Made by a program: the position numbers and the translations under genes
In this document: positions 1-64,000 of the stretch, piece by piece
Layout: each line of letters begins with the position of its first letter
How positions within the stretch are numbered: position 1 is the stretch's first letter
Notes under the pieces: generated by a model
Seen by the model: the letters and a program-made list of their open reading frames with translations, nothing else
What the model was told of the DNA's origin: nothing
Databases searched by the model: none
Assembly (NCBI GenBank): GCA_965204985.1
Contig: CBDBFP010000003.1
Coordinates: 316,027-380,026, forward strand
Direction: 5' to 3'
From: Hyphomicrobiales bacterium
GTDB lineage: Bacteria > Pseudomonadota > Alphaproteobacteria > Rhizobiales > CAJQND01
DNA length: 64,000 nucleotides

Positions 1-1
1 T

Positions 2-721
2 CAGAAAGGCACTTTCAAAATCGCGGTGAACGCCATTGAAGAAGCTGTAAAGCGCGGCTTTCGCGTCACCGTCAATTGCACCCTCTTTAACAATGCTGTC
101 CCTGCACGCGTTGCAGAATTCTTCGACTTTGTCTCAACTCTCGGTGTGGAAAGCATCACAATTTCTCCAGGCTATGCCTATGAGCGCGCGCCTGCCCAGG
201 AACACTTCCTCAACCGCAACCAGACCAAGACCATCTTCCGGGACCTGTTCCGCATGGGCCGGCAAAACGGCCGGGATTGGAAATTCAACCAGTCCAGCCT
301 TTATCTCGACTTCCTTGCCGGAAACCAAAACTACGATTGCACACCCTGGGGCAACCCGACCCGCAATGTGTTTGGCTGGCAAAAGCCCTGTTACCTCGTT
401 GGAGAGGGTTATGTGCAAAGCTTTAAGGAGCTCATGGAGACCACGGACTGGGACAGCTATGGCGCTGGAAAGTACGAAAAGTGTGCTGACTGCATGGTCC
501 ATTGTGGCCATGAACCAGCAGCCGTCGCCGATACGGTAGCGCATCCCCTAAAAGCCTTGAAGGTCTGGCTGAAGGGCGTTGACACGGAGAGCCCAATGCT
601 CCCGGATATTGATCTTTCAAAACAACGGTCCGCCGACTATGTCTTCGAAAAACAAGTGGCCAACTTCCTGACCGAAGACGAATTGCGTGAAGCAGCCGAC
701 CGAGACAAGCAAGTCGCTTGA
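2..721 (+). CDS. hpnH: Hopanoid-biosynthesis radical SAM protein HpnH (adenosylhopane synthase), C-terminal part; 5' end lies outside the window
   Basis: The reading frame is open to the window edge. The C-terminal region (SPGYAYERAP, CTPWGNPTRNVFGWQKPCYL, EKCADCMVHCG) matches my recollection of HpnH. Confidence 0.7.
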   Translation, partial: QKGTFKIAVNAIEEAVKRGFRVTVNCTLFNNAVPARVAEFFDFVSTLGVESITISPGYAYERAPAQEHFLNRNQTKTIFRDLFRMGRQNGRDWKFNQSSLYLDFLAGNQNYDCTPWGNPTRNVFGWQKPCYLVGEGYVQSFKELMETTDWDSYGAGKYEKCADCMVHCGHEPAAVADTVAHPLKALKVWLKGVDTESPMLPDIDLSKQRSADYVFEKQVANFLTEDELREAADRDKQVA

Positions 722-730
722 GCTTAGACT

Positions 731-1693
731 TTACAATCCTGACAAAGCAGCAAGACCAATCGCACGCTCACCTGCTCCGCTGTAGAGCAGATAGACTTCT
801 TCGCCTTCGGTGAAGATGCAAGGATCCCGGAGCTGATTGACGGCAACATCAGCCGCGCCTGCAACCGAAGCTTCCATTGGTTCGCCCGTCCCTTCCCAGG
901 CCAACTCAGGCCGCAACACCTCATTGACTTTTGCAACAGTCCAGCTTGACCAGGGCACGGTCAGGTCAATTGTCCCATGATAGATTCGCTCTGGCCTTTC
1001 CCAGATCTGGCTCCAGAAACAATGCAAGATATCCCCTTTTACGAGAACTGCAGTGTGCCGCGTTTCCTTGGGCAGAGGCTTGGGACCCAGCTGGAAATCC
1101 CGGAGGCCGTCTTTTGAACGATAGATCTCATTGGGATGGGCCATCGCGTACCACCACTCTCCATAGCGGAAGACACGGAAATAAGGCGGCCCGAGGAGCT
1201 CCGGCAACACGCGGAAATGTAGTCCATCGTAAGACAGCGCGACACGCGACAGCTGTTCACCGTTCTCCAGCAATCCGTGGAGATACATGCGCACCTCGCG
1301 CTTTTGCTCATCCACATGAACATCGGGAGAGGCAATATGAGGATAGAACCAATCGTCCGGATGACTTGCCCATTCCGGCCGAAATCCGCTGCGGTCCGGA
1401 GCCTCGGTGCAATAGAGCGAATCTGCGAGGTTGAGACAACCCGGACCGTGGATTGTCCAAGGTCCTTCGATCTCATCCGCATAAGCCAGACGAATGTATT
1501 TTCCCCGATGATCGGCAAAATAAAGCAGGTAACCTCCAAGTGGATTGGGGACCCACCACGGCGATCTAACCAGAGAAGGACCATTGATGTTGTCACCCAT
1601 ACGCTTATCCAACCCGGGATGAATTATCGGCTTATCAGCTAGACGGCATGCGATGACAGGCATTACGGACAATGTTCCAGGCTGCTTCAACAA
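731..1693 (-). CDS. Hypothetical protein, possibly a beta-propeller glycosidase-like fold
   Basis: A 320-aa ORF with coding-like composition. The start is uncertain (an alternative Met sits 10 codons in). The fold suggestion is only an impression from W/G/D-rich repeats. Confidence 0.45.
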   Translation of the reverse strand: MLKQPGTLSVMPVIACRLADKPIIHPGLDKRMGDNINGPSLVRSPWWVPNPLGGYLLYFADHRGKYIRLAYADEIEGPWTIHGPGCLNLADSLYCTEAPDRSGFRPEWASHPDDWFYPHIASPDVHVDEQKREVRMYLHGLLENGEQLSRVALSYDGLHFRVLPELLGPPYFRVFRYGEWWYAMAHPNEIYRSKDGLRDFQLGPKPLPKETRHTAVLVKGDILHCFWSQIWERPERIYHGTIDLTVPWSSWTVAKVNEVLRPELAWEGTGEPMEASVAGAADVAVNQLRDPCIFTEGEEVYLLYSGAGERAIGLAALSGL

Positions 1694-1755
1694 ACCACAA
1701 TCTTCCTGCGCCTATTGGCGGTGTCAAGCTGCAACGGGCAGTGTAGTGTGAGAAT

Positions 1756-2550
1756 TTGAACCAACAAGAGGTAGTCGATTTGCTTGATTGGAGATTGAGT
1801 TTTTCGGGCAATTTGTTCTTGGCACTCAGCGTGGTGTCTGCCATCCCCGCATTCGCCGCTGATACACTTGTTGCCGTTGCTGCGAACTTCTCAGAAACAA
1901 TGGAGCAGCTGCAGAAAGAGTTTGAACAGAGCCACAGCCACTCCCTCAGAGTGAGCACGGGGTCCACTGGCAAACTCTATGCACAGATTGTGAACGGCGC
2001 ACCTTTCGATATTCTGCTGTCGGCCGACGAGGAGCGACCAAAGCAACTGGTCAAAAACGGCAATGCAAAGCCGGAGAACCGTTTCACATATGCAATCGGG
2101 GAACTCGTCCTTTGGAGCGCAGATCAAAGCCGTATCTCTGTTGCGGGCGATGAAGTGTTAAAGCTGAGGGACTTCAGAAAGTTGGCAATTGCCAACCCCG
2201 AACTCGCGCCGTACGGCAGGGCCGCAATGCAGGCATTGCAAGCTAACGGAATCGCAAAATCTCTGAAGGATCGCCTCGTCTTCGGCGAAAACGTTGGTCA
2301 AACCTTTGCCTTTGTCGCCAGCGGCAACGCTGAACTCGGGCTGGTCGCCCATTCCCATGTTTTGAGCGCACGAAATAACGGGCGCGGGAGTTCCTGGGCA
2401 GTGCCCGCCGAGCTGCACGATCCCATCCGCCAGGATGCCGTTTTGCTCAAGCGAGGAGAAGGCAACATCGCTGCCCGGAAATTCATCCAGTTCTTGCGTT
2501 CCAACGCAGCAAGGTCGATCATCCGCAATTCTGGTTATCGTGTGGATTGA
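1756..2550 (+). CDS. modA: Molybdate ABC transporter substrate-binding protein
   Basis: Signal-peptide-like N-terminus (LALSVVSAIPAFAADT) and ModA-like sequence (AANFSE, STGSTGKLYAQIVNGAPFDILLSAD). It lies first in a modABC arrangement. The start is a TTG and is uncertain (1756-1795). Confidence 0.8.
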   Translation: MNQQEVVDLLDWRLSFSGNLFLALSVVSAIPAFAADTLVAVAANFSETMEQLQKEFEQSHSHSLRVSTGSTGKLYAQIVNGAPFDILLSADEERPKQLVKNGNAKPENRFTYAIGELVLWSADQSRISVAGDEVLKLRDFRKLAIANPELAPYGRAAMQALQANGIAKSLKDRLVFGENVGQTFAFVASGNAELGLVAHSHVLSARNNGRGSSWAVPAELHDPIRQDAVLLKRGEGNIAARKFIQFLRSNAARSIIRNSGYRVD

Positions 2551-3227
2551 TCTGGATGATTGACCTTGGCCCACTTTGGCTAACACTTCTGCTGGCCGCT
2601 TCGACGACGGTCGCGCTGTTGTTCATCGGCACCCCTCTGGCCTGGTGGCTCGCAAACACGCGCTCGCCCCTGAAACCAGTTGTGGAAGCGCTGACAGCTT
2701 TGCCGATCGTACTGCCTCCCACCGTCATCGGCTTCTATCTGCTTATCCTGTTCAGCCCGAATTCGCTAATCGGCGGATTGTGGGTAACAGCAACCGGCAC
2801 CACACTAACGTTTTCCTTCGCCGGTTTGCTGATCGCTTCTATGTTCTATTCCCTACCCTTCATGGTGCAGCCTTTGCAAACTGCGTTTGAAGCGGTCGGG
2901 CGGGAACCGATGGAAGCTGCTGCGATGCTGCGCGCTGCGCCGGCTGATGCCTTCTTTTCGGTTGCAGCTCCGATGGCCAGCCGAGGTTTCCTCACAGCCT
3001 GCGTCTTGAGTTTCACGCATACCCTCGGCGAGTTTGGCGTTGTTCTGATGGTTGGCGGCAATATCCCCGGCCAGACGAAAGTGATATCGATCGCAATTTA
3101 CGAGCATGTGGAAACCTTGCGTTATGCCGAAGCGCACCTCCTTTCAGCAGGCCTGCTCGCCTTCTCCTTCGTGGTGCTGATGTCAATCTACGCACTGAAT
3201 CGCCGGTTTCCGATAAATGTCGGCTAA
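2547..3227 (+). CDS. modB: Molybdate ABC transporter permease
   Basis: A 226-aa polytopic membrane protein that overlaps the modA stop and is followed by modC. Confidence 0.8.
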   Translation: MIWMIDLGPLWLTLLLAASTTVALLFIGTPLAWWLANTRSPLKPVVEALTALPIVLPPTVIGFYLLILFSPNSLIGGLWVTATGTTLTFSFAGLLIASMFYSLPFMVQPLQTAFEAVGREPMEAAAMLRAAPADAFFSVAAPMASRGFLTACVLSFTHTLGEFGVVLMVGGNIPGQTKVISIAIYEHVETLRYAEAHLLSAGLLAFSFVVLMSIYALNRRFPINVG

Positions 3228-4347
3228 AACCCTGAACATAAAGGCCAAGCTGGGCTTCGATGCGTTTTCGATTGAGGTAGATGAAAACATCGAGCTGAAC
3301 GGCATCATCGCCCTCTTTGGCCCAAGTGGCAGTGGCAAGAGTACTCTTCTGCGTGTCATCGCTGGTTTGGAAGCCGGGGCACAAGGGAAGGTCACCTTTA
3401 ATGGCCAGCCCTGGGCTGACACGAATTCCAAAACCTTCCTGGCACCTCACCTCCGCCCGGTCGGGTTAGTGTTCCAGGATGGCCGCCTGTTTCCGCACCT
3501 GAATGTGGAAGGAAATCTCCGATATGCGGAGAAGAGAAGCCGGACAAGCAAACAGACCATTGCCTATTCCCAGGTTGTTGAAGCGCTGGACCTTTCAACG
3601 CTCTTGCCTCGAAAACCGGCAAGCCTTTCAGGAGGCGAGCGGCAGAGAGTTACCCTCGGGCGAACTCTTCTTACTCAACCTGAATTGTTGCTGCTGGACG
3701 AGCCCATGTCGGCGCTGGATGTACGGCGGAAAGGTGAACTGCTCCCCTTTATCGAGAAGGTACCCGATGCGTTCGGCGTCCCCATGATCTTTGTCAGCCA
3801 TGCTGTTGACGAGGTGGTTCGTCTCGCAGACGAGGCGATCATTCTGGTGGACGGCAAGGTCTCGGGGCGCGGCCCCATGCCGGAGATTTTCCAACAATTA
3901 AAAATGCATGACCTAACCGGCTATTTCGAAGCCGGCGCTGTTGTGGAAGCGCGGGTCACAGGTCAAGATAACAAATACAAACTCACAAGCTTGCTGATCG
4001 ACGATGAACCATTGCAGATGCCTATGGTTGCTTCGTTGGATGTGGGTGATGAGGTCCGCCTGCGCATTAGATCCAGAGACGTATCGCTGGCCACAAAGAA
4101 GCCGACCGGGATCAGCACGCGCAACGCACTTGCTGCAATCGTCGACACTGTCCATTCCGAGCCGAACACAGCATTCTCTGAAGTCACTGCAAAAGTCGGC
4201 TTACAAACCGTGCGGGCCCGGATAACCCGTCAGGCCGTCGACGAATTGGGGTTGAAACCGGGAAAAGAGATTTATGCGCTGATCAAAGGCGTCAGCTTTG
4301 ACCGGCGGGTTCTGATTTCCGCAAAAGCCAAAACACTGGACAATTGA
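3217..4347 (+). CDS. modC: Molybdenum import ATP-binding protein with a C-terminal TOBE-like domain
   Basis: Walker A GPSGSGKST, signature LSGGERQRV and Walker B LLLDEP, plus a ~130-aa C-terminal extension typical of ModC. Confidence 0.8.
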   Translation: MSAKTLNIKAKLGFDAFSIEVDENIELNGIIALFGPSGSGKSTLLRVIAGLEAGAQGKVTFNGQPWADTNSKTFLAPHLRPVGLVFQDGRLFPHLNVEGNLRYAEKRSRTSKQTIAYSQVVEALDLSTLLPRKPASLSGGERQRVTLGRTLLTQPELLLLDEPMSALDVRRKGELLPFIEKVPDAFGVPMIFVSHAVDEVVRLADEAIILVDGKVSGRGPMPEIFQQLKMHDLTGYFEAGAVVEARVTGQDNKYKLTSLLIDDEPLQMPMVASLDVGDEVRLRIRSRDVSLATKKPTGISTRNALAAIVDTVHSEPNTAFSEVTAKVGLQTVRARITRQAVDELGLKPGKEIYALIKGVSFDRRVLISAKAKTLDN

Positions 4348-4393
4348 CTGCACTATCCTGCATATTTTCCGAAACTGGGAATTCACGGAAATT

Positions 4394-5101
4394 ATGCAGG
4401 AAATTGGCACAGCATTTTCCCTCGCCTTTGCCCTTCTGAAGTCGCTGGACGCAGATCTGATGGAGATTATCGGCTTGTCCTTGAGGGTCAGCCTGTCAGC
4501 TCTGATCCTGTCCTGCCTGATCGGTCTACCTCTAGGCGCACTGGTGGCAATCTCAAAATTCCGCGGGCGGACAGCAATTATCATTCTCATGAACGCTCTG
4601 ATGGGCCTCCCGCCCGTTGTGGTGGGCCTCATAGTCTATCTCTACCTGTCCCGTTCAGGACCCCTGGGCTGGTTGCAATTGCTCTACACGCCTACCGCCA
4701 TGATCATTGCACAAACCATCCTGATCGCCCCTATCGTCGCTGCGTTGTCCCGGCAGGTGCTTGAGGACTTGCACCAGGATTATGCCGAGCAATTCCGCTC
4801 GCTGGGCGTTTCAGGCTGGCAAACCGTCAAGGCGCTCCTATGGGATGGACGATACTCGCTCCTGACCGTTGCATTGGCAGGTTTCGGACGCTCCATCGCT
4901 GAGGTCGGCGCAGTCATCATTGTTGGGGGCAACATTGATCACCTGACGCGCATCATGACCACAGCCATCGCTCTCGAGACCTCAAAAGGCGACCTGCCAT
5001 TGGCCATGGCTTTGGGCATCGTCCTTTTGACGATTGCCTTGATCGTGAATGGCCTGGTGTCGGCCCTGCGTCTGACTGCAGCGAGGTTTGCCTATGCTTG
5101 A
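4394..5101 (+). CDS. tupB: ABC transporter permease, tungstate/oxyanion (TupB-like)
   Basis: A 235-aa membrane protein that is first in a permease-ATPase-binding protein trio. The TupB assignment comes from context and recollection. Confidence 0.6.
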   Translation: MQEIGTAFSLAFALLKSLDADLMEIIGLSLRVSLSALILSCLIGLPLGALVAISKFRGRTAIIILMNALMGLPPVVVGLIVYLYLSRSGPLGWLQLLYTPTAMIIAQTILIAPIVAALSRQVLEDLHQDYAEQFRSLGVSGWQTVKALLWDGRYSLLTVALAGFGRSIAEVGAVIIVGGNIDHLTRIMTTAIALETSKGDLPLAMALGIVLLTIALIVNGLVSALRLTAARFAYA

Positions 5102-5789
5102 AGCGCAGGCACTGACCCTGGAGAGGGACCGGCAACGTCTTGTCGACTCCATTGACCTCAAACTGACACTGGACAAACTGACCGTTATCCTGGGCTTCAA
5201 CGGAGCGGGAAAAAGCTTGCTGTTGCGGCTCTTGCACGGCCTGCTTCAGCCCACAGGAGGCAAGGTCCTCTGGGACGGCGAACCACTCTCGGAAGCCAAT
5301 CAGAAGACGCAAGCCATGGTCTTCCAGAAACCGGTACTCCTCCGCCGCTCAACTGCCGCCAACATTGATTTTGCCTTGAAGACCCGAGGCATCACCGACA
5401 CCGTTCGCCGCGAGGAGTTGCTGAGACGCGTGGACCTGCAAGATCTCGCAAGGCGCCCGGCGCGCTTGCTATCTGGTGGCGAACAACAACGGCTTGCCCT
5501 CGCCCGTGCACTTGCCTGTGAGCCGAAGGTTCTTTTCCTCGATGAACCAACGGCAAGCCTCGACCCCGCCTCCACCGCCATGATCGAAGAAATCGTCCAG
5601 ATGTCACAGGCGCAGGGCACCAAAGTCATTTTTGTCACGCACGATATCGGTCAGGCAAAACGGATTGCCGATGAAGTCGTCTTTCTCCACCAGGGAAAGA
5701 TGGCCCAGCACTCACCAGCCAAAACGTTTTTCGCGAAGCCCTCAAGCGATGCCGCCCGCGCCTATTTGGAAGGAAAGCTCATCTCATGA
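5088..5789 (+). CDS. tupC: ABC transporter ATP-binding protein (TupC-like)
   Basis: Walker A GFNGAGKS, signature LSGGEQQRL and Walker B LFLDEP. It overlaps both neighbouring genes. Confidence 0.65.
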   Translation: MPMLEAQALTLERDRQRLVDSIDLKLTLDKLTVILGFNGAGKSLLLRLLHGLLQPTGGKVLWDGEPLSEANQKTQAMVFQKPVLLRRSTAANIDFALKTRGITDTVRREELLRRVDLQDLARRPARLLSGGEQQRLALARALACEPKVLFLDEPTASLDPASTAMIEEIVQMSQAQGTKVIFVTHDIGQAKRIADEVVFLHQGKMAQHSPAKTFFAKPSSDAARAYLEGKLIS

Positions 5790-6610
5790 ACCTTGTCCGC
5801 CTCATACTCGCCGTTATCACAATGGGCGTTTGGGTCTTATCCTCGTTGCCTACAGGGGCTCAGGACAATTCGATTTTCGTGCAATCAACCACATCCACAA
5901 AGAATTCGGGTCTGTACAAACACCTGCTCCCAAAATTCAAACAAGCCAGCGGCATAACGGTGCATGTGGTCGCTGTTGGAACGGGACAAGCCATTCGGAA
6001 TGCGATGAAATGCGATGGTGATGTGCTCCTGGTTCACGCAAAGTCAGCCGAAGAAAAGTTCGTGGCGGACGGCTTCGGTTTCCAGCGTTATGACCTGATG
6101 TACAACGACTTCATCATCGTTGGCCCGGTCGCTGACCCGGCCGGTGCCGGCGGGTCAACAGAAGTCAAAACTGCGCTAAAACGCATTGCCAAGGCCAGAT
6201 CCCTGTTTGCATCACGGGGTGATGATTCCGGCACGCACAAAAAGGAAATGTCTCTCTGGAAAAAGGCAGGCATCGATCCGGTTCCCTCTTCTGGCAAGTG
6301 GTACCGGTCAACCGGCTCCGGCATGGGGGTGACCCTGAACACAGGCATAGGCATGGGCGCCTACGTGCTCACCGACCGGGCGACCTGGATCAGCTTCAAA
6401 AACAAGGGAGATTACAAGATCCAGGTGGAAGGGGACGCGGCGTTGTTCAACCAGTATGGTGTGATCCTGGTGAACAAGGAGAAATGCGCGTCTGTAAAAG
6501 CTGACCTTGGTCAGCAATTCATCGATTGGCTGCGTTCGCCGGAAGGCCAGTCTTCGATCGCCGGGCATCAGATTGCTGGACAGCAGCTGTTTTTTCCGAA
6601 CGCCAAATAG
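5786..6610 (+). CDS. tupA: Periplasmic tungstate/oxyanion-binding protein (TupA-like)
   Basis: Signal peptide plus an STTSTKNSGL motif and DVLLVHA, which I recognise as TupA-type anion-binding signatures. Confidence 0.6.
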   Translation: MNLVRLILAVITMGVWVLSSLPTGAQDNSIFVQSTTSTKNSGLYKHLLPKFKQASGITVHVVAVGTGQAIRNAMKCDGDVLLVHAKSAEEKFVADGFGFQRYDLMYNDFIIVGPVADPAGAGGSTEVKTALKRIAKARSLFASRGDDSGTHKKEMSLWKKAGIDPVPSSGKWYRSTGSGMGVTLNTGIGMGAYVLTDRATWISFKNKGDYKIQVEGDAALFNQYGVILVNKEKCASVKADLGQQFIDWLRSPEGQSSIAGHQIAGQQLFFPNAK

Positions 6611-6622
6611 CGCAAATTCCAA

Positions 6623-7498
6623 TCAGGGGCTGTTATAGTGCACCGCGCCCAGCGCCGAAACATCATAACCCGCCAGTTCCTCTGCACGATTTTCAAAACG
6701 TTCCGATTGGCAAAACGCCCAGAACGTCTGCCATGCTGGCTCAAACCAGGCCTTCCGGTCAACCAGAAGATCGAAGCGTTCTTCCATCAATGGAAGGAAG
6801 CGCAGTTTGTATGAAGACACCACTGAAGCCAGGCCGAACGCAGCATCCGCCTTGCCCTCCTGCACGGCCAAGGCAGCATCGGTTTCTGAACGGGCGGTTT
6901 CGCAGAAATCCAGATCATCGGGACCCAGGCCCGCGTCTGACAACAGATGCTCAAACAGTTTCTGAGCGCCGGCCTGCTTTTGCCGAGGTACAACACTGAG
7001 GCTTTTGATGTCGGCAATTGATGAAACGCTGTCAGGCGCAGTTTCAGACAAGATTAATCCACGCTGCCTCAAGCTCCATTGAACCAGCACTGCAGGTGCT
7101 ACACCGCAAATTGCCTTCACGCTATTGACGTTCCAGTCGCCACTTTCCGGCTCAAAAACATGGCAGCCCGAAGCGATGCCTTCCCCATTGGAGAAGCGCT
7201 CCAGACCATCCAGGCTGCCATCAAAATAAGTTGCCAAGCCACAGCCGGATTCACGCAAAGCCCAATCCAGCAACGGATCGTGACTTCCAAGAATGACATT
7301 TGGCTTTGCCGCGGCCGCCGTTTGCCCCGCCACTGCCCCGTGTTCAGCTATCCAGGCGTGCACCGCATCTTCTGGAAACAAGAGCTTTCCCATGGCCTTG
7401 GAACAGGCCAATTTTCCGGAAGCCGCAAGGTCATAGACCTTGCGCTCCTTGAGGCGCAGGAGTTCTGCAACTTCCCTGGTTGTGAGATAATCCGGCAT
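6623..7498 (-). CDS. Excisionase/MerR-type HTH fused to a periplasmic-binding-protein-like domain; putative oxyanion-responsive regulator
   Basis: The N-terminus YLTTREVAELLRLKERKVYDLAASGKL is an HTH_17-like motif, and the rest resembles a PBP domain. The gene is convergent with tupA (their 3' ends are 13 bp apart). The start was taken at the Met 13 codons into the tracked ORF. Confidence 0.55.
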   Translation of the reverse strand: MPDYLTTREVAELLRLKERKVYDLAASGKLACSKAMGKLLFPEDAVHAWIAEHGAVAGQTAAAAKPNVILGSHDPLLDWALRESGCGLATYFDGSLDGLERFSNGEGIASGCHVFEPESGDWNVNSVKAICGVAPAVLVQWSLRQRGLILSETAPDSVSSIADIKSLSVVPRQKQAGAQKLFEHLLSDAGLGPDDLDFCETARSETDAALAVQEGKADAAFGLASVVSSYKLRFLPLMEERFDLLVDRKAWFEPAWQTFWAFCQSERFENRAEELAGYDVSALGAVHYNSP

Positions 7499-7540
7499 GA
7501 CAACAGATGTGACAGAAACCGTCAGCCGGGGCAATGCGTG

Positions 7541-8473
7541 TCAGTCTCTTAGATCTTTCGTGGCTTTCAGCATGGCAACGATGAGCGCATCCCTTTCAGC
7601 AGCGCCCGCTTCCACGTCCTTTCCACCCGTGGCATCTTCAAGATCTGAGACCAGTTTCGCGGTGACTTCGGGTGTCAGTTCGACATTGCCCAGATCGTCC
7701 CACCAACGCCGGAAGCTTGGCCCGTACCGGTTGCAGAATTCTTCCATACCGTTCCGGCCAGCCGCCAGATTGAAAAGCATGTGCGGCCCCATGGCGGCCC
7801 ACCGCAATCCAGGCCCTGCCCAGATCGCCTTGTCAACATCCTCCAGTGAAGCCACGCCGCTGTCGACCAAATGAATGGCTTCCTGCCACAAGGCCGCCTG
7901 CAGGCGATTGGAAACATGCGCAGGCACTTCCTTCTTCACCCGGATCGTCACCTTGCCCACCTGTTTGTAGAAGGCTTCCGCTTCCTCCATCACACCATCA
8001 GCCGTGCGCTCATTCGTCAGCAACTCAACCAACGGAATGAGATGTGGCGGGTTAAATGGATGGCCGAGCATAAAACGCAAAGGGTCCTTCCAACCTTCCT
8101 GCATCTCGCTCACCATCAGGCCGGATGCAGACGAAGACACAATTGCCTCAGGAGCAAGGCGGGGTTCGATCTCCGCAAAAGTTGCGTGCTTGATTGGAAG
8201 CCGCTCGGGCACATTCTCCTGCACGAACTGGACATTGGCCACGGCGTCTCCAGCACTGCCATGGAAACGGACTTTGTCCGGATCGCCATTCTCTGTCATG
8301 CCGAGTTCAGTCAGAGTTGGCCACGCACCGGCAATATAATCCCGGACGCTTTGCTCTGCGTTTTCCGCGTTGTCGTAGACATCCACTTCCAGGCCAGCAG
8401 CCAGAAACAATGACGTCCAACTCGCACCAATCACGCCTGCGCCCAATACGGCGGCCCGTTCAAACTTTTGCAT
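7541..8473 (-). CDS. 3-hydroxyacyl-CoA dehydrogenase family protein, L-carnitine dehydrogenase-like
   Basis: Rossmann motif VLGAGVIGASW and HPFNPPHLIPLVE. The start at MQKF gives an ATGA overlap with the upstream SDR gene. It sits close to a BKACE gene (one SDR gene lies between them), as in carnitine operons. Confidence 0.6.
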   Translation of the reverse strand: MQKFERAAVLGAGVIGASWTSLFLAAGLEVDVYDNAENAEQSVRDYIAGAWPTLTELGMTENGDPDKVRFHGSAGDAVANVQFVQENVPERLPIKHATFAEIEPRLAPEAIVSSSASGLMVSEMQEGWKDPLRFMLGHPFNPPHLIPLVELLTNERTADGVMEEAEAFYKQVGKVTIRVKKEVPAHVSNRLQAALWQEAIHLVDSGVASLEDVDKAIWAGPGLRWAAMGPHMLFNLAAGRNGMEEFCNRYGPSFRRWWDDLGNVELTPEVTAKLVSDLEDATGGKDVEAGAAERDALIVAMLKATKDLRD

Positions 8474-9225
8474 CAGAATAGTCCAGGATTGAGAGGAGAG
8501 GCAGCCGTCATGCCGCCATCCATTGTGAAACATTGTCCGCTGGCAAACGCAGCATCATCACTGGCCAGCCAGACCGCAAGTTTGGCGATATCCTTCGGCG
8601 CGCCGAACCGTCCGGCCGGGTGACGCGCAAGTGCATCTGACTTTGCAGCATCAGCATTCTTTGCAACTTCAAATGCGGCATCCGCCATCCCGGTCATGAT
8701 CCAGCCGGGAAGAATTGCATTACAGCGCACCGCCGGGCCATGATCGACGGCGATAGATCGGGTCAGTCCATGCACAAAGGCCTTCGAGGCATTGTACAGC
8801 GCCAGACCGGGATCGGCCACGTTGCCAGAGATTGAACCAATATTGATGATTGAGCCACCTTCGGTCATGCCCGGGATAAAGGCCCGGCAGGCAAGGAACA
8901 CACCCTTGGCGTTCACACCCATGAGCGTGTCCCAATCCTCATCCGTCGTGTCGGTTACCGGCTTTTCGATCTGCACGCCCGCATTGTTGACGAGGGTGCT
9001 CACCGAACCGAAGGCCTCCATTGCAGCGTTCAAAAGCGCTTCAACATCTTCCCGGGAAGACATATCGGTGGTGCGCCAATGTACCTGATCGGGAAGGTCA
9101 CCCCGATCACCACGGCCGCAACTCATCACCTGTGCACCTTCTGCCACGAAGGCCTCCACAATTGCCCGACCTATGCCCTGGCGCCCGCCGGTAACAACCG
9201 CTGTCTTTCCGGCGAGCCGTCCCAT
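8473..9225 (-). CDS. SDR family oxidoreductase
   Basis: TGGRQGIGRA cofactor motif, NNAG, and a YNASK catalytic motif. Confidence 0.8.
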   Translation of the reverse strand: MGRLAGKTAVVTGGRQGIGRAIVEAFVAEGAQVMSCGRGDRGDLPDQVHWRTTDMSSREDVEALLNAAMEAFGSVSTLVNNAGVQIEKPVTDTTDEDWDTLMGVNAKGVFLACRAFIPGMTEGGSIINIGSISGNVADPGLALYNASKAFVHGLTRSIAVDHGPAVRCNAILPGWIMTGMADAAFEVAKNADAAKSDALARHPAGRFGAPKDIAKLAVWLASDDAAFASGQCFTMDGGMTAASPLNPGLF

Positions 9226-9226
9226 T

Positions 9227-10156
9227 CTAGAACTTCACCATATCGCCGCCCTTGAGGCCGAGGCGCTCGCGGGCTTCAGCCGGCGTGGCGACAGTCATGC
9301 CGAGGTTTTCGACAATTTGGCGGATCTTTGTGACTTGTTCGGCGTTGGATTTGGCAAGTGCCCCACGTCCAATGTAGAGGCTGTCTTCCAAGCCAACGCG
9401 GAGATTCCCACCCAGCATGGCAGATTGTGTCGCGAACGGCATTTGGCTCTTGCCGGCCGCCAACACAGACCATTCATAGGAGTCGCCAAACAACCTCTGC
9501 GCAACGTTATGCAGGTGCTGCATGTTATCAGGATCAGCGCCCATGCCGCCGAGGATACCGAAGACCATCTGAATGAAGAACGGCGGTTTCACCAGGCCCT
9601 TATCGACGAAGTAAGCCAGGTTGTAGAGGTGGCCGAGGTCGTAGCATTCGAACTCAAACTTGGTTCCGTGCTCTGCACCCAGGTTCTTCAACACATACTC
9701 AATGCTATTGAACGTGTTGGGGAAGATGAAGTCTTTGGTCATCTCCAGATAGGGCTTTTCCCAATCGTGCTTGAACTCCCTGTACTTCTCCAACATCGGG
9801 AAGAGGCCGAAGTTGATGGAACCCATGTTGAGCGAAGCCATCTCGGCACTGGCTGAGGTCGCAGCATCAATGCGCTCGTCGATGGTCATTCCGAGCCCGC
9901 CTCCGGTAGAAACGTTGATCACAGCATCGGTTGACTGTTTGATCACCGGCAGGAACTGCATGAAGGTTTCAGGGCGTGGATCGGGCTTGCCGGTCTCAGG
10001 ATCGCGAGCGTGCAGGTGAATGATGGAAGCTCCGGCTTCCGCCGCTTCAATCGAAGCGGTCGAAATCTCGTTCGGCGTAACAGGGAGGTGGGGCGACATT
10101 GATGGTGTGTGTACACCACCAGTGACTGCGCAGGTGATGATGACTGGTTTTGCCAT
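9227..10156 (-). CDS. Beta-keto acid cleavage enzyme (BKACE, 3-keto-5-aminohexanoate cleavage family)
   Basis: N-terminus VIITCAVTGGVHTPSMSPHLPVTP and IIHLHARDPETGKP are characteristic of the DUF849/BKACE family. Confidence 0.75.
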   Translation of the reverse strand: MAKPVIITCAVTGGVHTPSMSPHLPVTPNEISTASIEAAEAGASIIHLHARDPETGKPDPRPETFMQFLPVIKQSTDAVINVSTGGGLGMTIDERIDAATSASAEMASLNMGSINFGLFPMLEKYREFKHDWEKPYLEMTKDFIFPNTFNSIEYVLKNLGAEHGTKFEFECYDLGHLYNLAYFVDKGLVKPPFFIQMVFGILGGMGADPDNMQHLHNVAQRLFGDSYEWSVLAAGKSQMPFATQSAMLGGNLRVGLEDSLYIGRGALAKSNAEQVTKIRQIVENLGMTVATPAEARERLGLKGGDMVKF

Positions 10157-10160
10157 GGTT

Positions 10161-10934
10161 CTAGAGCCTCATTTGTTGAACTTGAGCGGAGAGACCGCCA
10201 TCAATAACCCAAAGCTGGCCGGAGGCATAGCGCGCTTCATCCGACGCGAGCCAGTTGACCAGATTGGCGATGTCATCAGGTTTGCCGTAGGTGCCCAGCG
10301 GATGCACGTCGCGAATGGCCTGCTGTAGTGATTCGATGTTGCCGCCTTCACCACCCGATCCCTCGCCTCCGAAGAAGCTTTGGAGCATCGGCGTGTCCAC
10401 ATAACCGGGGCAAATCGCGTTGACGCGGATACCTTCCGGACCGTGGTCGCAGGCCATGGCCTTTGTGAGTGCATGCACCGCACCCTTGGTCGCACAATAG
10501 GCGGCCAGGCCCGGATCGGCGATGAAACCGTCATAAGAGCCGAAATTGATGATGCTGGCGCCTTCAGCCTTCCGCATCAAAGGAAGTGCATGCTTGGACG
10601 TTAGAAACGTACCGGTAACATTGATGGCAAATATCTTGTTCCACTGCTCAAGCGTCGTGTTTTCGATCGTCTCTTCAATTTCGATCCCGGCGGCGTTGAC
10701 CAGGATATCAAGCTTGCCCCAGTGCTTGCCAATGCGTTCCATGCCGTCTTTGGCAGTCTCTTCAGACGTGACGTCATAAGACACAACATGGACACCTTCC
10801 TGCGGGTCTTCCCATGTCGCCAGATCAGCAGCGATAACCTTTGCCCCTTCCTTTACGAAGCGGGTACAGATGGCCTGACCAATTCCGCCCGCACCGCCAG
10901 TGACGAACGCGTGTTTTCCTTCAAGCATGGGCAT
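10161..10934 (-). CDS. SDR family oxidoreductase
   Basis: TGGAGGIGQA, NAAG, and YCATKGAV motifs. Confidence 0.8.
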   Translation of the reverse strand: MPMLEGKHAFVTGGAGGIGQAICTRFVKEGAKVIAADLATWEDPQEGVHVVSYDVTSEETAKDGMERIGKHWGKLDILVNAAGIEIEETIENTTLEQWNKIFAINVTGTFLTSKHALPLMRKAEGASIINFGSYDGFIADPGLAAYCATKGAVHALTKAMACDHGPEGIRVNAICPGYVDTPMLQSFFGGEGSGGEGGNIESLQQAIRDVHPLGTYGKPDDIANLVNWLASDEARYASGQLWVIDGGLSAQVQQMRL

Positions 10935-10953
10935 AGGACGCTCCTCTCTCGCA

Positions 10954-11039
10954 CGTCATTCCCGCGCAGGCGGGAGTCCAGGACAGAATCACTGCGCTCT
11001 TTCGATGGGATCCGGGTGCCCGCCTCCGCGGGCATGACG
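10954..11039. repeat. 86-bp MITE/REP-like intergenic element with ~21-nt terminal inverted repeats
   Basis: The left end is cgtcattcccgcgcaggcggg. The right end is cccgcctccgcgggcatgacg, which is the reverse complement with 2 mismatches. Each arm also contains its own small GC hairpin. Confidence 0.5.
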
Positions 11040-11057
11040 ACGGAACAAGAGGCACAC

Positions 11058-12200
11058 TCATTCCGCCACCGCCTGTTTGTAAGCATCGAGCACCAAACCA
11101 TGGAAATGGTGCACGGCATGTTCTGATTTTCCGGAGCCGTCCGGATCGTGGACAATCCGGCCCTGCTCGAATGCGGGCGTTTCCATGCCCCGTTGAACGC
11201 TTTCCACCAGACCTATGTCTTCCACTTGCAACACTTCGTCGAGATACCGGATCGCTTCAATTTCCGCTTCGTCGGGATCCGGTGTTTCGAGGAAAAAGTC
11301 GTAAGTCTCCAATGTTCTGTTTGGCCCGACAGGAATTATGTTGAGGACAATCATCGAGCTGCGGCCCGGATAACGCATCAGACAAGTGGTCGGCCAAAGC
11401 CACCAGACGGCATGGGTGCGGACCTTGGCATTGGAGACATCGTAGGCGGTGTTGGCTCCCTTCCCCGCATCCGCCATATGGCTGGAATAGATGCCGTGGG
11501 TGGTCACCTTGTACGTGTCCATATCGACCAGCGAACAAAAGTCCTTGTGCGCCACCGGGCAGTGATAGCACTCCAGAAAATTATCGACCACGTTCTTCCA
11601 GTTCGACTTGATGTCGTAGGTCAGACGGTGGCCGAAAGTGAGCTGATCGATATCCAGTGCCCAGTGCCGGATCTCCATGCCAAGGTCGCCACTCACTTCG
11701 GCAAGAGGTGCCGCAGCCGGATCGAGATTGACGAAGATGAACCCGCAAAACTCTTCCACCTGCACCTGATCAAGGCAGACCTCTTTCACCGAGAAACCTG
11801 CCAGGTTTTCCGTCTCCGGCGCGCGGCGAAGTTGGCCGGTGAGATCATACGTCCAGGCATGATAAGGGCACATGATCTTGTTTGCGGTGCCTTCTCCCTG
11901 CAGTAGCTCGTGCGCTCGGTGCTTGCACACGTTGTAGAAGGCACGGAGCGGACCCTCCGGGTCGCGGACGATGCAGATTGGATGACCGGCAATGTCGATA
12001 GTGAGATAGGCGCCAGGCTTGCGGAGCTTCTCGGCATGGCAAACCCACTGCCATGTCTTCCGGAAGATAGCAGCACGCTCGATTTCGGCCCATCTCGGAT
12101 CTGTGTAGGCATCCGCCTTGAGTGAGAATGAGCTGTCAGGGCTTTCCGAATAGCCGCCACTGATACGGCTGAACTCTTCTGGTGAGGGTCTGATGGTCAT
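11058..12200 (-). CDS. Rieske [2Fe-2S] aromatic-ring-hydroxylating-type oxygenase alpha subunit (GbcA/quaternary-amine demethylase-like)
   Basis: Rieske motif CKHRAHEL...CPYHAWTY plus a C-terminal catalytic domain. The start was taken at MTIRPSPEEF, because the tracked ORF extends into the betC 3' end. Confidence 0.75.
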   Translation of the reverse strand: MTIRPSPEEFSRISGGYSESPDSSFSLKADAYTDPRWAEIERAAIFRKTWQWVCHAEKLRKPGAYLTIDIAGHPICIVRDPEGPLRAFYNVCKHRAHELLQGEGTANKIMCPYHAWTYDLTGQLRRAPETENLAGFSVKEVCLDQVQVEEFCGFIFVNLDPAAAPLAEVSGDLGMEIRHWALDIDQLTFGHRLTYDIKSNWKNVVDNFLECYHCPVAHKDFCSLVDMDTYKVTTHGIYSSHMADAGKGANTAYDVSNAKVRTHAVWWLWPTTCLMRYPGRSSMIVLNIIPVGPNRTLETYDFFLETPDPDEAEIEAIRYLDEVLQVEDIGLVESVQRGMETPAFEQGRIVHDPDGSGKSEHAVHHFHGLVLDAYKQAVAE

Positions 12201-12211
12201 GACTTTGTCCT

Positions 12212-13723
12212 TCAGATTTTGGGCGGTGGGTATTGCATCCGGTGCACGACGTCGTCCCAGGAGACATGATTGCGCACAAACTCTTTGGAGGCATCGCGTG
12301 GCGGGTTGTAATCCCATGAAGTCAGGAGCCCTGCTTCCATAGCCTGATGCACCGCCCGCCGTTGTTTCTGGGTGGCGATGATATCGACCGCAATTTTTTC
12401 AGAATCCCAGCGCTCCCGGACTTCAGCATCGAAAGCAGCCACCAGCTCCGCACGGGCTGGATCGTCTGCCAGAGTGTGCCGTTCCTCCGGATCAGCTTCG
12501 ATATCGAAGAGTTGGGCTGGATCATGGTCGCAATGGATGTATTTCCACTTGCCGCGGCGGATCATGAACAACGGTGCAGCGGGAAGGATCTCGGCACAGT
12601 ACGCACCGATAGCTTCGGTCTGGCTTTCCTTGCCTTCTGCCAATGTCGGCCAGAGAGACACCCCATCAACCGGCATGCCGAATTCATCATCGCATCCGGC
12701 AATATCAGTGAAGGTCGGCAGAATGTCAACCAGCGAACACGGTTCCGCACGTTCCTGCGCGAGCACCCCAGGACCAGCCGCGATCAAGGGCACTCGCCCG
12801 GAATGCTCGAAGAAGTTCATTTTGTACCAGAGACCGCGCTCACCCAGCATATCGCCATGGTCGGCGGTGACAAAAACGATCGTGTTGTCGAGTTGATCGG
12901 ACTCTTCCAGCGCCTGCACCACAGCACCGACTTTGGAGTCGAAATAGCTGACGTTCGCATAATAGGCATGACGCGCGTTGCGGATTTCCTCATCCGTGAC
13001 CGCCTCGGGATACGCTTCAATACCAGCCATAAGCCTTTGAGTATGAGGGTCGGTTGCGTCTGTCATGGACGGCATGTCGATAGCGTCGTGGTCGTAAAGA
13101 TCCCACCATTCTTTCCGCGCCACATAGGGGTCGTGCGGGTGGATAAAGCTGACGACCATGCAGAAGGGATCGATCTTCTCCATGGCGTATTCAAAGATCC
13201 GTCTCCGTGCAAAGAAGGCGGTTTCCTCATCATATTCGATCTGGAAAGTGGTCCCGGCAACTCCGGCCGTCCGGACGGGATCCATATTATGATAAAAATG
13301 ATCGATCCGCTCGTCCGGCAATTCCCAATCCGGCGTCCAGGCATGATCGGCCGGGTAGATATCGGTCGTTAGCCGTTCCTCAAAACCATGCAACTGGTCC
13401 GGCCCAACAAAGTGCATCTTGCCGGAAAGGCATGTGCGGTAGCCCTTGCGGCGCAGGTAATGGGCGAATGTCGGGATTGCAGCTGGAAACTCCGACGCGT
13501 TGTCATAAGCCGCTATGTTCGTCACCAGCTTGCCGGACATGAAACTGAAGCGGGACGGCGCGCAGAGCGGCGAGTTGCAATAGGCCGCATCAAAACGAGT
13601 GCCTCGAGCTGCCAGTGCATCCATGTACGGTGTCTTCACAAGCGGATGGTCATAAGTGCCAGTGAACTGCGGCGCCAATTGGTCGGCCATAATCAAAACA
13701 ATGTTAGGGGCAGAGCGGGACAT
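12212..13723 (-). CDS. betC: Choline-sulfatase
   Basis: N-terminus PNIVLIMADQL and the sulfatase active-site motif CAPSRFSFMSGK. Length and overall sequence fit BetC. Confidence 0.75.
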   Translation of the reverse strand: MSRSAPNIVLIMADQLAPQFTGTYDHPLVKTPYMDALAARGTRFDAAYCNSPLCAPSRFSFMSGKLVTNIAAYDNASEFPAAIPTFAHYLRRKGYRTCLSGKMHFVGPDQLHGFEERLTTDIYPADHAWTPDWELPDERIDHFYHNMDPVRTAGVAGTTFQIEYDEETAFFARRRIFEYAMEKIDPFCMVVSFIHPHDPYVARKEWWDLYDHDAIDMPSMTDATDPHTQRLMAGIEAYPEAVTDEEIRNARHAYYANVSYFDSKVGAVVQALEESDQLDNTIVFVTADHGDMLGERGLWYKMNFFEHSGRVPLIAAGPGVLAQERAEPCSLVDILPTFTDIAGCDDEFGMPVDGVSLWPTLAEGKESQTEAIGAYCAEILPAAPLFMIRRGKWKYIHCDHDPAQLFDIEADPEERHTLADDPARAELVAAFDAEVRERWDSEKIAVDIIATQKQRRAVHQAMEAGLLTSWDYNPPRDASKEFVRNHVSWDDVVHRMQYPPPKI

Positions 13724-13818
13724 TTCAGACAAACCTTTCACTCACAGTTGATTTTAGGAGCACTCACAGCTTTAGTGCTGACATTTTTCGCCATCAACCA
13801 TGCGAAATTCGGCACAAT

Positions 13819-14841
13819 ATGAGTAAAATGCGCCAGCAAGAGACTTTCAGCATCTGCACAATTGGTATGCTGCTGCTGCCCGGTTTCAACAGCCTAGCCG
13901 CAAACGCATTTGTCGATCCGTTCCGGGTGGCAAACTATCTCTACGGTCAGACCATCTTTCATTGGCCCTGGCTATCCCTTGAAGGTGGCCATGTTGATGC
14001 CAGCAATGGGCTGAGCGCCAGCAAAACAGCGCCATTCCTGGAGCAAATCGATTCGTTGGATTTTATCGTGGTAAATGCCAGCTGGGCGCCAGAGACTTTT
14101 CAACAGCCTCAACTACAGAACTGGTTGAGGCGTCAGACCCAGCGTGGCACCGTTCTGTGTGGACTGGACACAGGCGCCTTTGTACTCGCATACGCAGGAC
14201 TGCTGGATGGATACAGAGCAGCAGTCCACTATGAACATATCGCGGCTTTCCGGGAGCTCTTCCCTGACTGCGGAATGGGTGAGGCGCTGTTCGTCTTTGA
14301 TCGCGACCGACTGACAGGCTGCGGCGGGCTTGCCGCAGCGGATATGGCACTGGAGATCATCCGGCTGCAACAAGGGCTGGAGCTGGCCAACGCAGCTTCA
14401 CGATACATTTTCCACGAGCGCTTAAGGCCCGGAGATGAAGGCCAGCTGCCCTCAAACCGTGAGCCGGTTGGCTATGCGGCGCCTGCAAAACTGCGGGAGG
14501 CAATCCTGATCATGGAACGCAACCTGGAACAACCAGTGCGCATTTCAGAGATATCCAGAGAGCTTGCATTATCTCAACGCCAACTTGAGCGGCTCTTCCA
14601 CACTCACGCGGGTGTAGCACCTATAAGGTATTACGTAGATGTGCGTCTGGATCGCGCGCGAGGCCTGGTCACACAGACAGAATTACCTATTCTTGATGTG
14701 GCGATCGCATGCGGTTTTGGCACGCCTGTGCAGTTTTCAAGGTCCTACAAATCCAGATTCGGTATTACCCCTAGCCAGGACCGAATAGCTGGGCGAGTTC
14801 CTTTTCAATTTCGTTCATTTCCGAGCCATGCAGGGGTCTAA
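13819..14841 (+). CDS. GlxA-family AraC-type regulator (DJ-1/PfpI-like domain plus HTH), GbdR/CdhR-like
   Basis: An N-terminal GATase1-like domain and a C-terminal AraC HTH (LSQRQLERLF, FGTPVQFSRSYKSRFGITPSQ). The gene is divergent from betC. Confidence 0.75.
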   Translation: MSKMRQQETFSICTIGMLLLPGFNSLAANAFVDPFRVANYLYGQTIFHWPWLSLEGGHVDASNGLSASKTAPFLEQIDSLDFIVVNASWAPETFQQPQLQNWLRRQTQRGTVLCGLDTGAFVLAYAGLLDGYRAAVHYEHIAAFRELFPDCGMGEALFVFDRDRLTGCGGLAAADMALEIIRLQQGLELANAASRYIFHERLRPGDEGQLPSNREPVGYAAPAKLREAILIMERNLEQPVRISEISRELALSQRQLERLFHTHAGVAPIRYYVDVRLDRARGLVTQTELPILDVAIACGFGTPVQFSRSYKSRFGITPSQDRIAGRVPFQFRSFPSHAGV

Positions 14842-14998
14842 AAAGCAAGAACATTCCGGTCCACAAAGCATGTGAGTCTAAAGTCTAATAATCTTTTTGA
14901 GCATTGCCTGAAGAACACAGGAAGGCTAGCAAAACCTTGGACGTTGCCGGAATAGCCGGGAACGATGTCCGTTATCAATCCGCATTGGGAGGAATCGC

Positions 14999-16342
14999 AT
15001 GAGCGATCACAAAAATCTTTCACGGCGCAAACTCTTGAAGAGCAGTGCCGCTGCTGCAACGGCTGTTGCAGCAACCCCATACTTCTTTACGCGCTATGCG
15101 CTTGCCGACAACCACGGTTACCGCAATGCCCCGAAGGGTGACACGGTTACGCTGGGCTTCAACGTACCTCAAACCGGCGCCTACGCTGACGAGGGTGCAG
15201 ACGAACTTCGCGCTTACAAGCTTGCTGTTGAACACATCAACGCTGGCGGCGGCGGCATGCTCGAAACCTTTTCCTCCAAAGCCCTTACAGGCGGTGTGAA
15301 CGGCAAGAAGGTTGTATTCGTGACCGGCGACACACAGACCAAGTCTGACGCTGCACGTGCATCGGCCAAGCGCATGATCGAAAACGACGGCGCTGTGATG
15401 ATCACTGGTGGATCGTCTTCCGGTGTGGCTATCGCTGTACAGAGCCTCTGCCAGGAAGCTGGCGTGATCTTCATGGCTGGTCTGACACACTCCAACGACA
15501 CCACGGGTAAAGACAAGCGTGCAAACGGCTTCCGTCACTTCTTCAACACGGAAATGACCGGTGCTGCTCTTGGCCCAGTGCTCAAGAACGCATTTGGTTC
15601 CGAGCGCCGCGCTTACCACCTGACAGCTGACTACACCTGGGGCTGGTCGCAGGAAGGTTCGATCAAGAAGTATACTGAGCAGCTCGGATGGCAGACCGCC
15701 GCAGCTGTGCGCACGCCTCTCGGCGCTGGTGACTTCTCCCAGTACATCACTCCGGTTCTGAACTCCGGTGCTGACGTTCTGGTACTGAACCACTACGGCA
15801 AGGACATGGTCAACTCCCTGACCCAGGCCGTTCAGTTCGGTCTTCGTGACAAGCAGGTCAACGGCAAAGACTTCGCCATCGTTGTTCCGCTTTACTCGCG
15901 TCTGATGGCACAGGGTGCTGGCAAGAACGTTAAAGGCATCTTCGGTTCTACAAACTGGCACTGGTCACTGCCTGACGCAGGCTCAAAGGCCTTCGTGAAG
16001 TCGTTCGGTGAGAAGTATGGCTTCCCGCCATCCCAGGCTGCGCACACCACATACTGCCAGGCCATCCTGTACGCAGACGCCTGCCAGCGCGCAGGTACGT
16101 TCAAGCCAAGCGAAGTCGGCAAAGCCCTGGAAGGCTTCAAGTTCGACGGTCTCGGCAATGGCCCGACAGAATATCGCGCAGACGACCATCAGTGCTTCAA
16201 GGACGTTCTTGTTGTGAAGGGTAAAGAGAACCCATCCTCCAAGTTCGACGTTCTGGAAGTTGTGGAAGTCACACCTCGTGCGAAGGTTGAGTATCCTGCC
16301 AACCTGCTGGGCGGCGAACTCGGCCCATACAACAACGGCTAG
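14999..16342 (+). CDS. ABC transporter substrate-binding protein (LIV/amide family) with a Tat-type signal
   Basis: SRRKLLKSSAAAATAVAA twin-arginine-like leader. It is followed by LivHMGF-type genes. Confidence 0.8.
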   Translation: MSDHKNLSRRKLLKSSAAAATAVAATPYFFTRYALADNHGYRNAPKGDTVTLGFNVPQTGAYADEGADELRAYKLAVEHINAGGGGMLETFSSKALTGGVNGKKVVFVTGDTQTKSDAARASAKRMIENDGAVMITGGSSSGVAIAVQSLCQEAGVIFMAGLTHSNDTTGKDKRANGFRHFFNTEMTGAALGPVLKNAFGSERRAYHLTADYTWGWSQEGSIKKYTEQLGWQTAAAVRTPLGAGDFSQYITPVLNSGADVLVLNHYGKDMVNSLTQAVQFGLRDKQVNGKDFAIVVPLYSRLMAQGAGKNVKGIFGSTNWHWSLPDAGSKAFVKSFGEKYGFPPSQAAHTTYCQAILYADACQRAGTFKPSEVGKALEGFKFDGLGNGPTEYRADDHQCFKDVLVVKGKENPSSKFDVLEVVEVTPRAKVEYPANLLGGELGPYNNG

Positions 16343-16358
16343 TCCGTTATCTCAATTC

Positions 16359-16390
16359 GACCAGCCGCGGCGGTATGTCCGCGGCTGGTC
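16359..16390 (+). terminator. Strong GC hairpin between the binding-protein and permease genes (possible attenuator or mRNA-stabilising stem-loop)
   Basis: gaccagccgcgg-cggtatgt-ccgcggctggtc forms a perfect 12-bp stem. No T-run follows it. Confidence 0.4.
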
Positions 16391-16528
16391 AAACAAACTC
16401 CCTCGGGGGAGGCAACCCTGGCCAATAACAGGGGGGTTACAGGCGATTTGCTGGCGTGGAGGCACCACATCATATAGAGATGTCCCGCTTGGCAGTCTTG
16501 TTTGGCGGAGCTGGTGGGCAATACGGAA

Positions 16529-17557
16529 ATGGATGCATTATTTCTTCAGGTTTTGAACGGTCTCGACAAGGGTGGAGCGTATGCGCTGATCGCCCTAGGG
16601 TTGACCCTGGTGTTCGGCACGCTCGGCGTGGTGAATTTTGCCCACGGGGCACTCTTCATGCTTGGTGCCTTCTGCGCGGTTAGCCTTAACGGGCTTCTCA
16701 ACATCTCTTACGAGAGTATCAGCGAGACAAAGAAGGATTTCCTCGGAAATCCACTTAAGGAACAGGTGCCATATCTTCAGGATATCGTTGGCACTGATGC
16801 CGCCCTTTTCCTGCAAGACTGGTCCGTGCCGCTGTCGATTATACTGGCGGTCGTCTTCATGACCCTTGTGGGTTTCGTGATGGAGCGGGGGCTCATCAAA
16901 CATTTCTACAAGCGCCCGCATGCTGAACAAATTCTCGTTACGTACGGCCTGGCGATTGTCCTGGCTGAAATTGTGAAGCATTATTACGGCGCGAACCCAG
17001 TTCCCCAATCAGCACCTGAAGCTTTTGCAGGCGCAGCGAGCATTGGCTCGTGGTTCGGCCTTGGAGACGGTGTGGTTTACCCATGGTGGCGTCTGGTCTA
17101 CTTCACATTTTCCCTTGTTGTGATCGGTCTGGTGTTTGCATTCCTCAACTTCACCACATTCGGCATGGTCGTTCGCGCCGGCATGCAGGATCGTGAGACG
17201 GTTGGCCTGCTTGGAATCAACATCCAGCAAAAATTCACAATTGTGTTCGGGGTTGCGGCAGTTGTGGCCGGGGTTGCCGGGGCCATGTACACTCCGATCC
17301 TGCCGCCCGACTACCATATGGGCATGGACTTCCTTGTTCTGTCCTTCGTTGTTGTTGTCGTTGGCGGCATGGGCTCACTCGGAGGTGCGGTGCTCGCCGG
17401 CTTCCTGCTTGGGCTGGTGCAGAGCTTCGCAGCGATGAACGAGGTTAAGTCGATCTTCCCCGGTATCGACCAGATCATCATCTATCTGGTGGCTATCGTA
17501 ATTCTGCTTACCATGCCACGCGGACTGCTTGGCCGCCGCGGCGTCATGGAGGACTAG
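16529..17557 (+). CDS. Branched-chain amino acid-type ABC permease (LivH family)
   Basis: A polytopic membrane protein whose N-terminus [30 protein letters not shown] is typical of LivH. Confidence 0.8.
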
Positions 17558-17561
17558 GAAA

Positions 17562-18752
17562 ATGGAAAACAATCAAGCTCTTAAAGATTGGACTCTGTTT
17601 ATCGGCTTTGCCGCTGTCATCCTGCTGTTGCCCATTTTATTGGTGCCACTCGGAGCAGCCTATCCCGATCTGATGCAGAAGATTGCCATCTTTGGAATCT
17701 TCGCCATCGGCTTCAACATCCTGTTCGGGCTGACTGGCTACCTGTCCTTCGGTCACGCCGCGTTTCTGGGTGTCGGCTCGTATACGGCCGTTTGGAGCTT
17801 CAAACTGCTGACCATGAACGCCCTGCCAGCGCTCGTCTTTTCCGTTGCTGTGGCAGGTGTATTTGCCTTGGCAATCGGTTTTGTCAGCTTGCGCCGTTCC
17901 GGCATCTACTTTTCGATCCTCACCCTTGCCTTTGCGCAGATGAGTTACGCTCTGGCCTACTCGGTTCTGGGTAATTCGAACTTCGTCAACCTGACCAACG
18001 GTGAGACTGGCCTTCAGACACGCGCGATTTGCACTGATCCCAGCATCAGCTTGCTTGACTGTGACGTGCGCGTGATCGATCAGGCAATCGGCGTCACGGA
18101 AACAGCTGTGCCGACTCCCAGTTTGTTTGGTTATGCCCTGCAAGGCTACCCCGGTTTTTACTTCTGTGCAGTCTTGCTGATTATCTGCTTCTTTATTGCC
18201 CAGCGGCTGACACGGTCCAATTTCGGCATCATGCTGAAGGCAATTAAATCGAACCAGAACCGGCTAAACTACACCGGCATTCACACTCGTCCCTATCTGA
18301 TCGCAGCTTTCGTGATTTCGGGCATGTATGCGGGTCTGGCCGGAGCTTTGCTCGCGGTTACTGACCCGATCGCCGGAGCGGAACGCATGTTCTGGACGGC
18401 GTCTGGTGAGGTCGTTCTGATGACCATTCTCGGTGGTGTCGGTACGCTGGTCGGCCCGGTATTGGGGGCAGGTCTCATCAAATACGCCGAACAGAAGGTG
18501 TCTTCCTGGAACGAAGGCATTCTGGAGGGCTTTTTCTCTTTCCTGCCGGAAACCCTCCAGCACGCGGTCGTGAAACTCGTCTCGCTGTTTGTGGGCGAGG
18601 GCTGGCACTTCACTTTGGGGCTGCTTTTCATGGTGATCGTGATCTTCTTGCCGGGAGGCCTGATGGAAGGCTTCCGCAGGATCGGTGCCCTGTTCAATCG
18701 CGGCAAATCGGCAAAGACCGACAGCAAAGTCGCCACTCAGCCTGCCGAATAG
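17562..18752 (+). CDS. Branched-chain amino acid-type ABC permease (LivM family)
   Basis: A polytopic membrane protein with [16 protein letters not shown]. The start was taken at MENNQ, just after the LivH stop. Confidence 0.8.
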
Positions 18753-18762
18753 AGGAAATTTC

Positions 18763-19575
18763 ATGTCTGCACAGGAAACCATTGCCGAGGAAGGACGGTC
18801 CTTCGAACGCGGCACACCTAACACCGTGCTCCACATTGATGATGTGCATAAAAGCTTCGCCGGCCTTCATGCACTCTCGGATGTGGACCTGGATGTACAA
18901 GAAGGCGAAACGCACGCGATTATCGGTCCAAATGGGGCAGGCAAATCCACACTGCTCAATGTGTGTGTCGGTCGCCTGAAACCGGACCGCGGTGCCGTTG
19001 TCTTTGACGGAAACGTCTTAACGGGCAAGTCGCCGCACGAAATCAACCAGTTGGGCGTTGCCCGCGTTTTCCAGACGCCGGAAGTCTTTCCGGAACTCAG
19101 CGTCATGGAAAATGTCATGGTGCCGGCTCTTTCAAAGCGCGACGGGCACTTTCGGCTCAATCCGTTCAAGAGTTTCGCTGCAGAAAAGGCTATCCGCGAA
19201 GAAGCTGAACAGGTGATTGAGAATGTCGGCCTGAAAGCAGAATTCACAACCCTCGCTTCATCGCTTTCGCGCGGTGACAAACGCCGCCTGGAACTGGCCA
19301 TGGGCCTGATTCAGCATCCGAGGCTCTTGCTCCTTGATGAACCGACGGCCGGCATGGCGCGCCATGATACCAACGCGACAATCGACCTTCTGAAGCGCAT
19401 CAAGGAAGGCGGCATGACGATAGTGATCATCGAACACGACATGCATGTTGTGTTCTCTCTGGCGGACAGGATCAGTGTCCTTGCCGGCGGGCGCATCATT
19501 GCCCAGGGCACACCCGATGAAGTGAAGGGAAATCCGAAGGTAATCGAAGCCTATCTCGGGGAGGAGCAGGTATGA
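18763..19575 (+). CDS. ABC ATP-binding protein (LivG family)
   Basis: GPNGAGKST, LSRGDKRRLE, and LLLDEP motifs. Confidence 0.85.
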   Translation: MSAQETIAEEGRSFERGTPNTVLHIDDVHKSFAGLHALSDVDLDVQEGETHAIIGPNGAGKSTLLNVCVGRLKPDRGAVVFDGNVLTGKSPHEINQLGVARVFQTPEVFPELSVMENVMVPALSKRDGHFRLNPFKSFAAEKAIREEAEQVIENVGLKAEFTTLASSLSRGDKRRLELAMGLIQHPRLLLLDEPTAGMARHDTNATIDLLKRIKEGGMTIVIIEHDMHVVFSLADRISVLAGGRIIAQGTPDEVKGNPKVIEAYLGEEQV

Positions 19576-20327
19576 GTGTTGCGGTCGAAGAAACTCCACA
19601 GTCCGCCGAAACGACAGGCAAGGATGCCTACTTTTCAATCCAGCACATCAACGCCTATTACGGCGACAGTTATATCGTGCAAGACGTCTCATTCGACATC
19701 GCCGAAGGTGAGATCCTGGCGCTGCTCGGCCGCAATGGAGCAGGCAAGACATCGACATTGCGGTCCATTGCACGGACAGACGAACCCGAGGTGCGGTCAG
19801 GAGAAATCTGGCTGTGTGGCCAAGCAATTCATGACTGCAAATCTCATGAAGCGGCAATGGCCGGTATTCAGCTGGTGCCGGAAGACCGCAGGATCATCCA
19901 GGGCCTGACCGTGGAAGAAAACCTCGACCTGGCAGTCATCTCCGGCGAGAAGGGTTGGTCCTATGATCAACTCTATGATCTGTTCCCGCGACTCAAAGAG
20001 CGGCGCAAACAGGAAGGCACGACCCTGTCCGGGGGTGAACAGCAGATGCTGGCGATTGCGCGAGCTCTGGCCAAAGACATCAAACTACTATTGCTTGATG
20101 AGCCCTACGAAGGTCTGGCACCGGTCGTGCGCCAAGACATTGCAAAGGCACTTGAGCAGGTGCGTGAAGCTGGAATAACCACGATCATTGTTGAACAGAA
20201 TGCGGTCGCAGCTCTTACATTATCCGACCGGGCGGTAATCCTCGACACCGGCGAAGTTGTCTATGACGGCTCAGCAGAAGACGTGCTCGAGAATGAGGAT
20301 TTGCGCCACGAGTATTTGGCGATTTAG
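19572..20327 (+). CDS. ABC ATP-binding protein (LivF family)
   Basis: GRNGAGKTS, LSGGEQQML, and LLLDEP motifs, with an ATGA overlap with the LivG-family gene. Confidence 0.85.
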   Translation: MSVAVEETPQSAETTGKDAYFSIQHINAYYGDSYIVQDVSFDIAEGEILALLGRNGAGKTSTLRSIARTDEPEVRSGEIWLCGQAIHDCKSHEAAMAGIQLVPEDRRIIQGLTVEENLDLAVISGEKGWSYDQLYDLFPRLKERRKQEGTTLSGGEQQMLAIARALAKDIKLLLLDEPYEGLAPVVRQDIAKALEQVREAGITTIIVEQNAVAALTLSDRAVILDTGEVVYDGSAEDVLENEDLRHEYLAI

Positions 20328-20381
20328 AGCCAGCCGAAACTCACAAAAAATTCATTCAATTTATAAGGAGAACCCTTTGCC

Positions 20382-21209
20382 ATGCCTGAAATCAATTACG
20401 ATGACCGGATCGTTTTTGATCCTGAATTGCAGATCATGGAAGTCGATTTTTCTGAACTGACGTTCGACAGGTCGAAACCCGTCAACGCCTTTTACGATGA
20501 AGCCGAGGCACGTCTGGCTGAAACCGGGAAGAAGTGGTTCTTTTTGGTAAATTATCGAGACACAACGATAATGACCGAAGCCTGGATCGCATTTGCGCAT
20601 CGCGGCAAGAAAATCAACTTGGCCTACTCACTTGGGAGCGCCAGATATTCAGCGAGCGATGACACCGGAGAAACAATCATGGAAAGATCGAAAAAGGAAA
20701 ATTTCGATCCAAACCTCTTTGACTCCCGCAAAGCTGCCGTCACTCATCTGATGGCGCTCAGGATCCAGATCCCTAAAGACGAATACGAAAAATCAATAAC
20801 GAAAGCCCCGGATGAACCGAAACTACCTGTATCAGATCGCATCATCTTTCACGACGAAATCAATGTCATGGAAGTGGATTTTAGCGACTATACCTTTGCC
20901 AACAGTGGCAACGTAAAACAGTTCTACGAGACCATCGGAGAAAAGCTCGAAGAGACCGGCCAGAAATGGTATTTTCTGGTGAATTACAACCAGACGGAAA
21001 TTCTCCCGGATGCCTGGTATCAATGGTCTATCAGTTCAAAACGGCTAAATGCCGCCTTTTCACTCGGCACCGTCCGCTTTAATGCAAAGGCAGGAACTCG
21101 CGAAAACATTCAGAAGCGTGCGAACGCTGAACACGCAGATGCAAATCTTGTGGCATCACGTGCCGAGGCGCTCTCCCGGATAGTTGCTATGAAGAATACG
21201 GAAAAATAG
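20382..21209 (+). CDS. Hypothetical protein built from two tandem homologous ~135-aa domains
   Basis: A good RBS (aaggag) lies upstream. The two halves align clearly: DRIVFDPELQIMEVDFSELTF...ETGKKWFFLVNY...AYSLGSARY versus DRIIFHDEINVMEVDFSDYTF...ETGQKWYFLVNY...AFSLGTVRF. Confidence 0.6.
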   Translation: MPEINYDDRIVFDPELQIMEVDFSELTFDRSKPVNAFYDEAEARLAETGKKWFFLVNYRDTTIMTEAWIAFAHRGKKINLAYSLGSARYSASDDTGETIMERSKKENFDPNLFDSRKAAVTHLMALRIQIPKDEYEKSITKAPDEPKLPVSDRIIFHDEINVMEVDFSDYTFANSGNVKQFYETIGEKLEETGQKWYFLVNYNQTEILPDAWYQWSISSKRLNAAFSLGTVRFNAKAGTRENIQKRANAEHADANLVASRAEALSRIVAMKNTEK

Positions 21210-21268
21210 CGAAACCTCGCTTGCTGCGAGAAATGACTCGTGCATCTGAACGGAAGTTTTGACACGTT

Positions 21269-21782
21269 TTATGCTTTCAGTGGTTTTTCCTGATAGGTCC
21301 ATGTGAAGGGCTTTGCTATTGTCTCATTGAAGGGAGCGATGGAGGTCGTGATTCTGGAGTTGAGATCCCTGATTGAGGTGAAGTTTCCACGGCGGATGGC
21401 CTTTCTAACCAGGATTGAGAACCAGATCTCAGTCTGGTTCATCCAGGAAACGTGCCCTGGGGTGAAGTGGAATGTGATGCGGCGGGTTTTACAGCTCAGG
21501 AAGGCGCGCCGACTTCCCATGGTCTTCAGGATGCCGCGTTTGCGTCTCTTATCCAGACCCAGGCCGGAGCCGCAGCGGCGGACGATCAGGTGGACTACGC
21601 TCTCGGGGACATGGATGTTGAGATTGTCGGCCATGATGCGCCATCTGGTTGTCGGGCGGTTGACTTGCGAACGGGCTGTCGAGGAAGGCGGTGAAGTCCT
21701 CTTCGGGGCGCCGCCGTTATCGTCCCGCTGGCCACATCAAAAGCGGCGATTAGGGTCTGGGTGCCGTGGCGGATATATTCAT
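21269..21782 (-). pseudogene. IS630-family transposase, 3' portion (frameshifted)
   Basis: EYIRHGTQTLIAAFDVASG and ADNLNIHV...HFTPGHVSWMNQTEIWFS are IS630/DDE_3 motifs. The two pieces are in different frames. Confidence 0.8.
21777..21782. repeat. Target-site duplication ATTCAT (left copy)
   Basis: The same hexamer occurs at 30169-30174, immediately outside the inserted block. Confidence 0.7.
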
Positions 21783-21932
21783 CCCGCATTTCCCAGGCAG
21801 TTTGCCGATCTTGCTTCGCGTGTGCTACTTTTCATGTTATATTTCAGCGTGTTATTTGGAGCTGGGCGGGTTCTGAGGGCGATTTTCGGTTGGGATTTGA
21901 CCGGCGTGTTCGGCTTGAGTTCCACGGCCCCC
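21783..21932 (+). mobile_element. IS1380-family left-end fragment (copy A, ~150 bp, truncated by low-GC cassette 1)
   Basis: Near-identical to 24698-~24870, which continues into an IS1380 transposase frame. Confidence 0.65.
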
Positions 21933-23005
21933 CTGAACGGCCCCGGCCTCTTGACCTGCCCTCTTGATTTTCAGGGCTTTTTGTCCCAGCCTGTATTACA
22001 GCTCCAGAGGGCTATGAAACCGGGAAGCAGGATATGGAAAACGCCATGAGAACAGTTGCTAAAAAAATCATAGCGCTATTGGGCGTGAGTCTGATTGTCT
22101 TTTCCAGTCTTGGGACAGGTTCCAGTTTTGGGGAAAGATATAGATCTGGTAAGTTAGGATGCGGTGATTTTGAGGATACCGAAAGACAGTATAAAGAACA
22201 ACTCCATGATCCTGATCCTTATGTGAGTGTGACCCTGGTTTATGCTCTTTGTCTTTTATTAAAGGGTGAGGTGACTAAAAATCAGGATGATGTGTCCAAG
22301 GGGATGTTGATTTTACATGGTTTGGCTGATCAACACAGCAATATTGTAGCTAATTATTGGATAGCAGAATACCATGTTTCAGGAGGGAGTTTCAACCAAA
22401 ATGTAGCTGACAAGAATTTGGATTTGGCCGCCAAGTATTATTCAAGAACACTGGCTATCATCAAGACTTATAACAGCTACCCTCCTCTTATTTACAGTAT
22501 GTGGGAGGAAACTGATAATATAGAGGACAGCTTATTATAATTTACCTCTTGTTTATTTAGAAATGTTTTATAACGGGGTTGCTGGTGACTACCGGGTTAG
22601 GTTGCTTAACTCTCCCAGTTATAAAGGAGATCGTGATTTGAAAACTTATCCTGAATACAGAGATAATATTATGGGTTATATTGATTTAGCGATAGAGCAT
22701 GCGGGGAATTGTAAAAATCTTCCTCTCAAGAGGCATTTCAATAAGCATTCTTCTTATTACATAAAGGTTTGTGCCATGTATGAGGAGAAAGCCAGGCTTT
22801 TAAAAGAAGCTTATGTGAAAAGTCAGTTTATTTTAAATCAGGACAGGTGTAAGGATATAGGATCCGATGAAACAGTTTTTGCCTATTGCCCTGAACATGA
22901 TGAGACAGAACACAAAATTATAGATACTTATAACTCTATATTTAAAGAAACTAAGAAAATACTTTACCCCATTCGTGACCTTCTTGTATCATCTCCTAAT
23001 AATTA
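21933..23005 (+). repeat. Low-GC cassette, direct copy 1 (starts CTGAACGGCCCCGGCC, ends CTCCTAATAATTA)
   Basis: It aligns along its length with 23632-24695. Confidence 0.8.
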
Positions 23006-23006
23006 G
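22034..23006 (+). pseudogene. Sel1/TPR-like repeat protein with an N-terminal signal or anchor, copy 1 (frameshifted near 22525)
   Basis: ORFs 22034-22540 and 22563-23006 together match the single ORF of copy 2. There is a 2-bp deletion relative to copy 2 (gaggacagcttattataa versus gagatgatatcttattataat). Confidence 0.7.
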
Positions 23007-23519
23007 GATCTATAAAAACCCTCTTTTTTCAGCATAGAGTAAATGCCTCGTACAGGACGCACCGCTCTCCGGTCCCGGTCTTCCCGGACCCCTGCTTGCG
23101 AGGTCGGCGCGCGGGACCGAAAGGGTAAAACCGTTCTGCCTTGGTTGTCCCGGTTCCGGGCCCTGATCGCCGGCGCCGCAGCCCTTGTTGAGCTTGTCCC
23201 TGGTTTCCCTGCAGTTGCTGGCGCTTGATGGACGATCATACTCTGCTGCTGACAGCTTGATGTCATTGGCTGGGCCCAGAGAAATCGTTCATGAACAGAT
23301 GTTCATGAACCTCCCTGATTCAATTGCAGAGCTTGCGGTCATGTAAGAAATTTCAAGTTTCCTTGCACGTAATAACAGTCACCTATGCGGAATATGGACC
23401 TGAATTCAGAAATATGAACGGCACATACGGTTGTCAGTGTTCGTTCACGGAGGCCCTGTCACAGTGCTGCGTCATCGTCAATCAGAATGGCGAACGAAAA
23501 GCAGAAAGGAGATCTAATC

Positions 23520-23631
23520 ATGAAAAAGTCCCGTCGAATAGCCGCTGCTGCGGCAGTATCCCTGACTTTACTGACGAGTGCCTCGGCTCCGGCTTCTGCT
23601 GTCCTCCCGTCGGACCTCCAGCGTCCTGCTT
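23520..23631 (+). pseudogene. 5' stub of a secreted-protein gene, truncated by cassette copy 2
   Basis: An aaggag RBS 9 nt upstream of the ATG, followed by MKKSRRIAAAAAVSLTLLTSASAPASA (a signal peptide with an AxA site). The frame runs straight into the cassette boundary. Confidence 0.45.
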
Positions 23632-24695
23632 CTGAACGGCCCCGGCCCCTCGGCCCGCCCTCTTGCAGGGCTTTTTGTCCCAGCCTGTATTACAGCTCCA
23701 GAGGGCTATGAAACCGGGAAGCAGGATATGGAAGACGCCATGAGAACAGTTGCTAAAAAAATCATAGCGCTATTGGGCGTGAGTCTGATTGTCTTTTCCA
23801 GTCTTGGGACAGGTTCCAGTTTTGGGGAAAGATATAGATCTGGTAAATTTGGATGTGATTTTGAGGAAGAAGAAAAAGCTTATATGGAACAACTCCATGA
23901 TCCTGATCCTTATGTGAGTGTGACCTTAGTTTATGCTATTTGTCTTTTATTAAAGGGTGAGGTGACTAAAAATCAAGATGATGTGTCCAAGGGGATGTTG
24001 ATTTTACATGGTTTGGCTGATCAACACAGCAATATTGTAGCTAATTATTGGATAGCAGAATACCATCTTTCAGGAGGAGATTTCAAAAGTATAGCTGACA
24101 AGAATTTGGATTTAGCCGCCATGTATTATTCAAGAACACTGGCTATCATCAAGACTTATAATAGCTACCCTCCTCTTATTTACAGTATATGGGAGGAAAC
24201 TGATAATATAGAGATGATATCTTATTATAATTTACCTCTTGCTTATTTAGAAATGTTTTATAACGGGGTTGCTGGTGACTACCGGGTTAGGTTGCTTAAC
24301 TCTCCCAGTTATAAAGGAGATCGTGACTTAAAAACTTATCCTGAATACAGAGATAATATTATGGGTTATATTGATTTAGCGATAGAGCATGCGGGGAATT
24401 GTAAAAATCTTCCTCTTAAGAGACATTTCCGGAAGTCTTCTGATTCTTATTACATAAAGGTTTGTGCTATGTATGAGGAGAAAGCTAAGCTTTTAAAAGA
24501 AGCTTATGTGAAAAGCAGTTTATTTTAAATCAGGACAGGTGTAAGGATATAGGATCCGATGAGACAGTTTTTGCCTATTGTCCTGAAATTGATGAGGCAG
24601 AATTGAAAATTGTCAATACTTATTACTCTATATTTAAAGAAGTTAAGGAAATACTTTACCCTATTCGTGACCCTTGTATCATCTCCTAATAATTA
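23632..24695 (+). repeat. Low-GC cassette, direct copy 2
   Basis: Same ends and content as 21933-23005. Confidence 0.8.
23728..24693 (+). pseudogene. Sel1/TPR-like repeat protein, copy 2 (frameshifted near 24517 and again near 24670)
   Basis: Intact through the position where copy 1 is broken. There is a 1-bp deletion relative to copy 1 (aaaagcagttta versus aaaagtcagttta). The C-terminal ~55 codons remain recognisable out of frame. Confidence 0.7.
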
Positions 24696-24697
24696 AG

Positions 24698-25740
24698 CCC
24701 GCATTTCCCAGGCAGTTTGCTGATCTTGCTTCGCGTGTGCTACTTTTCATGTTATATTTCAGCGTGTTATTGGGCGCTGGGCGGGTTTCATGGCACACTC
24801 AAAGGGGGCAGGTTCTGAGGGCGGTTTTCGGTTGGGATTTGACCGGCGTTTCGGCTTGAGTTCCACGGCTCCAGGATCGGCTCCGATGGCGGCCTGCTGC
24901 CCTTTCGGGAGGTGGACGAGGTGTTGGGGCTGCACGATCTGGCAGGCCACTCACTGCAGGACACGCGGCGTGGCAAGAAGGGCAGTCACACGCTTGTCGG
25001 TCTTCTGCGGCAGTCTGCCTTTGGGCGGCTTGCCGGATATCCAGACGTCAATGACGCCGGGCGTCTCGCGCGTGATCCTGTCATGCGCCAGATCGTGGGC
25101 GGTCGCGCGGTCGATGGATTGACAGGAGGCATGACGCGCCCCCACGGCGATCGGGAAGGCACGGCCTGGAACGGTCACTTCGGGTGCAAATGCCATCATC
25201 CCCTCTTTGTGTTCAACCAGTCTGGCGATCTTGAGCGCTGCGCCCTGCGCAAGGGCAATGTCCACAGCGCCGATGGCTGGAAGGAGGTTCTGGCCTCTGT
25301 CATCGCCCGATACAAGGGGCGCGACCTGATGCGGTTCTTTCGGGCCGATGCCGCCTTTGCCCTCCCGGAGCTTTACGAGATGCTGGAAGCGGAAGGTTAT
25401 TTCCACACCATCCGCCTGAAGGGCAACAATGTGCTTCAGGAGATCGCCGACTGGTCCCTGACCAGCATTCAAAGTCGCCGTGTCAAAATTGGCGCGCGTG
25501 GTGTGCGTCATGCCCGTGCCATCCCCTTCCAACTGGCCGGGGTTGCGGTGCCCCGCAACATCTTCGGAAAAATCCTGGCCGCCATCCGCCCCCTCAAACC
25601 ACCGCCGAGGCCCGCCTGACGGGCAACATGTGCGAAGCTGAGCAAAAGCGGCTCGATACCTGTGTTATGCGGACGGCAAAAAGCCCGGACTCGGCGGAAA
25701 GCCGTGGCGCCCCGAACCCTGCGTTCGCCTGGGTGTCGTG
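24698..25740 (+). mobile_element. IS1380-family element, copy B, with a defective transposase; the right boundary is approximate
   Basis: The left end is identical in type to 21783. The transposase C-terminus ILAAIRPLKPPPRPA ends at 25619. The right inverted repeat is not clearly recognisable. Confidence 0.65.
24790..25619 (+). pseudogene. IS1380-family transposase with an N-terminal frameshift and a large internal deletion
   Basis: Motifs seen: RLEFHGSRIGSDGGLLPFREVDEVLGL, RQSAFGRLAGYPDVNDAGRLARDPVMRQIVG, and HPLFVFNQSGDLERCALRKGNVHSADGW. About 275 codons in total, against the ~450 I recall for the family. The junction is at VLQEIAD/WSLTS. Confidence 0.75.
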
Positions 25741-26913
25741 TCGCCCTTCTGCGACAACCAGACATTGTCGATGCTCGCTGATCTCACCAGCGCCAAAAAA
25801 CCACCGATATTCATCGGACGCTCCGACGAACTTGCGCCGGTGCCAAGCTCCACGCTCGACGGCTTCGGTCGCGTGGCTGTGCTCGACGAAATGGCGACCA
25901 CAGAAGACGGAGAAGAGGCCGATGCGATCGCATTGCAGGGGCTTCATGCCAAGGCTTTCATCGCCGAGCGCGGTTGGGACACCGCAATCACGGTCGGCTC
26001 CGGAAACGCCACGCGACCCGCCCTCGACGGAAGCAATGTCGAGATATTTGCGACCCTGACCGGCAAGCGATCGCGAGTCGGCAGTGTTGAGGAAATTCTC
26101 GGCGACAAGGGCTTCGGCCGGTTGACACGACCATTCGTCCGCGACGAGCTGAGTGATGAGCTGCTTAGTGCCAATGCTGCCCGACGACAGGCAGAGAGGC
26201 GATTGGACCTGGCCCGGCGCGAGATTTGCCGCAGCAACCTCCGGCTCCGTTGCGAACGCACGGAGCCTGCCGATGACGGCACGCCGACCTGGCGGGTCTT
26301 TTTGGTCCCGTCCGGGCCGCTCTCCCTTGCCGGGGTCGGCCGCCTGCGTGTTTGGCCGATCACGCGGGGCGCTGGTCATGAGCGCAACGCGCTCGGTCCA
26401 CTCCGGCTAGGACAGTGCGCCGACCTGGGAGCAATGCCGCTGGTCGACCTTACGCGCTTCCTTGCCTTTCACCTCACAGACCAGGAAAAGGAGGATGTCT
26501 CCCTCCTGTTCAGCACCGGGCTCGTTATGGATGGACTGCCCTCCGAGGAGCGTCGCGCCGCGATCCTGCGCTGGGTGATCGACAGCAAGGATACCTTCTT
26601 CCGGTATCTCCGGCTGCTTCTCTCCGAGCCGGGGGATCCGTTTGCCGCCGCGCTGGCCGCCCAGGATGGACAAGGTCATGGCGCATGGCGCACTGCAAGC
26701 GACGACTCGCCCATCCTTGAGGAAATGGTCCGCGCCTTCTGCCGAGGCGGCGATCAGGATCAGCTCCGCGCCATCGAACGGCTGATCGCACGTCTGAAGA
26801 GTGGAGACGACGATCGCACCGATCCGATTCCGGACGAGTTCCGCTCTCTCTGGGAGACATTTCGGATTGCGCGCGACGCGCAGCCCGCGCAGGATGCCTC
26901 CCATGCCGACTGA
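25738..26913 (+). CDS. PLD-family (single HKD) nuclease-like protein with a ~260-aa uncharacterised C-terminal region; probably 5'-truncated
   Basis: HKD motif LHAKAFIAE...GSGNAT at nt 25945-26006. There is no ATG or SD at the 5' end; the tracked start is a GTG directly abutting IS1380 sequence. The stop overlaps the helicase start. Confidence 0.65.
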   Translation: MSPFCDNQTLSMLADLTSAKKPPIFIGRSDELAPVPSSTLDGFGRVAVLDEMATTEDGEEADAIALQGLHAKAFIAERGWDTAITVGSGNATRPALDGSNVEIFATLTGKRSRVGSVEEILGDKGFGRLTRPFVRDELSDELLSANAARRQAERRLDLARREICRSNLRLRCERTEPADDGTPTWRVFLVPSGPLSLAGVGRLRVWPITRGAGHERNALGPLRLGQCADLGAMPLVDLTRFLAFHLTDQEKEDVSLLFSTGLVMDGLPSEERRAAILRWVIDSKDTFFRYLRLLLSEPGDPFAAALAAQDGQGHGAWRTASDDSPILEEMVRAFCRGGDQDQLRAIERLIARLKSGDDDRTDPIPDEFRSLWETFRIARDAQPAQDASHAD

Positions 26914-29900
26914 ACGGTTCCGCGCCGAAACGGCACTCGCTCCCCTCAAGGTCTTTCAGCGGCGCACCGTCGATTATGTCTTCGACCGGCTCTATTGCCC
27001 GAACGACCCTGTCCGCCAGTTCCTGGTCGCTGACGAAGCCGGTCTTGGCAAGACGATGGTGGCGCGCGGGGTCATTGCCCGCATGATCGAACATCTTTGG
27101 GACAGCACGAAACGCATCGACATCCTCTATATCTGCTCGAACCAAGCGATCGCGGCCCAGAACCTCAACCGACTGAACGTCCTCGGCCGCCGCGAGCTGG
27201 CCCGGCCAACCCGAATGACCCTCATTCCGCTGCAACTGGAAGGCCTCGACGCCAACAAGGTGAACTTCATCAGCTTGACGCCGGGCACGACCTTCAATTT
27301 GAGCTCCGCGACCGGGGTGGTGCAGGAACGCGCCCTCCTGTTCCATCTCCTGCAAGACCTCGTTCCCCGGCCCCGTGGACTGCGCAACCTGTTGCAGGTC
27401 AATGTCGGCATCGACGGCTGGAACCGCGCCGTGGACAACCTAGCTGTCGACGGCGTTGACAAGCACATCATCGAGCGCTTTCGCCGCGACGTGCAGGAGA
27501 ATCGAAATCTCTTCGAGGAACTTGAGAGTGTCTGTGACCTCTTCCCGCGCCGTCGTGACAGCTATCCCCCGGACAGGACGCAGCGCCGCAATAGCCTGAT
27601 CGATCGACTGCGCGCCAAGCTGTCCCACGCCTGCGTGGACGCGCTACAGCCGGATCTGATCATCATGGATGAGTTTCAGCGGTTTCGGGACTTGCTGCAC
27701 GGTGGAAGCGACGCTGCGATCCTCGCGCGCGAACTGTTCGACTACTCCGGGACCGAGGGGCACTCGGCCCGCACCCTGCTGCTATCCGCGACCCCCTACC
27801 GGATGCTCACGCTCCGCGGCGATGAACCCGACGAAGACGATCACTATGAAGATTTCCTCAAGACATTGCGTTTTCTCTACGGAGAGAAAGGGCCGGAGGT
27901 GGCGCACACGCTGACCAGAGAAATGCGGGCCTTCCGCGACCATTTGCGTCGTCTCCCGCAATCGCAATCGTATGATCTGGCAGTTGCGGCGCGTGAGACC
28001 ATCGAACAGCGGCTGCGCAGGGTGATGGCACGAACCGAACGCGTCGCGTCCACGATTGAACGCGACTCCATGATGGACGAACCGACCATACCTGTTTCGG
28101 TCGCGCCCGCTGACCTCACGCAGGCATCCGCCGTTTCGCAAGTGGCGCACAGGCTCAATGCCCCGGAGATCATCGAATACTGGAAATCCTCGCCCTACCT
28201 GCTCAACTTCATGCATCACTACAAACTGAAGCAACTGCTGCGGGCGCAGATCGACGTTCCTTCTGCGCCGCTCCCGCTCCGCAATGCAATCCGAGCGGCA
28301 CGATCAGCTATGCTCGATCGCGATGCGATCGACGGCTACGAGCCGCTGGAGCCCCCGAACGGCCGCATGCGGGCGATCATTGACGACATATTCGATCGGC
28401 GTCTCGAACAGAATCTCTGGATACCCGCCGCCATGCCCTATTATGGCGCTGCGCGATCCGATCCTCCGCTGACAAAGGCGCTAATATTCTCTTCCTGGTC
28501 CATGGTTCCCGATGCGATCGCTGCCCTTCTGTCCTACGAAGCAGAACGGCGCATGGGGGTCGGAGAATCCGGCCGACCTTATTCCGAGCAGCATCATCAC
28601 TTGAGACCCTTGCAGTTCCGGCGGAATCAGGGACGGCTCGCCGGCCTTCGCGCGCTTTTGCTAATTTATCCATCACCGTCTCTGGCGGAACTGGCGGATC
28701 CGCTCGCGGTCTTCGCCGAGACCAAGACGACGTTGTCGCAGAAAGCCATGCGTTTAGCGATCGGCAAGCGGCTCAAGCCCCACCTCGAAGCGCTGCAACG
28801 CGCCGCAACTCCACGGAAGGACGCGGGCAGCGCCGAATGGGCCGCACCCGCCATGATCGACGATATGCGAGACACACGCTCCCGCGCATGGCTACTAGGG
28901 GAGTCTGACGGAATGGGCGCCTTGGCAAGCGAAGATGCTTTCCAGGCCCATGTCGCCAAATTGGCGACGACAGCGGCGAACCGCGACATTGACGCCTCAA
29001 CTGCCAATCTTTCCGAACTCCTCGTCGATGTGGCGCTAGGCAGCCCGGCGGTTTGTGCGCTTCGCGCTCTCAAAAGGATCGCGCCTGAGTTGGAATGGGA
29101 TGACTGCCGCTTGCTGAGCGCCGCTGCCCGGGTCGCATGGTCCTTCCGGACCTTGTTCAACCAGCATGATGCGGTTGCACTGCTCCGCCGGGGTGCCGAC
29201 GATCGCTACTGGCATCGCGTGCTGACCTATTGCGCGGACCACAATCTCCAGGCGGTCCTTGACGAATACGCCCATTATCTTGTCGAGGCCGAAGGCCTAG
29301 GGGTTCGTCCGGCAGGGGAACGTGCGGTTGGCGTGGGAAAGGCGATGGCTTCGGCCCTGGCCATCCTCCCGTCGCAGATCGAGGTTGACGACGTGCAGGT
29401 CGATGGTGAATCGCTCGCGATCCGCAAATTTCGTATGCGTGGGCGCTTCGCGATGCGGCTCGCCGACTACAGGGACGAGGAAGGCGCAGTCGCCCGTCTC
29501 GGGGTGGTGCGGGATGCGTTCAACTCACCGTTCCGGCCTTTCGTTCTCGCGACGACGTCCGTTGGTCAAGAAGGGCTCGACTTCCATCCCTATTGTTACC
29601 ACGTCTACCACTGGAACCTTCCGAGTAACCCAGTGGACCTGGAGCAACGCGAGGGCCGCGTCCATCGGTTCAAGGGCCACGCGATACGCCTCAATCTGGC
29701 GGAACGCCAAGCCGGCGTCGTCCGGGGCCGTGGTCAGTCACCCGACGATCCGTGGAAACTGATGTTCGAACAGGCACGATCGGAGGCGGCGGTCGACAAC
29801 GATCACAACGATCTTATCCCCTATTGGATCTACGAGGGTTCTGTCCGGGTTGAACGGCGTGTACCGATGCTGCCTTTCAGTCGGGAAATTACACGACTCG

Positions 29901-30073
29901 CTTGGCTCAAGCGCAGCCTCACGGTCTATCGCCTAGCCTTCGGCCAGCAGCGGCAGGACGATCTGCTGGATTACCTGCAATCCCTCGTCGGCACAGGCAT
30001 GGACACCTCCAGGCTCGACAAGCTGCAAATTAGTCTCGAACCACCGGAACTTCCCGACGAGTCAGAACGATAG
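26894..30073 (+). CDS. SNF2/DrmD-like superfamily-2 helicase (~1059 aa)
   Basis: Motif I ADEAGLGKT (27041-27055), II DEFQ (27668-27679), III SATP (27785-27796), VI QREGRVHR (29645-29668). The start is ATG 26894 or 26903. Confidence 0.8.
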   Translation: MPPMPTERFRAETALAPLKVFQRRTVDYVFDRLYCPNDPVRQFLVADEAGLGKTMVARGVIARMIEHLWDSTKRIDILYICSNQAIAAQNLNRLNVLGRRELARPTRMTLIPLQLEGLDANKVNFISLTPGTTFNLSSATGVVQERALLFHLLQDLVPRPRGLRNLLQVNVGIDGWNRAVDNLAVDGVDKHIIERFRRDVQENRNLFEELESVCDLFPRRRDSYPPDRTQRRNSLIDRLRAKLSHACVDALQPDLIIMDEFQRFRDLLHGGSDAAILARELFDYSGTEGHSARTLLLSATPYRMLTLRGDEPDEDDHYEDFLKTLRFLYGEKGPEVAHTLTREMRAFRDHLRRLPQSQSYDLAVAARETIEQRLRRVMARTERVASTIERDSMMDEPTIPVSVAPADLTQASAVSQVAHRLNAPEIIEYWKSSPYLLNFMHHYKLKQLLRAQIDVPSAPLPLRNAIRAARSAMLDRDAIDGYEPLEPPNGRMRAIIDDIFDRRLEQNLWIPAAMPYYGAARSDPPLTKALIFSSWSMVPDAIAALLSYEAERRMGVGESGRPYSEQHHHLRPLQFRRNQGRLAGLRALLLIYPSPSLAELADPLAVFAETKTTLSQKAMRLAIGKRLKPHLEALQRAATPRKDAGSAEWAAPAMIDDMRDTRSRAWLLGESDGMGALASEDAFQAHVAKLATTAANRDIDASTANLSELLVDVALGSPAVCALRALKRIAPELEWDDCRLLSAAARVAWSFRTLFNQHDAVALLRRGADDRYWHRVLTYCADHNLQAVLDEYAHYLVEAEGLGVRPAGERAVGVGKAMASALAILPSQIEVDDVQVDGESLAIRKFRMRGRFAMRLADYRDEEGAVARLGVVRDAFNSPFRPFVLATTSVGQEGLDFHPYCYHVYHWNLPSNPVDLEQREGRVHRFKGHAIRLNLAERQAGVVRGRGQSPDDPWKLMFEQARSEAAVDNDHNDLIPYWIYEGSVRVERRVPMLPFSREITRLAWLKRSLTVYRLAFGQQRQDDLLDYLQSLVGTGMDTSRLDKLQISLEPPELPDESER

Positions 30074-30168
30074 ATATACCCAACCTGGCCGCGCTGCAGC
30101 GTGCGGGGAACCTGGCAGGCACTGCAGTGGCTCCCATAGCCCTATTCGTTTCAACGCGAGAATCAGGA

Positions 30169-30174
30169 ATTCAT
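30169..30174. repeat. Target-site duplication ATTCAT (right copy)
   Basis: Identical hexamer to 21777-21782. Confidence 0.7.
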
Positions 30175-30639
30175 ACTCCCTGCAGGCAACCCGTCCCGGT
30201 GCCGGAGGCAGATCGGGCATTGCACGCTCAAGGGCCCGGATAGCCCCATCTCATCAATCCTGAGGGTGCGGATGCCGACCTCGGCGAAGCCTGGGTCTCG
30301 TCATAGACCCGGACGACATCGGCACATTTGTCAGCAAACAGCGGCTCTGGCTTGGCAGTCAGCCAGAACCGGAAGCGGTGGAGCTTAAGGCTGGATTCTT
30401 TTCAAAAAACGCTCTACCGAGCGCTGCGAAACTTCATCCACAATGCCACGTCTCTCCGCCTCATCAGCCAGGTCCTGCCGGCTTCAGAGGCTGACCGGCA
30501 GGCCTCTCGCGGACGGCTGCTCACAAGCCAGCGCCGCCCGCTCACCGTCTTGCGCCACACCCCGGGCTTCGCCGGCGTAACCGCCCAAGTTCAGATCGTT
30601 CTTCAGAGGACAAAAATGCGACCAGGTCGACGGCCATAA
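30169..30639 (-). pseudogene. IS630-family transposase, 5' portion (multiple frameshifts)
   Basis: Minus-strand translation in shifting frames gives MAVDLVAFLSSEERSELGRLRR, VDEVSQRSVERFLKRIQ, LKLHRFRFWLTAKPEPLFADKCADVVRVYDE, and AIRALERAMPDLPPAPGRVACREYE. Confidence 0.75.
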
Positions 30640-30910
30640 AATCCTCCTGTGATCAGCGAATCAGACCACAGAAAATCAAAAATCCATCAAATCCTCAAAC
30701 AAAATCAAAGAGTCACAACTTCCGTTCAGGTGCACTAGGGCATTGAATAACTGCGCCCTTGCGAGTTGTAGCCCGCTGTCCTAGTCTACGGTATCTGAAT
30801 GGGCCGGATCTTTGATATTTTGCAACAGTAACAACCTGTGGGCAAAAATTTCTGGCTGCATAAGATTGGCGTGGCATTAAGCGCACATTTGCTTCATTGG
30901 AGGACATTTA

Positions 30911-32155
30911 ATGAACAAGACTGTAACAATCTTTCTGGGGGCAGCGATGCTGCTGTTCGGAACATTGACTGCTTCGGCAGCAGAGACCGTGAAAATCGCA
31001 TTCATTGACCCTCTTTCCGGGCCTTTTGCAGCAACTGGCTACCAGGGTCTGGCTCACTACCAGTTTGCTGCTGAAGAACTCGTCAACAAGAAGGGCGGCG
31101 TACTTGACGGCAAAAAATTCGAGATCGTCCCATTCGACAACAAGATCAGCCCGAAAGAGTCCCTTATCCAGCTTAAGGTCGCCATTGATCGGGGCATCCG
31201 TTTCATCGCTCAAGGCAACTCTTCCGGTGTCGCCAATGCCTTGACGGACGCGATCAAGAAACACAACAAGCGCAATCCGGACAAGCGCGTAATTTTCCTG
31301 AACTACTCAGCGGTCGATCCGGCCTTGACCAACAAGAAGTGCAATTTCTGGCACTTCCGGTTCGACGCAAACGCCGACATCAAGATGGACGCCCTCACTG
31401 ACGTGATTGCCCAAAATGCGGACATCAAGAAGATCTATGTAATTGGGCAAGACTATTCGTTCGGCAAAGCCGTTGCGGCTGCGGCTGTCAAGTTTATCGG
31501 CCAGAAGCGACCGGATATCAAGATCGTTGGCAACGAACTACATCCCATCGGAAAGGTGAAGGATTTTACGCCGTATGCCCGCAAAATCATGGCTTCCGGT
31601 GCAGATGCCATCATCACAGGCAACTGGGGATCCGACATGGTTGGTCTCGGCAAATTCGTCATCGCGTCCGGCTTCAAAAAGCCCATATACACGTATTATG
31701 CCGCGGGAACAGGCATCACCAAAACCTTTGGTGCGGCTGGCAAAGGACCACTGAAAATTGTTGCTGAAGGCTCGATCAATCCTCCAGCTTCTGATCGCGC
31801 AGCAGCTTATTCAAGGGCTTTTAAGGCAAAATTCCCAGATCGCGACCTTGGTCAACCGCGCATCGCGAACGTGGTGGAGATGCTCGCCAAAGCAATCAAC
31901 AAGGCGGGCAGTGATACAGATATGGTTGCTGTCGCCAAAGCGTTGGAAGGCATGGAGCATGATGGCATATTCGGTTCGAAAATTGTCATGCGTGCCGTTG
32001 ATCACCAAGCAATCCAGGATGTGCACATCCAAGCACATACAGACGAAGGCATCACTTTCGATTTCGATAATTCGGGCTACGGCCTGGCTGTTGAAAGCAC
32101 CGTGAAGATGGCATCCGCAGACAGTGCAACGACTTGCCAAATGAAGCGGCCCTGA
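30911..32155 (+). CDS. ABC transporter substrate-binding protein (LivK/branched-chain amino acid family)
   Basis: Signal peptide plus ETVKIAFIDPLSGPFAATG, followed by LivHMGF-type genes. Confidence 0.85.
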   Translation: MNKTVTIFLGAAMLLFGTLTASAAETVKIAFIDPLSGPFAATGYQGLAHYQFAAEELVNKKGGVLDGKKFEIVPFDNKISPKESLIQLKVAIDRGIRFIAQGNSSGVANALTDAIKKHNKRNPDKRVIFLNYSAVDPALTNKKCNFWHFRFDANADIKMDALTDVIAQNADIKKIYVIGQDYSFGKAVAAAAVKFIGQKRPDIKIVGNELHPIGKVKDFTPYARKIMASGADAIITGNWGSDMVGLGKFVIASGFKKPIYTYYAAGTGITKTFGAAGKGPLKIVAEGSINPPASDRAAAYSRAFKAKFPDRDLGQPRIANVVEMLAKAINKAGSDTDMVAVAKALEGMEHDGIFGSKIVMRAVDHQAIQDVHIQAHTDEGITFDFDNSGYGLAVESTVKMASADSATTCQMKRP

Positions 32156-32229
32156 TTGACCACCTGAGGAAAACGTACTGGGTGCATTAGGTATCGAAAG
32201 AGTGGCGAACGCCACTCAAAGGGACGGTA

Positions 32230-33186
32230 GTGTCACTGGTCTTTGTTAATCTGCTTGACGGTCTTGTGACAGGCCTCTTGCTGTTCATGCTCTGCAGCGG
32301 ATTGACGTTGATCTTTTCGATGATGGGCGTGCTGAATTTCGCCCACGCCAGCTTTTACATGCTGGGCGCCTATTTCGGCTATCAGATCAGCACTTTCGTC
32401 GGGTTTTGGCCTGGGCTCGTATTGGCACCCATTATCGTTGGCGTGGCAGGCGCATTGGTTGAACGCTACGGACTAAGGCGCGTGCACAAATTCGGGCACG
32501 TCCCTGAACTTATTTTCACGTTCGGGCTGGCGCTACTTATTGAAGAGGTTGTGCAGTTTTTCTGGGGTAAGAGCCAGATGGCTTTCGAGCCGCCCGAAGC
32601 CCTGAACTTCATGGCCTTTGCAATCGCGGGCAATGCGTTCCCTGCCTACAAGGTCTTCATGATCTTCGCCGCGATCGGAATATTTTTGGTGCTGCTCTAT
32701 ATCCTGACCCGGACGCGGGTCGGCATGATCATTCAAGCCGCTTTGTCTTATCCGGCAACGGTCCAGAACCTCGGACACAACGTGCCCCTTATTTTCATGG
32801 CTGTTTTCGGCGTTGGAACCGCCCTTGCGGGTTTGGCCGGAGTGATCGCGGGACCAGTGCTCGGCACATTCCCCGGGATGGCCGTCGTCCTTGGCAGCAT
32901 TGTGTTCGTGACGATCGTGGTCGGCGGGCTCGGTTCGCTCTGGGGCGCCCTCGTTGCGTCGCTGCTCATTGGATGGCTGCAAACCTTCGCAGCCTCATAC
33001 AACGTGACGATGAAAGACGTTTTGACCAGCTTGGGCATAGCCGAACCGGCCAATGTTGCAGAAAGCGCACTACGCGATCTGTGGTCCCTGACCCTGCCCC
33101 AGATCGGTCCTATACTGCCCTACCTGCTCATGGTGCTCGTGCTTGCTATCAGGCCGCAGGGCCTCCTGGGGAAACGGGAAACATGA
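32230..33186 (+). CDS. ABC permease (LivH family)
   Basis: A polytopic membrane protein with a GTG start and LNFAHASFYMLGAY. Confidence 0.8.
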   Translation: MSLVFVNLLDGLVTGLLLFMLCSGLTLIFSMMGVLNFAHASFYMLGAYFGYQISTFVGFWPGLVLAPIIVGVAGALVERYGLRRVHKFGHVPELIFTFGLALLIEEVVQFFWGKSQMAFEPPEALNFMAFAIAGNAFPAYKVFMIFAAIGIFLVLLYILTRTRVGMIIQAALSYPATVQNLGHNVPLIFMAVFGVGTALAGLAGVIAGPVLGTFPGMAVVLGSIVFVTIVVGGLGSLWGALVASLLIGWLQTFAASYNVTMKDVLTSLGIAEPANVAESALRDLWSLTLPQIGPILPYLLMVLVLAIRPQGLLGKRET

Positions 33187-34475
33187 GCACGGCGCAGCAA
33201 GAAAACAGATCCGCTGCAAAGCAGGGCGGAGCGATCAACTGGCTGTATATCAGCCCTTGGATTGTTGCTGCACTGATCCTTGCGACGCTTCCATTGATCT
33301 TTCCATCAGGTGCCGGATTGACCATCATGAACCAGATGGCAATCACGATCATTTTCGCCCTTGCCTACAATATGTTGCTAGGTCAAAGCGGAATGCTGTC
33401 TTTTGGACATGCGGTCTACATGGGTCTGGGAGGCTTTTTCTGCGTCCACCTGATGAACATGGTCGAATATGATGGCCTGTTATTGCCGCTGCCGTTCCTA
33501 CCGCTTTTCGGGGGTCTGTTCGGCCTGCTGTTCGCGATAATCGTCGGCACTTTTTCCACCCGACGCGCTGGTACCGTGTTTGCGATGATTTCGCTCGGCG
33601 TTGGAGAACTCATCGCCGCATGTTCAATCATTGTCGTCGCCTTCTTTGGAGGCGAAGAAGGTGTCAGCGGGGACCGCACAATGGGCACCACAGTGTTCGG
33701 CTACGATTTTGCGTCACAAATCGAAGTCTATTATTTGACCGCTGCTTGGCTCCTCATCTCGGCCTTGGCGATGTACCTATATTCCAGAACTCCCGCAGGC
33801 CGGATGGCTAACGCCGTAAGAGACAATGAAGAGCGCGCGGAATTCCTGGGCTACTCTCAGCGCCGGGTTCGTTTCATGTCATTTTGCGCATCAGGATTTT
33901 TCGCTGGGATCGCAGGGGCATTGTTCGCGATTAACTTCGAAATCCTGACAGAAGAAAATTTGAACCTGGCCACCTCGGGTTCTGTGCTGCTTGTGACATT
34001 TCTTGGCGGTGTTGGTTTTTTCATCGGCCCGATCATTGGCGCAATCATCTTTACCATCCTTCAGACGATCCTCAGCCTCTACACAGAAATCTGGCAACTC
34101 TACCTTGGCATTCTCTTTGTTATGACCGTGATGTTTTTTCCCTTTGGATTGACAGGCCTGATTGCCATTCACTTCCGGCCCTATCAACTCGGAAAACTGG
34201 GTTTGCTTGTGAAGCCTTACCTGCAGATCGTCGCACCGGCAGTGTTGTTCGCCCTATCAGCAGCCGCAATTCTCGAAATATTGTTCCACGCAAAACACGC
34301 AACTCCTGGCAACGAAATCATGTCGCTGATGGGCATAAGGTTCAATTCTCACTCACCGATACCTTTGGCTTTGGCCGTTTGCGCTATGCTGATCTCGGGC
34401 TGGCTTTTGAGATCCCTCATCCCCTCATTCAAGGAATCCTGGGATGAAGCAAATCACGCTGGATCAGGCCAATGA
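33183..34475 (+). CDS. ABC permease (LivM family)
   Basis: The start at MSTAQQ gives an ATGA overlap with the LivH-family gene. Contains GMLSFGHAVYMGLGGF. Confidence 0.8.
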   Translation: MSTAQQENRSAAKQGGAINWLYISPWIVAALILATLPLIFPSGAGLTIMNQMAITIIFALAYNMLLGQSGMLSFGHAVYMGLGGFFCVHLMNMVEYDGLLLPLPFLPLFGGLFGLLFAIIVGTFSTRRAGTVFAMISLGVGELIAACSIIVVAFFGGEEGVSGDRTMGTTVFGYDFASQIEVYYLTAAWLLISALAMYLYSRTPAGRMANAVRDNEERAEFLGYSQRRVRFMSFCASGFFAGIAGALFAINFEILTEENLNLATSGSVLLVTFLGGVGFFIGPIIGAIIFTILQTILSLYTEIWQLYLGILFVMTVMFFPFGLTGLIAIHFRPYQLGKLGLLVKPYLQIVAPAVLFALSAAAILEILFHAKHATPGNEIMSLMGIRFNSHSPIPLALAVCAMLISGWLLRSLIPSFKESWDEANHAGSGQ

Positions 34476-35233
34476 CAGCGCCCGCAATCCAGATAGAGGA
34501 TTTGTCAAAGAGCTTCGGCAAAGTGGAAATTATCCGCAACATCAATCTCGCAATTTATAAAGGCGAACGCCACGCGATCATTGGCCCCAACGGCGCGGGC
34601 AAATCGACAATGTTCAATCTCATTACTGGCAAGTATCAACCCACAATAGGGTCTGTCCTGCTGAACGGCGAGAATATCAGCGGTCTGAAACCCTTTGAAA
34701 TCAACCGAGAGGGGCTCAGCCGCAGCTTTCAGATCACCAATATTTTCCCGAAAATGAGTGTCTTTGAGAATGTGCGCTGCGCCCTCCTCTGGACCATGGA
34801 CTTCAAATATTCCTTTTGGCACCTGGTCGACCGCCGTCCGGATCTGTCGGAAAGAGCGCACGATATCCTTGCGCAGATCAACCTTTCTGAAAAGCATGCG
34901 ATGGCGGCCGGTGTTCTCACATATGCGGAACAACGCGCCTTGGAGATCGGGATCACGATTGCCGGTGGCGCGGATATCATCATGTTGGACGAACCAACTG
35001 CCGGGATGAGCGCGTCGGAAACTGATTACATCGTAGGACTGATCCGAAAGGTCACGGAAAGCAAAACCCTGGTGGTCGTTGAGCATGATATGGGCGTGGT
35101 ATTCGATCTTGCGGACCGGATTTCAGTTCTGGTTTACGGCGAAATAATCGCGACCGATACACCAGAGCAGGTCCGGGCCAACTCGCGCGTCCAGGAAGCC
35201 TATCTGGGCACTGCATTAGAAGCGGAGACCTGA
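34472..35233 (+). CDS. ABC ATP-binding protein (LivG family)
   Basis: GPNGAGKST Walker A, IMLDEP Walker B, and a LivG-like layout. Confidence 0.85.
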   Translation: MTAPAIQIEDLSKSFGKVEIIRNINLAIYKGERHAIIGPNGAGKSTMFNLITGKYQPTIGSVLLNGENISGLKPFEINREGLSRSFQITNIFPKMSVFENVRCALLWTMDFKYSFWHLVDRRPDLSERAHDILAQINLSEKHAMAAGVLTYAEQRALEIGITIAGGADIIMLDEPTAGMSASETDYIVGLIRKVTESKTLVVVEHDMGVVFDLADRISVLVYGEIIATDTPEQVRANSRVQEAYLGTALEAET

Positions 35234-35234
35234 A

Positions 35235-35936
35235 ATGCTACACGTTTCCGACCTCCACGCTTATTACGGCAAGAGCCACATCCTTCAAGGCGTCAATCTT
35301 ACAGTGGGTGAAGGCGACATCGTTGCATTGCTTGGGCGAAATGGCGTGGGCCGCTCAACAACCTGCAAGGCCATCATGGGGGAAGTTCCGCCGGCGGGCT
35401 CAATCCGGTTTCGAGATAGCGAACTGGCCGGCAAAGAACCTTACGAGATTGCTCAGGTCGGCATCGGTTACGTTCCGGAGAACCGTGACATTTTCCCAGG
35501 CCTCACGACACGTCAAAACCTCTTGCTGGGTTTGAAGCCCGGTCAAAAGGCCACCGCCAGCCGTTGGTCACTGGATGATATGTTCGAGCTGTTCCCAAAC
35601 TTGCGCGAACGGGCCGATGTCGAAGCCTCAGTTCTTTCAGGCGGTGAGAAACAGATGCTCACCATCTGCCGGACCTTGATGGGTGATCCGGCAATCATCA
35701 TGATCGACGAACCGACAGAGGGCCTTGCACCAAAGGTGGTTCAGCAGGTAGCTGATCTCCTTGAGCGTATCGCAAAGCGTGGTGTTTCAATTCTGCTGGT
35801 TGAGCAAAAGCTTACGATTGCGCTGAAAATATCTAACCGGGTCTATGTTATGGGCCATGGTCAGATGGTGTTTGAGGGGACGCCATCGGAACTCCAAGAG
35901 AATGCGGAAATCCGCAAACAATGGCTGGAAGTTTAG
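35235..35936 (+). CDS. ABC ATP-binding protein (LivF family)
   Basis: GRNGVGRST, LSGGEKQML, and IMIDEP motifs. Confidence 0.85.
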   Translation: MLHVSDLHAYYGKSHILQGVNLTVGEGDIVALLGRNGVGRSTTCKAIMGEVPPAGSIRFRDSELAGKEPYEIAQVGIGYVPENRDIFPGLTTRQNLLLGLKPGQKATASRWSLDDMFELFPNLRERADVEASVLSGGEKQMLTICRTLMGDPAIIMIDEPTEGLAPKVVQQVADLLERIAKRGVSILLVEQKLTIALKISNRVYVMGHGQMVFEGTPSELQENAEIRKQWLEV

Positions 35937-35954
35937 AGTTGGAAGGATCTCAAC

Positions 35955-37607
35955 ATGCGCGGCTTGATGATGGACCACCCCTTGCTCGTCAGCGACCTCA
36001 TCGAGCATGCCGCCAGAAATCACGGCTTTCGGGAGGTGGTCAGCCACACTGTTGAAGGTCCGATCCATCGCTACACCTTCTCCGATGCGCACAAACGAAT
36101 TCTGAAACTGGCAAATGCTCTAACGCGCCTGGGTGTGAAAACAGGTGACCGCCTCGCCACGTTCGCCTGGAACGGCTACCGGCATTTTGAGCTCTATTAT
36201 GGCATTTCCGGCATCGGCGCCGTCTGCCATACAATAAACCCGCGTCTGTTCGCTGATCAAATTGTCTATGTGGTCAATCATGCAAAAGATCGTTTCATCT
36301 TTCTCGACCTCACATTTGTGCCGCTGATCGAAAGCTTGCACGAACAGTTTGAAGGCGTCGAAGGATACATCATTCTGACGGATTCCGCGCACATGCCGGA
36401 AACCAGCTTGCCGAATGTGATGTGCTACGAAGACTTGATCGCGCCTGAAGAAGAGAGCTTCACGTGGCCCATGCTGGATGAAAATACTGCGTCCTCAATG
36501 TGCTACACGTCGGGCACAACCGGGAATCCCAAGGGCGTCCTCTATAGCCACCGCTCGACCATTTTGCACACGTTCTTCCAGTGCAGTGGCGAAGGATTTT
36601 CGATCAACAGCCGCGCATGTGTTCTGGCCGCGGTGCCCATGTTCCACGCCAACGCCTGGGGATTGCCCTATGCGGTCTGCATGATGGGCAGCAAGATTGT
36701 CTTCCCCGGCGCGGCCTATGACGGCGCTTCGGTCTGGGAACTTATGGACCAGGAAAAGGTTACAGCTTCGGCTGGCGTACCGACCATCTGGATGATGCTG
36801 CTCAACTACGTCAAACAGGAAAACAAGAGCTTCCCGCATTTGAAGCAGACCGCAATTGGTGGGTCCGCCGTACCCAAGTCCATGTTGGAAGCATTCGAAG
36901 ACGATTACGATGTTGAAGTGTTCCATGGTTGGGGCATGACCGAACTCAGTCCGGTCGGCACAACCGGCACCTTCAATTGCAGGATTGCCGAGATGCCCAT
37001 TGAAGAGCGCCGGGTTTACCAGCTCAAGCAAGGGCGCGCGGTCTACGGTGTCCAACTCAAGATAATTGGCGAAGATGGAAACGAACTCCCGCGAGATGGC
37101 AAGTCGTTCGGAGAGGTCGCAGTGCGCGGCCCATGGGTGGTGGGCGCCTATTTCGACAATGATGAGGCCAATGAGAGCCAGTTCTCAAAGGAGGGCTGGT
37201 TCCTGACCGGAGATATCGCCACACTCGACGAATATGGCTATATGACAATCATCGACCGCAGCAAGGATGTCATTAAATCCGGTGGTGAATGGATCAGTTC
37301 GATCGACCTGGAAAATACTGCGATGGGGCATCCAGATGTGATGGAAGCCGCTGTCATTCGCATTGCCGATGAAAAGTGGGGCGAGCGGCCATTGTTGATT
37401 GTGGTAAAACGCTCAGATGCAAACCTGACTTCCGAAGACATTCAGGCTTTCCTGGATGGCAAGATTGCCAGCTGGTGGATGCCGGACGACGTCATATTTA
37501 CCGACGAACTGCCATACACCGCCACCGGCAAAGTGGCCAAACTCAAGCTTCGCGAAACCTTTGGCGACCATAAGATGCCCGAAGCGGCAGATCGCAAAAA
37601 CCTCTAA
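35955..37607 (+). CDS. AMP-dependent acyl-CoA synthetase (long/medium-chain fatty acid-CoA ligase-like)
   Basis: AMP-binding motif [18 protein letters not shown], and [30 protein letters not shown]. Confidence 0.85.
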
Positions 37608-37651
37608 AGTCAAAACAAGAATTTCCTGACGGGACAAATTAGACAACGACA

Positions 37652-38842
37652 ATGCAACTCTCTCCTGAAAATCTGGAATTCCAGCAGACCGTCCGCACCT
37701 TCATTACCGAGAATCTCCCCGCCGCGCTCAGCACCAAAGTTCAGAACGGTCAGACCCTGACGCGGGATGATTTTCTGCAATGGCACAAAATCCTTTACGC
37801 AAAGGGCTGGATCGCACCGGGCTGGCCGGTCGAGCACGGCGGAACTGGCTGGTCTGCCATGGAACGGTATATCTTCGATGAAGAATTGGGATATGCCCCG
37901 ACACCCCAGATCATGCCATTTGGCCTGTCAATGGTTGGGCCGGTGATCATGACCTTCGGCAATGACGAACAGAAAACGAAGTTCCTCCCCCGAATTCTTA
38001 GCGGTGAAGATTGGTGGTGCCAAGGCTATTCAGAACCAGAAGCCGGGTCTGACCTCGCCTCCCTCAAGACCAAAGCCGAACGGGATGGTGGTCATTACAT
38101 CATCAACGGCTCCAAGACCTGGACATCGTACGCACAATTTGCAGACATGATGTTCTGTCTGGTCCGCACGTCTGTTGAAGCAAAACGCCAGGAAGGCATT
38201 TCCTTCCTCCTTCTCGATATGAAATCAGAGGGGATCACGGTGAAACCAATCCGCACCATGGATGGCGGAGTGGAAGTCAACGAAGTGTTCTTTGACAATG
38301 TTCAGGTTTCTGCCGAAAATCTCGTGGGCGAAGAGGGCAAAGGATGGACATACGCAAAGTTCCTGCTGAGCCACGAAAGAACAGGGATGGCATCGATTGG
38401 CCACTCACGCAGGCACCTGGAACGCGTTCGGCAAATTGCCGCTGAAGAGCCTGTTGGAGACCAGACGCTGGCCGACGCCCCGACCTTCCAGAACAAGGCG
38501 GCAGCGATCGAGATTGAATTGCTGGCGCTGGAATCACTGGTTATGCAGATCCTCGCAGAGCAGGATATTGGTCAACGGCCGGGCCCCGAATCCTCATTCC
38601 TGAAACTCAAGGGAACCGAGATCCAACAACAGATCACAGAACTGCAGTTCGATGCAGTCGGAAACTACGCGCATCCATTTGTCCCTGAGGCCCTCCAGCA
38701 TGGCTGGAATGAAGAACCAATTGGACCTGAGTACGCGGCCTCGGTTGCCCCTCACTATTTCAACTTCCGCAAGACCTCCATTTATGGCGGCAGCACCGAA
38801 ATTCAGAAAAACATTGTCGCCAAGATGATCCTCGACCTTTGA
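37652..38842 (+). CDS. Acyl-CoA dehydrogenase family protein
   Basis: WCQGYSEPEAGSDLASL, INGSKTWTS, and a C-terminal IYGGSTEIQKNI. Confidence 0.85.
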   Translation: MQLSPENLEFQQTVRTFITENLPAALSTKVQNGQTLTRDDFLQWHKILYAKGWIAPGWPVEHGGTGWSAMERYIFDEELGYAPTPQIMPFGLSMVGPVIMTFGNDEQKTKFLPRILSGEDWWCQGYSEPEAGSDLASLKTKAERDGGHYIINGSKTWTSYAQFADMMFCLVRTSVEAKRQEGISFLLLDMKSEGITVKPIRTMDGGVEVNEVFFDNVQVSAENLVGEEGKGWTYAKFLLSHERTGMASIGHSRRHLERVRQIAAEEPVGDQTLADAPTFQNKAAAIEIELLALESLVMQILAEQDIGQRPGPESSFLKLKGTEIQQQITELQFDAVGNYAHPFVPEALQHGWNEEPIGPEYAASVAPHYFNFRKTSIYGGSTEIQKNIVAKMILDL

Positions 38843-38854
38843 TCGGAAATTCAC

Positions 38855-39988
38855 ATGGACGTATTGCTCAACGAAGAACAGCGTTTGCTGAAGGACAGTG
38901 TCGACCGTTTCATCGGCGACAACTACACATTCGAACAACGGCGCGCATGGACAGAAAGTCCGGAAGGTACACCGGAAACCAACTGGACAGCGTTTGCTGA
39001 AATGGGTTGGTTGGGCCTGCCGTTGCCGGAAGCGCACGGCGGGTTTGGTGGCAGTTTGAGTGATGTTGCCGTATTGATGGAAGGGTTTGGCCGCGGTCTC
39101 GTTGTGGATCCTTACATCCCCACTGTATTATTCGGTGCTGGCTTGTTGGCCGTGGCCGGGACGGCTGAACAACAGGCCGAACTCTTGCCATCCGTAGCTG
39201 AAGGCAAACTCAAGCTCGCCGTAGCCCACGTTGAACGGCAGGCCCGTTTCAACCTCGCCGATGTGAAAACAGAAGCTGCGACGACGCCGGACGGCTTCTG
39301 CCTGAACGGTCAAAAGTCTGTCGTTTTCGGGGCACCACAAGCGGACATGCTCCTGGTGAGCGCTCGAGCCGGAGGCAATCAAACGAACGAAGCTGGAATC
39401 TCATTGTTCCTTGTTCCCAACGACACACCAGGCCTAACGCTCCGACCATACCGGACGCAGGATGCCCACCTTGCTGCTGATATTGCACTCCAAAACGTCG
39501 AAGTGCCTTCCACAAACCTGATTGGAAAAGACGGAGTAGCATTTGCTGCCATAGAACAGGTTGCCCAGCGCACCATCATCGCTCTCTGTGCAGAGGCAAC
39601 CGGCGCCATGGAAGCACTGAATGAACTCACATTCGGGTATCTGAAAACCAGAACCCAGTTCGGCACACCCATCGGCAGCTTCCAATCCCTGCAGCATCAT
39701 GCATCTGACATGCTGATGGCCCACAAAATCACGCGCGCCATGATCCACCGGATGGCAAGGGAAGCAGAGGCAAGCGACACGACGCTCGCCCGTTGCGCAA
39801 CAGCATTGAAGGTACAAACAGGCAAGGCAGGCAAATTGGTTGGCCAAAATGCGATCCAGCTCCACGGCGGGATAGGGATGACGGACGAATATGCAGCCGG
39901 TCACTATTTCAAACGGCTTACAATGATCGATATGATGTTCGGAAATGCCGAACACCACCTCAGCCGCTTCGCTGCCGCCAGAAAATAA
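38855..39988 (+). CDS. Acyl-CoA dehydrogenase family protein (paralogous partner)
   Basis: ACAD-like middle and C-terminal domains (QLHGGIGMTDEY). Pairs with the upstream ACAD gene. Confidence 0.8.
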   Translation: MDVLLNEEQRLLKDSVDRFIGDNYTFEQRRAWTESPEGTPETNWTAFAEMGWLGLPLPEAHGGFGGSLSDVAVLMEGFGRGLVVDPYIPTVLFGAGLLAVAGTAEQQAELLPSVAEGKLKLAVAHVERQARFNLADVKTEAATTPDGFCLNGQKSVVFGAPQADMLLVSARAGGNQTNEAGISLFLVPNDTPGLTLRPYRTQDAHLAADIALQNVEVPSTNLIGKDGVAFAAIEQVAQRTIIALCAEATGAMEALNELTFGYLKTRTQFGTPIGSFQSLQHHASDMLMAHKITRAMIHRMAREAEASDTTLARCATALKVQTGKAGKLVGQNAIQLHGGIGMTDEYAAGHYFKRLTMIDMMFGNAEHHLSRFAAARK

Positions 39989-39995
39989 GGCCTAA

Positions 39996-40875
39996 TCAAC
40001 GGCCCTCAGGTTTGCCCGTTTTGGGTCCAATCGCGAGGTGATTTTCAAAGAGGCGGTTGGAGAGCCCGTTCTCCCGAAGAGATTGCCAGACCTTCCCGAC
40101 CCGATTGAGCCCCGGTGATCTGGCGGGCAGAAAGGTCAGGGTCTCCGGCCCCTTCACCTCGCCGGAGGTGTGCCCCGGCGCGCGGGCCATCGGGACGGCG
40201 GCCTGAGCGCCTTTTGCAACGGGCCGGCTGATCTCCTTGAGAGGCAGGTTCCTTGTTCCAGTGTCCGCCCATAGCACTATGGCAGCATGGCCGCGCCGGT
40301 CTCCCTGTCTGCGCACACCGCGCCGGACAGGCAGGCCGATTTGTAACGCTGATCGGCCGGCCATCGCGGTCTCGTCCCCTTGCGCGCCCGGATGCGGCCG
40401 CGGCCGGTCTTCTGGCCGATGCGGGCCTCGTCCTGAACCCGGACCTCGATCGGCCTGTCTGCCGGACCGTGGTTCAAAGGGGAGGCAAGGCTTTGGGGGA
40501 CGTTTTTTGAAAGCCTCCATGAGGCCCGGGTTCTGGTCCGGGTGTTGCGGGCGCCCGGTGAGGCGGGAAAAGCCGGGCGCTGCAGGCAGCCTGGGAGGGT
40601 CCTCTCGTGAGAAACAACACCGAACCGGTCTTCGCTCCCCCGTTGAAGGTCAAGTCGTCTCCAGCGGACCCCACCCCCCTTCGCCGCATCCGCCCGGCTC
40701 ATCCCGTCATAAACACAAGCAAGCGAAAGCAAACGCCGGGCCTGACGGAGATCTTCGCTCATCCTGGCAAGGCTGCGAAGGGGCAAAGCATCATAGTCGT
40801 CACGACCGCCAACAGTTGCAGACACCGGAAATCCTCCCTTGTCTGCATGGATCCAGAGTGCAGCCGGGTTGAAAG
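39996..40875 (-). pseudogene. Degenerate IS630-family transposase copy (frameshifts and internal deletion)
   Basis: C-terminal motif LTFLPARSPGLNRVGKVWQSLRENGLSNRLF and an N-terminal MSEDLRQARRLLSLACVYDGMSRADAA. The pieces lie in different frames. Confidence 0.65.
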
Positions 40876-40879
40876 GGCC

Positions 40880-41942
40880 TGAGAGACAATCAATCATACC
40901 ATCGCTCACTGCTCCCACCCGATGGTCCCATTCGCGCCCTCCGATTGAGAGGACGCGCCCTGGTTGATGCCTGAGGGTGTTCCAGGCTTGGCAGCAGTGA
41001 TCTGCGATGTCGTCGCAGGTCTTGAAAACGAGGGTCGAAAGCCAGGTGTCCCGGATGAACGGCCAGACGTTCCCGACCGGGTTCACCTCTGGTGCCCCTG
41101 GCGGCCGTGGGACGAGGGTGATGTTGTCGGGGACAGCCCCTTTGGGTGAGCTCTGCCCTCCCGCCCGATCAGGGATCAGGAGGGCGTGTACCCCGGCCTC
41201 GACCTGTTGACTGATGAGCTTGAGAGGCTCAGCCATGGGGTGAGTGTCGCACCAGGGCATGCCCCGCCCGTCGCCGTTGGCCCTGGCAGGGCAGAGGGCG
41301 CCGAAGAGACAGGCCCCTTCGGTCCGCTGATCGTGCGGCGCGCGGGGCCGCGTCCCCCGTTGCGCCCGGCGTCGCGTGCGTTTGTTCTTCTGACCCATCC
41401 GGGCGTCGTCCTGAACCCGGAGCTCTATCGGCTTGCCGCCCCATTGGCTGCGGATGCGGTCGACGACGTCGCAGACGTTTTGTTGAACGCCTCGCTGGCC
41501 CCGTCGTGCTGTGCGTCGTGCTGCGGGCGGGCGGAGAGCTGGCGAACCCCAGGGCGACCCCGATGGCGACCCCGATGGCGCGAAGGTCCCGTCCCGGCGT
41601 CTGACGACTGACCGGGACGCCCGGGTCCTCCTGCGCCCCCTGCGCTCCCTGCGCCAGATCGACCCGCTGCCAGCGCACGATGCCGTCCATATCGGGCCTT
41701 GGCCCCGCCTCAACAGTCGCTGCCAGCGCCGTGCGGTGTTCGTCTGTCAGGATCGGCGTCTTTGCGGGCGCCTTGCGTGTCACCAGGGCCTCCGCGCCGC
41801 CGGCCTTGAAGCGTAACACCCGGTCCCGGATCACCGCCAAGGCAAGAAGCTGCCGCGTCTGATCCGCCTCTTCGCTCTTGCGGGCTGTGCGAGGCAGGTC
41901 ATCGCCCAGAAAGTCCGCTCTCGGTTGAACAGCTGCTGCCAT
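40880..41942 (-). pseudogene. Second degenerate IS630-family transposase copy, in tandem and in the same orientation
   Basis: Fragments seen: MAAAVQPRADFLGDDL..., IELRVQDDARMGQKN, and LVPRPPGAPEVNPVGNVWPFIRDTWLS. The N- and C-parts are in different frames. Confidence 0.65.
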
Positions 41943-42276
41943 GGAAAACCTCCCTTGTTTTCCATGCTGAAGCAGGCCGAACATCGATTGGGACCCCCCT
42001 CGGAGAGCCTGAGCCAGTCAGCCGCAGTATTACGGTTGGCATGGAAGGCAACTATGACGGCATCGGTGCAAAGGACTTCGATGCTGTGGGTGGTTCCGTA
42101 AAAATCAGCGTGCCTTTGAACCAAGGCGATTTTTGCCAAGGGCTTACGAAAACACTTTCCCGATTCGTTCGGGGCGCGTAATAAGTGCCCCAAATGGGGC
42201 ATTGTCGCCGTGCGGTCGTTTCCACGTCATAAGGTATCGCCTCTTTCCCGAAGCTTGAAAGAACGAGGCAGAAAAA

Positions 42277-43203
42277 ATGGCGAGCAAGGAAGATCTAAAG
42301 GGTCTGTTTACTCCGGTCTTGACCCCATTCACTGCGAGCTATGAGATCGACCCCGAGCGGTATGTGAAATTCTGCAGCTGGATCGTGAGCCAGGATGCGG
42401 GCCTGGCCTGTTTCGGAACGAACTCGGAAGCAAATTCGCTTTCCGTTGGCGAGCGCATTGAGCTGTTGGACCGGCTTGTCGAAGCCGGCATCGGACCGGA
42501 AAAGCTGATGCCGGGCAACGGCGCTTGTGCGTTGCCAGATGCCTACCGCCTCTCGGAGGCTGCCGCAAAGCTCGGGTGCGCCGCGACACTCATGCTGCCA
42601 CCCTTCTATTATAAGGGAGTTTCCGACGAAGGTTTGTACCGGGCTTATGCCGATGTAATCGAACATGTAGGCTCATCCGACCTCCGGATTTGCCTTTATC
42701 ACATACCCCAGGTTTCCGGAATCCCGATCACGCTAAACCTCATCGAGCGCCTGGTGAAAGATTACCCCGAGACGGTTGTCGGCCTGAAAGATTCGTCCGG
42801 CAACTGGGATAACACCAAGGCAGTGTTGGAAAATTTCCCGGACTTCAAGGTCTTCCCCGGCGCTGAAACCTTTCTCTTGCAGGGTATGCGCCACGGCGCA
42901 GTTGGATGCATCTCCGCAACCGCAAACATAAATCCCGGTCCAATTGCAGGACTGGCTGCAGAATGGCAGGCAGATGATGCAGACGCCAGGCAGGCCAAGC
43001 TGGACAAGGTGAGATCTGTTGTCACCGAATACGCGCCCATACCAGCATTGAAAGCAGCAGTTGCCCATCACTCCGGTGATGAAGCCTGGCGCACGGTTCG
43101 CCCACCGCTGGTTGAATTGGATGAAAATGCCGCAGCCGGAGTTGTGGAAAAACTGTCCTCTGTAGAGTTCAAGATGCCCGGATTGGCTGAGGCGTTAAGT
43201 TAG
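42277..43203 (+). CDS. Dihydrodipicolinate synthase/N-acetylneuraminate lyase family protein
   Basis: A 308-aa protein with a DapA-family layout (TPFT..., GTNSEANSLS, YHIP, KDSSG with the Schiff-base Lys). Confidence 0.75.
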   Translation: MASKEDLKGLFTPVLTPFTASYEIDPERYVKFCSWIVSQDAGLACFGTNSEANSLSVGERIELLDRLVEAGIGPEKLMPGNGACALPDAYRLSEAAAKLGCAATLMLPPFYYKGVSDEGLYRAYADVIEHVGSSDLRICLYHIPQVSGIPITLNLIERLVKDYPETVVGLKDSSGNWDNTKAVLENFPDFKVFPGAETFLLQGMRHGAVGCISATANINPGPIAGLAAEWQADDADARQAKLDKVRSVVTEYAPIPALKAAVAHHSGDEAWRTVRPPLVELDENAAAGVVEKLSSVEFKMPGLAEALS

Positions 43204-43383
43204 TTGATGAAGAACTTGCCGTTGCCGGTTGCTGCAAACCAAAGGCGATGATAGTTAAGCTCCCTCAGTAAAGAAACTGGCTTGGACTGGGCTTTGATAG
43301 CGGGAGGGTCCGGCCGAAGAAATGGGTTTCATGCCGACTGATGGTTGGGCAGAGGACCTCGACCGCAGGTGAGGTGATCCCAC

Positions 43384-44757
43384 GTGAATAATTCCGGCTC
43401 TGCTTTGGCGCGCCTTGCATTACTGTGCGTATTTTCATTCCTGTGTTTCCTGCCCGCGAATTCGGCTACAGCAGGCCCAACGATTGTCTACGACCCGAAA
43501 ACGGGTCATGTGCTCTCCCAGAAAGATGCAGGCGTCCCCTGGTACCCAGCTTCTCTGACTAAAATGATGACGGCCTATGTGGCCTTCCAGGCAATCAAGG
43601 TGGGAAAAGTCAAGATCTCAGACCCGGTGGTGATGTCCCCACGTGCTGCATCAGAACCGCCATCAAGGTTGGGGTTGCCTGTCGGCACCAAACTTCCGCT
43701 CGGATTGGCTGTAAAGGCGTTGCTTGTGCGCTCTGCCAACGACCTTGCGGTGGCAATTGCCGAAAAAGTATCCGGCAGTGTCGAAAACTTTGTGCGCGAT
43801 ATGAACGCAACTGCAAGGTCCATAGGCATGACCGGCAGCTATTTTGCAAACACGCATGGTCTGCCTGATCCGCGGCAAATTACAACTGCCAGGGATATGG
43901 CCATTCTGGGCGGTAAACTCGTCACTGAGTTCTCCCGCTATAACGATTATTATGACAGCCGTGCCGTAAAGGTCCGCAAGCGGTCATATGCGAGCCGCAA
44001 CAGAGCTTATCTCAATGGCTGGAATGCAGCTGATGGCATCAAGGGCGGGTATATCTGCAATTCAGGTTTCAATCTGGTGGCCAGCGCAACAGTGGACGGC
44101 AGGCGACTGATCGGTGTCGTGCTCGGGGCAAGAACTGGCGGATCGCGCGCGGCAACTGCTCATAGCATTCTCAAGAAAGCGTTCAAACCGGGCAAAAAAG
44201 TTACCGGATCCCGTTCTGACAATGATGATTATGACGGGGGTATTAGGCGGACTTCTGCCAAGACCGGCACGCCGATCTCGAACATAAAGAATGGTCTCGT
44301 ATCACCGACCAAACTCCCCAAGGATATGGCGCCCACCATCTGCAAACACCTGGGAACATGGCGCCGGGTGAGGCCGTACCGTCTCCGCCGGAAATGGACC
44401 GTTGCGTTTGGCAAGTTCAAGAACCCAACAGCGGCTTACCGCATCCTCCGAACCCGGCTTCTGAACACGTTCGACGTCTTTTATGGCGGCAATCACGGCC
44501 TGATCAAGCTTCACCCCAATCGTGGATATCTTCCTGCCATCGGGAATCTTGACAAGACGCAAGCAACCAAGCTTTGCAAACATATCAAGGCCAAATCCAA
44601 ACCTTGCACGATGCTTTCGCCTGACTATATGACGAGATTGGCGGAGGAAGACAATGCGATAGAAAAGGCCAAGAGAGCCAAACGTGTTGCAGCCAAAAAG
44701 GCAAAAAAGCGCCGCAGCAAAAAACGCAGGAAGAAAAGGCGTACTATCAACAAGTAG
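43384..44757 (+). CDS. D-alanyl-D-alanine carboxypeptidase (peptidase S11) with a C-terminal SPOR-like domain and polybasic tail
   Basis: Signal peptide, SLTKMMT (SxxK), SAN (SxN-like), C-terminal WTVAFGKFKNPTAAY, and the tail KKAKKRRSKKRRKKRR. Confidence 0.7.
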   Translation: MNNSGSALARLALLCVFSFLCFLPANSATAGPTIVYDPKTGHVLSQKDAGVPWYPASLTKMMTAYVAFQAIKVGKVKISDPVVMSPRAASEPPSRLGLPVGTKLPLGLAVKALLVRSANDLAVAIAEKVSGSVENFVRDMNATARSIGMTGSYFANTHGLPDPRQITTARDMAILGGKLVTEFSRYNDYYDSRAVKVRKRSYASRNRAYLNGWNAADGIKGGYICNSGFNLVASATVDGRRLIGVVLGARTGGSRAATAHSILKKAFKPGKKVTGSRSDNDDYDGGIRRTSAKTGTPISNIKNGLVSPTKLPKDMAPTICKHLGTWRRVRPYRLRRKWTVAFGKFKNPTAAYRILRTRLLNTFDVFYGGNHGLIKLHPNRGYLPAIGNLDKTQATKLCKHIKAKSKPCTMLSPDYMTRLAEEDNAIEKAKRAKRVAAKKAKKRRSKKRRKKRRTINK

Positions 44758-44791
44758 GTTTCAACCTGTTGCAGACACCTGGAAGAACATC

Positions 44792-45910
44792 ATGGCGAAA
44801 GATGCCGACAAGCAACCTGTCCCCCTTTCAGTCCTGACCGGATTTCTTGGCTCAGGCAAGACCACACTTTTGAACAAATTGTTGTGTGATCCGGCAATGG
44901 CCGGAACTGCTGTCATTATCAATGAATTCGGTGAAATCGGTCTGGATCACCTGCTGGTTGAGACCGCTGATGAAAACGTCATGGAGATGTCGTCAGGATG
45001 TCTCTGCTGCACGATTCGGGGCGATCTCATCGACACGATGGAAGACCTGATGCACCGCCGCGATGCGGGCAGCGTCAAGCAGTTCGACCGGGTCATGATT
45101 GAAACCACAGGCCTCGCGGATCCCGCACCGATTCTGCACACCATCATGAATCACCCATGGCTTGTCGCCCGGTACCGGCTGGAGTCCGTCATCACTCTTG
45201 TGGATGCCGTCAACGGTGAAGCAACTCTGGATGCGCATGGCGAAGCCGTCAAACAAGTGGCGGTGGCAGATCGGTTAATTCTCTCCAAGACAGACCTTCT
45301 GAGTGGCCTTGAAGGCGAAGAGACATTGGCTTCGCTGGTCCCCCGGTTGCGCAAACTGGCTCCGGCAGCACGCATTCTGGACACCCTGACCGGTGAAGTG
45401 ACACCAGAGCGCCTTTTCAATGCCGGTCTATATGACCCCGATACAAAAACCCCCGACGTGAAACGCTGGCTGTCAGAGGAGGCCTTTGAAAAAGGGGGAC
45501 ATCATCACGATCATGATCACGACGTGAACCGCCATGATCAATATATCAAGGCCTTTTGCATTGCAGAAGACAAGCCCATCAGCGCCATGTCTTTCGATCT
45601 GTTTCTGGAGTTGTTGCGCTCCTATCATGGACCCAACTTGTTGCGCGTCAAAGGCATCGTGAAAGTTGAGGAAGACCAGGAGCGCCCGTTCATCATCCAT
45701 GGGGTGCAACACGTTTTCCATCCGCCAGTCCAGCTTGATTCATGGCCAGACGACGATCACCGTTCGCGCCTCGTGTTCATCACACGCGGCGTTGAAAAGG
45801 CTGAATTGAAGAAACTCTTCAAAGCGTTCACTAATCGTTCGCAAAGTGCAGGCGCAGCCTTTCGTGATAACACCTTGTCACTTCGAAGCGGGGGATTGCT
45901 CGAACAATGA
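44792..45910 (+). CDS. COG0523/CobW-family GTPase metallochaperone with a His-rich insert
   Basis: GFLGSGKTTLLN P-loop, the CxCC motif GCLCCT, and the His-rich stretch GGHHHDHDHDVNRHD. Confidence 0.8.
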   Translation: MAKDADKQPVPLSVLTGFLGSGKTTLLNKLLCDPAMAGTAVIINEFGEIGLDHLLVETADENVMEMSSGCLCCTIRGDLIDTMEDLMHRRDAGSVKQFDRVMIETTGLADPAPILHTIMNHPWLVARYRLESVITLVDAVNGEATLDAHGEAVKQVAVADRLILSKTDLLSGLEGEETLASLVPRLRKLAPAARILDTLTGEVTPERLFNAGLYDPDTKTPDVKRWLSEEAFEKGGHHHDHDHDVNRHDQYIKAFCIAEDKPISAMSFDLFLELLRSYHGPNLLRVKGIVKVEEDQERPFIIHGVQHVFHPPVQLDSWPDDDHRSRLVFITRGVEKAELKKLFKAFTNRSQSAGAAFRDNTLSLRSGGLLEQ

Positions 45911-46254
45911 ACGTCAAACTCTATGGCCTGAAAAATTGCGACACTTGCCATAAAGCAATGAAGGCTCTGACAACAGCCGGCTTGGCGCACGATTTTGTAG
46001 ATATGCGGGTGGACGGTGTAACCGCTGAACAAGTGAACGATTGGGCAGAAACAGTTGGTTGGAAATCACTGCTCAATACGAAATCCACAACCTGGCGAGG
46101 TCTGCCTGACGCCGAAAAGGCCGATGTGGATGAAGCACATGCTGTCAAACTAATGTGCGAACATCCCACATTGATCAAACGCCCCGTCATCGACGCGGGC
46201 GGATCGGTCACCGTTGGTTGGACCAAAGACGTTCAAGCGGAACTTGGCGTCTAA
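45907..46254 (+). CDS. ArsC/Spx/YffB-family thioredoxin-fold protein
   Basis: N-terminus KLYGLKNCDTCHKA. A 115-aa protein with an ATGA overlap with the COG0523 gene. Confidence 0.7.
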   Translation: MNVKLYGLKNCDTCHKAMKALTTAGLAHDFVDMRVDGVTAEQVNDWAETVGWKSLLNTKSTTWRGLPDAEKADVDEAHAVKLMCEHPTLIKRPVIDAGGSVTVGWTKDVQAELGV

Positions 46255-46484
46255 CCGGCCTTTCTGAGGTCAAACACAAGCAAGTCTCCATTTTGTGTCT
46301 GACTGATCAGCTCGTGCCCGCTTTCGTTGCAAAAGTGTGGAAAATCTATGGTTGCCATCGGATCGGTGGCTTCCACCCGCAAGATCTCCCCTGCTGCCAT
46401 CCCCTTCAACCGCTTGCGTGCCTTTAGCACCGGCAAGGGGCAAAGCTGGCCTCGGGTATCGAGAAATTCATTAGGTTTCGTCAT
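46251..46484 (-). CDS. TusA/SirA-family sulfurtransferase-like protein
   Basis: The CPLPVLKARKRL motif in a ~77-aa protein. Confidence 0.7.
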   Translation of the reverse strand: MTKPNEFLDTRGQLCPLPVLKARKRLKGMAAGEILRVEATDPMATIDFPHFCNESGHELISQTQNGDLLVFDLRKAG

Positions 46485-46682
46485 GTTATTTATTAAGTGA
46501 CACTTCCTCATTGCGAGCGCGAAAGAAGGTCGCTAATTGTCCGCATTCACCGCTAAAGCACAGGCCTCATCCATGGAGCTACCTTATCACCATTTGCGAA
46601 ATTCAATCGACCGTCTGGTTTATCAATCGATAATCTGTGGTATACCACACACCAGTGTCAGTCAAAGGTCCCGGATATCCCT

Positions 46683-48401
46683 ATGAACAAACACCAACCG
46701 AGTTCAGATTTCACTCCAATTCGGCCGGGACGCGGCAGTGGTGGGAAGCGCAAACCTCGCGGATTCCCCAAGGGACGGCAGGTTCAACCCGCCGCTGTTG
46801 ATGAAATAAAGGTCCTGCTTGGCGATCGCGTTATTCAACGTGATCACCTGATCGAATATCTGCATCTCGTGCAAGACAAGTACGGCCACCTGTCGGCAGC
46901 TCACATGGCTGCGCTCGCCAGCCAAATGCGTATTCCCATGGCCGAAATCTACGAAGTCGCAACGTTCTACGACCATTTCGATGTGGTCAAAGAGGGCGAA
47001 GACGCCCCTGCTGAAGTGACCATCCGCGTCTGCGATTCTCTTTCTTGCGCTCTGGCGGGTTCAGAGGAACTGATCGCCGATCTGAAGGAAAAGGCCGGCA
47101 AGGATGTACGCGTGGTGCATGCCCCTTGTATCGGCCGATGCCATTGTGCGCCTGCCGCAGCGGTTGGCAAAAACTACATGGATCACGTGACGACCGACAG
47201 TCTCCTGGCAGCCGCCAGGGCACGCGAGGTCAGGCCAGTGATGGCGGATTACCAGAGCATTGGTGAGTATCAGGCCGAAGGTGGCTACAGGATGCTGGAA
47301 GCCTGCCGCTCTGGTGAAAACACACCAGACGGCGTGATCGAAACCCTGCTTGAAGCCGGCCTTCGCGGTCTCGGCGGCGCGGGATTCCCATCCGGACAAA
47401 AATGGAAGTTCGTCCGCATGGAAGCCGGCCCGCGCTACATGTGCATCAACGGCGATGAAGGCGAACCCGGCACATTCAAGGACCGTTACTACCTCGAAAC
47501 TCGCCCGCATCAGTTCCTCGAAGGCATGCTGATTGGTGCCTGGGCCGTGGAAGCCGAACGCGTCTACATCTACATGCGCGACGAATACCCAACCGTGCTG
47601 AAAATCCTCGCCGACGAAATCAAGGCCATCGAGCAAGCCGGCATTGTCGCGCCTGGATATGTTGAGCTCCGCCGCGGCGCCGGCGCCTATATCTGCGGCG
47701 AAGAGAGCGCGATGATCGAGAGCATCGAAGGCAAGCGCGGCCTGCCCAGGCACCGCCCGCCTTTTGTTGCCCAGGTCGGCGTCTTCAACCGCCCCACATT
47801 GGTGCACAACGTGGAGACGGTCTACTGGATGCCCCATATCCTGGAAAAGGGCGCCGAATGGTTCGCCTCTCAAGGCAAGGAAGGGCACAAGGGTGCCCGC
47901 TCTTACTCCGTCTCTGGTCGTGTGAAGAAGCCCGGCGTGGTGCTGGCGCCCGCTGGTGTCACAGTGAACGAGCTGATCAACGACTATTGCGGTGGCATGC
48001 TCGATGGCCATACCTTCAAGGGCTACCTGCCAGGCGGTGCCTCCGGCGGTATCCTGCCGGCGGCGCACGGCGATGTCCCCCTGGACTTCGGCGGTCCCCT
48101 GGCTGAACTCGGGTGCTTTGTCGGTTCCCACGCCGTGGTTGTGATGTCAGACAAGGACGACATGCGCGATGCGGCCCTGAACCTGCTGCACTTCTTCGAA
48201 GACGAAAGCTGCGGCCAGTGCACGCCTTGCCGTGTAGGTTGCGAAAAAGCCACCAAAATCATGAAGGGTGGCGACTGGGATCAGGATCTGCTGACAGAAC
48301 TTTCAGGCGCCATGATGGATGCCTCAATCTGCGGCCTCGGCCAGGCAGCGCCTAACCCCATTCTCACCGTGATGAAGTACTTCCCAGAGGAGTTCAAATA
48401 A
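46683..48401 (+). CDS. fdsB: NAD-dependent formate dehydrogenase diaphorase subunit (NuoE-like plus NuoF-like fusion)
   Basis: An N-terminal NuoE-like 2Fe-2S region (CDSLSC...CIGRCHCAP), a NuoF-like FMN/NADH site (GLRGLGGAGFPSGQKW), and a 4Fe-4S motif ESCGQCTPCR. Confidence 0.75.
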   Translation: MNKHQPSSDFTPIRPGRGSGGKRKPRGFPKGRQVQPAAVDEIKVLLGDRVIQRDHLIEYLHLVQDKYGHLSAAHMAALASQMRIPMAEIYEVATFYDHFDVVKEGEDAPAEVTIRVCDSLSCALAGSEELIADLKEKAGKDVRVVHAPCIGRCHCAPAAAVGKNYMDHVTTDSLLAAARAREVRPVMADYQSIGEYQAEGGYRMLEACRSGENTPDGVIETLLEAGLRGLGGAGFPSGQKWKFVRMEAGPRYMCINGDEGEPGTFKDRYYLETRPHQFLEGMLIGAWAVEAERVYIYMRDEYPTVLKILADEIKAIEQAGIVAPGYVELRRGAGAYICGEESAMIESIEGKRGLPRHRPPFVAQVGVFNRPTLVHNVETVYWMPHILEKGAEWFASQGKEGHKGARSYSVSGRVKKPGVVLAPAGVTVNELINDYCGGMLDGHTFKGYLPGGASGGILPAAHGDVPLDFGGPLAELGCFVGSHAVVVMSDKDDMRDAALNLLHFFEDESCGQCTPCRVGCEKATKIMKGGDWDQDLLTELSGAMMDASICGLGQAAPNPILTVMKYFPEEFK

Positions 48402-51181
48402 TGTCTGACAAGATCACCTTCTCCCTGGACGGAAATGACGTCATTGCCAAACCCGGCGAAACCATCTGGCAAGCTGCCAAACGGGTTGGCACCGACATCC
48501 CTCACCTCTGCTGGAAAGACGCCACAGGTTACCGGGCCGATGGCAATTGCCGCGCCTGCATGGTCGAGATCGATGGCGAGCGGACACTGGCTGCCTCCTG
48601 CATCAGAACGCCCTCCAAAGGCATGGTGGTTAAGTCCGAATCCGAGCGCGCCAAGAAATCTCGAGACATGGTCTTCGAGCTCCTGCTGGCGGACCAACCG
48701 GCACAGGAAGATGCCCATGATAGCGTGTCTTCCTTCTGGAAATGGGCAGACGCCATGGGTGCTGACACAAGCCGGTTCCCCCAGAAGCCCCCCCCCGCCC
48801 CGGACTCATCACACCCTGCCATGCGCGTTAATCTGGATGCCTGCATCCACTGCAATCTCTGCGTCCGCGCCTGCCGCGAAGTGCAAGTGAATGACGTCAT
48901 CGCCATGGCTGGCCGCGGATCGGATGAAAAGATCGTCTTCGACTTTGATGATCCAATGGGTCAATCCACCTGCGTCGCCTGCGGCGAATGTGTGCAGGCC
49001 TGCCCGACCGGGGCATTGATGCCCGCTTCCATCGTCGATGAAGAGGGCCGCGGTGCCCGCACCTCGGATGACGAAGTGCACTCCGTCTGCCCCTATTGCG
49101 GTGTCGGCTGCCAGATCACATACAAACTCCGCGACGGCGAAATCGCCTGGGTTGAGGGTCGTGGCGGACCGGCCAACGAAAACCGCCTGTGCGTAAAAGG
49201 CCGCTTCGGTTTCGACTATGTTTCCTCCCCAGAACGGCTTATCAAGCCTCTGATCCGCAAGGAAAGCGTCGCCAAAAGCATCCATCCGGATATGGACCCG
49301 ACCAAGCCGCTGGAAAACTTCCGCGAAGCCACCTGGGAAGAAGCGCTAGCGCTTGCAGCTCAAGGTTTCAGCAGCATCCGTGATGGCGATGGCAAAGGCA
49401 AAGGCCGCAAGGCGCTCGCCGGATTCGGCTCCGCCAAGTGCTCCAACGAGGAAGCCTATATCTTCCAGAAGCTGGTCCGCACCGGTTTCGGCTCGAACAA
49501 TGTGGACCACTGCACCCGCCTCTGCCATGCCTCTTCCGTGGCCGCACTCATGGAAACAATCGGCTCGGGCGCTGTTACAGCCCCATTCACAGCGGTGCGC
49601 GACAGTGACGTCATCATCGTCATCGGTGCCAACCCGACTGGCAACCACCCGGTCGCAGCGACCTATTTCAAGCAGGCCGCAAAGCGGGGCGCCAAGCTGA
49701 TTCTCATGGATCCGCGCGGCCACGAGCTGTCCAAGCACGCCACCCACATGCTGCAGTTCAAGCCAGGAGGCGATGTCTCCATGCTCAATGCCATGATGCA
49801 TGTGATCGTGGAAGAAGAACTCTACGACAAGCAATACATCCAGGCCCACACTGACGGCTTCGAAAAACTCAAAGCACACCTCAAGAACTTCCCACCGGAG
49901 AAAATGTCCGAAATCTGCGGCATCAAACCGGATGTGCTCCGCGACGTTGCCAGAACCTATGCCCGGGCAGAAGCCGCCATCATTTTCTGGGGCATGGGCG
50001 TCTCGCAACACGTGCACGGCACCGACAATGCGCGCTGCCTTATTTCGCTCGCCCTGATGTGTGGCCAGACGGGCCGTAAAGGCACCGGCCTGCATCCGCT
50101 GCGTGGCCAGAACAACGTTCAAGGCGCATCGGACGCCGGCCTCATCCCGATGGTTTTCCCCGACTACGCCAAAGTTATCGAGGAAGACAAACTCAACAAG
50201 TTTGAGGAACTCTGGGACGCCAAACTTGATCCCAATCCGGGGCTCACTGTCGTTGAGATCATGGATGCCGTGCACGACGGCGACATCACCGGCATGTACG
50301 TGCTGGGCGAGAACCCGGCCATGTCCGATCCCGACGCGGGTCACGCCCGTGAGGCATTGGCCAAACTGGACCATCTCGTCGTCCAGGACATCTTCCTCAC
50401 CGAGACAGCCATGTTTGCCGATGTGATCCTGCCGGCAACGGCCTGGCCGGAAAAGAATGGTACTGTCTCCAACACCAACCGCACGGTGCAGATGGGTCGG
50501 AAAGCCATCAATGCACCTGGCGAGGCTCAGGCCGATTGGTGGATCACACAGGAGCTGGCAAACCGCATTGGCCTTAACTGGAATTATGAGGGCCCGCACG
50601 ACATCTTCGCCGAAATGAAAGAGGCCATGCCGTCTCTCGACAACATCAGCTGGGATCGGTTGATGACTGAAAGCGCAGTGACCTATCCGTGCCTTGGCCC
50701 CGATCAACCTGGCGAAGACATCGTCTTCTCCGACCGTTTCCCAACCAACGATGGCACCGGCAAATTCGTTCCTGCGGATGTCATTCCTCCGGATGAGCAG
50801 CCCGACGCAGATTACCCGTTCGTGCTCACCACAGGCCGCCAGCTTGAACACTGGCACACCGGCTCAATGACCCGCCGGGCTTCCAAACTTGACGCCATCG
50901 AACCTGCACCAACAGCTCAGATGAATATTGGGGATATGCAAAAGTTCGGGCTCAAGGCAGGTGACACGGTGCGGATTGAAACCCGGCGCGGTATGGTCGA
51001 GTTGGCCGCCCGCCCAACTGGCGGCATTCCGGAAGGCGTTGTGTTCTTGCCTTTCGTCTATGTAGAAGCAGCTGCAAATCTGCTTACGAACCCGGCCCTA
51101 GATCCGTTTGGCAAGATCCCTGAGTTCAAGTTCTGCGCAGCGCGTGTAGAACCGGTTCGGGTAACGGAGGCTGCAGAGTAG
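48401..51181 (+). CDS. fdsA: Formate dehydrogenase catalytic (molybdopterin) subunit, Cys-type
   Basis: N-terminal 2Fe-2S and 4Fe-4S Cys clusters and a molybdopterin oxidoreductase domain. The active-site region is HCTRLCHAS, with Cys and no in-frame TGA. Confidence 0.8.
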   Translation: MSDKITFSLDGNDVIAKPGETIWQAAKRVGTDIPHLCWKDATGYRADGNCRACMVEIDGERTLAASCIRTPSKGMVVKSESERAKKSRDMVFELLLADQPAQEDAHDSVSSFWKWADAMGADTSRFPQKPPPAPDSSHPAMRVNLDACIHCNLCVRACREVQVNDVIAMAGRGSDEKIVFDFDDPMGQSTCVACGECVQACPTGALMPASIVDEEGRGARTSDDEVHSVCPYCGVGCQITYKLRDGEIAWVEGRGGPANENRLCVKGRFGFDYVSSPERLIKPLIRKESVAKSIHPDMDPTKPLENFREATWEEALALAAQGFSSIRDGDGKGKGRKALAGFGSAKCSNEEAYIFQKLVRTGFGSNNVDHCTRLCHASSVAALMETIGSGAVTAPFTAVRDSDVIIVIGANPTGNHPVAATYFKQAAKRGAKLILMDPRGHELSKHATHMLQFKPGGDVSMLNAMMHVIVEEELYDKQYIQAHTDGFEKLKAHLKNFPPEKMSEICGIKPDVLRDVARTYARAEAAIIFWGMGVSQHVHGTDNARCLISLALMCGQTGRKGTGLHPLRGQNNVQGASDAGLIPMVFPDYAKVIEEDKLNKFEELWDAKLDPNPGLTVVEIMDAVHDGDITGMYVLGENPAMSDPDAGHAREALAKLDHLVVQDIFLTETAMFADVILPATAWPEKNGTVSNTNRTVQMGRKAINAPGEAQADWWITQELANRIGLNWNYEGPHDIFAEMKEAMPSLDNISWDRLMTESAVTYPCLGPDQPGEDIVFSDRFPTNDGTGKFVPADVIPPDEQPDADYPFVLTTGRQLEHWHTGSMTRRASKLDAIEPAPTAQMNIGDMQKFGLKAGDTVRIETRRGMVELAARPTGGIPEGVVFLPFVYVEAAANLLTNPALDPFGKIPEFKFCAARVEPVRVTEAAE

Positions 51182-51239
51182 GGACAGGCTCTGCAAACGG
51201 CATGCTTGAAATCGCGCTGATCTCGTTCACAATGTTTTT

Positions 51240-51830
51240 TTGCGACCATCGGACCCCTATGTGGCCGCGTTGTTTGCTGTACTCACGGCTGAGAATACAG
51301 CGAAAGAACGTCGTTCAATCGCTGTCAAAGGCGCGCTGATCGGGTCCGCAATCCTGCTGTTTTTTGCCTTCTTCGGAGAACGTGCGCTTGGCCTGTTCGG
51401 GATTTCTCTTGCAGCCCTGCGCACCGCTGGCGGCATCCTCCTGTTCCTCATTGCGATAGACATGGTCTTTGCCCGCCAATCCGGCAGCACCACGACAACC
51501 GGCGAAGAAAACAAGGAAGCTGAAAACAAAAACGACATCGCGGTTTTCCCGCTGGCCACACCTCTAATCGCCGGTCCCGGTGCCATTGGAGCGGCTATCC
51601 TGCTCATGGCCAACCAGGAGGGAGACCCAACCGGATCCGTGGTAGTCGTAGGCGCGATGCTGAGCGTCATTCTGCTTGCTTTTGTACTGATGTTACTTGC
51701 GGGTCAGGTGCAAAAGGTCCTTGGCGTTACAAGTTTGCGCGTGATCTCAAGCGTCGTTGGCGTGATCCTGGCTGCCCTTGCCGTTCAGTTCGTATTTAAC
51801 GGCATCAAGGCGAGCAGACTGCTGACTTAA
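51240..51830 (+). CDS. MarC-family (UPF0056) membrane protein; the N-terminus is possibly disrupted at a T7 tract
   Basis: DPYVAALFAVLT and FPLATPLIAGPGAIG are MarC-like. An upstream ATG at 51202 encodes a hydrophobic MLEIALISFTMFF in another frame. Confidence 0.6.
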   Translation: MRPSDPYVAALFAVLTAENTAKERRSIAVKGALIGSAILLFFAFFGERALGLFGISLAALRTAGGILLFLIAIDMVFARQSGSTTTTGEENKEAENKNDIAVFPLATPLIAGPGAIGAAILLMANQEGDPTGSVVVVGAMLSVILLAFVLMLLAGQVQKVLGVTSLRVISSVVGVILAALAVQFVFNGIKASRLLT

Positions 51831-51990
51831 CCTTCTAGACATTTACCATGCGTGCGCAAGCTCTTGACCTGACCGCGGCAATCGCGTTCATTGCGGGCCA
51901 TGAAAACCACCGAGGTAGTTTTGGGATGCCCAACACCGGGTGGGGTAGAGTTAATCTCTCAAAACGAGAGGCAAACAGGGAGTAGAACCT

Positions 51991-53187
51991 TTGCGTAAAT
52001 TCACCAAAATTCTGACTGGCGCCATGGCAGCTGCACTGCTTAGCACCACGGCGGCTGTAGCTGCGGACAAAGTCAAGGTCGGTGTCATCACAACCCTTGT
52101 GAAAGGCCCGGTCATCCTGGGCAAGGAGCAGATGAACGGCTTCAATCTGGCCCTGAAACATCTGGACAACAAACTTGGTGGCCTGCCCGTCGAGCTGCAT
52201 GTTGAAGACGACAGTGTGAACCCTGCCGTTGGCAAGCAAGCCGCTGACAAATTGGTCAAACAGCACGATGTGGATGTGGTCACCGGCGTGATCTGGAGCC
52301 ACGTGCTGCTCGCAACCCAGAAAACCATTCTGGACGCAGACAAGTTCCTTATCAGTGCCAATGCAGGCCACTCAAAGATGGCTGGCGTGTTGTGCCACAA
52401 GAACTTCTTCAATGCTTCCTGGCAGAACGACACCGTGCCGATGGCATTGGGTGAAGTGCTGAACGCAGAAGGCATTAGATCAATCTACATCATGGCGCCA
52501 AACTATGCGGCCGGTAAGGACATGGCTGCAGGCGTATCCCGCACCTTCAAAGGCGAAGTCAAAGGCAAGGACCTGACCAAGTGGGGCAAAGACGCCCAGC
52601 TGGACTTCCAGGCCGAGCTCGCCAAAGCCAAAGCCTCTGGCGCAGAAGCCATGTTCGTCTTCTATCCAGGCAAGGCTGGTGGCGCATTCGTCAAGCAGTT
52701 TGGTCAGGCTGGCCTTAACGACAGCATGAAGCTCTTCACCGTATTCACAGTGGACGGCATTTCCTTGCCGAAGTTCCAGGCTGCGAACATGGAAAGCGTG
52801 ATCGGGTCCATCGACACCATGCACTGGAATGTTGACTTCGATAACGCGCAAAACAAGCGCTTCGTTGCTGACTTCCGCAAGGAGCATGGCCGCTACCCAA
52901 GCTTCTACGCAGCTCAGGCCTATGACGCCATGTTCATGATCGACGGCGCCGTGAAGGCTGTTGACGGCAAGATCGAAGACAAGGATGCTTTCCGGGCAGC
53001 CCTTAAATCGGCCAACTATCCTTCGGTTCGCGGTTCGTACAAATACGGCAACAACCACTTCCCGATCCAGAACTTCGTTCTGCGTCAGGTCGTGAAGGGT
53101 GACGACGGCGCCTGGGTCCACAAGACCAAGCAGGTTGTCCTGAAAGACTTCGTCGATCCGCATGCCGAAAAGTGCAAAATGAAATAA
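51991..53187 (+). CDS. ABC transporter substrate-binding protein (LivK family)
   Basis: Signal peptide plus ADKVKVGVITTL. Matching permease and ATPase genes lie 3.6 kb downstream. Confidence 0.8.
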   Translation: MRKFTKILTGAMAAALLSTTAAVAADKVKVGVITTLVKGPVILGKEQMNGFNLALKHLDNKLGGLPVELHVEDDSVNPAVGKQAADKLVKQHDVDVVTGVIWSHVLLATQKTILDADKFLISANAGHSKMAGVLCHKNFFNASWQNDTVPMALGEVLNAEGIRSIYIMAPNYAAGKDMAAGVSRTFKGEVKGKDLTKWGKDAQLDFQAELAKAKASGAEAMFVFYPGKAGGAFVKQFGQAGLNDSMKLFTVFTVDGISLPKFQAANMESVIGSIDTMHWNVDFDNAQNKRFVADFRKEHGRYPSFYAAQAYDAMFMIDGAVKAVDGKIEDKDAFRAALKSANYPSVRGSYKYGNNHFPIQNFVLRQVVKGDDGAWVHKTKQVVLKDFVDPHAEKCKMK

Positions 53188-53208
53188 ACCACACCGTGGT
53201 TTTCTAAC

Positions 53209-53240
53209 GAACGGGCGGGACATAAAACTCCCGCCCGTTC
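53209..53240 (+). terminator. Hairpin after the binding-protein gene
   Basis: gaacgggcggga-cataaaac-tcccgcccgttc forms a perfect 12-bp stem and is followed by a T-containing tail. Confidence 0.5.
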
Positions 53241-53258
53241 TGTCTCTGGAGGTGCGAA

Positions 53259-54515
53259 ATGAAGATTCTGATAGCCGGCGGCGGCATTGGCGGATTGGCA
53301 ACAGCTCTCAGCCTGCATCAGAAGGGAATTGATTGCGAGATTTTCGAGAGATCCTCCGAGATTCGCGAACTCGGTGTCGGCATAAACACTCTCCCCCATG
53401 CCATCAAGGAACTGGCAGATCTTGATTTGTTCGAGGAGCTGGACCGGGTTGGAATCCGCACTTACGAGCTGATCTATCAAAACCGCCTCGGCCAGAAAAT
53501 CTGTCGGGATTTGCGCGGATTGCATGCCGGCTTCGATTACCCCCAGCTTTCAATCCATCGCGGCAAACTGCAAGGCGTTCTGCATGAAGCTACAACTGAA
53601 CGGCTGGGAACCGGCAAAATTCATACTGGCCATGAACTGGTAGATTTTGACCAGGACGAGGGCGGGGTCACCGTCCGCTTTGCTTTGCGTGACAGGAGCA
53701 GCGAGACCGTGGAACGTCGGGGCGATGCCCTGATCGCAGCTGATGGTATTCATTCGATTGTCCGCGCGAAGTTCTATCCGGACGAAGGGCCGCCAGCCTG
53801 GAACGGCATCATGCTCTGGCGCGGCGCTACAGAGTGGCCGCCATTCCTAACCGGCGAGAGCATGGTGATTTCCGGCGGCATGGATGCCAAGCTCGTACTC
53901 TATCCCATTTCCCGTGACACAGAGGACCCGGAAAAGGTCCTGATGAACTGGGCAGTCGCCGCGAAGATTGGTGATGCCAATTCTGAACCACCCAGACGCG
54001 AAGACTGGAGCCGGGAAGGCAAGTTGGAAGAACTGCTCCCATTCGTTGAGGACAAGTTCTCCCTGGATGTGCTTGACCCCGTGGCATTGATAAGGGGCAC
54101 CGGAACCTTCTATGAATATCCCATGTGCGACCGCGATCCTGTGCCGCAATGGTCCCATGACAGGGTCACGCTACTGGGCGACTCCGCGCACCCGATGTAC
54201 CCAGTTGGGTCCAACGGTGCCTCACAAGCCGTTCTGGACGCCAGGTGTCTCGCAGAAAAACTAGCCGGATCTGACGACGTCGCCTCCGCTCTTAAGGCCT
54301 ACGAGGACGATCGTCTCGAAACCACATCCGAGATCGTCCGCACAAATCGCTCAGGCGGCCCGGAGCGAGTCATCGATTTAGTCAATGCCCGGGCTCCAAA
54401 CGGTTTCGACAACCTGCACGACATCGTGACCCAAGAGGAACTTGAAGGTGTGGTTAAAGGGTATTCCCAGCTGGCTGGTTTTTCGACCGAAAAGGTCAAT
54501 CAGCCTGGCCGCTAG
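53259..54515 (+). CDS. FAD-dependent aromatic-type monooxygenase (salicylate/3-hydroxybenzoate hydroxylase-like)
   Basis: ILIAGGGIGGLA dinucleotide fold, DALIAADGIHS, and LLGDSAHPMYPVGSNGASQA. Confidence 0.75.
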   Translation: MKILIAGGGIGGLATALSLHQKGIDCEIFERSSEIRELGVGINTLPHAIKELADLDLFEELDRVGIRTYELIYQNRLGQKICRDLRGLHAGFDYPQLSIHRGKLQGVLHEATTERLGTGKIHTGHELVDFDQDEGGVTVRFALRDRSSETVERRGDALIAADGIHSIVRAKFYPDEGPPAWNGIMLWRGATEWPPFLTGESMVISGGMDAKLVLYPISRDTEDPEKVLMNWAVAAKIGDANSEPPRREDWSREGKLEELLPFVEDKFSLDVLDPVALIRGTGTFYEYPMCDRDPVPQWSHDRVTLLGDSAHPMYPVGSNGASQAVLDARCLAEKLAGSDDVASALKAYEDDRLETTSEIVRTNRSGGPERVIDLVNARAPNGFDNLHDIVTQEELEGVVKGYSQLAGFSTEKVNQPGR

Positions 54516-54517
54516 GT

Positions 54518-54967
54518 TCAGCCTTCCTCCGGTGGTGGCAGGAAGTGCACATTATGCTCACCCGCAAGCCGAACCACTTCGCCAGGATCAGCCACATTTG
54601 TGATTTTCTGAAACAGATCCCAGAGCTTCTGGGTCGGTGAGACCCAGAATACGCACTCCACATCCGCATCAGACTTGTTGAAAATGCCGTGCGGAAGGCC
54701 GCGCGGAAGGCGAATCAGATCCCCGGAAGTCGCCGTGGCATCTGCGCCATCCAGGAACAGGTCAAACTTGCCATTCAGCATGTAGATGAATTCATCCTGA
54801 TCAGGGTGGATGTGCGGTGGGACAAAAGTTCCCGGAGGAAACGTGGCGTGCCACGAGAATGAGCTTTCGGTGATCTGTTTGGGCACATAGGTCTGGCCCA
54901 GAATGTTCCAGGTAATACCCTCAATGCCTTCACCTGATGGGGTCACGCCCGCTGTCATCGCTTCCAT
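54518..54967 (-). CDS. Cupin-domain protein
   Basis: Cupin motifs PPHIHPDQDEFIYM and GLPHG. A ggagg SD lies 6 nt upstream of the ATG at 54967. Confidence 0.7.
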   Translation of the reverse strand: MEAMTAGVTPSGEGIEGITWNILGQTYVPKQITESSFSWHATFPPGTFVPPHIHPDQDEFIYMLNGKFDLFLDGADATATSGDLIRLPRGLPHGIFNKSDADVECVFWVSPTQKLWDLFQKITNVADPGEVVRLAGEHNVHFLPPPEEG

Positions 54968-55044
54968 GGATTTCCTCCGCTTTGATTGTCCGTTGCCGCA
55001 TCTTCGCAACTGCCAGCGGTGCATGCAAGCACTCAAACCCCAAA

Positions 55045-55470
55045 TTATGTGCCCAAGGCGGTTCGCAATTCATCTGGAATGGGGATAGCAGCAATTCCGC
55101 TCAATTCTGCAGGATCGTTGACAAAACACCCTCGCACTTCAAAACCGCTGCAAACTTCGGTCTCGCCCGAGTGTATGTGATGCTCGACTGTGAATGTGCG
55201 ATTCGACATGGCCGAAAGCCAGCTCGTAATTTCAAGCTGATCGCCATAACGCGCCGGATACTTGAAGGTCGCCCCGGTATCAATCAAACCGCAGCCAATT
55301 ATCTTGAACTTGGTCCGCAGTCTCAGATGGCCCATCCCGCATTCATCCAGAATATGGTGCGTAGCTTCATCAAACCACTGGTAAAAGTTCGGATAGAAGA
55401 CAATTCCCGCTGGATCGCAATGCCCCCATCCAACATCAACTGTATGAACCGTGCTTTTGGGATTGGCCAC
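55045..55470 (-). CDS. 4HBT/YbgC-type acyl-CoA thioesterase
   Basis: A 141-aa protein in which VGWGHCDPAGIVFYPNFYQWFDE is typical of hotdog-fold thioesterases. Confidence 0.7.
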   Translation of the reverse strand: MANPKSTVHTVDVGWGHCDPAGIVFYPNFYQWFDEATHHILDECGMGHLRLRTKFKIIGCGLIDTGATFKYPARYGDQLEITSWLSAMSNRTFTVEHHIHSGETEVCSGFEVRGCFVNDPAELSGIAAIPIPDELRTALGT

Positions 55471-55551
55471 GCTTCTTCCTCCCGCTAGGTTTGACCATCC
55501 GGCATATGCCGGAATTGCAAGTGCCTGTCGAGGAGTCGAGGGTTTGACAAA

Positions 55552-56679
55552 GTGAAAATCGCAATTGCCGGTGCTGGTCCAGCAGGCCTCTACTTTGCCT
55601 ACCTCACCAAAAAGGCAAATCCGGACTATGAAATCCTAGTCCTGGAACAAAACTCCAGAGGCACAACGTACGGTTTTGGCGTTGTGTTTTCCGACACTGC
55701 TCTGACTCATCTCGAAGACGCAGATGATATGTTTTATGCTGCTTTGAGCGACAAGTCGGAACATTGGACCGATTTAACGATCATCCACGAAAATATTGCA
55801 GTTCCGATAGATGGCAATGGATTTTCAGCCATATCCCGGCTGGAGTTGTTTAGGATTCTCGAAGATCTTTGCGCCACGACCGGTCTGGAAACCCGCTATG
55901 GGAACCGGTTGGAATCACTTGCAGAACTCGGCAGCTTCGATCTCATCGTGGGTGCCGATGGGGTGAATTCCAGCATTCGAAACCTTCTGACCGACGGTTT
56001 CAAACCGAAAGCCCACGAGCTCACGAACCGCTTCATCTGGTATGGCACCGGGCAACCTTTTGACACGCTCAGTCTGACATTTCGCCGGCACAAAACCGGA
56101 AACTATGTTGCCCACCACTATCGCTACGCGCCGGACAAGAGCACATTCATCGTGGAGTGTGACGAAACAACCTTCGCCAATGTCGGCTTTGAGCAAATGG
56201 ATGACGCCGCTTCACGGCAACTGTGTGAGGAAATTTTTGCACCGGATCTAAATGGTCATCCACTGGTTTCAAACAATTCGAGCTGGCGCCGCTTCCCGGT
56301 TATAGGCAATCAAAATTGGTCCACAGGAAACGTGGTCCTCATAGGTGATGCCTTGCGCTCGATCCATTTCTCCATTGGATCAGGCACCAGGCTCGCGATG
56401 GAAGATGCGGTCGCTCTCTTTCAGTCAATGCAGCGACACCCTGCCGACATTCCAGCAGCACTTTCAGCATTCGTTGAAGTGAGAAAACCTCAGGTGGAAA
56501 AATTGCTTGCCGGCGCCCGGGGCTCATATGAATGGTATGAGCAATTCGCCAGCAAAATGCACCTTTCTCCCTTGGATCTTGCCCATGATTACATGACCCG
56601 TTCCGGGCGGATGAGCAATGAGCGCCTAGCGAAAATAGCACCCGACTTCACAAAGCGCTGGCAAGATGCACAAAGCTGA
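55552..56679 (+). CDS. FAD-dependent monooxygenase (resembles the N-terminal domain of aryl-CoA monooxygenases)
   Basis: GTG start; KIAIAGAGPAGLYFA, VGADGVNS, and LIGDALRSIHFSIGSGTRLAMEDA. Confidence 0.7.
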   Translation: MKIAIAGAGPAGLYFAYLTKKANPDYEILVLEQNSRGTTYGFGVVFSDTALTHLEDADDMFYAALSDKSEHWTDLTIIHENIAVPIDGNGFSAISRLELFRILEDLCATTGLETRYGNRLESLAELGSFDLIVGADGVNSSIRNLLTDGFKPKAHELTNRFIWYGTGQPFDTLSLTFRRHKTGNYVAHHYRYAPDKSTFIVECDETTFANVGFEQMDDAASRQLCEEIFAPDLNGHPLVSNNSSWRRFPVIGNQNWSTGNVVLIGDALRSIHFSIGSGTRLAMEDAVALFQSMQRHPADIPAALSAFVEVRKPQVEKLLAGARGSYEWYEQFASKMHLSPLDLAHDYMTRSGRMSNERLAKIAPDFTKRWQDAQS

Positions 56680-56796
56680 ATTCGGCCTGTTCTCAGTCCG
56701 GCTATTACGTGCTAAATCCTCTGCTCAATCGAGGGAGCGGCGCGGGTGAACCCGCTTAATCTGACAAGTATGTGGGCGTAGGGGTGTCTGACGGGC

Positions 56797-57720
56797 ATGG
56801 ATGCATCACTGGTTCTGATCCAGTTCCTGAACGGAATGCAACTGGGTGTGTTGCTCTTCCTGTTGGCTTCTGGCCTAACGCTTACGTTCGGCATCATGGA
56901 TTTCGTCAATCTGGCGCATGGCAGCCTTTACATGATTGGCGCCTTTTTCTGCGCTTCTCTCACTTTTTGGACAGGTTCCTTTGTCTGGGGTCTCTTACTG
57001 GCCATTCCGTGTACGGCCGCCATTGGGCTTGCCACCGAACTTGTGGTCATCCGTCATCTCTATGCCCGCGATCACCTAGACCATGTGCTGGCCACATTCG
57101 GGCTCATTCTGTGTTTCGACAAACTCGCTGAACTGACCTGGGGTGCCGAGGGTATCTCCGTCCCGCTGCCAGCCTGGCTCAATGGACAGGTCACAGTGCT
57201 CCCGGACATTGTATTCCCCTCATTCAGGCTGTTGATCATCGTTGGAGGATTGCTGGTGGCCGCGGGGCTCTATTGGCTGGTCAATCACACACGCCTTGGC
57301 ATGCTCATTCGCGCCGGTGCGTCCAACAGGACAATGGTGGGTGCGCTCGGGGTCGACATTCAAACCCTGTTCACAGCGGTATTTGCCCTTGGCGCTGTGC
57401 TGGCTGGTTTGGCAGGTATGCTGATCGCGCCAATCACGGAAGCCTCCATTGGCATGGGCAACGAGATCATCATTACAGCGTTTGTGGTCATCATTGTGGG
57501 CGGCATCGGTTCCATGAAAGGCGCGTTTATCGCCGCAATCATCATCGGCTTGATTGACACCCTGGGCCGTTCATTCCTGGACGACCTCTTCAAGCTGTTC
57601 ATGTCCAATTCTGCTGCGGAAACCTCCGCACCTGCGGTCTCAGCCATGCTGATTTACATCCTTATGGCCGTGGTTCTGGCAATAAGACCTCAGGGTCTGT
57701 TCCCGCCAAAAGTGCGCTGA
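56797..57720 (+). CDS. ABC permease (LivH family)
   Basis: A polytopic membrane protein with FVNLAHGSLYMIGAF. Confidence 0.8.
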   Translation: MDASLVLIQFLNGMQLGVLLFLLASGLTLTFGIMDFVNLAHGSLYMIGAFFCASLTFWTGSFVWGLLLAIPCTAAIGLATELVVIRHLYARDHLDHVLATFGLILCFDKLAELTWGAEGISVPLPAWLNGQVTVLPDIVFPSFRLLIIVGGLLVAAGLYWLVNHTRLGMLIRAGASNRTMVGALGVDIQTLFTAVFALGAVLAGLAGMLIAPITEASIGMGNEIIITAFVVIIVGGIGSMKGAFIAAIIIGLIDTLGRSFLDDLFKLFMSNSAAETSAPAVSAMLIYILMAVVLAIRPQGLFPPKVR

Positions 57721-57721
57721 C

Positions 57722-58732
57722 ATGAGCAATCTCAGCGTAGTAAGCGGTTCACGCCCAAAACTAAACCTCAGCCTGAGCAACTGGTTCACGCTGGCCTGTC
57801 TTGTCGCGCTGGCACTTGCGCCATTTGCCATCAACCTTTTCGGAAACGCCTTCTGGCTCGATATTGCAACGCGGCTGGTCATTCTCTCCATCGCTGCGGT
57901 CAGCCTAAACCTCATTCTCGGGTTCGGCGGCATGGTCTCTTTCGGACATGCAGCGTACCTGGGTATCGGCGCCTATTGTGTGGGCATTCCTACCTATCAC
58001 GCGCTTTTCGGTGAGTTCGAAATCATCGCTTCCAACAGCGGCATCTTCCATGTGTTTCTGGCGGTTGTGACATCTGCATTCTTTGCCTTGATTACGGGGG
58101 TAATATCACTCCGCACCAAAAGCGTCTATTTCATCATGATCACTATGGCCTTCGGCCAGATGATCTTTTACCTGTTCGTTTCCTTGTCCGAATACGGTGC
58201 CGATGATGGCCTGGTGATCACGAGCCGGTCAGAAGTTCCCGGCCTCGATACGGGCAATCCACTCACCTTCTATCTGATCAGCTACGCTTCGTTGCTGGTT
58301 GTACTTTATCTCGTACATCGCATCGTCAATTCACGCTTCGGCATGGTCATACAAGGTGCAAAGGATAACGAAGAACGCATGCGGTCTTTGGGCTACAACC
58401 CGTACATTTACCGGCTGGCGGCCTTTGTCATTGCTGGCGCGATTTGCGGGTATGCCGGCGCGTTGCTGGGCAACTTCACCAGTTTCATTTCACCTGAAAT
58501 GATGGACTGGGCGGCCTCTGGCGAGTTGATGTTCATGGTTATTCTCGGCGGTGCCAGCAGCATCTTCGGACCCGTTATCGGAGCTGCAGCCTTCCTTTTG
58601 CTCGAACAGCTATTGTCCATTTTCACCATCCATTGGCACCTGCCATTCGGCATCCTGCTCATTCTGACGGTTTTGTTCGTCAAAGGTGGTGTTTCCGGAT
58701 TGTTGGATCGTCTGGGAGGCAAGAATGGCTGA
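57722..58732 (+). CDS. ABC permease (LivM family)
   Basis: A polytopic membrane protein with GMVSFGHAAYLGIGAY. Confidence 0.8.
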   Translation: MSNLSVVSGSRPKLNLSLSNWFTLACLVALALAPFAINLFGNAFWLDIATRLVILSIAAVSLNLILGFGGMVSFGHAAYLGIGAYCVGIPTYHALFGEFEIIASNSGIFHVFLAVVTSAFFALITGVISLRTKSVYFIMITMAFGQMIFYLFVSLSEYGADDGLVITSRSEVPGLDTGNPLTFYLISYASLLVVLYLVHRIVNSRFGMVIQGAKDNEERMRSLGYNPYIYRLAAFVIAGAICGYAGALLGNFTSFISPEMMDWAASGELMFMVILGGASSIFGPVIGAAAFLLLEQLLSIFTIHWHLPFGILLILTVLFVKGGVSGLLDRLGGKNG

Positions 58733-59471
58733 CATCATCCTCCAGACCAACAATCTCCTGAAGTCCTTTGGCGGGGTCACGGCAACTGATCACGTCTCCA
58801 TCGCCGTGGAACAAGGCGAATGCCATGCGGTGATCGGCCCGAATGGTGCAGGCAAGACCACCCTTATTTCCCAGCTTTCAGGGATGCTGAAACCTGATGA
58901 GGGACAAATCCACTTTGATGGCCGAGAAATCACCAACGAACCGGCTCAAGCACGCTCGCACCTCGGACTAGCACGATCCTTCCAGATTACTTCCGTCTTC
59001 ATGGGCATGTCGGTGCTCGACAACGTGGCGCTCGCCGTTCAAGCGCACCAGGGTCACTCCTTCCGGTTCTGGCGCCCGGCCCGCGCTGATGCAGCCTTAC
59101 GCGAACCCGCCATGGCGATGTTGGAAAAGGTTGGATTGCAGGCACGCGCCAATGATCTGGCCTCCGTTATGTCCCACGGCGAAAGACGCCAGCTTGAGAT
59201 TGCGATGGCTCTCGCAACAGGACCTCACCTGATGCTCCTTGATGAACCAATGGCAGGCATGGGCCCGGAGGAGTCCACTGTGATGGTGGATACACTGAAG
59301 AACCTGGAGGACATGACACTACTCCTCGTGGAACACGATATGGACGCCGTGTTTGCTCTCGCTGACCGGATTTCGGTCATGGTCTATGGCCGCCTGATAG
59401 CGACGGGAACACCGGACGAAATTCGCTCCAATCAATCCGTCCGCGAAGCCTATCTCGGAGAGGCCGCGTAA
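58725..59471 (+). CDS. ABC ATP-binding protein (LivG family)
   Basis: GPNGAGKTT, HGERRQLE, and MLLDEP motifs. The start at MADIIL overlaps the LivM-family stop. Confidence 0.85.
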   Translation: MADIILQTNNLLKSFGGVTATDHVSIAVEQGECHAVIGPNGAGKTTLISQLSGMLKPDEGQIHFDGREITNEPAQARSHLGLARSFQITSVFMGMSVLDNVALAVQAHQGHSFRFWRPARADAALREPAMAMLEKVGLQARANDLASVMSHGERRQLEIAMALATGPHLMLLDEPMAGMGPEESTVMVDTLKNLEDMTLLLVEHDMDAVFALADRISVMVYGRLIATGTPDEIRSNQSVREAYLGEAA

Positions 59472-60172
59472 TGTTGAAGGTCAGCGGTCTGGAAAGTGCA
59501 TACGGCGTCTCGCAGGTGCTCTTTGGCGTGGAGCTTTATGTAAAGGCTGGCGAAGTGGTCACTCTTCTTGGCCGAAATGGTATGGGCAAGACCACAACCA
59601 TCAACTCGATTATGGGCATTATGACTCCGCGAGCGGGCACAGTGTATTTTGACGGCAACGAGATCGCCGGCGAGCGCTCCTTCAAAATTGCCAAGAGTGG
59701 TCTGGGGCTCGTACCGGAAGGCCGGCAGATCTTTCCAAACCTGTCCGTACGTGAAAACCTGGTGGCCACAGCAGCCAACCGCCTGAGCGACAAGACGCCC
59801 TGGACCCTTGAACGCATCTATTCCATGTTCCCTGCCTTGGAGGGTCGCAAGTCCTCAATAGGTAATCTTCTGTCCGGCGGAGAACAACAAATGCTCGCCA
59901 TTGGCCGGGCGCTCATGACAAACCCCAAACTCCTCATTCTGGACGAGGCAACTGAAGGTCTGGCCCCACTGATCCGGGAGGAAATATGGGAGTGCCTAAA
60001 GCGGATCAAGGACGAGGGTTTGTCTATCCTGGTGGTCGACAAGAATGTGACTGATCTCATCAAGCTTGCCGACCGGCACTACGTGATCGAAAAAGGCAAG
60101 ACGGTCTGGTCTGGAACCTCCGACGAGTTGAGAGAAAACCGCGAATTGCAGGAGCGTTATCTCGGTGTCTAG
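59471..60172 (+). CDS. ABC ATP-binding protein (LivF family)
   Basis: GRNGMGKTT, LSGGEQQML, and LILDEA motifs. Confidence 0.85.
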   Translation: MLKVSGLESAYGVSQVLFGVELYVKAGEVVTLLGRNGMGKTTTINSIMGIMTPRAGTVYFDGNEIAGERSFKIAKSGLGLVPEGRQIFPNLSVRENLVATAANRLSDKTPWTLERIYSMFPALEGRKSSIGNLLSGGEQQMLAIGRALMTNPKLLILDEATEGLAPLIREEIWECLKRIKDEGLSILVVDKNVTDLIKLADRHYVIEKGKTVWSGTSDELRENRELQERYLGV

Positions 60173-60991
60173 ATTGATGGGTTCCGTAGCACTGGCGTTT
60201 GTCTTGATCTGTTCGCCAGCCTGGGCAGACACAGGCGATGATGAACTCAACAAATTCGTCCGGGTGCTCCACGATGGTGTGCTCAGCCTTGAGCGTAGTC
60301 CGCTTGCTCAGCAAATCATTCTTTGCGGAGGGCACAGGATATACCGGTGAAATCGTCCCCCTGAAGGAAACAAAACTCCTCGCGCCGGTCAAACCCTCGA
60401 AGGGTCTCGCCATCGCGCTAAATTATGCCAGCCACGGTGGGTCGCCCACGCGCGATATCGGCATGTTTTCTAAACTGCCGTCGTCCATCATTGGCCCCGG
60501 TGAAACCATTACACCACCACCAGATTCCACTGGCGTGCATTACGAAGGCGAGATGGTTGTGGTGATGGGCGCGCGGGCGAGAAACATCAGCGATGGGCGA
60601 AACCGCTGACCAAATTTTCGGCATCACAATTGGAAACGATATATCCGAACGCAGCATCGGAACGGGCAGGTTCTCTGTCATCAGGGGCAAGGGCTCCGAC
60701 ACTTTCGGCCCACTCGGCCCTTGAACCGTTCGCAGGCTGAAATATGACGACCTGGAGATGATCACACGGTTGAATGGGGAGGTCGTTCAAAAGACCCGCA
60801 CTTCGAAAATGCTCAATGGCACCCACCGGATCATCAGTTACATCTCCCAATACATCACTCTGGAACCAGGCGATGTGATCTACACGGGCACATCGGGCAC
60901 CACCAGCAGCATAAGCACAGGTGACATTGTTGAGGTGCAGATCGAAGGCATCGGCACGCTGAAAAACCCGGTCAGGGCGCCGAATAAATAA
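60165..60991 (+). pseudogene. Fumarylacetoacetate hydrolase (FAH)-family gene, decayed
   Basis: FAH-like pieces lie in three segments: LLAPVKP...ALNYASH / GETADQIFGITIGNDISERS...GKGSDTFGPLGP / LNGEVVQKT...PGDVIYTGT. There is a frameshift near 60586, an in-frame TGA at 60721-60723 where GPW is expected, and a further frame change near 60300. Confidence 0.7.
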
Positions 60992-61049
60992 CACTTGCGT
61001 CAACTTCAACCGGCAGTCACTGTCTGGCTGAAGAGGGACGAATTTTTCG

Positions 61050-62012
61050 ATGTTGGAAGACGACCGCAGTCACCGCATTCGGGGCGTGACCTATGGCCTG
61101 CTCGGCGGCCTGTGCTTGAGTTTTGGAGGCACGCTTGTGCGGTTGATTGAAGAGGCCGATGGCTGGCAGATTCTGGCTTATCGCTCGGGCTCATTCACAT
61201 TCACCCTCATCCTGATGATTGTCTGGAAATACGGAACCAAGTGCTTGCCCCAGTTCCGCATCGCCTTCACGCCGATTGGCCTTGCCGTCGCGGTCACGAT
61301 CGGCTCCGGCTTCTGCATGTATCTGTTTGCCATTGTGCACACGACAGTGGCGAACGCAGTCTTCATCATCAGTATGGGGCCATTGGTAACAGCTTCCATT
61401 GCTTGGCCAGTGTTGGGCGAGCGGCTCAACCTGAAGACGTTCTTCATTCTGATGTTCGCGCTCGCAGGCATCACCATCATGCTGACCGAGGCGGTGGGCG
61501 GCGGAAAGCTTCTAGGTAATCTGTTTGCTTTTGGCGCCCTTATTACCTTTGCAGTTTTCGTCATCCTTTGCCGGCTTGCAAAGGATCGCGACATGCTCGC
61601 AGCGACCTGCCTGGGAGGATTCTTCGCCTGTTGTTTCAGCATCTATATGACATCCGGCCAACTCATAATCCCGCCCACTGACTATCTCTATTCCCTGGCA
61701 CTTGGGATCGTTCAAGTCGGACTGGGGTTCTCGTTCATCACTTGGGCCTCGCGATACATTCCAGCTGCGGAAGTGACGCTTCTCACGCTGGTGGAATCTG
61801 TTCTCGGGCCCTTTTGGGCATTTCTGGTTGTTGGTGAAGTGCCTGCGGCCGCGACGCTTCTTGGCGGTTCCATCATCCTTTTTTCCGTGCTCACCTATGC
61901 CATTTTTGCCGTGCGCGAGAGCAAAGCGGAGCAATTAGACGATGATCCGTCGTTTTTGATTGATCGTCCAATTAAAAAATTCTACATTTTTCATCGTCGG
62001 GGTTGGGAGTGA
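61050..62012 (+). CDS. DMT-superfamily (EamA-like) transporter
   Basis: About 10 predicted TM segments with a two-fold EamA-like organisation. The start is uncertain. Confidence 0.7.
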   Translation: MLEDDRSHRIRGVTYGLLGGLCLSFGGTLVRLIEEADGWQILAYRSGSFTFTLILMIVWKYGTKCLPQFRIAFTPIGLAVAVTIGSGFCMYLFAIVHTTVANAVFIISMGPLVTASIAWPVLGERLNLKTFFILMFALAGITIMLTEAVGGGKLLGNLFAFGALITFAVFVILCRLAKDRDMLAATCLGGFFACCFSIYMTSGQLIIPPTDYLYSLALGIVQVGLGFSFITWASRYIPAAEVTLLTLVESVLGPFWAFLVVGEVPAAATLLGGSIILFSVLTYAIFAVRESKAEQLDDDPSFLIDRPIKKFYIFHRRGWE

Positions 62013-62018
62013 TGAGAA

Positions 62019-62612
62019 ATGCCAAAAGTCGGAATGAAATACGTGCGCCGCAAGCAATTGATCGCGGCAGCCATATCCTCAATCCATGAATATGGCCTGG
62101 CGGACGCAACACTCGCCCGCATTGCAAAAAAAGCCGGCGTCTCCAAAGGCATCATTCATCATTATTTCGATGACAAGAACGATCTCATCTTCGAGACCAT
62201 GCGCTCCATGCTCGAAGATCTGCGCGTTGAGATGGTTGCCAGGATGTGTGAATCCGAGACACCGCGCGATCGTGTCTTGGCCATTATCGATGCGAGCTTC
62301 ACGCAGAAGCAGTTTTCCGATGAAGTGATGACCGCCTGGCTGGCGCTTTATGGCTCCGCCAAGAACTCAGCTGCGCTAAAGCGGATCTTCAACATTTATG
62401 CCCGCCGCTTGAAAAGTAATCTGGCCAATGCCTTTGGCCGGCTGCTGAACGATGCGAGTGCAAGAGAAGCCGCGGAAGGCACAGCAGCCATGATTGACGG
62501 CCTCTGGCTGCAATATGCCTTGCGGGGCGGAGAACCGGACCCCGGACATGCCCGGCGCCATTTGCAGTCCTATGTGGACATGCAACTCACCATAAACGGG
62601 CCAAAGCAGTGA
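62019..62612 (+). CDS. betI: TetR-family choline-responsive repressor BetI
   Basis: The N-terminal [44 protein letters not shown] matches BetI. It lies directly upstream of betA and overlaps it. Confidence 0.8.
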
Positions 62613-64000
62613 ACGCGGGGTTTGACCATGTAATCGTTGGCTCCGGATCAGCCGGGTCTGTGCTCGCAAACCGCTTGACCGAAGATGGCAAGCACAAAGT
62701 TCTGGTGCTTGAATATGGCGGCACGGATGTGGGGCCGTTCATTCAGATGCCCTCGGCGCTTTCATTCCCCATGAACATGAGCACCTATGACTGGGGATAC
62801 CGCACCAAGCCTGAGCCACACCTAGACGGCCGTGAATTGGCCTGCCCGCGTGGCAAGGTCATTGGCGGCTCTTCCTCCATCAACGGCATGGTCTATGTGC
62901 GTGGCCACGCCAGAGACTTTGACACCTGGGAGGAAATGGGCGCCTCAGGCTGGGGATATCGCCATATCCTCCCATATTTCAAACGGCTGGAGACATCCCA
63001 CGGCGGTGAAGAGGGCTGGCGCGGAACCGATGGCCCTCTCCATGTGACACGCGGTAAACGGAACAATCCACTCCATAAGGCGTTCGTGGAAGCTGGCCGC
63101 GAGGCCGGATATCCCATGACCGAAGATTACAACGGTTCCCAACAGGAAGGTTTCGGCGCCATGGAAATGACGGTCTGGGGCGGGCGCCGCTGGTCGTCGG
63201 CCAATGCATTCCTTCGCCCGGCGCTGAAGCGCAAAAATCTGGAACTGATAACCCGCGCCCGCGCACGGCGTGTCGTCTTCGAAGGCAAACGCGCGGTGGG
63301 CGTCGAATACGAGCGCGGAGGCGAGACACTCATCGCACGCGCTAATCGTGAGGTTATCCTGGCCGCCAGTGCGATCAACTCCCCTGCCCTGCTTCAGCAT
63401 TCCGGCATCGGCAACAAGAAGCACCTGAAAGCTGCAGGCATAGATGTCCTGCATCATCTCCCGGGGGTTGGAGAAAACCTGCAGGATCATCTGGAAGTCT
63501 ATCTGCAGGTTGAGTGCAAAGAGCCTGTTTCTCTGAACGGTAATCTGGGTTTTTTCTCCAAAGGTATGATTGGACTGGAATGGCTGCTCTTCAAATCCGG
63601 GCTCGGCGCCACAAACCATTTTGAGAGCTGCGCCTTCATTCGCTCCAAAGCTGGTGTCGAATACCCCGACATCCAGTACCATTTCCTTCCAGCGGCCATA
63701 CGCTATGACGGCAAACAGGCCTCAAAGGGCCACGGCTTTCAGGCACACGTGGGACCACAACGCATGCGGTCCCGCGGCTACGTGCGTGCAACCTCACCCG
63801 ATCCTGCCGAAGCGCCGGAGATCTTTTTCAACTACCTCGCCGATAAGAAGGACATGAAGGATTTCATAAAATGCGTGCGCCTGACACGGGAGATCTTCAA
63901 CCAACCGGCCATAGGCAGATACAAGGGCGCGGAAATCCAGCCCGGCGATGATGCCCAAACTGATGAGGCGATTGAAGCCTTTATCCGCGAGCACGCGGAA
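62609..64000 (+). CDS. betA: Choline dehydrogenase (GMC oxidoreductase), 3' end outside the window
   Basis: The GTG start overlaps the betI stop. Contains [22 protein letters not shown] and [18 protein letters not shown]. The frame is open for 464 codons to the window edge and is not listed in the ORF track because it has no stop. Confidence 0.85.

Follow-up and report, generated by a model that had tools for sequence, protein, structure and literature searches.

Within a 64-kb stretch of Hyphomicrobiales DNA (64,000 nucleotides, hereafter the window), an 8.4-kb block splitting an IS630-family element is probably an IS1380-type one-ended transposition unit that inserted into the earlier IS630 element. 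A sequence-only reading of the same DNA had proposed that IS630 came first and was followed by a single 8.39-kb insertion; this order is upheld by alignments across the junctions, by terminal repeats homologous to those of related elements, and by an insert that starts as an IS1380 IRL. The locus is composed of the following features.

21240-21782, minus strand: 3' part of the IS630-family relic, with the C-terminal part of the transposase pseudogene and the terminal inverted repeat at 21240-21265
21777-21782, unstranded: left-hand ATTCAT of the target duplication, belonging to the IS630 sequence
21783-30168, plus strand: the inserted unit, 8,386 bp, interpreted as a one-ended transposition unit (transposable module) of the IS1380 family
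21783-21928, plus strand: IS1380 left end, copy 1, with IRL CCCGCATTTCCCAGG; truncated
21933-23005, plus strand: B1, an AT-rich (about 35% GC) paralogue in frameshift-split reading frames (22034-22540 and 22563-23006)
23006-23631, unstranded: unique spacer between the B copies, with a 24-nt palindrome at 23287-23310
23632-24695, plus strand: B2, second copy of the AT-rich gene, with a reading frame at 23728-24528
24698-25685, plus strand: IS1380 element, copy 2, with an IRL (24698-24715) and a transposase pseudogene
25686-26913, plus strand: zacB', a 5'-truncated PLD-nuclease gene retaining only residues ~222-618
26903-30073, plus strand: zacC, a full-length SF2 helicase gene (1056 aa)
30074-30168, plus strand: last 95 bp of the unit, following zacC (...GCGAGAATCAGGA); presumed surrogate right end
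30169-30174, unstranded: right copy of the target duplication, ATTCAT (TTCAT at 30170-30174 if the duplication is truly 5 bp)
30169-30735, minus strand: 5' part of the IS630-family relic, with the heavily frameshifted N-terminal part of the pseudogene and the terminal inverted repeat at 30710-30735
30736-30737, unstranded: TA flank of the IS630 relic in a CTAG-like context (TA then G)

The hexamer ATTCAT is present at both junctions, where the sequence-only reading had placed it (21777-21782 and 30169-30174), and the identity stops there, with T against A in the preceding base and C against A in the following one. Removal of 21783-30168 together with one hexamer joins 21240-21782 to 30175-30735 to give 1104 bp, with the minus strand reading ...PGRVACREYEYIRHGTQTLIAAFDVASG... 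across the joint, and this restored sequence aligns without gaps to intact IS630-family relatives as both protein and DNA (REYEYIRHGTQTLIAAFDV). Ten intact or near-intact IS630-family proteins cross the joint gap-free (alignment A1), as do two related IS630 elements at the DNA level (A4), and the motif R-E-x-E-Y-x-R-H-G-T recreated there is invariant or nearly so among the 10 proteins. The proposal that a one-hexamer join restores this motif is thus supported, and the possibility that the REYEYIRHGT junction sequence is coincidental is answered by its presence in intact relatives. Being in frame at the joint proves nothing alone, since the duplication is 6 bp and joints with 0, 1 or 2 hexamers are all in frame; one copy yields EYEY as in the relatives, two yield EYEYEY, and none yields EY. 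Judged from these alignments, the gap-free joint is more than chance. Because A1 and A4 are gap-free and the terminal repeats are homologous to those of TA/CTAG-flanked relatives, the insertion into IS630 is read as a clean one.

As for the length of the duplication, the six identical bases claimed earlier are there, but they fit either a true 6-bp duplication or 5 bp (TTCAT) plus one chance match (p = 0.25), and the target duplication may be of either kind. The direct repeat of IS1247 is 5 bp (PMC3281130 Table 2), compared with the six duplicated bases here, and target duplications in the IS1380 family are 4-5 bp (PMC12116815); six identical bases are one above this range, which is a point against IS1380-type transposition.

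Re-alignment of 21240-21265 with the reverse complement of 30710-30735 gave the same 23/26 match as reported from the sequence alone, and a repeat finder extended the IS630 inverted repeat to 32 nt at 84% (21237-21268 and 30707-30738), making it the longest inverted repeat of the 11-kb region. The repeats, which begin GTGCA, share homology with those of the two closest IS630 elements, one in an Alphaproteobacteria MAG (GCA_024227565.1, contig JAAEUE010000245.1; L026, 295-1620) and the other on ENA contig ctg32716 (L027); nucleotide identity to L026 is 77% over 920 bp. Both relatives have TA within CTAG on both flanks, whereas the left flank of the relic (21238-21239) is TC after C, one substitution from CTA. 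In its DDE_3 transposase, its REYEYIRHGT...DNLN.H motifs and its apparent TA/CTAG-type site the relic resembles the IS630 family (Tc1/mariner superfamily). Pfam DDE_3 matches the ORF at 21269-21634 (a 121-aa fragment), and a stitched 250-aa sequence has 2870 homologues at E<=1e-10, annotated as IS630 family (best 4.6e-90). The NCBIfam IS630 model scores 77 bits, under its 100-bit cut-off, as expected of a frameshifted pseudogene.

The IS630 element itself reads as a decayed relic of a family member, not an active element, and in being dead it differs from its relatives. Its transposase has at least five frame changes plus stop codons and lacks residues ~25-103, an N-terminal deletion of ~80 codons that leaves the 5' part ~220 bp short in the N-terminal HTH region; in the 3' part, tblastn with intact homologues covers residues 271-398. 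Neither a frame check nor tblastn of homologues found an intact transposase ORF in the restored relic. The earlier statement that the ORF is restored therefore holds for the local frame and not for the whole ORF, and the description of ~1104 bp as a normal IS630 size is correct for the family range of ~1.0-1.4 kb, but the element is ~220 bp shorter than its 1326-bp closest relative, L026. In the homologue search the best protein match was only 65-68% identical, and no near-identical or active copy was found. Even the nearest genomes with synteny share just 62% identity and lose the synteny downstream, so that they supplied no empty target site for comparison.

The sequence-only reading had left the nature of the 8.39-kb unit unstated. 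The 8,386-bp insert is a mosaic, probably driven by an IS1380-family element, and not a simple element or a conventional transposon. Its left boundary corresponds base for base to the start of a conserved IS1380-family IRL (alignment A3), which begins with CC at the element boundary and reads CCCGCATTTCCCAGG here, CCCACATTTCCCAAG in an IS1247-like element, CCCGCATTTCCCAAG in a Phaeobacter IS1380 element and CCCACATTCCCCAAG in ISKpn23. The IRL 18-mer occurs only twice in the window (21783 and 24698), with 0.1 occurrences expected. Copy 1 keeps only 146 bp, which are 94-96% identical to 24698-24869 and lack 27 bp including the transposase start codon; tblastn detects residues 7-27 only. Copy 2 matches Pfam DDE_Tnp_1_4 (PF13701) at 3.5e-48 and the NCBIfam IS1380 model (NF033539) at 1e-34, the latter below cut-off since ~150 residues are deleted: the segment of residues 19-267 is short by ~50, the stretch ~268-368 is gone, and the frame shifts near 24900. 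It also lacks its 3' end, ~160 bp including the IRR, ending ~66 bp past the stop codon where relatives continue for ~160 bp more to the IRR (A2). By tblastn, neither copy in the unit encodes a working transposase, and searches for further copies found no intact copy of this IS1380 element.

Both copies resemble IS1247 and ISKpn23, with the IRL conserved at 13-14/15 positions and the same layout, in which the IRL lies ~90 bp ahead of the start codon. Amino-acid identity of the transposase fragments to the IS1247-like, ISKpn23 and Phaeobacter proteins is ~52%, and copy 2 is ~72% identical in nucleotides to ISKpn23 and IS1247-like elements. Unlike IS1247 and ISKpn23, both copies here are defective, and the divergence of the element rules it out as an isoform of any named IS.

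Between the two IS1380 copies lie the AT-rich paralogues B1 and B2, which are 92.6% identical and belong, by homologue search, to a family of uncharacterised secreted proteins of ~313 aa. Both are frameshifted, and the C-terminal part of B2 is out of frame relative to the 313-aa homologues.

The remainder of the insert is part of an Azaca defence operon. The zacB' gene matches the PADLOC ZacB profile at positions 233-582 of 586, and tblastn matches of Ralstonia and Niveispirillum ZacB begin at 25687; its 83% nucleotide identity to an intact zacABC locus (L028) starts at zacB nucleotide 663. The gene is thus cut at codon ~221, exactly where the IS sequence stops, and its reading frame is still open for 409 codons. 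ZacC scores 1130 bits against its PADLOC profile (positions 4-1016 of 1019) and has homologues 77-83% identical over the full length. The zacB'-zacC pair as a whole is 83% identical in nucleotides to L028, and it keeps the 11-bp gene overlap seen in Ralstonia. Unlike full Azaca (ZacA DUF6361, ZacB PLD nuclease, ZacC SF2 helicase), the fragment lacks zacA, for which tblastn found no match in the window, and the first ~221 codons of zacB. In vitro DNA cleavage by Azaca required all three proteins (bioRxiv 10.1101/2025.07.10.664194), and with zacA absent and zacB truncated no Azaca activity is predicted for the remnant. It is quite improbable, in our estimate, that zacB' and zacC were kept by selection while all other genes of the unit decayed, as a working two-gene nuclease-helicase module needing neither ZacA nor the ZacB N-terminus; if they were, IS1380-type one-ended transposition would be a route to trim and move parts of anti-phage systems.

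The unit ends 95 bp past zacC in non-IS DNA. An IRR search allowing up to 3 mismatches to the reverse-complemented IRL found nothing, and the IRR is absent both at 30168 and where copy 2 ends. The sequence presumed to act as surrogate right end has only 7/16 matches to the IRR, which lies inside the span reported for ISEcp1 but is equalled by ~9% of random window positions, and its last base is A; a much better IRR-like site within zacC (27914-27929, 13/16) was left unused. A terminal G is reported to be important for ISEcp1 (PMC12116815), and the end here does not have it. The lack of significant IRR likeness and of this terminal G, the better site passed over in zacC and the defective state of both IS1380 transposase genes all weigh against one-ended transposition.

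Such a mechanism has precedents among the nearest relatives of this IS. Transposable modules (TMos) of ISPme1 and IS1247a are composed of a single IS and adjacent 3' DNA of variable length (PMC9330008; PMC3281130). The surrogate right ends of ISEcp1 match at only 3-12 of 14 positions, and it can mobilise as much as 36 kb, generating a 5-bp duplication (PMC12116815). The 8,386-bp unit has this layout. Like the Paracoccus TMos (ISPme1, IS1247a) and ISEcp1 (ISEc9) units, it has a single IS1380-family IRL at one boundary, variable-length DNA co-transported 3' of the IS, a far boundary in ordinary, non-IS DNA with little IRR likeness, and one short duplication flanking the whole unit; its cargo follows the IRL on the side towards which the transposase gene is read, as in known modules. 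Unlike the Paracoccus TMos, it is known from sequence and was not experimentally trapped, and the IS that would have driven it is now defective. It carries part of a defence system together with unknown genes, as opposed to the resistance and catabolic genes of known TMos and ISEcp1 units.

We propose two nested transpositions. An IS630-family element of originally ~1.3 kb would have landed at a CTAG/TA site in the gap from the stop codon of a 275-aa gene (21209) to a binding-protein gene (30911). The 8.4-kb block would then have entered the most AT-rich stretch of the IS630 transposase gene (...TATATTCATAC...), duplicating 5 or 6 bp. In this second event an IS1380-family transposase, with the copy-1 IS presumably still intact at the time, would have acted in a single step on the genuine IRL at 21783, and unrelated downstream sequence ending at 30168 would have stood in for the IRR. 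Everything between would have been transported: the two AT-rich paralogues, the second IS1380 copy, and zacB'-zacC as the 3' two-thirds of the defence operon. Afterwards both IS1380 copies would have lost essential parts, the AT-rich genes would have acquired frameshifts, and the IS630 host would have decayed. Only a transposase provided in trans could now mobilise the structure.

A different route to the same structure is an assembly in several steps, in which a smaller unit (e.g. 24698-30168, copy 2 plus zacB'-zacC) entered IS630 first and the leftmost 2.9 kb, from the IRL fragment through B1 and the spacer to B2, joined it afterwards, whether in another transposition or through recombination or gene conversion involving the IS1380 copies. 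The presence of two IRLs in direct repeat (21783 and 24698) is consistent with this, as are the duplicated B segments and several internal deletions of the mosaic and the fact that 24698-30168 alone has the classical layout of an IS plus downstream DNA. However, the hexamer adjoins the outer IRL and not the inner one; the TTAAG before the inner IRL does not duplicate TTCAT and is the end of the B gene, since B1 ends alike; and a second insertion exactly between the duplication and the IRL, leaving no duplication of its own, is improbable. We consider this sequence of events unlikely. The internal mosaic (two IRLs and a duplicated B segment) does show that further rearrangements took place, be it before or after the insertion, and this is a point against the main reading.

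We also considered whether a transposase was involved at all, as a foreign circular or linear fragment could have been joined at the 6-bp microhomology ATTCAT by illegitimate recombination, with the coincidence of the IS1380 end secondary. A right end without IRR-like sequence and six identical bases, atypical for IS1380, agree with this, and by inspection the right-joint sequence CAGGAATTCAT is partly like the IRR core GGAATGCA, which could reflect microhomology. Nevertheless, the left boundary is a conserved transposase-recognised repeat to the base, a match that a random breakpoint would give ~1 in several thousand times, and flanking direct repeats with exact restoration of the target are the signature of staggered-cut transposition; such joining is very unlikely to account for the locus.

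Independent confirmation of the right junction comes from a metagenome: Logan contig L002 corresponds to window 29077-33266 at 99.76% and runs from zacC across the joint through IS630 into the binding-protein gene. No second assembly shows the left junction; contigs L009 and L010 end at 21553 and 21639, within the IS630 parts where metagenome contigs break, and JGI contig L008 has pieces of the window arranged differently and departs from the window at 21610. These breaks would fit an assembly artefact, with one or both junctions chimeric at repeated IS sequence, but this is extremely improbable, as a chimera would not yield a precise 6-bp duplication and a gap-free alignment of conserved motif and DNA, L002 reproduces the right junction, and the IS630 relic is single-copy within the window.

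Insertion of an IS1380-type one-ended unit into another element is a nested insertion of a well-known kind and involves no new mechanism or system. TMo-type units are recognisable only after landing in known sequence, and according to the Paracoccus studies fixing module ends in silico is usually impossible (PMC3281130). The IS630 relic plays the role of the known landing sequence here, a dead element acting as a natural trap that fixes both ends of the IS1380 module to the base. The locus, of modest significance, gives a relative order of events, and it would document the one-ended mechanism in an uncultured Hyphomicrobiales-like genome, with a fragment of a defence system, not a resistance gene, as its cargo.

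The IS630-family element lies on the minus strand and is divided into two parts (21240-21782 and 30169-30735) by an insert of 8,386 bp (21783-30168). Its ends match at 23 of 26 positions when 21240-21265 is compared with the reverse complement of 30710-30735, and a repeat finder returns this pair (21237-21268 and 30707-30738; 32 nt, 84%) as the longest inverted repeat between 20.5 and 31.5 kb. The hexamer ATTCAT is present at both 21777-21782 and 30169-30174, and the match stops there in both directions. Joining 21240-21782 to 30175-30735 gives an element of 1104 bp with the joint GGGAGTATGAATATATCCGCC, which reads PGRVACREYEYIRHGTQTLIAAFDVASG on the minus strand. A sequence-only reading had described these repeats, hexamers and joint, and all five of its points are correct on direct reading. 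That the joint is in frame is no test by itself, because 6 bp is a multiple of three and the frame survives with zero, one or two hexamers in place; we therefore compared the sequence with relatives, using the stitched 250-aa IS630 translation as query.

The query recovered 2870 IS630-family proteins, the best at 65–68% identity. Ten of these align gap-free at the joint, which lies where conservation is highest (consensus PGxVxRREYEYIRHGTQTLIAAFDVATG) and where R, E, E, Y, R, H, G and T are invariant (alignment A1), and E-Y-E-Y is obtained only when one copy of the hexamer is kept. The DNA of two IS630 relatives, L026 and L027, is likewise gap-free across the joint, for example GGGAATACGAATATATCCGCCACGG compared with GGGAGTATGAATATATCCGCCACGG in the window (A4). 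The junction motif, whose absence from intact relatives would have made the in-frame restoration a coincidence, is present in them. Since the match to relatives is gap-free and only the one-copy joint gives E-Y-E-Y, these alignments indicate that the insertion is clean and that the hexamer is its target duplication, and the proposal that IS630 landed first and was later split stands.

The further claim that the ORF is restored holds only locally. Intact homologues are about 398 aa long, and L026 295-1620, the closest related element, measures 1326 bp; aligning intact homologues to the restored element by tblastn requires frames 3, 1, 2, (1), 3, (1), 2 and leaves residues about 25-103 uncovered, and every frame contains stop codons. 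The IS630 element is a relic. The terminal repeats of L026 and L027 start GTGCA/GTACA and lie next to TA in a CTAG context. The relic has ...GTGCAC/TA/G at its right flank and C/TC/GTGCAT... at its left, one substitution off the expected TA, which fits the ~12% divergence between its two repeats. No second IS630 copy is present within the window, and a search for a near-identical uninterrupted element returned nothing closer than the proteins already described and plasmid matches of only 69–80% over short stretches. A comparison with empty sites was uninformative, as relatives of the 275-aa flanking gene (in Methyloligellaceae and Hoeflea MAGs) are at most 62% identical and the downstream side is non-syntenic. 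The contig carrying one intact 398-aa relative (L027 1-4644; ENA ERZ25072854 ctg32716) is a dense mobile-element cluster, with a second DDE_3 fragment beside it, an IS1595 transposase, an IS3-type HTH gene and a group II intron reverse transcriptase.

The 8,386-bp insert is a mosaic, arranged as follows.

21783-21928: first 146 bp of an IS1380-family element (copy 1), beginning with its left inverted repeat (IRL) CCCGCATTTCCCAGG
21933-23005: B1, an AT-rich gene
23006-23631: unique spacer of 626 bp
23632-24695: B2, a paralogue of B1
24698-25685: IS1380 copy 2
25686-26913: zacB', part of an Azaca anti-phage system gene
26903-30073: zacC, a second Azaca gene
30074-30168: tail of 95 bp 3' of zacC, ending ...GCGAGAATCAGGA

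The IRL of copy 1 can be aligned with those of an IS1247-like element, ISKpn23 and a Phaeobacter IS1380 (A3), and the IRL of copy 2 is identical to it over the first ~29 nt. The copy-2 transposase is ~52% identical to that of the IS1247-like element and is missing roughly 150 residues; the copy is without its last ~160 bp, including the right inverted repeat (IRR) (A2, A5). A candidate IRR at 25658-25673 (11/16 to the reverse-complemented IRL) was rejected because its counterpart in relatives is internal sequence past the stop codon, ~160 bp ahead of their real IRR (A2). Neither GTDB representative genomes nor JGI metagenomes yielded an intact copy of this element. A 23-nt IRL scan gave no match in GTDB representative genomes and one contig in JGI metagenomes, L017 (Ga0209102_1003867), where a 25-nt exact match (CCCGCATTTCCCAGGCAGTTTGCTG, 1565-1589) is surrounded by AT-rich DNA that is otherwise unrelated; no transposase follows it, and it may be a solo IS end.

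On its left the insert begins, to the base, with the IS1380 IRL; on its right, downstream of the IS as the transposase gene reads, it ends in ordinary DNA. A single short duplication flanks the whole. The Paracoccus transposable module TMo and ISEcp1 transposition units share this structure, in which an IS1380-family transposase pairs IRL with a surrogate instead of IRR and moves everything between (PMC9330008; PMC3281130; PMC12116815). We consider it probable that the insert is an IS1380-driven module carrying cargo. The unit's right end reads ...GAGAATCAGGA. The presumed surrogate matches IRR at 7/16 positions, a score that 9% of random positions also reach, and we discarded this similarity as positive evidence because it is not above chance. 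A terminal G has been noted as important for ISEcp1 (PMC12116815), whereas the presumed end here terminates in A. The best IRR-like site in the cargo (27914-27929, inside zacC; ACCAGAGAAATGCGGG, 13/16 to the reverse-complemented IRL) is unused as a unit end.

The target duplication proposed from sequence alone keeps its identity, with a caveat as to its length. IS1247, the closest characterised relative, makes 5-bp duplications (PMC3281130), and the hexamer may therefore consist of TTCAT and a single base that matches by chance, in which case the unit ends in ...CAGGAA at 30169; otherwise, duplications of 6 bp may be the rule in this lineage.

An alternative is that one or both junctions are chimeric joins. 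The right junction is reproduced in an independent Logan contig (L002; window 29077-33266, 99.76%, no gaps). There is no second view of the left junction, where contigs end at 21553 and 21639, and exact-protein look-ups gave no record for the 64-aa ORF crossing it or, for the junction or donor, for B1 (168 aa), ZacC (three start-codon variants) or P0121. A chimera is nonetheless very unlikely, given the exactness of the IS630 restoration. A separate contig (L008; JGI 3300000051, Botbay15_c000996) contains window segments in a different order (9755-11962, 5595-9051, 19921-21610, 15565-18079) and exits at the equivalent of 21610, within the IS630 C-terminal part, where an aminotransferase fragment follows; either the assembly is chimeric or the strain is rearranged.

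B1 and B2 are tandem paralogues, 92.6% identical, both frameshifted, and of ~35% GC in surroundings of 52–62%. A tandem duplication generating IRL-B1 and B2-IRL was rejected because 23006-23631 has no second copy. Their family is uncharacterised (~313 aa, signal peptide, no Pfam domain), and many long MAG contigs carry homologues at 74–84% identity, with several paralogues in each genome. The 2.7-Mb source contig has a third, truncated copy (P0254, 236 aa) at another position. The spacer contains a 24-nt near-perfect palindrome (23287-23310; GTTCATGAACAGATGTTCATGAAC), also scored as a terminator-like hairpin on the minus strand; promoter and terminator scans gave nothing bearing on the insertion question.

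The insert carries a broken Azaca system. zacB' encodes residues about 222-618 only and matches positions 233-582 of the PADLOC ZacB profile, which has 586; zacC is complete (PADLOC ZacC, 1130 bits), and zacA is absent within the window. From zacB nucleotide 663 to the zacC stop the segment is 83% identical in nucleotide sequence to the closest intact zacA-zacB-zacC locus (L028 1-15153; Logan SRR35204271; zacA encoding DUF6361); identity ends at the stop codon, and the DNA 3' of zacC has no match to intact Azaca loci. In L028 the system is flanked by UvrD-like helicase/nuclease, ArdC and ParB genes, and so looks as if it sits on a conjugative or integrative mobile element.

The simplest history has five steps, the second and fourth of which we infer. 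IS630 landed first. A donor replicon would have held an IS1380 copy, with the IRL now at 21783, upstream of B1-spacer-B2-(IS copy 2)-zacB'-zacC, and this block would have transposed as a single unit, its target being the AT-rich TATATTCATAC within the IS630 transposase gene. Copy 1 would then have lost position 147 to just upstream of B1, followed by the remaining decay.

Judged by the 275-aa flanking gene, the nearest genomes are MAGs of Methyloligellaceae and other Hyphomicrobiales (51–62% identity), and the host is thus a poorly sampled alphaproteobacterium; it is also present in several metagenomes (99.8% identity). Gene sets for ABC transporters of the branched-chain amino-acid type (Peripla_BP_6, BPD_transp_2, ABC_tran; e.g. 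14999-20327 and 30911-35936) are packed densely across the window, and the IS630 relic lies between two such clusters; one contig (L001) diverges from the window past 35931. To the first reading this analysis adds the identity of the insert, a correction of the restored ORF and the caveat on the 6-bp duplication. Nested IS insertions and one-ended mobilisation by IS1380 elements are both already well documented, and this locus is a further example.

What the first reader, a model, noticed from the sequence alone, without database searches (positions are those of the whole stretch)
21783..30168. IS1380-family left end used with a weak surrogate right end (ISEcp1-style one-ended mobilisation of the PLD-helicase genes); duplicated left end and deleted transposase
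Seen in the sequence:
- The ~150-bp sequence starting cccgcatttcccaggcagtttgc occurs twice in direct orientation, at 21783 and 24698.
- Only copy B continues into an IS1380-type transposase (GSDGGLLPFREVDE..., HPLFVFNQSGDLERCALRKGNVHSADGW, ...ILAAIRPLKPPPRPA).
- That gene has an N-terminal frame break. It also jumps from VLQEIAD directly to WSLTS, so roughly 200 codons that I recall being present in the family are missing.
- The ATTCAT duplication brackets copy A's left end and a point 95 bp after the helicase stop.
- The terminal bases there (reverse complement tcctgattctcgc) resemble the left end (cccgcatttccca) at only about half the positions.

Established knowledge: the IS1380-family member ISEcp1 moves adjacent genes by pairing its IRL with poorly matching downstream sequences, and gives short (5-bp) duplications.

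Inference: the helicase-nuclease pair was captured downstream of an IS1380 copy and transposed as one unit. The present transposase is dead, so the unit is now fixed. The duplication seen here is 6 bp rather than 5.
Basis: partly seen in the sequence, partly recalled or inferred. Interest (0 to 1): 0.7.

Follow-up and report, generated by a model that had tools for sequence, protein, structure and literature searches.

The report
IS1380-end-bounded module inside a broken IS630
An 8.4-kb block of decayed DNA (a solo IS1380-type end, two pseudogenes, a dead IS copy and the remains of an Azaca phage-defence operon) sits as one insertion inside an old IS630 element, most likely moved by the known one-ended transposition of IS1380-family elements; it is an ordinary, now inert, example.

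Summary
The sequence observations hold. The IS1380-type left end occurs twice (21783, 24698). Copy B runs into a frame-broken, internally deleted transposase. ATTCAT flanks 21783-30168.

That block interrupts an IS630-type pseudogene. Removing it and one ATTCAT restores a transposase motif colinear with an intact IS630 transposase.

The capture story is only partly right. A 97-98% identical metagenome contig (L008) shows the earlier state: gene X | TTAAG | the same dead IS with a good IRR | TTAAG | zacA-zacB-zacC. So copy B was a simple insertion with a 5-bp duplication. The "PLD" gene (zacB) was truncated later by a 1983-bp deletion, which also removed the IRR and zacA.

The outer left terminus is copy A, a 147-bp solo end derived from a different IS copy. 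The right terminus matches the IR consensus no better than chance (top 4% of window positions). The duplication can be read as the family's usual 5 bp (TTCAT).

Best explanation (about 0.6): an ISEcp1/ISPme1/IS1247-style transposable module, using IRL-A plus an arbitrary right end, with transposase from a lost or distant copy. It is a new member of a known kind and of low interest.

The parts
21237..21782 (-). IS630-type element, 3' half: C-terminal part of the transposase (ORF 21269-21634) and the terminal IR at 21237-21268
   Evidence: Pfam DDE_3. The IR pairs with 30707-30738 (I1). Colinear with an intact IS630 transposase.
21777..21782 (.). Target duplication, left copy: ATTCAT (the real duplication may be the 5-bp TTCAT, 21778-21782)
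   Evidence: (D6).
21783..21929 (+). Copy A: solo 147-bp left-end fragment of an IS1380-family element. The IRL is CCCGCATTTCCCAGGCAG.... It has a 27-nt deletion that removes the tnp start codon, but not the frameshift of copy B
   Evidence: IRL consensus with L005-L009 and L014.
21930..23006 (+). X1: low-GC (about 35-40%) member of a lineage-specific gene family. It is a pseudogene, split into ORFs 22034-22540 and 22563-23006
   Evidence: (D1-D5, D7).
23007..23631 (.). Unique spacer U between the two X copies
   Evidence: no other copy in the window or in the fetched loci.
23632..24697 (+). X2: second X paralogue (89-98% identical to X1 block by block), frameshifted near its 3' end. It ends in ...TAATAATTAAG, the same junction with the IS as in contig L008
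24698..25689 (+). Copy B: dead IS1380-family element. It has the IRL, a transposase with a 1-nt frameshift and three internal deletions (stop at 25619), and 70 nt of 3' untranslated sequence. Its last 128 bp, including the IRR, are deleted
25686..25689 (.). Junction of the 1983-bp deletion (CGGA microhomology). The deletion removed the IS 3' end with its IRR, the TTAAG repeat, zacA, and codons 1-221 of zacB
   Evidence: contig L008 shows the undeleted state.
25690..26913 (+). zacB' : 5'-truncated PLD-type nuclease gene of an Azaca (ZacABC) defence system. It matches the ZacB profile from position 233 of 586
   Evidence: PADLOC ZacB, 2.5e-81; full-length 618-aa homologues.
26903..30073 (+). zacC: full-length helicase gene of Azaca (1056 aa)
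   Evidence: ZacC, 1130 bits, profile positions 4-1016 of 1019.
30074..30168 (.). 95-nt tail after zacC. Its last bases (...GCGAGAATCAGGA) form the right terminus of the inserted module. It is not an IS end
30169..30174 (.). Target duplication, right copy: ATTCAT
30175..30738 (-). IS630-type element, 5' half: N-terminal part of the transposase (several frameshifts and stops) and the terminal IR at 30707-30738
   Evidence: (I1).

Best explanation
**What it is.** The block 21783-30168/9 is a transposable module of the ISEcp1 / ISPme1 / IS1247 kind.

**Proposed mechanism (inferred).**
- An IS1380-family transposase paired the left inverted repeat of copy A with an arbitrary, non-IR sequence 95 nt past zacC.
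- It then inserted everything in between into an AT-rich pentamer (TTCAT) of a resident IS630 element.
- This made the family's usual 5-bp duplication. The sixth matching base is read as a coincidence.

**What the cargo was.** It was not a freshly captured gene pair. It was a pre-existing mosaic: X1 - spacer - X2 - [already dead IS copy B, a simple insertion] - Azaca operon.

**Source of transposase (inferred).** The enzyme must have come from copy A before most of it was deleted, or in trans from another copy.

**Current state (shown).** A separate 1983-bp microhomology deletion removed the IRR of copy B, zacA and the 5' third of zacB. Nothing in the module is functional now:
- there is no intact transposase;
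- both X genes are pseudogenes;
- Azaca lacks ZacA and the ZacB N-terminus.

**Shown versus inferred.** The insertion, its exact boundaries, the duplication, the ancestral X|IS|zacABC arrangement and the deletion are shown. Use of a surrogate right end by the transposase, and the order of the events, are inferred.
For: - **Single insertion with a duplication.** The two IS630 halves, joined with one ATTCAT, restore an uninterrupted conserved transposase motif.
- **Left boundary.** It coincides to the base with the IRL outer end, defined by eight copies in different flanks: G/T | CCC(G/A)CATT....
- **Duplication length.**
  - Simple insertions of this clade give 5-bp duplications: TTAAG in L008 and CTCGT for ISKpn23 in L006.
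  - IS1247 is listed with a DR of 5 (PMC3281130 Table 2).
  - ISEcp1 units have 5-bp DRs, TATAA and TATTA (PMC9429958).
- **Orientation.** The cargo lies on the IRR side of the IRL, as in ISEcp1 units.
- **Family relationship and precedent.**
  - The closest named relatives are ISKpn23 and IS1247, at 52-58% amino-acid identity.
  - Modules made of one IS1380-family copy plus adjacent DNA of various lengths are documented for ISPme1 and IS1247a (PMC3281130; PMC4133298).
- **Action in trans is plausible in this lineage.** Copies with the same frameshift and the same 97-nt deletion sit at three different sites: window/L008, L009 and L014.
- **Copy A comes from a different copy.** It lacks that frameshift, so its parent may have been active.
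Against: - **Right terminus.** It scores only in the top 4% of window positions against an IR matrix, so it gives no positive evidence of recognition.
- **Better site unused.** A much better IRR-like site inside zacC (27915-27930, 14/16) was not used (I19, 43).
- **IRR of copy B.** If it was still present at the time, it was also skipped.
- **No IS copy at the terminus.** Only a 147-bp fragment sits there, so either a later deletion or a trans-acting enzyme must be assumed.
- **No corroborating sequences found**:
  - no intact copy of this IS;
  - no second copy of the module;
  - no donor locus spanning position 30168.
- **Duplication length.** As seen, it is 6 bp, not 5.
Confidence: 0.6

Rival explanations
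1. Two-step origin. A complete IS1380 copy (A) first inserted normally into IS630, making TTCAT. Later its body and IRR were replaced by X1...zacC through illegitimate recombination or deletion-insertion.
For: - Copy A is clearly a remnant of a separate IS copy.
- Microhomology deletions do occur in this region.
- The 5-bp duplication fits an ordinary IS insertion.
Against: - The right breakpoint of the replacement would have to fall exactly at the IRR/duplication boundary, leaving the duplicate untouched.
- No trace of an IRR remains next to 30169.
Confidence: 0.13
2. Insertion without a transposase. A linear or circular DNA fragment integrated by microhomology-mediated, illegitimate recombination at ATTCAT. 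The coincidence with the IRL end is accidental.
For: - The repeat is 6 bp, not the family's 5.
- The right end shows no significant IR resemblance.
- A 4-bp microhomology deletion is documented 4.5 kb away.
Against: - The left end coincides to the base with the IRL terminus seen in eight copies. By chance this is roughly a one-in-thousands event.
- A flanking direct duplication of the target is the signature of staggered transposase cuts.
Confidence: 0.1
3. Copy B inserted into the PLD gene, then carried the downstream PLD-helicase segment to a surrogate end. The left end was duplicated afterwards.
For: - Copy B lies directly upstream of zacB', in the right orientation.
Against: - L008 has the same IS at the same X|IS junction, with an IRR, a TTAAG duplication and an intact zacA-zacB downstream. 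The junction in the window is therefore a 1983-bp deletion.
- Copy A is not a copy of B.
- The outer duplication brackets copy A, not copy B.
Confidence: 0.04
4. Assembly artefact. Repeated X genes and IS ends caused a chimeric join in the source assembly.
For: - The region contains two repeat families (X1/X2, A/B).
- Relatives are known only from metagenome assemblies.
Against: - The repeats are diverged (89-98%), not identical.
- A mis-join would not produce the outer junctions, which form a clean target duplication inside IS630.
- The X2|IS junction is reproduced independently in L008.
Confidence: 0.05

Closest known systems
ISEcp1 transposition units (IS1380 family; blaCTX-M and blaCMY-2 mobilisation)
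   Same: - The IRL forms one terminus, and the cargo lies on the IRR side.
- The other terminus is a poorly matching or arbitrary sequence.
- There is a short duplication of an AT-rich target: 5 bp, TATAA/TATTA, in PMC9429958.
- Such units are often later inactivated.
   Different: - The terminal IS is reduced to a 147-bp solo IRL.
- The only transposase gene is internal, belongs to another copy, and was already dead.
- The transposase is only distantly related to the ISEcp1 group. The nearest named relatives are ISKpn23/IS1247 at 52-58% identity.
- The cargo is pseudogenes plus a defence-system remnant, not a selected resistance gene.
- The duplication reads as 6 bp.
Transposable modules (TMos) of ISPme1 and IS1247a in Paracoccus; IS1247 mobilisation of dhlB in Xanthobacter
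   Same: - The hosts are Alphaproteobacteria, and the IS belongs to the same IS1380 subgroup.
- A TMo is a single IS1380-family copy plus adjacent genomic DNA of various lengths (PMC3281130).
- IS1247 has a DR of 5 bp and IRs of 16/13.
   Different: - Those modules were captured experimentally, with an intact IS at one end.
- Here movement is inferred from one fossil insertion, and the IS end is a fragment.
Azaca (ZacABC) anti-phage system
   Same: - zacB' and zacC match the PADLOC ZacB and ZacC profiles strongly.
- The gene order and the 11-nt overlap are the same as in the Ralstonia and metagenome operons.
   Different: - zacA is absent, and zacB lacks its first 221 codons.
- All three proteins are needed for DNA cleavage in vitro (bioRxiv 10.1101/2025.07.10.664194).
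- This is therefore a remnant, not a working system.

Membership tests
IS1380 family (IS1247/ISKpn23 subgroup) | DDE transposase of the DDE_Tnp_1_4 type | tested here: met
   - Pfam PF13701, E=3.5e-48.
- 52-58% amino-acid identity to ISKpn23/IS1247-type transposases.
- 65-68% identity to full-length 450-aa metagenome proteins.
- The gene is frame-broken and lacks about 174 codons.
IS1380 family (IS1247/ISKpn23 subgroup) | Terminal inverted repeats beginning CC(C), about 16 nt | tested here: met
   - The IRL CCCGCATTTCCCAGGCAG aligns with the IRLs of L005, L006, L007, L009 and L014, and with the IRRs of L005, L006, L008 and L009.
- The IRR of copy B itself is missing in the window.
IS1380 family (IS1247/ISKpn23 subgroup) | 4-5-bp target duplication (5 bp in this subgroup) | tested here: met
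   - L008: TTAAG.
- L006: CTCGT.
- IS1247: DR 5.
- The 4-5-bp range for the whole family is from memory of ISfinder.
ISEcp1-type transposition unit / TMo | An IS copy with a working transposase at one end of the unit | tested here: not met
   - Only a 147-bp IRL fragment is at the terminus.
- The internal copy B is dead, and was already dead when it inserted.
- The past state is not testable.
ISEcp1-type transposition unit / TMo | The outer terminus of the unit is the IRL, with the cargo on the IRR side | tested here: met
ISEcp1-type transposition unit / TMo | The other terminus is an IRR-like surrogate sequence | tested here: inconclusive
   - The IR matrix score of the terminus is in the top 4% of positions, which is chance level.
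- A better site at 27915-27930 was not used.
ISEcp1-type transposition unit / TMo | The whole unit is flanked by the IS's own duplication length | tested here: inconclusive
   ATTCAT (6 bp) is seen. It contains TTCAT (5 bp), and the extra A could belong to the unit's tail.
ISEcp1-type transposition unit / TMo | The same unit, or nested units, found in other flanks | tested here: not met
   - No other copy was found in the genome, metagenome, viral or plasmid collections, or among the protein clusters.
- The source genome outside the window could not be read.
Azaca (ZacABC) defence system | Three genes, zacA (DUF6361), zacB (PLD nuclease) and zacC (helicase), all intact | tested here: not met
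   - zacA is absent.
- zacB starts at profile position 233 of 586.
- zacC is full length.
- The intact operon is present in L008, L002 and L010-L013.
IS630 family (the interrupted host element) | DDE_3 transposase between terminal IRs, about 1.1 kb | tested here: met
   - Pfam DDE_3.
- 32-nt IRs (I1).
- The joined length is about 1.11 kb, and it is 52% identical to an intact IS630 transposase over 203 aa.
- It is a pseudogene.
- The TA target duplication was not verified.

The most novel reading that the evidence does not exclude
A 147-bp solo IRL fragment with no transposase of its own was enough to be mobilised in trans. It took 8 kb of adjacent DNA with it to an essentially random right end. 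This would be a non-autonomous, one-ended 'solo-IR' transposable module. In this lineage it would sit alongside defective IS1380 copies that spread to at least three sites in the same way.
Probability: 0.3. Interest if true: 0.45.

Novelty: new member of a known kind. Interest (0 to 1): 0.27.

Why it matters
- **Reach of one-ended mobilisation.** If the reading is right, it extends this mechanism beyond clinical resistance genes. IS1380-family elements would then also move chromosomal genes and (fragments of) phage-defence systems in an environmental alphaproteobacterial lineage.
- **Hard-to-recognise units.** After later deletions such a unit is easily missed: the driving IS is reduced to 147 bp.
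- **Annotation.**
  - zacB'-zacC should not be called an Azaca system.
  - The IS-zacB' junction is a deletion scar, not a capture junction.
- **Limits.** The locus is inert and unique in the data available, so its wider significance is small.

Tried and rejected
**Searches that found nothing useful**
- An exact 20-mer of the IRL against 185,579 representative genomes gave two hits, in a Planctomycetaceae MAG and a Pyrinomonadaceae MAG. Both lie in unrelated genes and are chance matches; about one is expected.
- Metagenome scans for the right-end 21-mer and for a degenerate 32-mer IRL found nothing.
- A viral scan for the IRL found nothing.
- Exact-protein look-ups of ZacC, the window transposase, X proteins and the two junction-spanning ORFs found nothing on record. 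The source contig (2.7 Mb, NCBI/ENA) could not be fetched. Consequently no intact IS copy, donor locus or second insertion could be looked for in the same genome.

**Readings considered and rejected**
- I first read 25659-25673 (CCTGTGTTATGCGGA, 11/15 to the IRL) as the IRR of copy B.
  - I rejected this after alignment with L005, L006, L008 and L009.
  - It is a conserved internal segment, and the true IRR lies about 130 nt further on in L008 and L009.
- I considered a tandem-duplication origin of copy A from copy B.
  - I rejected it because copy A lacks the frameshift shared by all B-type copies.

**Other checks without result**
- Homology of the 95-nt tail to the sequence downstream of zacC in Niveispirillum, Ralstonia and the 83%-identical metagenome operons: none beyond the stop codon.
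- The tail and the spacer U have no other copies.

Full report
**Observation**

The 23-mer CCCGCATTTCCCAGGCAGTTTGC occurs exactly twice in the 64-kb window, at 21783 and 24698 on the + strand; none is expected by chance.

- Copy A extends for 147 bp (21783-21929). It is about 95% identical to copy B, apart from a 27-nt deletion and a 1-nt difference.
- Only copy B continues into a transposase gene of the IS1380 type (Pfam DDE_Tnp_1_4, E=3.5e-48).
- The gene is dead.
  - One G is missing relative to copy A and to outgroup ISs, which breaks the frame.
  - Three internal deletions (97 nt, 47 nt and about 370 nt) remove about 174 of about 450 codons.
- ATTCAT lies at 21777-21782 and at 30169-30174, the latter 95 nt after the helicase stop at 30073.

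**Surroundings: the block sits inside an IS630**

- 21237-21782 and 30175-30738 carry 32-nt terminal inverted repeats (I1) and the two halves of an IS630/DDE_3 transposase pseudogene.
- Joined with a single ATTCAT, the halves total about 1.11 kb and read ...PGRVACREYEYIRHGTQTLIAAFDV....
- This aligns without a gap to the intact IS630 transposase of a Brasilonema plasmid...PGKVERREFEYIRHGTQSLIANFDV..., at 52% identity over 203 aa.
- So 21783-30168 is one insertion with a target duplication, not a chance repeat.
- The IS630 itself lies in an ABC-transporter gene cluster.

**Cargo**

- The "PLD-helicase pair" is ZacB and ZacC of the Azaca (ZacABC) anti-phage system.
  - ZacC is full length: 1130 bits, profile positions 4-1016 of 1019.
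  - ZacB begins only at profile position 233 of 586.
  - There is no zacA.
- Intact operons (zacA of about 390 aa with DUF6361, zacB of 618 aa, zacC of about 1050 aa) occur in a Ralstonia megaplasmid and in ICE-like metagenome contigs.
- All three proteins are needed for DNA cleavage in vitro (bioRxiv 10.1101/2025.07.10.664194). The window therefore holds a remnant.
- Between copies A and B lie two diverged paralogues, X1 and X2, 89-98% identical block by block.
  - They are low in GC, and both are pseudogenes.
  - They belong to a lineage-specific gene family with no Pfam domain, and are separated by a unique 625-bp spacer.
  - The family has 63 homologues, several per large metagenome contig, and sits in ordinary chromosomal contexts.

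**Comparative evidence that changes the story**

A protein search with the reconstructed transposase found a 98%-identical fragment on ENA contig L008 (sample ERZ25068762).

- L008 reads: X gene ...TAATAATTAAG | CCCGCATTT... same deleted IS ...CACTTGGGAAATATCGGG | TTAAG | zacA, full zacB, start of zacC.
- In that genome the IS is therefore a simple insertion between X and zacA, with a good IRR and a 5-bp duplication.
- The window shares the identical X2|IRL junction but lacks 1983 bp of L008.
  - The missing stretch comprises the last 128 bp of the IS with its IRR, the second TTAAG, zacA, and codons 1-221 of zacB.
  - The junction is at a CGGA microhomology, window 25686-25689.
- Hence copy B did not capture the Azaca genes, and the truncation of zacB is a later deletion.
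- Two more copies of the same IS at other sites share copy B's frameshift and 97-nt deletion. These are L009, on a 130-kb contig, and L014, a JGI contig.
  - A defective derivative has therefore reached at least three sites.
  - This implies a helper transposase acting in trans (or gene conversion).
- Copy A has the intact G, so it derives from a different, possibly functional, copy. It is not a duplication of B.

**Ends and duplication length of the family**

- Eight copies in different flanks define the left terminus as CCC(G/A)CATT(T/C)CCC...
- The IRRs are its imperfect complement.
- Duplications are 5 bp:
  - TTAAG in L008 and CTCGT for ISKpn23 in L006;
  - DR 5 for IS1247 (PMC3281130 Table 2);
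  - TATAA and TATTA for ISEcp1 units (PMC9429958).
- In the window the duplication can be read as TTCAT, with the preceding A belonging either to the target or to the tail. A 5-bp event is therefore not excluded.

**The right terminus**

- I built a position matrix from nine IR sequences and scored every position of the window.
  - The real IRLs score 19.1.
  - The terminus at 30168 scores -3.0, which 4% of all positions equal or exceed.
  - A site inside zacC (27915-27930, CCCGCATTTCTCTGGT on the other strand) scores 13.0 and was not used (I19).
It neither supports nor refutes a surrogate end.
- The 95-nt tail has no homologue downstream of zacC in more distant relatives, and no other copy.

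**Mechanism**

Three features together are best explained by an IS1380-family transposase acting on IRL-A and an arbitrary right end:

- the exact coincidence of the insertion's left edge with the IRL terminus;
- a duplication of the family's length in an AT-rich site;
- cargo on the IRR side.

This is the behaviour documented for ISEcp1 and, in Alphaproteobacteria, for ISPme1 and IS1247a "transposable modules". The enzyme came either from copy A before it was reduced to 147 bp or from another copy in trans. The order of the deletions relative to transposition cannot be resolved. If both IRRs had already been lost, a surrogate end was the only option. I put this explanation at about 0.6.

Rivals:

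- Normal insertion of copy A, followed by replacement of its body and IRR (0.13). This requires a breakpoint exactly at the duplication.
- Microhomology-mediated integration without a transposase (0.10). This requires the IRL coincidence to be accidental.
L008 contradicts it.
- Assembly artefact (0.05).

**Novelty and interest**

- This is a new, fossil example of a known kind of element.
- The one somewhat unusual possibility is that a solo 147-bp IRL was mobilised in trans together with 8 kb of adjacent DNA.
- Nothing in the module is functional, no second copy or donor was found, and the mechanism is established for the family. Interest is therefore low (about 0.27).

**What led nowhere**

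- The only scan of representative genomes gave two chance hits.
- Metagenome and viral scans found nothing.
- Exact look-ups for the source contig and for junction ORFs failed.
- An apparent IRR at 25659-25673 proved to be a conserved internal segment.

Noticed in passing
window 27915-27930 (inside zacC): A 16-nt sequence complementary to the IS left end at 14/16 positions, CCCGCATTTCTCTGGT on the minus strand. It is by far the best IRR-like site downstream of either IRL (matrix score 13 against 19 for the true ends). It was nevertheless not the end used. I did not check whether it is conserved in other zacC genes.
   Followed up: partly
window 24698-25689; L008 532-1659; L009 5778-7317; L014 about 1925-2707: All retrievable copies of this IS are defective. 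They share the same 1-nt frameshift and 97-nt deletion although they sit at three different insertion sites, so a non-autonomous derivative appears to have spread in trans. No intact copy was found anywhere.
   Followed up: partly
window about 25137-25141 versus L008 and L014: The 47-nt deletion that removes the ...ITLDMD... segment of the transposase is shared by the window copy and L014, which is at a different site. It is absent from L008, which is at the same site as the window copy. This points to a recurrent deletion between short C-rich repeats, or to gene conversion between IS copies.
   Followed up: no
window 21930-23006 and 23632-24697; L015 8001-9008: X1 and X2 belong to a lineage-restricted, low-GC (about 35%) gene family of proteins of about 310 aa, with an N-terminal hydrophobic segment and no Pfam domain. 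The family is present in several copies per genome in ENA metagenome contigs (63 homologues, 30-90% identity). Its function is unknown. L008's X is only about 92.5% identical to either window copy, while the adjacent IS and zac genes are 97-98% identical. This suggests exchange among paralogues.
   Followed up: partly
L010-L013 (Logan contigs), about 1-15000: The closest full Azaca operons (ZacC 83% identical) lie in an ICE- or plasmid-like context. Upstream is an AddAB-like PD-(D/E)XK/UvrD pair. Downstream are another UvrD-like helicase and then ArdC and ParB genes.
   Followed up: no
L002 (Ralstonia solanacearum megaplasmid) 10320-16248: Downstream of zacABC there are two further genes, a 423-aa hypothetical overlapping the zacC stop and an ATP-binding protein. 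An IS5 and a SIR2-family gene follow. This looks like a defence island.
   Followed up: no
window 21235-21240 and 30736-30742: The IS630-type element is flanked by TC on one side and TA on the other, rather than a clean TA duplication. Its N-terminal half has several frameshifts and stops, so it is an old, decayed insertion within an ABC-transporter gene cluster.
   Followed up: no
L009 4857-12455: In the related genome the IS1380 copy sits in a dense cluster of IS fragments (DDE_Tnp_1, Transposase_mut, DDE_3, DUF4096) together with a Rep3-type replication gene. This looks like an integrated plasmid remnant or an IS graveyard.
   Followed up: no

What the first reader, a model, noticed from the sequence alone, without database searches (positions are those of the whole stretch)
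25738..30073. Translationally coupled PLD(HKD) nuclease-like gene and SNF2/DrmD-like helicase carried as IS cargo: candidate stand-alone defence pair
Seen in the sequence:
- ORF 25738-26913 carries a single HKD motif (LHAKAFIAE...GSGNAT, nt 25945-26006). It is followed by ~260 aa with no motif I can name.
- Its TGA (26911-26913) overlaps the candidate ATGs (26894 or 26903) of a ~1059-aa ORF.
- That ORF has SF2 motifs: ADEAGLGKT, DEFQ, SATP and QREGRVHR. About 570 aa separate the two RecA-like lobes.
- G+C is about 62% on a counted line, against about 53% in the flanking backbone.
- The pair sits inside a transposition unit.

Established knowledge:
- Single-HKD PLD proteins such as Nuc and BfiI are nucleases.
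- PLD plus SNF2-like helicase pairings occur as parts of DISARM (DrmC/DrmD) and of the Dpd cluster (DpdK/DpdJ).
- Mokosh pairs PLD with an Upf1-like SF1 helicase, not an SNF2-like one.

Inference: no drmA, drmB, methyltransferase or dpdA-C genes are present in or around the unit. So this is either an uncharacterised minimal helicase-nuclease immunity module or a mobilised fragment of a larger system.
Basis: partly seen in the sequence, partly recalled or inferred. Interest (0 to 1): 0.85.

Follow-up and report, generated by a model that had tools for sequence, protein, structure and literature searches.

The report
Truncated Azaca defence operon on transposon
The nuclease-like gene and helicase gene are the leftover two-thirds of a known three-gene anti-phage system called Azaca, which lost its first gene and half of its nuclease gene in a 2-kb deletion while riding on an insertion-sequence transposition unit, so it is most likely a dead remnant and not a new immune system.

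Summary
The sequence features are real. The proposed new stand-alone defence pair is not supported.

**What the genes are**
- The helicase ORF is a full-length ZacC (PADLOC E=0, profile 4-1016/1019).
- The PLD ORF is ZacB, but it matches only profile positions 233-582 of 586.
- Intact relatives always carry zacA (DUF6361, 392 aa), zacB (618-630 aa, two HKD motifs) and zacC.

**How it was truncated**
- A sister metagenome contig (L061, 97% nt identity) has the same IS1380-like pseudogene followed by complete zacABC.
- The window differs from it by one 1,983-bp deletion with CGGA microhomology.
- The deletion removed the IS right end, all of zacA and zacB codons 1-221, including the first HKD motif.
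- No zacA or zacB 5' part exists elsewhere in the 64 kb.

**Why it is probably inactive**
- For a distant Azaca homologue, published biochemistry shows that ZacB+ZacC without ZacA does not cleave DNA.

**Mobile context**
- The "IS cargo" observation holds. An 8.4-kb unit (21783-30168) starts with a genuine IS1380-family left inverted repeat.
- It is flanked by an ATTCAT duplication and splits an IS630-family transposase gene.
- This resembles ISEcp1-style one-ended transposition.

Verdict: a decayed member of a known system. Interest is low.

The parts
21237..21782 (-). Left portion of a split IS630-family element: terminal inverted repeat 21237-21268 and the C-terminal part of its transposase gene (about aa 190 to the end; ORF 21269-21634 plus upstream frames to 21782).
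   Evidence: The inverted-repeat pair 21237-21268 / 30707-30738 is 32 nt and 84% complementary. Pfam DDE_3 matches. tblastn of the Dietzia IS630 transposase hits aa 204-227 and 285-345. The frames read ...DEYIRHGTQTLIAAFDVASG.
21777..21782 (.). Left copy of the ATTCAT direct repeat. This is the target-site duplication of the 8.4-kb unit; between 4 and 6 bp of it may be true duplication.
   Evidence: Sequence. Removing one copy restores a continuous IS630 transposase reading frame.
21783..21968 (+). IS1380-family left end, copy 1: the left inverted repeat CCCGCATTTCCCAGG plus about 190 bp of 5' sequence (transposase codons about 7-40 only). This is the left boundary of the transposition unit.
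   Evidence: It is a direct repeat of 24692-24872 (D6, D8, D18). The left inverted repeat matches CCCGCATTTCCCAAG of an intact Phaeobacter IS1380-family element. tblastn hits aa 7-27.
21969..23005 (+). Low-GC (37.8%) cargo gene, copy 1. It encodes a secreted-looking protein with no family match and is split into two ORFs (22034-22540 and 22563-23006).
   Evidence: No Pfam, PADLOC or NCBIfam hit for copy 2 of this gene (ORF 23578-24528), which is the copy that was scanned.
23006..23662 (.). Unassigned 657-bp spacer between the two low-GC gene copies. Its last 34 bp repeat 21933-21966.
   Evidence: D12. No IS1380 or IS630 protein similarity.
23663..24695 (+). Low-GC (36.5%) cargo gene, copy 2, with a frameshift near its 3' end. 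The same gene lies directly left of the IS1380-like element in the sister contig L061.
24696..25685 (+). IS1380-family element, copy 2: left inverted repeat (GCCCGCATTTCCCAGG from 24697) and a decayed transposase pseudogene (24790-25619; about 195 codons missing, with frameshifts). Its right end, including the right inverted repeat, has been deleted.
   Evidence: Pfam DDE_Tnp_1_4 at 3.5e-48. NCBIfam IS1380 at 119.9 bits, below the cutoff of 180. blastn to ISKpn23/IS1247-like elements covers 812 nt against 1338 nt in the records. tblastn. The right inverted repeat of L061 lies at 1646-1659, inside the segment missing from the window.
25686..25689 (.). Deletion junction with microhomology CGGA (CGGAaTCG / CGGAcTCG). 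Relative to L061, 1,983 bp are missing: the IS right end, the spacer, zacA and zacB codons 1-221.
   Evidence: blastn shows L061 1-1535 = window 24164-25693 and L061 3511-5003 = window 25686-27178.
25687..26913 (+). zacB' : the 5'-truncated PLD-family nuclease gene of Azaca (residues 222-618 of the full protein). It keeps only the second HKD motif (nt 25942-26013). The first in-frame start is GTG 25738 (about residue 239), or ATG 25771 as called in the source genome.
   Evidence: PADLOC ZacB at 2.5e-81, profile 233-582/586. tblastn covers aa 222-618 at 79.5% identity. It is 94% identical to the full-length P0121. P0001 is the 380-aa call in the source genome.
26903..30073 (+). zacC: an intact SF2 helicase/NTPase gene of Azaca (1056 aa; the alternative start is ATG 26894). 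It overlaps the zacB' stop by 11 or 20 nt. Walker A, DEFQ, SAT and motifs V and VI are all present.
   Evidence: PADLOC ZacC at E=0, 1130.7 bits, profile 4-1016/1019. tblastn gives 80.6% identity over aa 1-1045. Motifs. Pfam DEAD and Helicase_C.
30074..30168 (.). 95-bp tail after zacC, ending at the right boundary of the transposition unit. The last bases ...GCGAGAATCAGGA resemble an IS1380 right inverted repeat only weakly (about 7 of 14).
   Evidence: Sequence, compared with the L061 right inverted repeat TGGGAAATATCGGG. The weak match is my own reading.
30169..30174 (.). Right copy of the ATTCAT direct repeat (target-site duplication).
30169..30738 (-). Right portion of the split IS630-family element: the N-terminal part of the transposase gene (start about 30637; frameshifted) and terminal inverted repeat 30707-30738.
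   Evidence: Frames read MAVDLVAFLSSEERSELGRL......KLHRFRFWLTAKPEPLFADKCADVVRVY... and ...PGRVACREYE. The reconstruction aligns to the Dietzia IS630 transposase aa 181-227 across the junction at E=1.2e-14.

Best explanation
The pair is a remnant of an Azaca (ZacABC) anti-phage operon carried on an IS1380-family transposition unit.

**What intact Azaca is**
- It is a three-protein complex. ZacA is a DUF6361 protein, ZacB is a two-HKD PLD-family nuclease, and ZacC is a large SF2 helicase/NTPase.
- For a distant homologue (BmAzaca), published work shows ATP-site-dependent cleavage of phage T4 DNA.

**What happened in this lineage**
- The operon lay immediately downstream of an IS1380-like element, as the sister contig L061 shows.
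- A single 1,983-bp deletion at a CGGA microhomology then removed the IS right end, all of zacA and zacB codons 1-221.
- What is left is a promoterless-looking zacB' ORF and an intact zacC. zacB' lacks the first HKD motif and the first strands of the second PLD lobe.

**Mobile context**
- The whole 8.4-kb block runs from an IS1380 left inverted repeat at 21783 to 95 bp past zacC at 30168.
- It inserted as one unit into an IS630-family transposase gene and duplicated ATTCAT.
- This is the pattern of ISEcp1-type one-ended transposition.

**Shown**
- Family identity, the truncation, the deletion junction, the absence of zacA from the window, and the unit boundaries and duplication.

**Inferred**
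- The remnant no longer confers defence.
- The deletion is evolutionarily recent. No stop codon or frameshift is seen in 4.3 kb, and all 150 highly conserved ZacB columns are retained.
- Mobilisation used an IS1380 transposase supplied earlier or in trans.
For: **Family identity**
- PADLOC: ORF2 is ZacC (E=0, full length). ORF1 is ZacB, but only profile positions 233-582 of 586.
- The intact homologue in L001 gives ZacA 7.5e-137, ZacB profile 2-584/586, and ZacC.
- ZacA is Pfam DUF6361.

**Truncation**
- tblastn: ZacB aa 222-618 maps to window 25687-26910.
- Nothing in the 64 kb matches ZacA or ZacB aa 1-221.
- Every one of the 50 related loci with enough upstream DNA has zacA plus a 618-aa zacB. 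L045 is the only exception.
- Nearly all of the listed database homologues are 615-624 aa. The few shorter ones lie mostly on short contigs.

**Deletion**
- The sister contig L061 carries IS1380 pseudogene, zacA, zacB (630 aa) and zacC, at 97.1% and 90.8% nt identity to the window on the two sides of a 1,983-bp gap.
- The junction registers show CGGA microhomology.

**Two-HKD architecture**
- The N-terminal H-P-K...SRNLT-D motif and the C-terminal H-A-K...GSGNAT motif are both invariant or nearly invariant.
- The AlphaFold model (pLDDT 74.5) matches PLD-fold nucleases SauUSI and R.NgoAVII, and the two-PLD-domain enzyme PPK.

**Function of the intact system**
- Only ZacABC cleaves T4 DNA. Single proteins and pairs, including ZacBC, are inactive. 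The ZacC Walker A motif is required (bioRxiv 10.1101/2025.07.10.664194).

**Transposition unit**
- The left inverted repeat CCCGCATTTCCCAGG matches that of an intact IS1380-family element.
- ATTCAT lies at 21777-21782 and 30169-30174.
- The reconstructed IS630 aligns across the junction in one frame at E=1.2e-14.
- ISEcp1, an IS1380-family member, is known to perform one-ended transposition with imperfect right ends (PMC12589106).

**Expression signals**
- No promoter-like site lies upstream of zacB'.
- No Shine-Dalgarno sequence is visible before GTG 25738 or ATG 25771 (my own reading).
Against: - zacB' and zacC carry no stop codon or frameshift.
- zacB' deviates at none of 150 highly conserved columns. 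Continued selection on the remnant therefore cannot be excluded.
- ISEcp1-like elements can supply outward promoters (established knowledge), so transcription of the remnant is plausible.
- The biochemical requirement for all three proteins was shown for a distant homologue (BmAzaca), not for this clade.
- The rest of the 2.7-Mb source genome was not available, so a zacA or full zacB elsewhere cannot be ruled out.
- The right end of the unit resembles an IS1380 right inverted repeat only weakly.
- The unit's internal structure is not fully explained. It has two left inverted repeat copies, a duplicated low-GC gene and an unassigned 657-bp spacer.
- No second insertion site of the same unit was found.
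Confidence: 0.9

Rival explanations
1. The truncated pair is a functional stand-alone two-gene defence module. In this reading the single-HKD ZacB' homodimerises like Nuc or BfiI to rebuild a PLD active site, and it works with ZacC without ZacA.
For: - Both ORFs are open and the zacB'-zacC overlap is preserved.
- The conserved residues of the retained ZacB part are all intact.
- Single-HKD nucleases that act as homodimers exist (established knowledge: Nuc, BfiI).
Against: - No homologue shows this architecture as a recurrent form.
- The sister contig shows it arose from a simple 2-kb deletion.
- The deletion also removes strands predicted to belong to the second PLD lobe (model residues 205-221, and up to 239 if translation starts at the GTG).
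- The full-length ZacBC pair without ZacA is inactive in vitro.
- No start-site signals are visible.
Confidence: 0.04
2. The remnant is complemented in trans. Under this reading zacC, and perhaps zacB', still works with a zacA or full zacB encoded elsewhere in the source genome. Alternatively, zacC is kept as an orphan helicase with another role.
For: - zacC is full length with all its helicase motifs.
- The same arrangement is present at 99.8% identity in an independent metagenome assembly, so it persists in a population.
Against: - No other zac gene or PADLOC-recognised defence gene was found in the 64-kb window.
- ZacC carries 32 private substitutions at positions where 39 relatives are identical, more than any other lineage (the next highest has 19). 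Several are radical: G32C, P228R, G312D, G868V.
- That excess is compatible with relaxed constraint, but it is confounded by the window's long branch.
Confidence: 0.07
3. The pair is a fragment of a DISARM (DrmC/DrmD) or Dpd (DpdK/DpdJ/DpdE) system.
For: There are weak local hits of the helicase C-terminal motifs to DrmD, DrmA, DpdE and BrxH models.
Against: - These hits cover only about 50 residues (motifs V-VI) and score 20-48 bits, against cutoffs of 500-950.
- ZacC scores 1130.7 bits over the whole length.
- The PLD ORF hits only ZacB.
- Homologous loci contain zacA and no drm or dpd genes.
Confidence: 0.01
4. The truncation is an assembly artefact of the source contig, and the organism really has intact zacABC.
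For: - The junction lies next to repeated IS sequence, where assemblies can collapse.
- Only one source contig (2.7 Mb) carries this exact zacB' sequence.
Against: - The junction is a clean microhomology deletion inside unique sequence, not at a repeat boundary.
- The deleted segment has no second copy in the window.
- The gene caller of the source record also produced a 380-aa product.
Confidence: 0.03

Closest known systems
Azaca defence system (ZacA/ZacB/ZacC; named by Millman et al. 2022 as cited in PMC10952713; biochemistry in bioRxiv 10.1101/2025.07.10.664194)
   Same: - ZacC is full length, and the C-terminal two-thirds of ZacB match the PADLOC family models end to end.
- The gene order and the overlapping zacB-zacC junction are as in intact homologues.
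- The closest relative (L061) is a complete zacABC.
   Different: - zacA is absent.
- zacB lacks residues 1-221, including the first HKD motif.
- The locus therefore does not meet the three-gene composition of the system and is best called an Azaca remnant.
ISEcp1-type transposition units of the IS1380 family (one-ended transposition that mobilises adjacent downstream genes, e.g. blaCTX-M)
   Same: - A genuine IS1380-family left inverted repeat sits at the left boundary.
- The cargo lies downstream in the same orientation.
- The right boundary resembles a right inverted repeat only weakly.
- A short direct duplication flanks the whole unit.
- The insertion cleanly interrupts a target gene.
   Different: - The cargo is a phage-defence operon plus an unknown low-GC gene, not a resistance gene.
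- The transposase is a pseudogene.
- One IS copy is reduced to 190 bp and the other has lost its right inverted repeat.
- The repeat is 6 bp (ATTCAT), whereas ISEcp1 makes 5 bp and the L061 copy shows 4 bp (TTAA).
SauUSI-type ATP-dependent, modification-dependent (type IV) restriction enzymes
   Same: - They combine a PLD-family nuclease with an SF2 helicase/ATPase.
- SauUSI is the best structural match of the modelled ZacB.
- Azaca prefers glucosyl-hydroxymethylcytosine T4 DNA.
   Different: - SauUSI is a single polypeptide with its own modified-cytosine reader domain.
- Azaca splits the functions over three proteins.
- There is no detectable sequence similarity. This is a resemblance in how it works, not membership.
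DISARM DrmC/DrmD and Dpd DpdK/DpdJ pairs
   Same: A PLD-family protein is encoded next to a large SF2 helicase.
   Different: - Family models fail by more than tenfold in score.
- No drmA, drmB, drmMI or dpdA-C genes occur in the window or in homologous loci.

Membership tests
Azaca (ZacABC) | ZacC: a large SF2 helicase/NTPase matching the ZacC family model over its full length | tested here: met
   PADLOC PDLC03830 at E=0, 1130.7 bits, profile 4-1016/1019. The helicase motifs are present.
Azaca (ZacABC) | ZacB: a full-length PLD-family nuclease (about 618 aa) with both HKD-type motifs | tested here: not met
   Only profile positions 233-582 of 586 are matched. Homology starts at residue 222. 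The first motif (H-P-K...SRNLT-D), nearly invariant in 24-35 homologues, is missing.
Azaca (ZacABC) | ZacA (DUF6361) encoded immediately upstream of zacB | tested here: not met
   No tblastn match to ZacA anywhere in the 64-kb window (best E=0.5). It is present in all comparable loci and in the sister contig L061.
Azaca (ZacABC) | Protection against phage, or ZacABC-dependent cleavage of phage DNA | not testable with these tools
   Known only for BmAzaca and KpAzaca.
IS1380-family transposition unit (ISEcp1-like) | IS1380-family left inverted repeat at one boundary and an IS1380-family DDE transposase gene reading towards the cargo | tested here: met
   The left inverted repeat matches that of an intact Phaeobacter element. 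Pfam DDE_Tnp_1_4 at 3.5e-48. However, the gene is a pseudogene: 119.9 bits against the NCBIfam cutoff of 180, with about 195 codons missing.
IS1380-family transposition unit (ISEcp1-like) | Short target-site duplication flanking the entire unit, with target sequence continuous once the unit is removed | tested here: met
   ATTCAT at 21777-21782 and 30169-30174. The reconstructed IS630 transposase aligns across the junction in one HSP at E=1.2e-14.
IS1380-family transposition unit (ISEcp1-like) | Recognisable surrogate right inverted repeat at the right boundary | tested here: inconclusive
   About 7 of 14 matches to the L061 right inverted repeat by eye. No second insertion of the same unit was found to confirm the boundary.
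DISARM DrmD / Dpd DpdE (SNF2-like helicases) | Score above the curated family cutoff | tested here: not met
   NCBIfam DrmD 40.9 bits against 610, DrmD_b 28.1 against 950, and DpdE 48.3 against 500. No Pfam SNF2 domain.

The most novel reading that the evidence does not exclude
The zacB'-zacC remnant might be retained because it still does something. The truncated single-HKD ZacB' could homodimerise and, with ZacC, form a ZacA-independent minimal nuclease-helicase module. Alternatively, zacC alone could act as an orphan translocase. The evidence does not exclude this: both ORFs are intact, the conserved ZacB residues are all preserved, and the arrangement persists in an independent metagenome assembly.
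Probability: 0.05. Interest if true: 0.5.

Novelty: already known. Interest (0 to 1): 0.15.

Why it matters
- This finding removes a false lead. A "PLD plus helicase pair with no partner genes" looked like a new minimal immune system. It is a degraded copy of Azaca, and automated defence-finders requiring three genes would correctly skip it.
- It has modest documentary value. It shows a defence operon riding on an IS1380-type, ISEcp1-like transposition unit nested in another IS. It also shows how such cargo decays by a microhomology deletion next to the IS.
- The more useful lead came from the comparison set and lies outside the window. An AddB-like and AddA-like gene pair sits immediately upstream of zacA in most alphaproteobacterial Azaca loci.

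Tried and rejected
**Ideas withdrawn or rejected**
1. I first supposed the IS1380-like element had inserted into zacB, and I proposed a right inverted repeat at 25657-25672. I withdrew this. L061 shows the true right inverted repeat (TGGGAAATATCGGG, with a TTAA duplication) lying inside the segment deleted from the window, so the truncation is a deletion.
2. DISARM or Dpd membership is rejected on family scores.

**Searches that led nowhere**
3. Exact look-ups of the window's ZacC (starts at 26894 and 26903) and of P0001 returned no contig. The source organism stayed unnamed.
4. Metagenome scans found nothing for the reconstructed uninterrupted IS630 junction (GGCGGATATATTCATACTCCCTGCAG) or for the unit's right end (TTCGTTTCAACGCGAGAATCAGGA).
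5. A profile search of ZacB against PDB sequences found no relative. Only the fold comparison did.
6. Millman et al. 2022 is not held under its journal DOI, and the bioRxiv version does not use the name Azaca.

**Tests that stayed inconclusive**
7. I tested for relaxed selection. ZacB' has 0 deviations in 150 conserved columns. ZacC has 32 private changes in 686 columns. The result is inconclusive because the window lies on the longest branch.
8. The 657-bp spacer 23006-23662 and the origin of the tandem arrangement of the low-GC gene were not resolved.

Full report
**Observation**

The two ORFs exist as described: 25738-26913 (391 aa) and 26801-30073.
- The HKD motif LHAKAF...GSGNAT lies at nt 25942-26013.
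- The helicase motifs, numbered from Met 26894, are ADEAGLGKT (aa 46), DEFQ (259), SATP (298), TSVGQEGLD (888) and QREGRVHR (918). About 570-590 residues therefore separate the two RecA lobes.
- The zacB' TGA (26911-26913) overlaps ATG 26894 and ATG 26903.
- G+C is 62.2% across 25686-30073, against 55.1-55.5% in the backbone.

**Identity**

Pfam alone is uninformative. It gives no hit for ORF1, and only DEAD, Helicase_C and sub-threshold ResIII for ORF2. PADLOC models identify both proteins.
- ORF2 is ZacC: E=0, 1130.7 bits, profile positions 4-1016 of 1019.
- ORF1 is ZacB at E=2.5e-81, but only profile positions 233-582 of 586 are matched.
- DrmD, DrmA, DpdE and BrxH hits are confined to about 50 residues around helicase motifs V-VI, at up to 37 bits.
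- NCBIfam gives DrmD 40.9 bits (cutoff 610) and DpdE 48.3 bits (cutoff 500).

The pair therefore belongs to Azaca, not to DISARM or Dpd.

**What intact relatives look like**

A scan of one genome per species returned 50 loci with ZacC at 77-81% identity to the window. Most are Alphaproteobacteria.
- In Aquamicrobium soli (L001) the layout is zacA 6996-8174 (392 aa), zacB 8164-10020 (618 aa) and zacC 10001-13153, with overlapping junctions.
- These are ZacA (7.5e-137), full-length ZacB (profile 2-584/586) and ZacC by PADLOC. ZacA is Pfam DUF6361.
- Every locus with enough upstream DNA carries zacA and a full-length zacB. The one exception, L045, is cut at residue 293 and joined to unrelated DNA in a MAG contig.
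- Nearly all of the 120 listed database homologues of ZacB are 615-624 aa. The few shorter ones lie mostly on short contigs.
- A Ralstonia megaplasmid record annotates the trio as hypothetical protein, phospholipase D family protein and helicase, next to an ATP-binding protein and a SIR2 gene.

**The truncation**

- tblastn with L001 proteins places ZacB residues 222-618 at window 25687-26910 (79.5% identity) and ZacC residues 1-1045 at 26894-30043 (80.6%).
- It finds no ZacA and no ZacB residues 1-221 anywhere in the 64 kb.
- The reading frame upstream of the GTG already reads GLGGKPWRPEPCVRLGVVSPFCD, as in intact ZacB.
- In alignments of 26 and 35 homologues, an N-terminal H-P-K...S-R-N-L-T-x-D motif (residues 117-148) is invariant or nearly so. 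So is the C-terminal H-A-K...G-S-G-N-A-T motif.
- ZacB is thus a two-HKD PLD protein, and the window's copy retains only the second motif.
- An AlphaFold model of a full-length homologue (mean pLDDT 74.5, pTM 0.76) is matched by the PLD-fold nucleases SauUSI and R.NgoAVII. It is also matched over 357 columns by polyphosphate kinase, which contains two PLD-like domains.
- In that model the strands at residues 205-221 precede the retained part. Starting at GTG 25738 (about residue 239) would lose one more strand. This is an inference from a medium-confidence model.

**How the truncation arose**

The 90%-identity cluster of the window's ZacB' contains a 630-aa member, P0121. It is encoded on metagenome contig L061.
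- L061 reads: 3' end of a low-GC gene, an IS1380-like transposase pseudogene, zacA (DUF6361), zacB (630 aa), then the start of zacC.
- L061 1-1535 matches window 24164-25693 (90.8%), and L061 3511-5003 matches window 25686-27178 (97.1%).
- Base-by-base registers show that the window equals the L061 arrangement minus 1,983 bp. The junction has a CGGA microhomology (CGGAaTCG / CGGAcTCG).
- The deleted segment contains the IS right end, the spacer, all of zacA and zacB codons 1-221.
- In L061 the IS is bounded by GCCCGCATTTCCCA and TGGGAAATATCGGG, with a TTAA duplication.
- The truncation is therefore a simple deletion next to the IS, not an insertion into zacB.

**Mobile context**

- A 32-nt inverted repeat pair (21237-21268 and 30707-30738) brackets the region.
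- Next to the left arm is the C-terminal part of an IS630-family (DDE_3) transposase gene on the minus strand.
- Next to the right arm is its frameshifted N-terminal part.
- The two halves end and resume at ...PGRVACREYE | YIRHGTQTL..., and ATTCAT is present at both junctions (21777-21782 and 30169-30174).
- After joining the halves with one ATTCAT copy, a Dietzia IS630 transposase aligns across the junction in a single HSP (aa 181-227, E=1.2e-14). Before joining, only aa 204-227 aligned.
- The inserted 8.4-kb block begins at 21783 with CCCGCATTTCCCAGG. This matches the left inverted repeat of an intact Phaeobacter IS1380-family element, CCCGCATTTCCCAAG.
- The block ends 95 bp after zacC, in sequence that resembles an IS1380 right end only weakly.
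- ISEcp1 belongs to the IS1380 family. It is documented to mobilise downstream DNA by one-ended transposition using imperfect right ends (PMC12589106).

Inside the unit there are, in order:
- a 190-bp IS1380 left-end fragment;
- two diverged, disrupted copies of a 37%-GC gene with no family match;
- an unassigned 657-bp spacer;
- the second IS1380 copy, whose transposase gene lacks about 195 codons.

The same zacC-IS630-transporter junction occurs at 99.8% identity in an independent metagenome assembly.

The surrounding genes are metabolic: branched-chain amino-acid ABC transporters, acyl-CoA enzymes and a formate-dehydrogenase-like complex. None hits a PADLOC model, and the window contains no tRNA gene.

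**Mechanism and functional state**

For BmAzaca, a preprint reports more than 10^6-fold protection against T4 and preferential cleavage of T4 DNA.
- Activity is lost when the ZacC Walker A motif is mutated.
- Single proteins and pairs, ZacBC included, show no activity. Only ZacABC cleaves (bioRxiv 10.1101/2025.07.10.664194).

The window's remnant lacks ZacA and half of the ZacB catalytic core.
- No promoter-like site lies upstream.
- I see no Shine-Dalgarno sequence before GTG 25738 or ATG 25771.

I therefore infer that it does not confer defence (confidence about 0.8 for inactivity, 0.9 for the identification).

The deletion looks recent.
- There is no stop codon or frameshift in 4.3 kb.
- ZacB' deviates at none of 150 highly conserved columns.
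- ZacC has 32 private substitutions at positions where 39 relatives agree, more than any other lineage. The window also sits on the longest branch, so this is inconclusive.

**Comparison and verdict**

This is a degraded member of a known system on a known type of mobile element.
- It works like, or once worked like, a split ATP-dependent PLD-helicase restriction enzyme. That is conceptually close to SauUSI, but without sequence similarity.
- It fails two of the three compositional criteria for a complete Azaca system.
- Interest is low.

The most interesting by-product lies outside the window. In 26 of 34 loci with 10 kb of upstream sequence, an AddB-like and an AddA-like gene sit immediately upstream of zacA. 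Spacing is conserved and identity co-varies with the zac genes.

Noticed in passing
L001:939-6991 and the equivalent positions in L002-L050 (not in the window): An AddB-like gene (884 aa, PD-(D/E)XK) and an AddA-like gene (1133 aa, UvrD helicase plus PD-(D/E)XK) lie immediately upstream of zacA. The AddA-like protein scores 300 bits on NCBIfam addA_alphas against a cutoff of 861. This holds in 26 of 34 loci with 10 kb of upstream DNA. In L001 the genes overlap or are 4 nt apart, and identity co-varies with the zac genes (65-100%). The five genes are 88-100% identical across several alphaproteobacterial orders, which points to a horizontally spread five-gene cassette that may be an unrecognised Azaca variant.
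   Followed up: partly
window 21969-23005 and 23663-24695: These are two diverged copies (89-98% identity) of a 37%-GC gene for a roughly 320-aa protein with an N-terminal signal-like segment. Copy 2, the one scanned, has no Pfam, NCBIfam or PADLOC match. Each copy carries one disruption. In L061 the same gene lies directly left of the IS1380-like element, so it was zacA's neighbour before the IS inserted.
   Followed up: partly
window 23006-23662: This 657-bp spacer between the two low-GC gene copies has no detectable similarity to the IS1380 or IS630 proteins tested. Its last 34 bp repeat 21933-21966. The rearrangement that produced the layout (left inverted repeat fragment, gene, spacer, gene, second IS copy) is unexplained.
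   Followed up: no
window 27915-27930: A 16-nt sequence inside zacC (CCAGAGAAATGCGGGC) is 88% complementary to the IS1380 left inverted repeat (I10 and I16). It is therefore a right-inverted-repeat-like site that could serve as an alternative end for one-ended transposition. It is probably a chance match.
   Followed up: no
window 40277-41984 (minus strand): A second, different IS630-family element (DDE_3 plus HTH_32 ORFs) sits in a 64-68% G+C patch between metabolic genes.
   Followed up: partly
L045:8596-10020: This is another truncated zacB (homology from residue 293), joined to unrelated DNA carrying a SecF-like membrane gene on the opposite strand. The contig is from a MAG and may be chimeric. 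The breakpoint differs from the window's.
   Followed up: partly
window 20382-21209: A 275-aa ORF lies between the ABC-transporter ATPase gene and the IS630 left end. It looks like an internally duplicated protein, has no Pfam or PADLOC match, and is conserved in related metagenome contigs.
   Followed up: no
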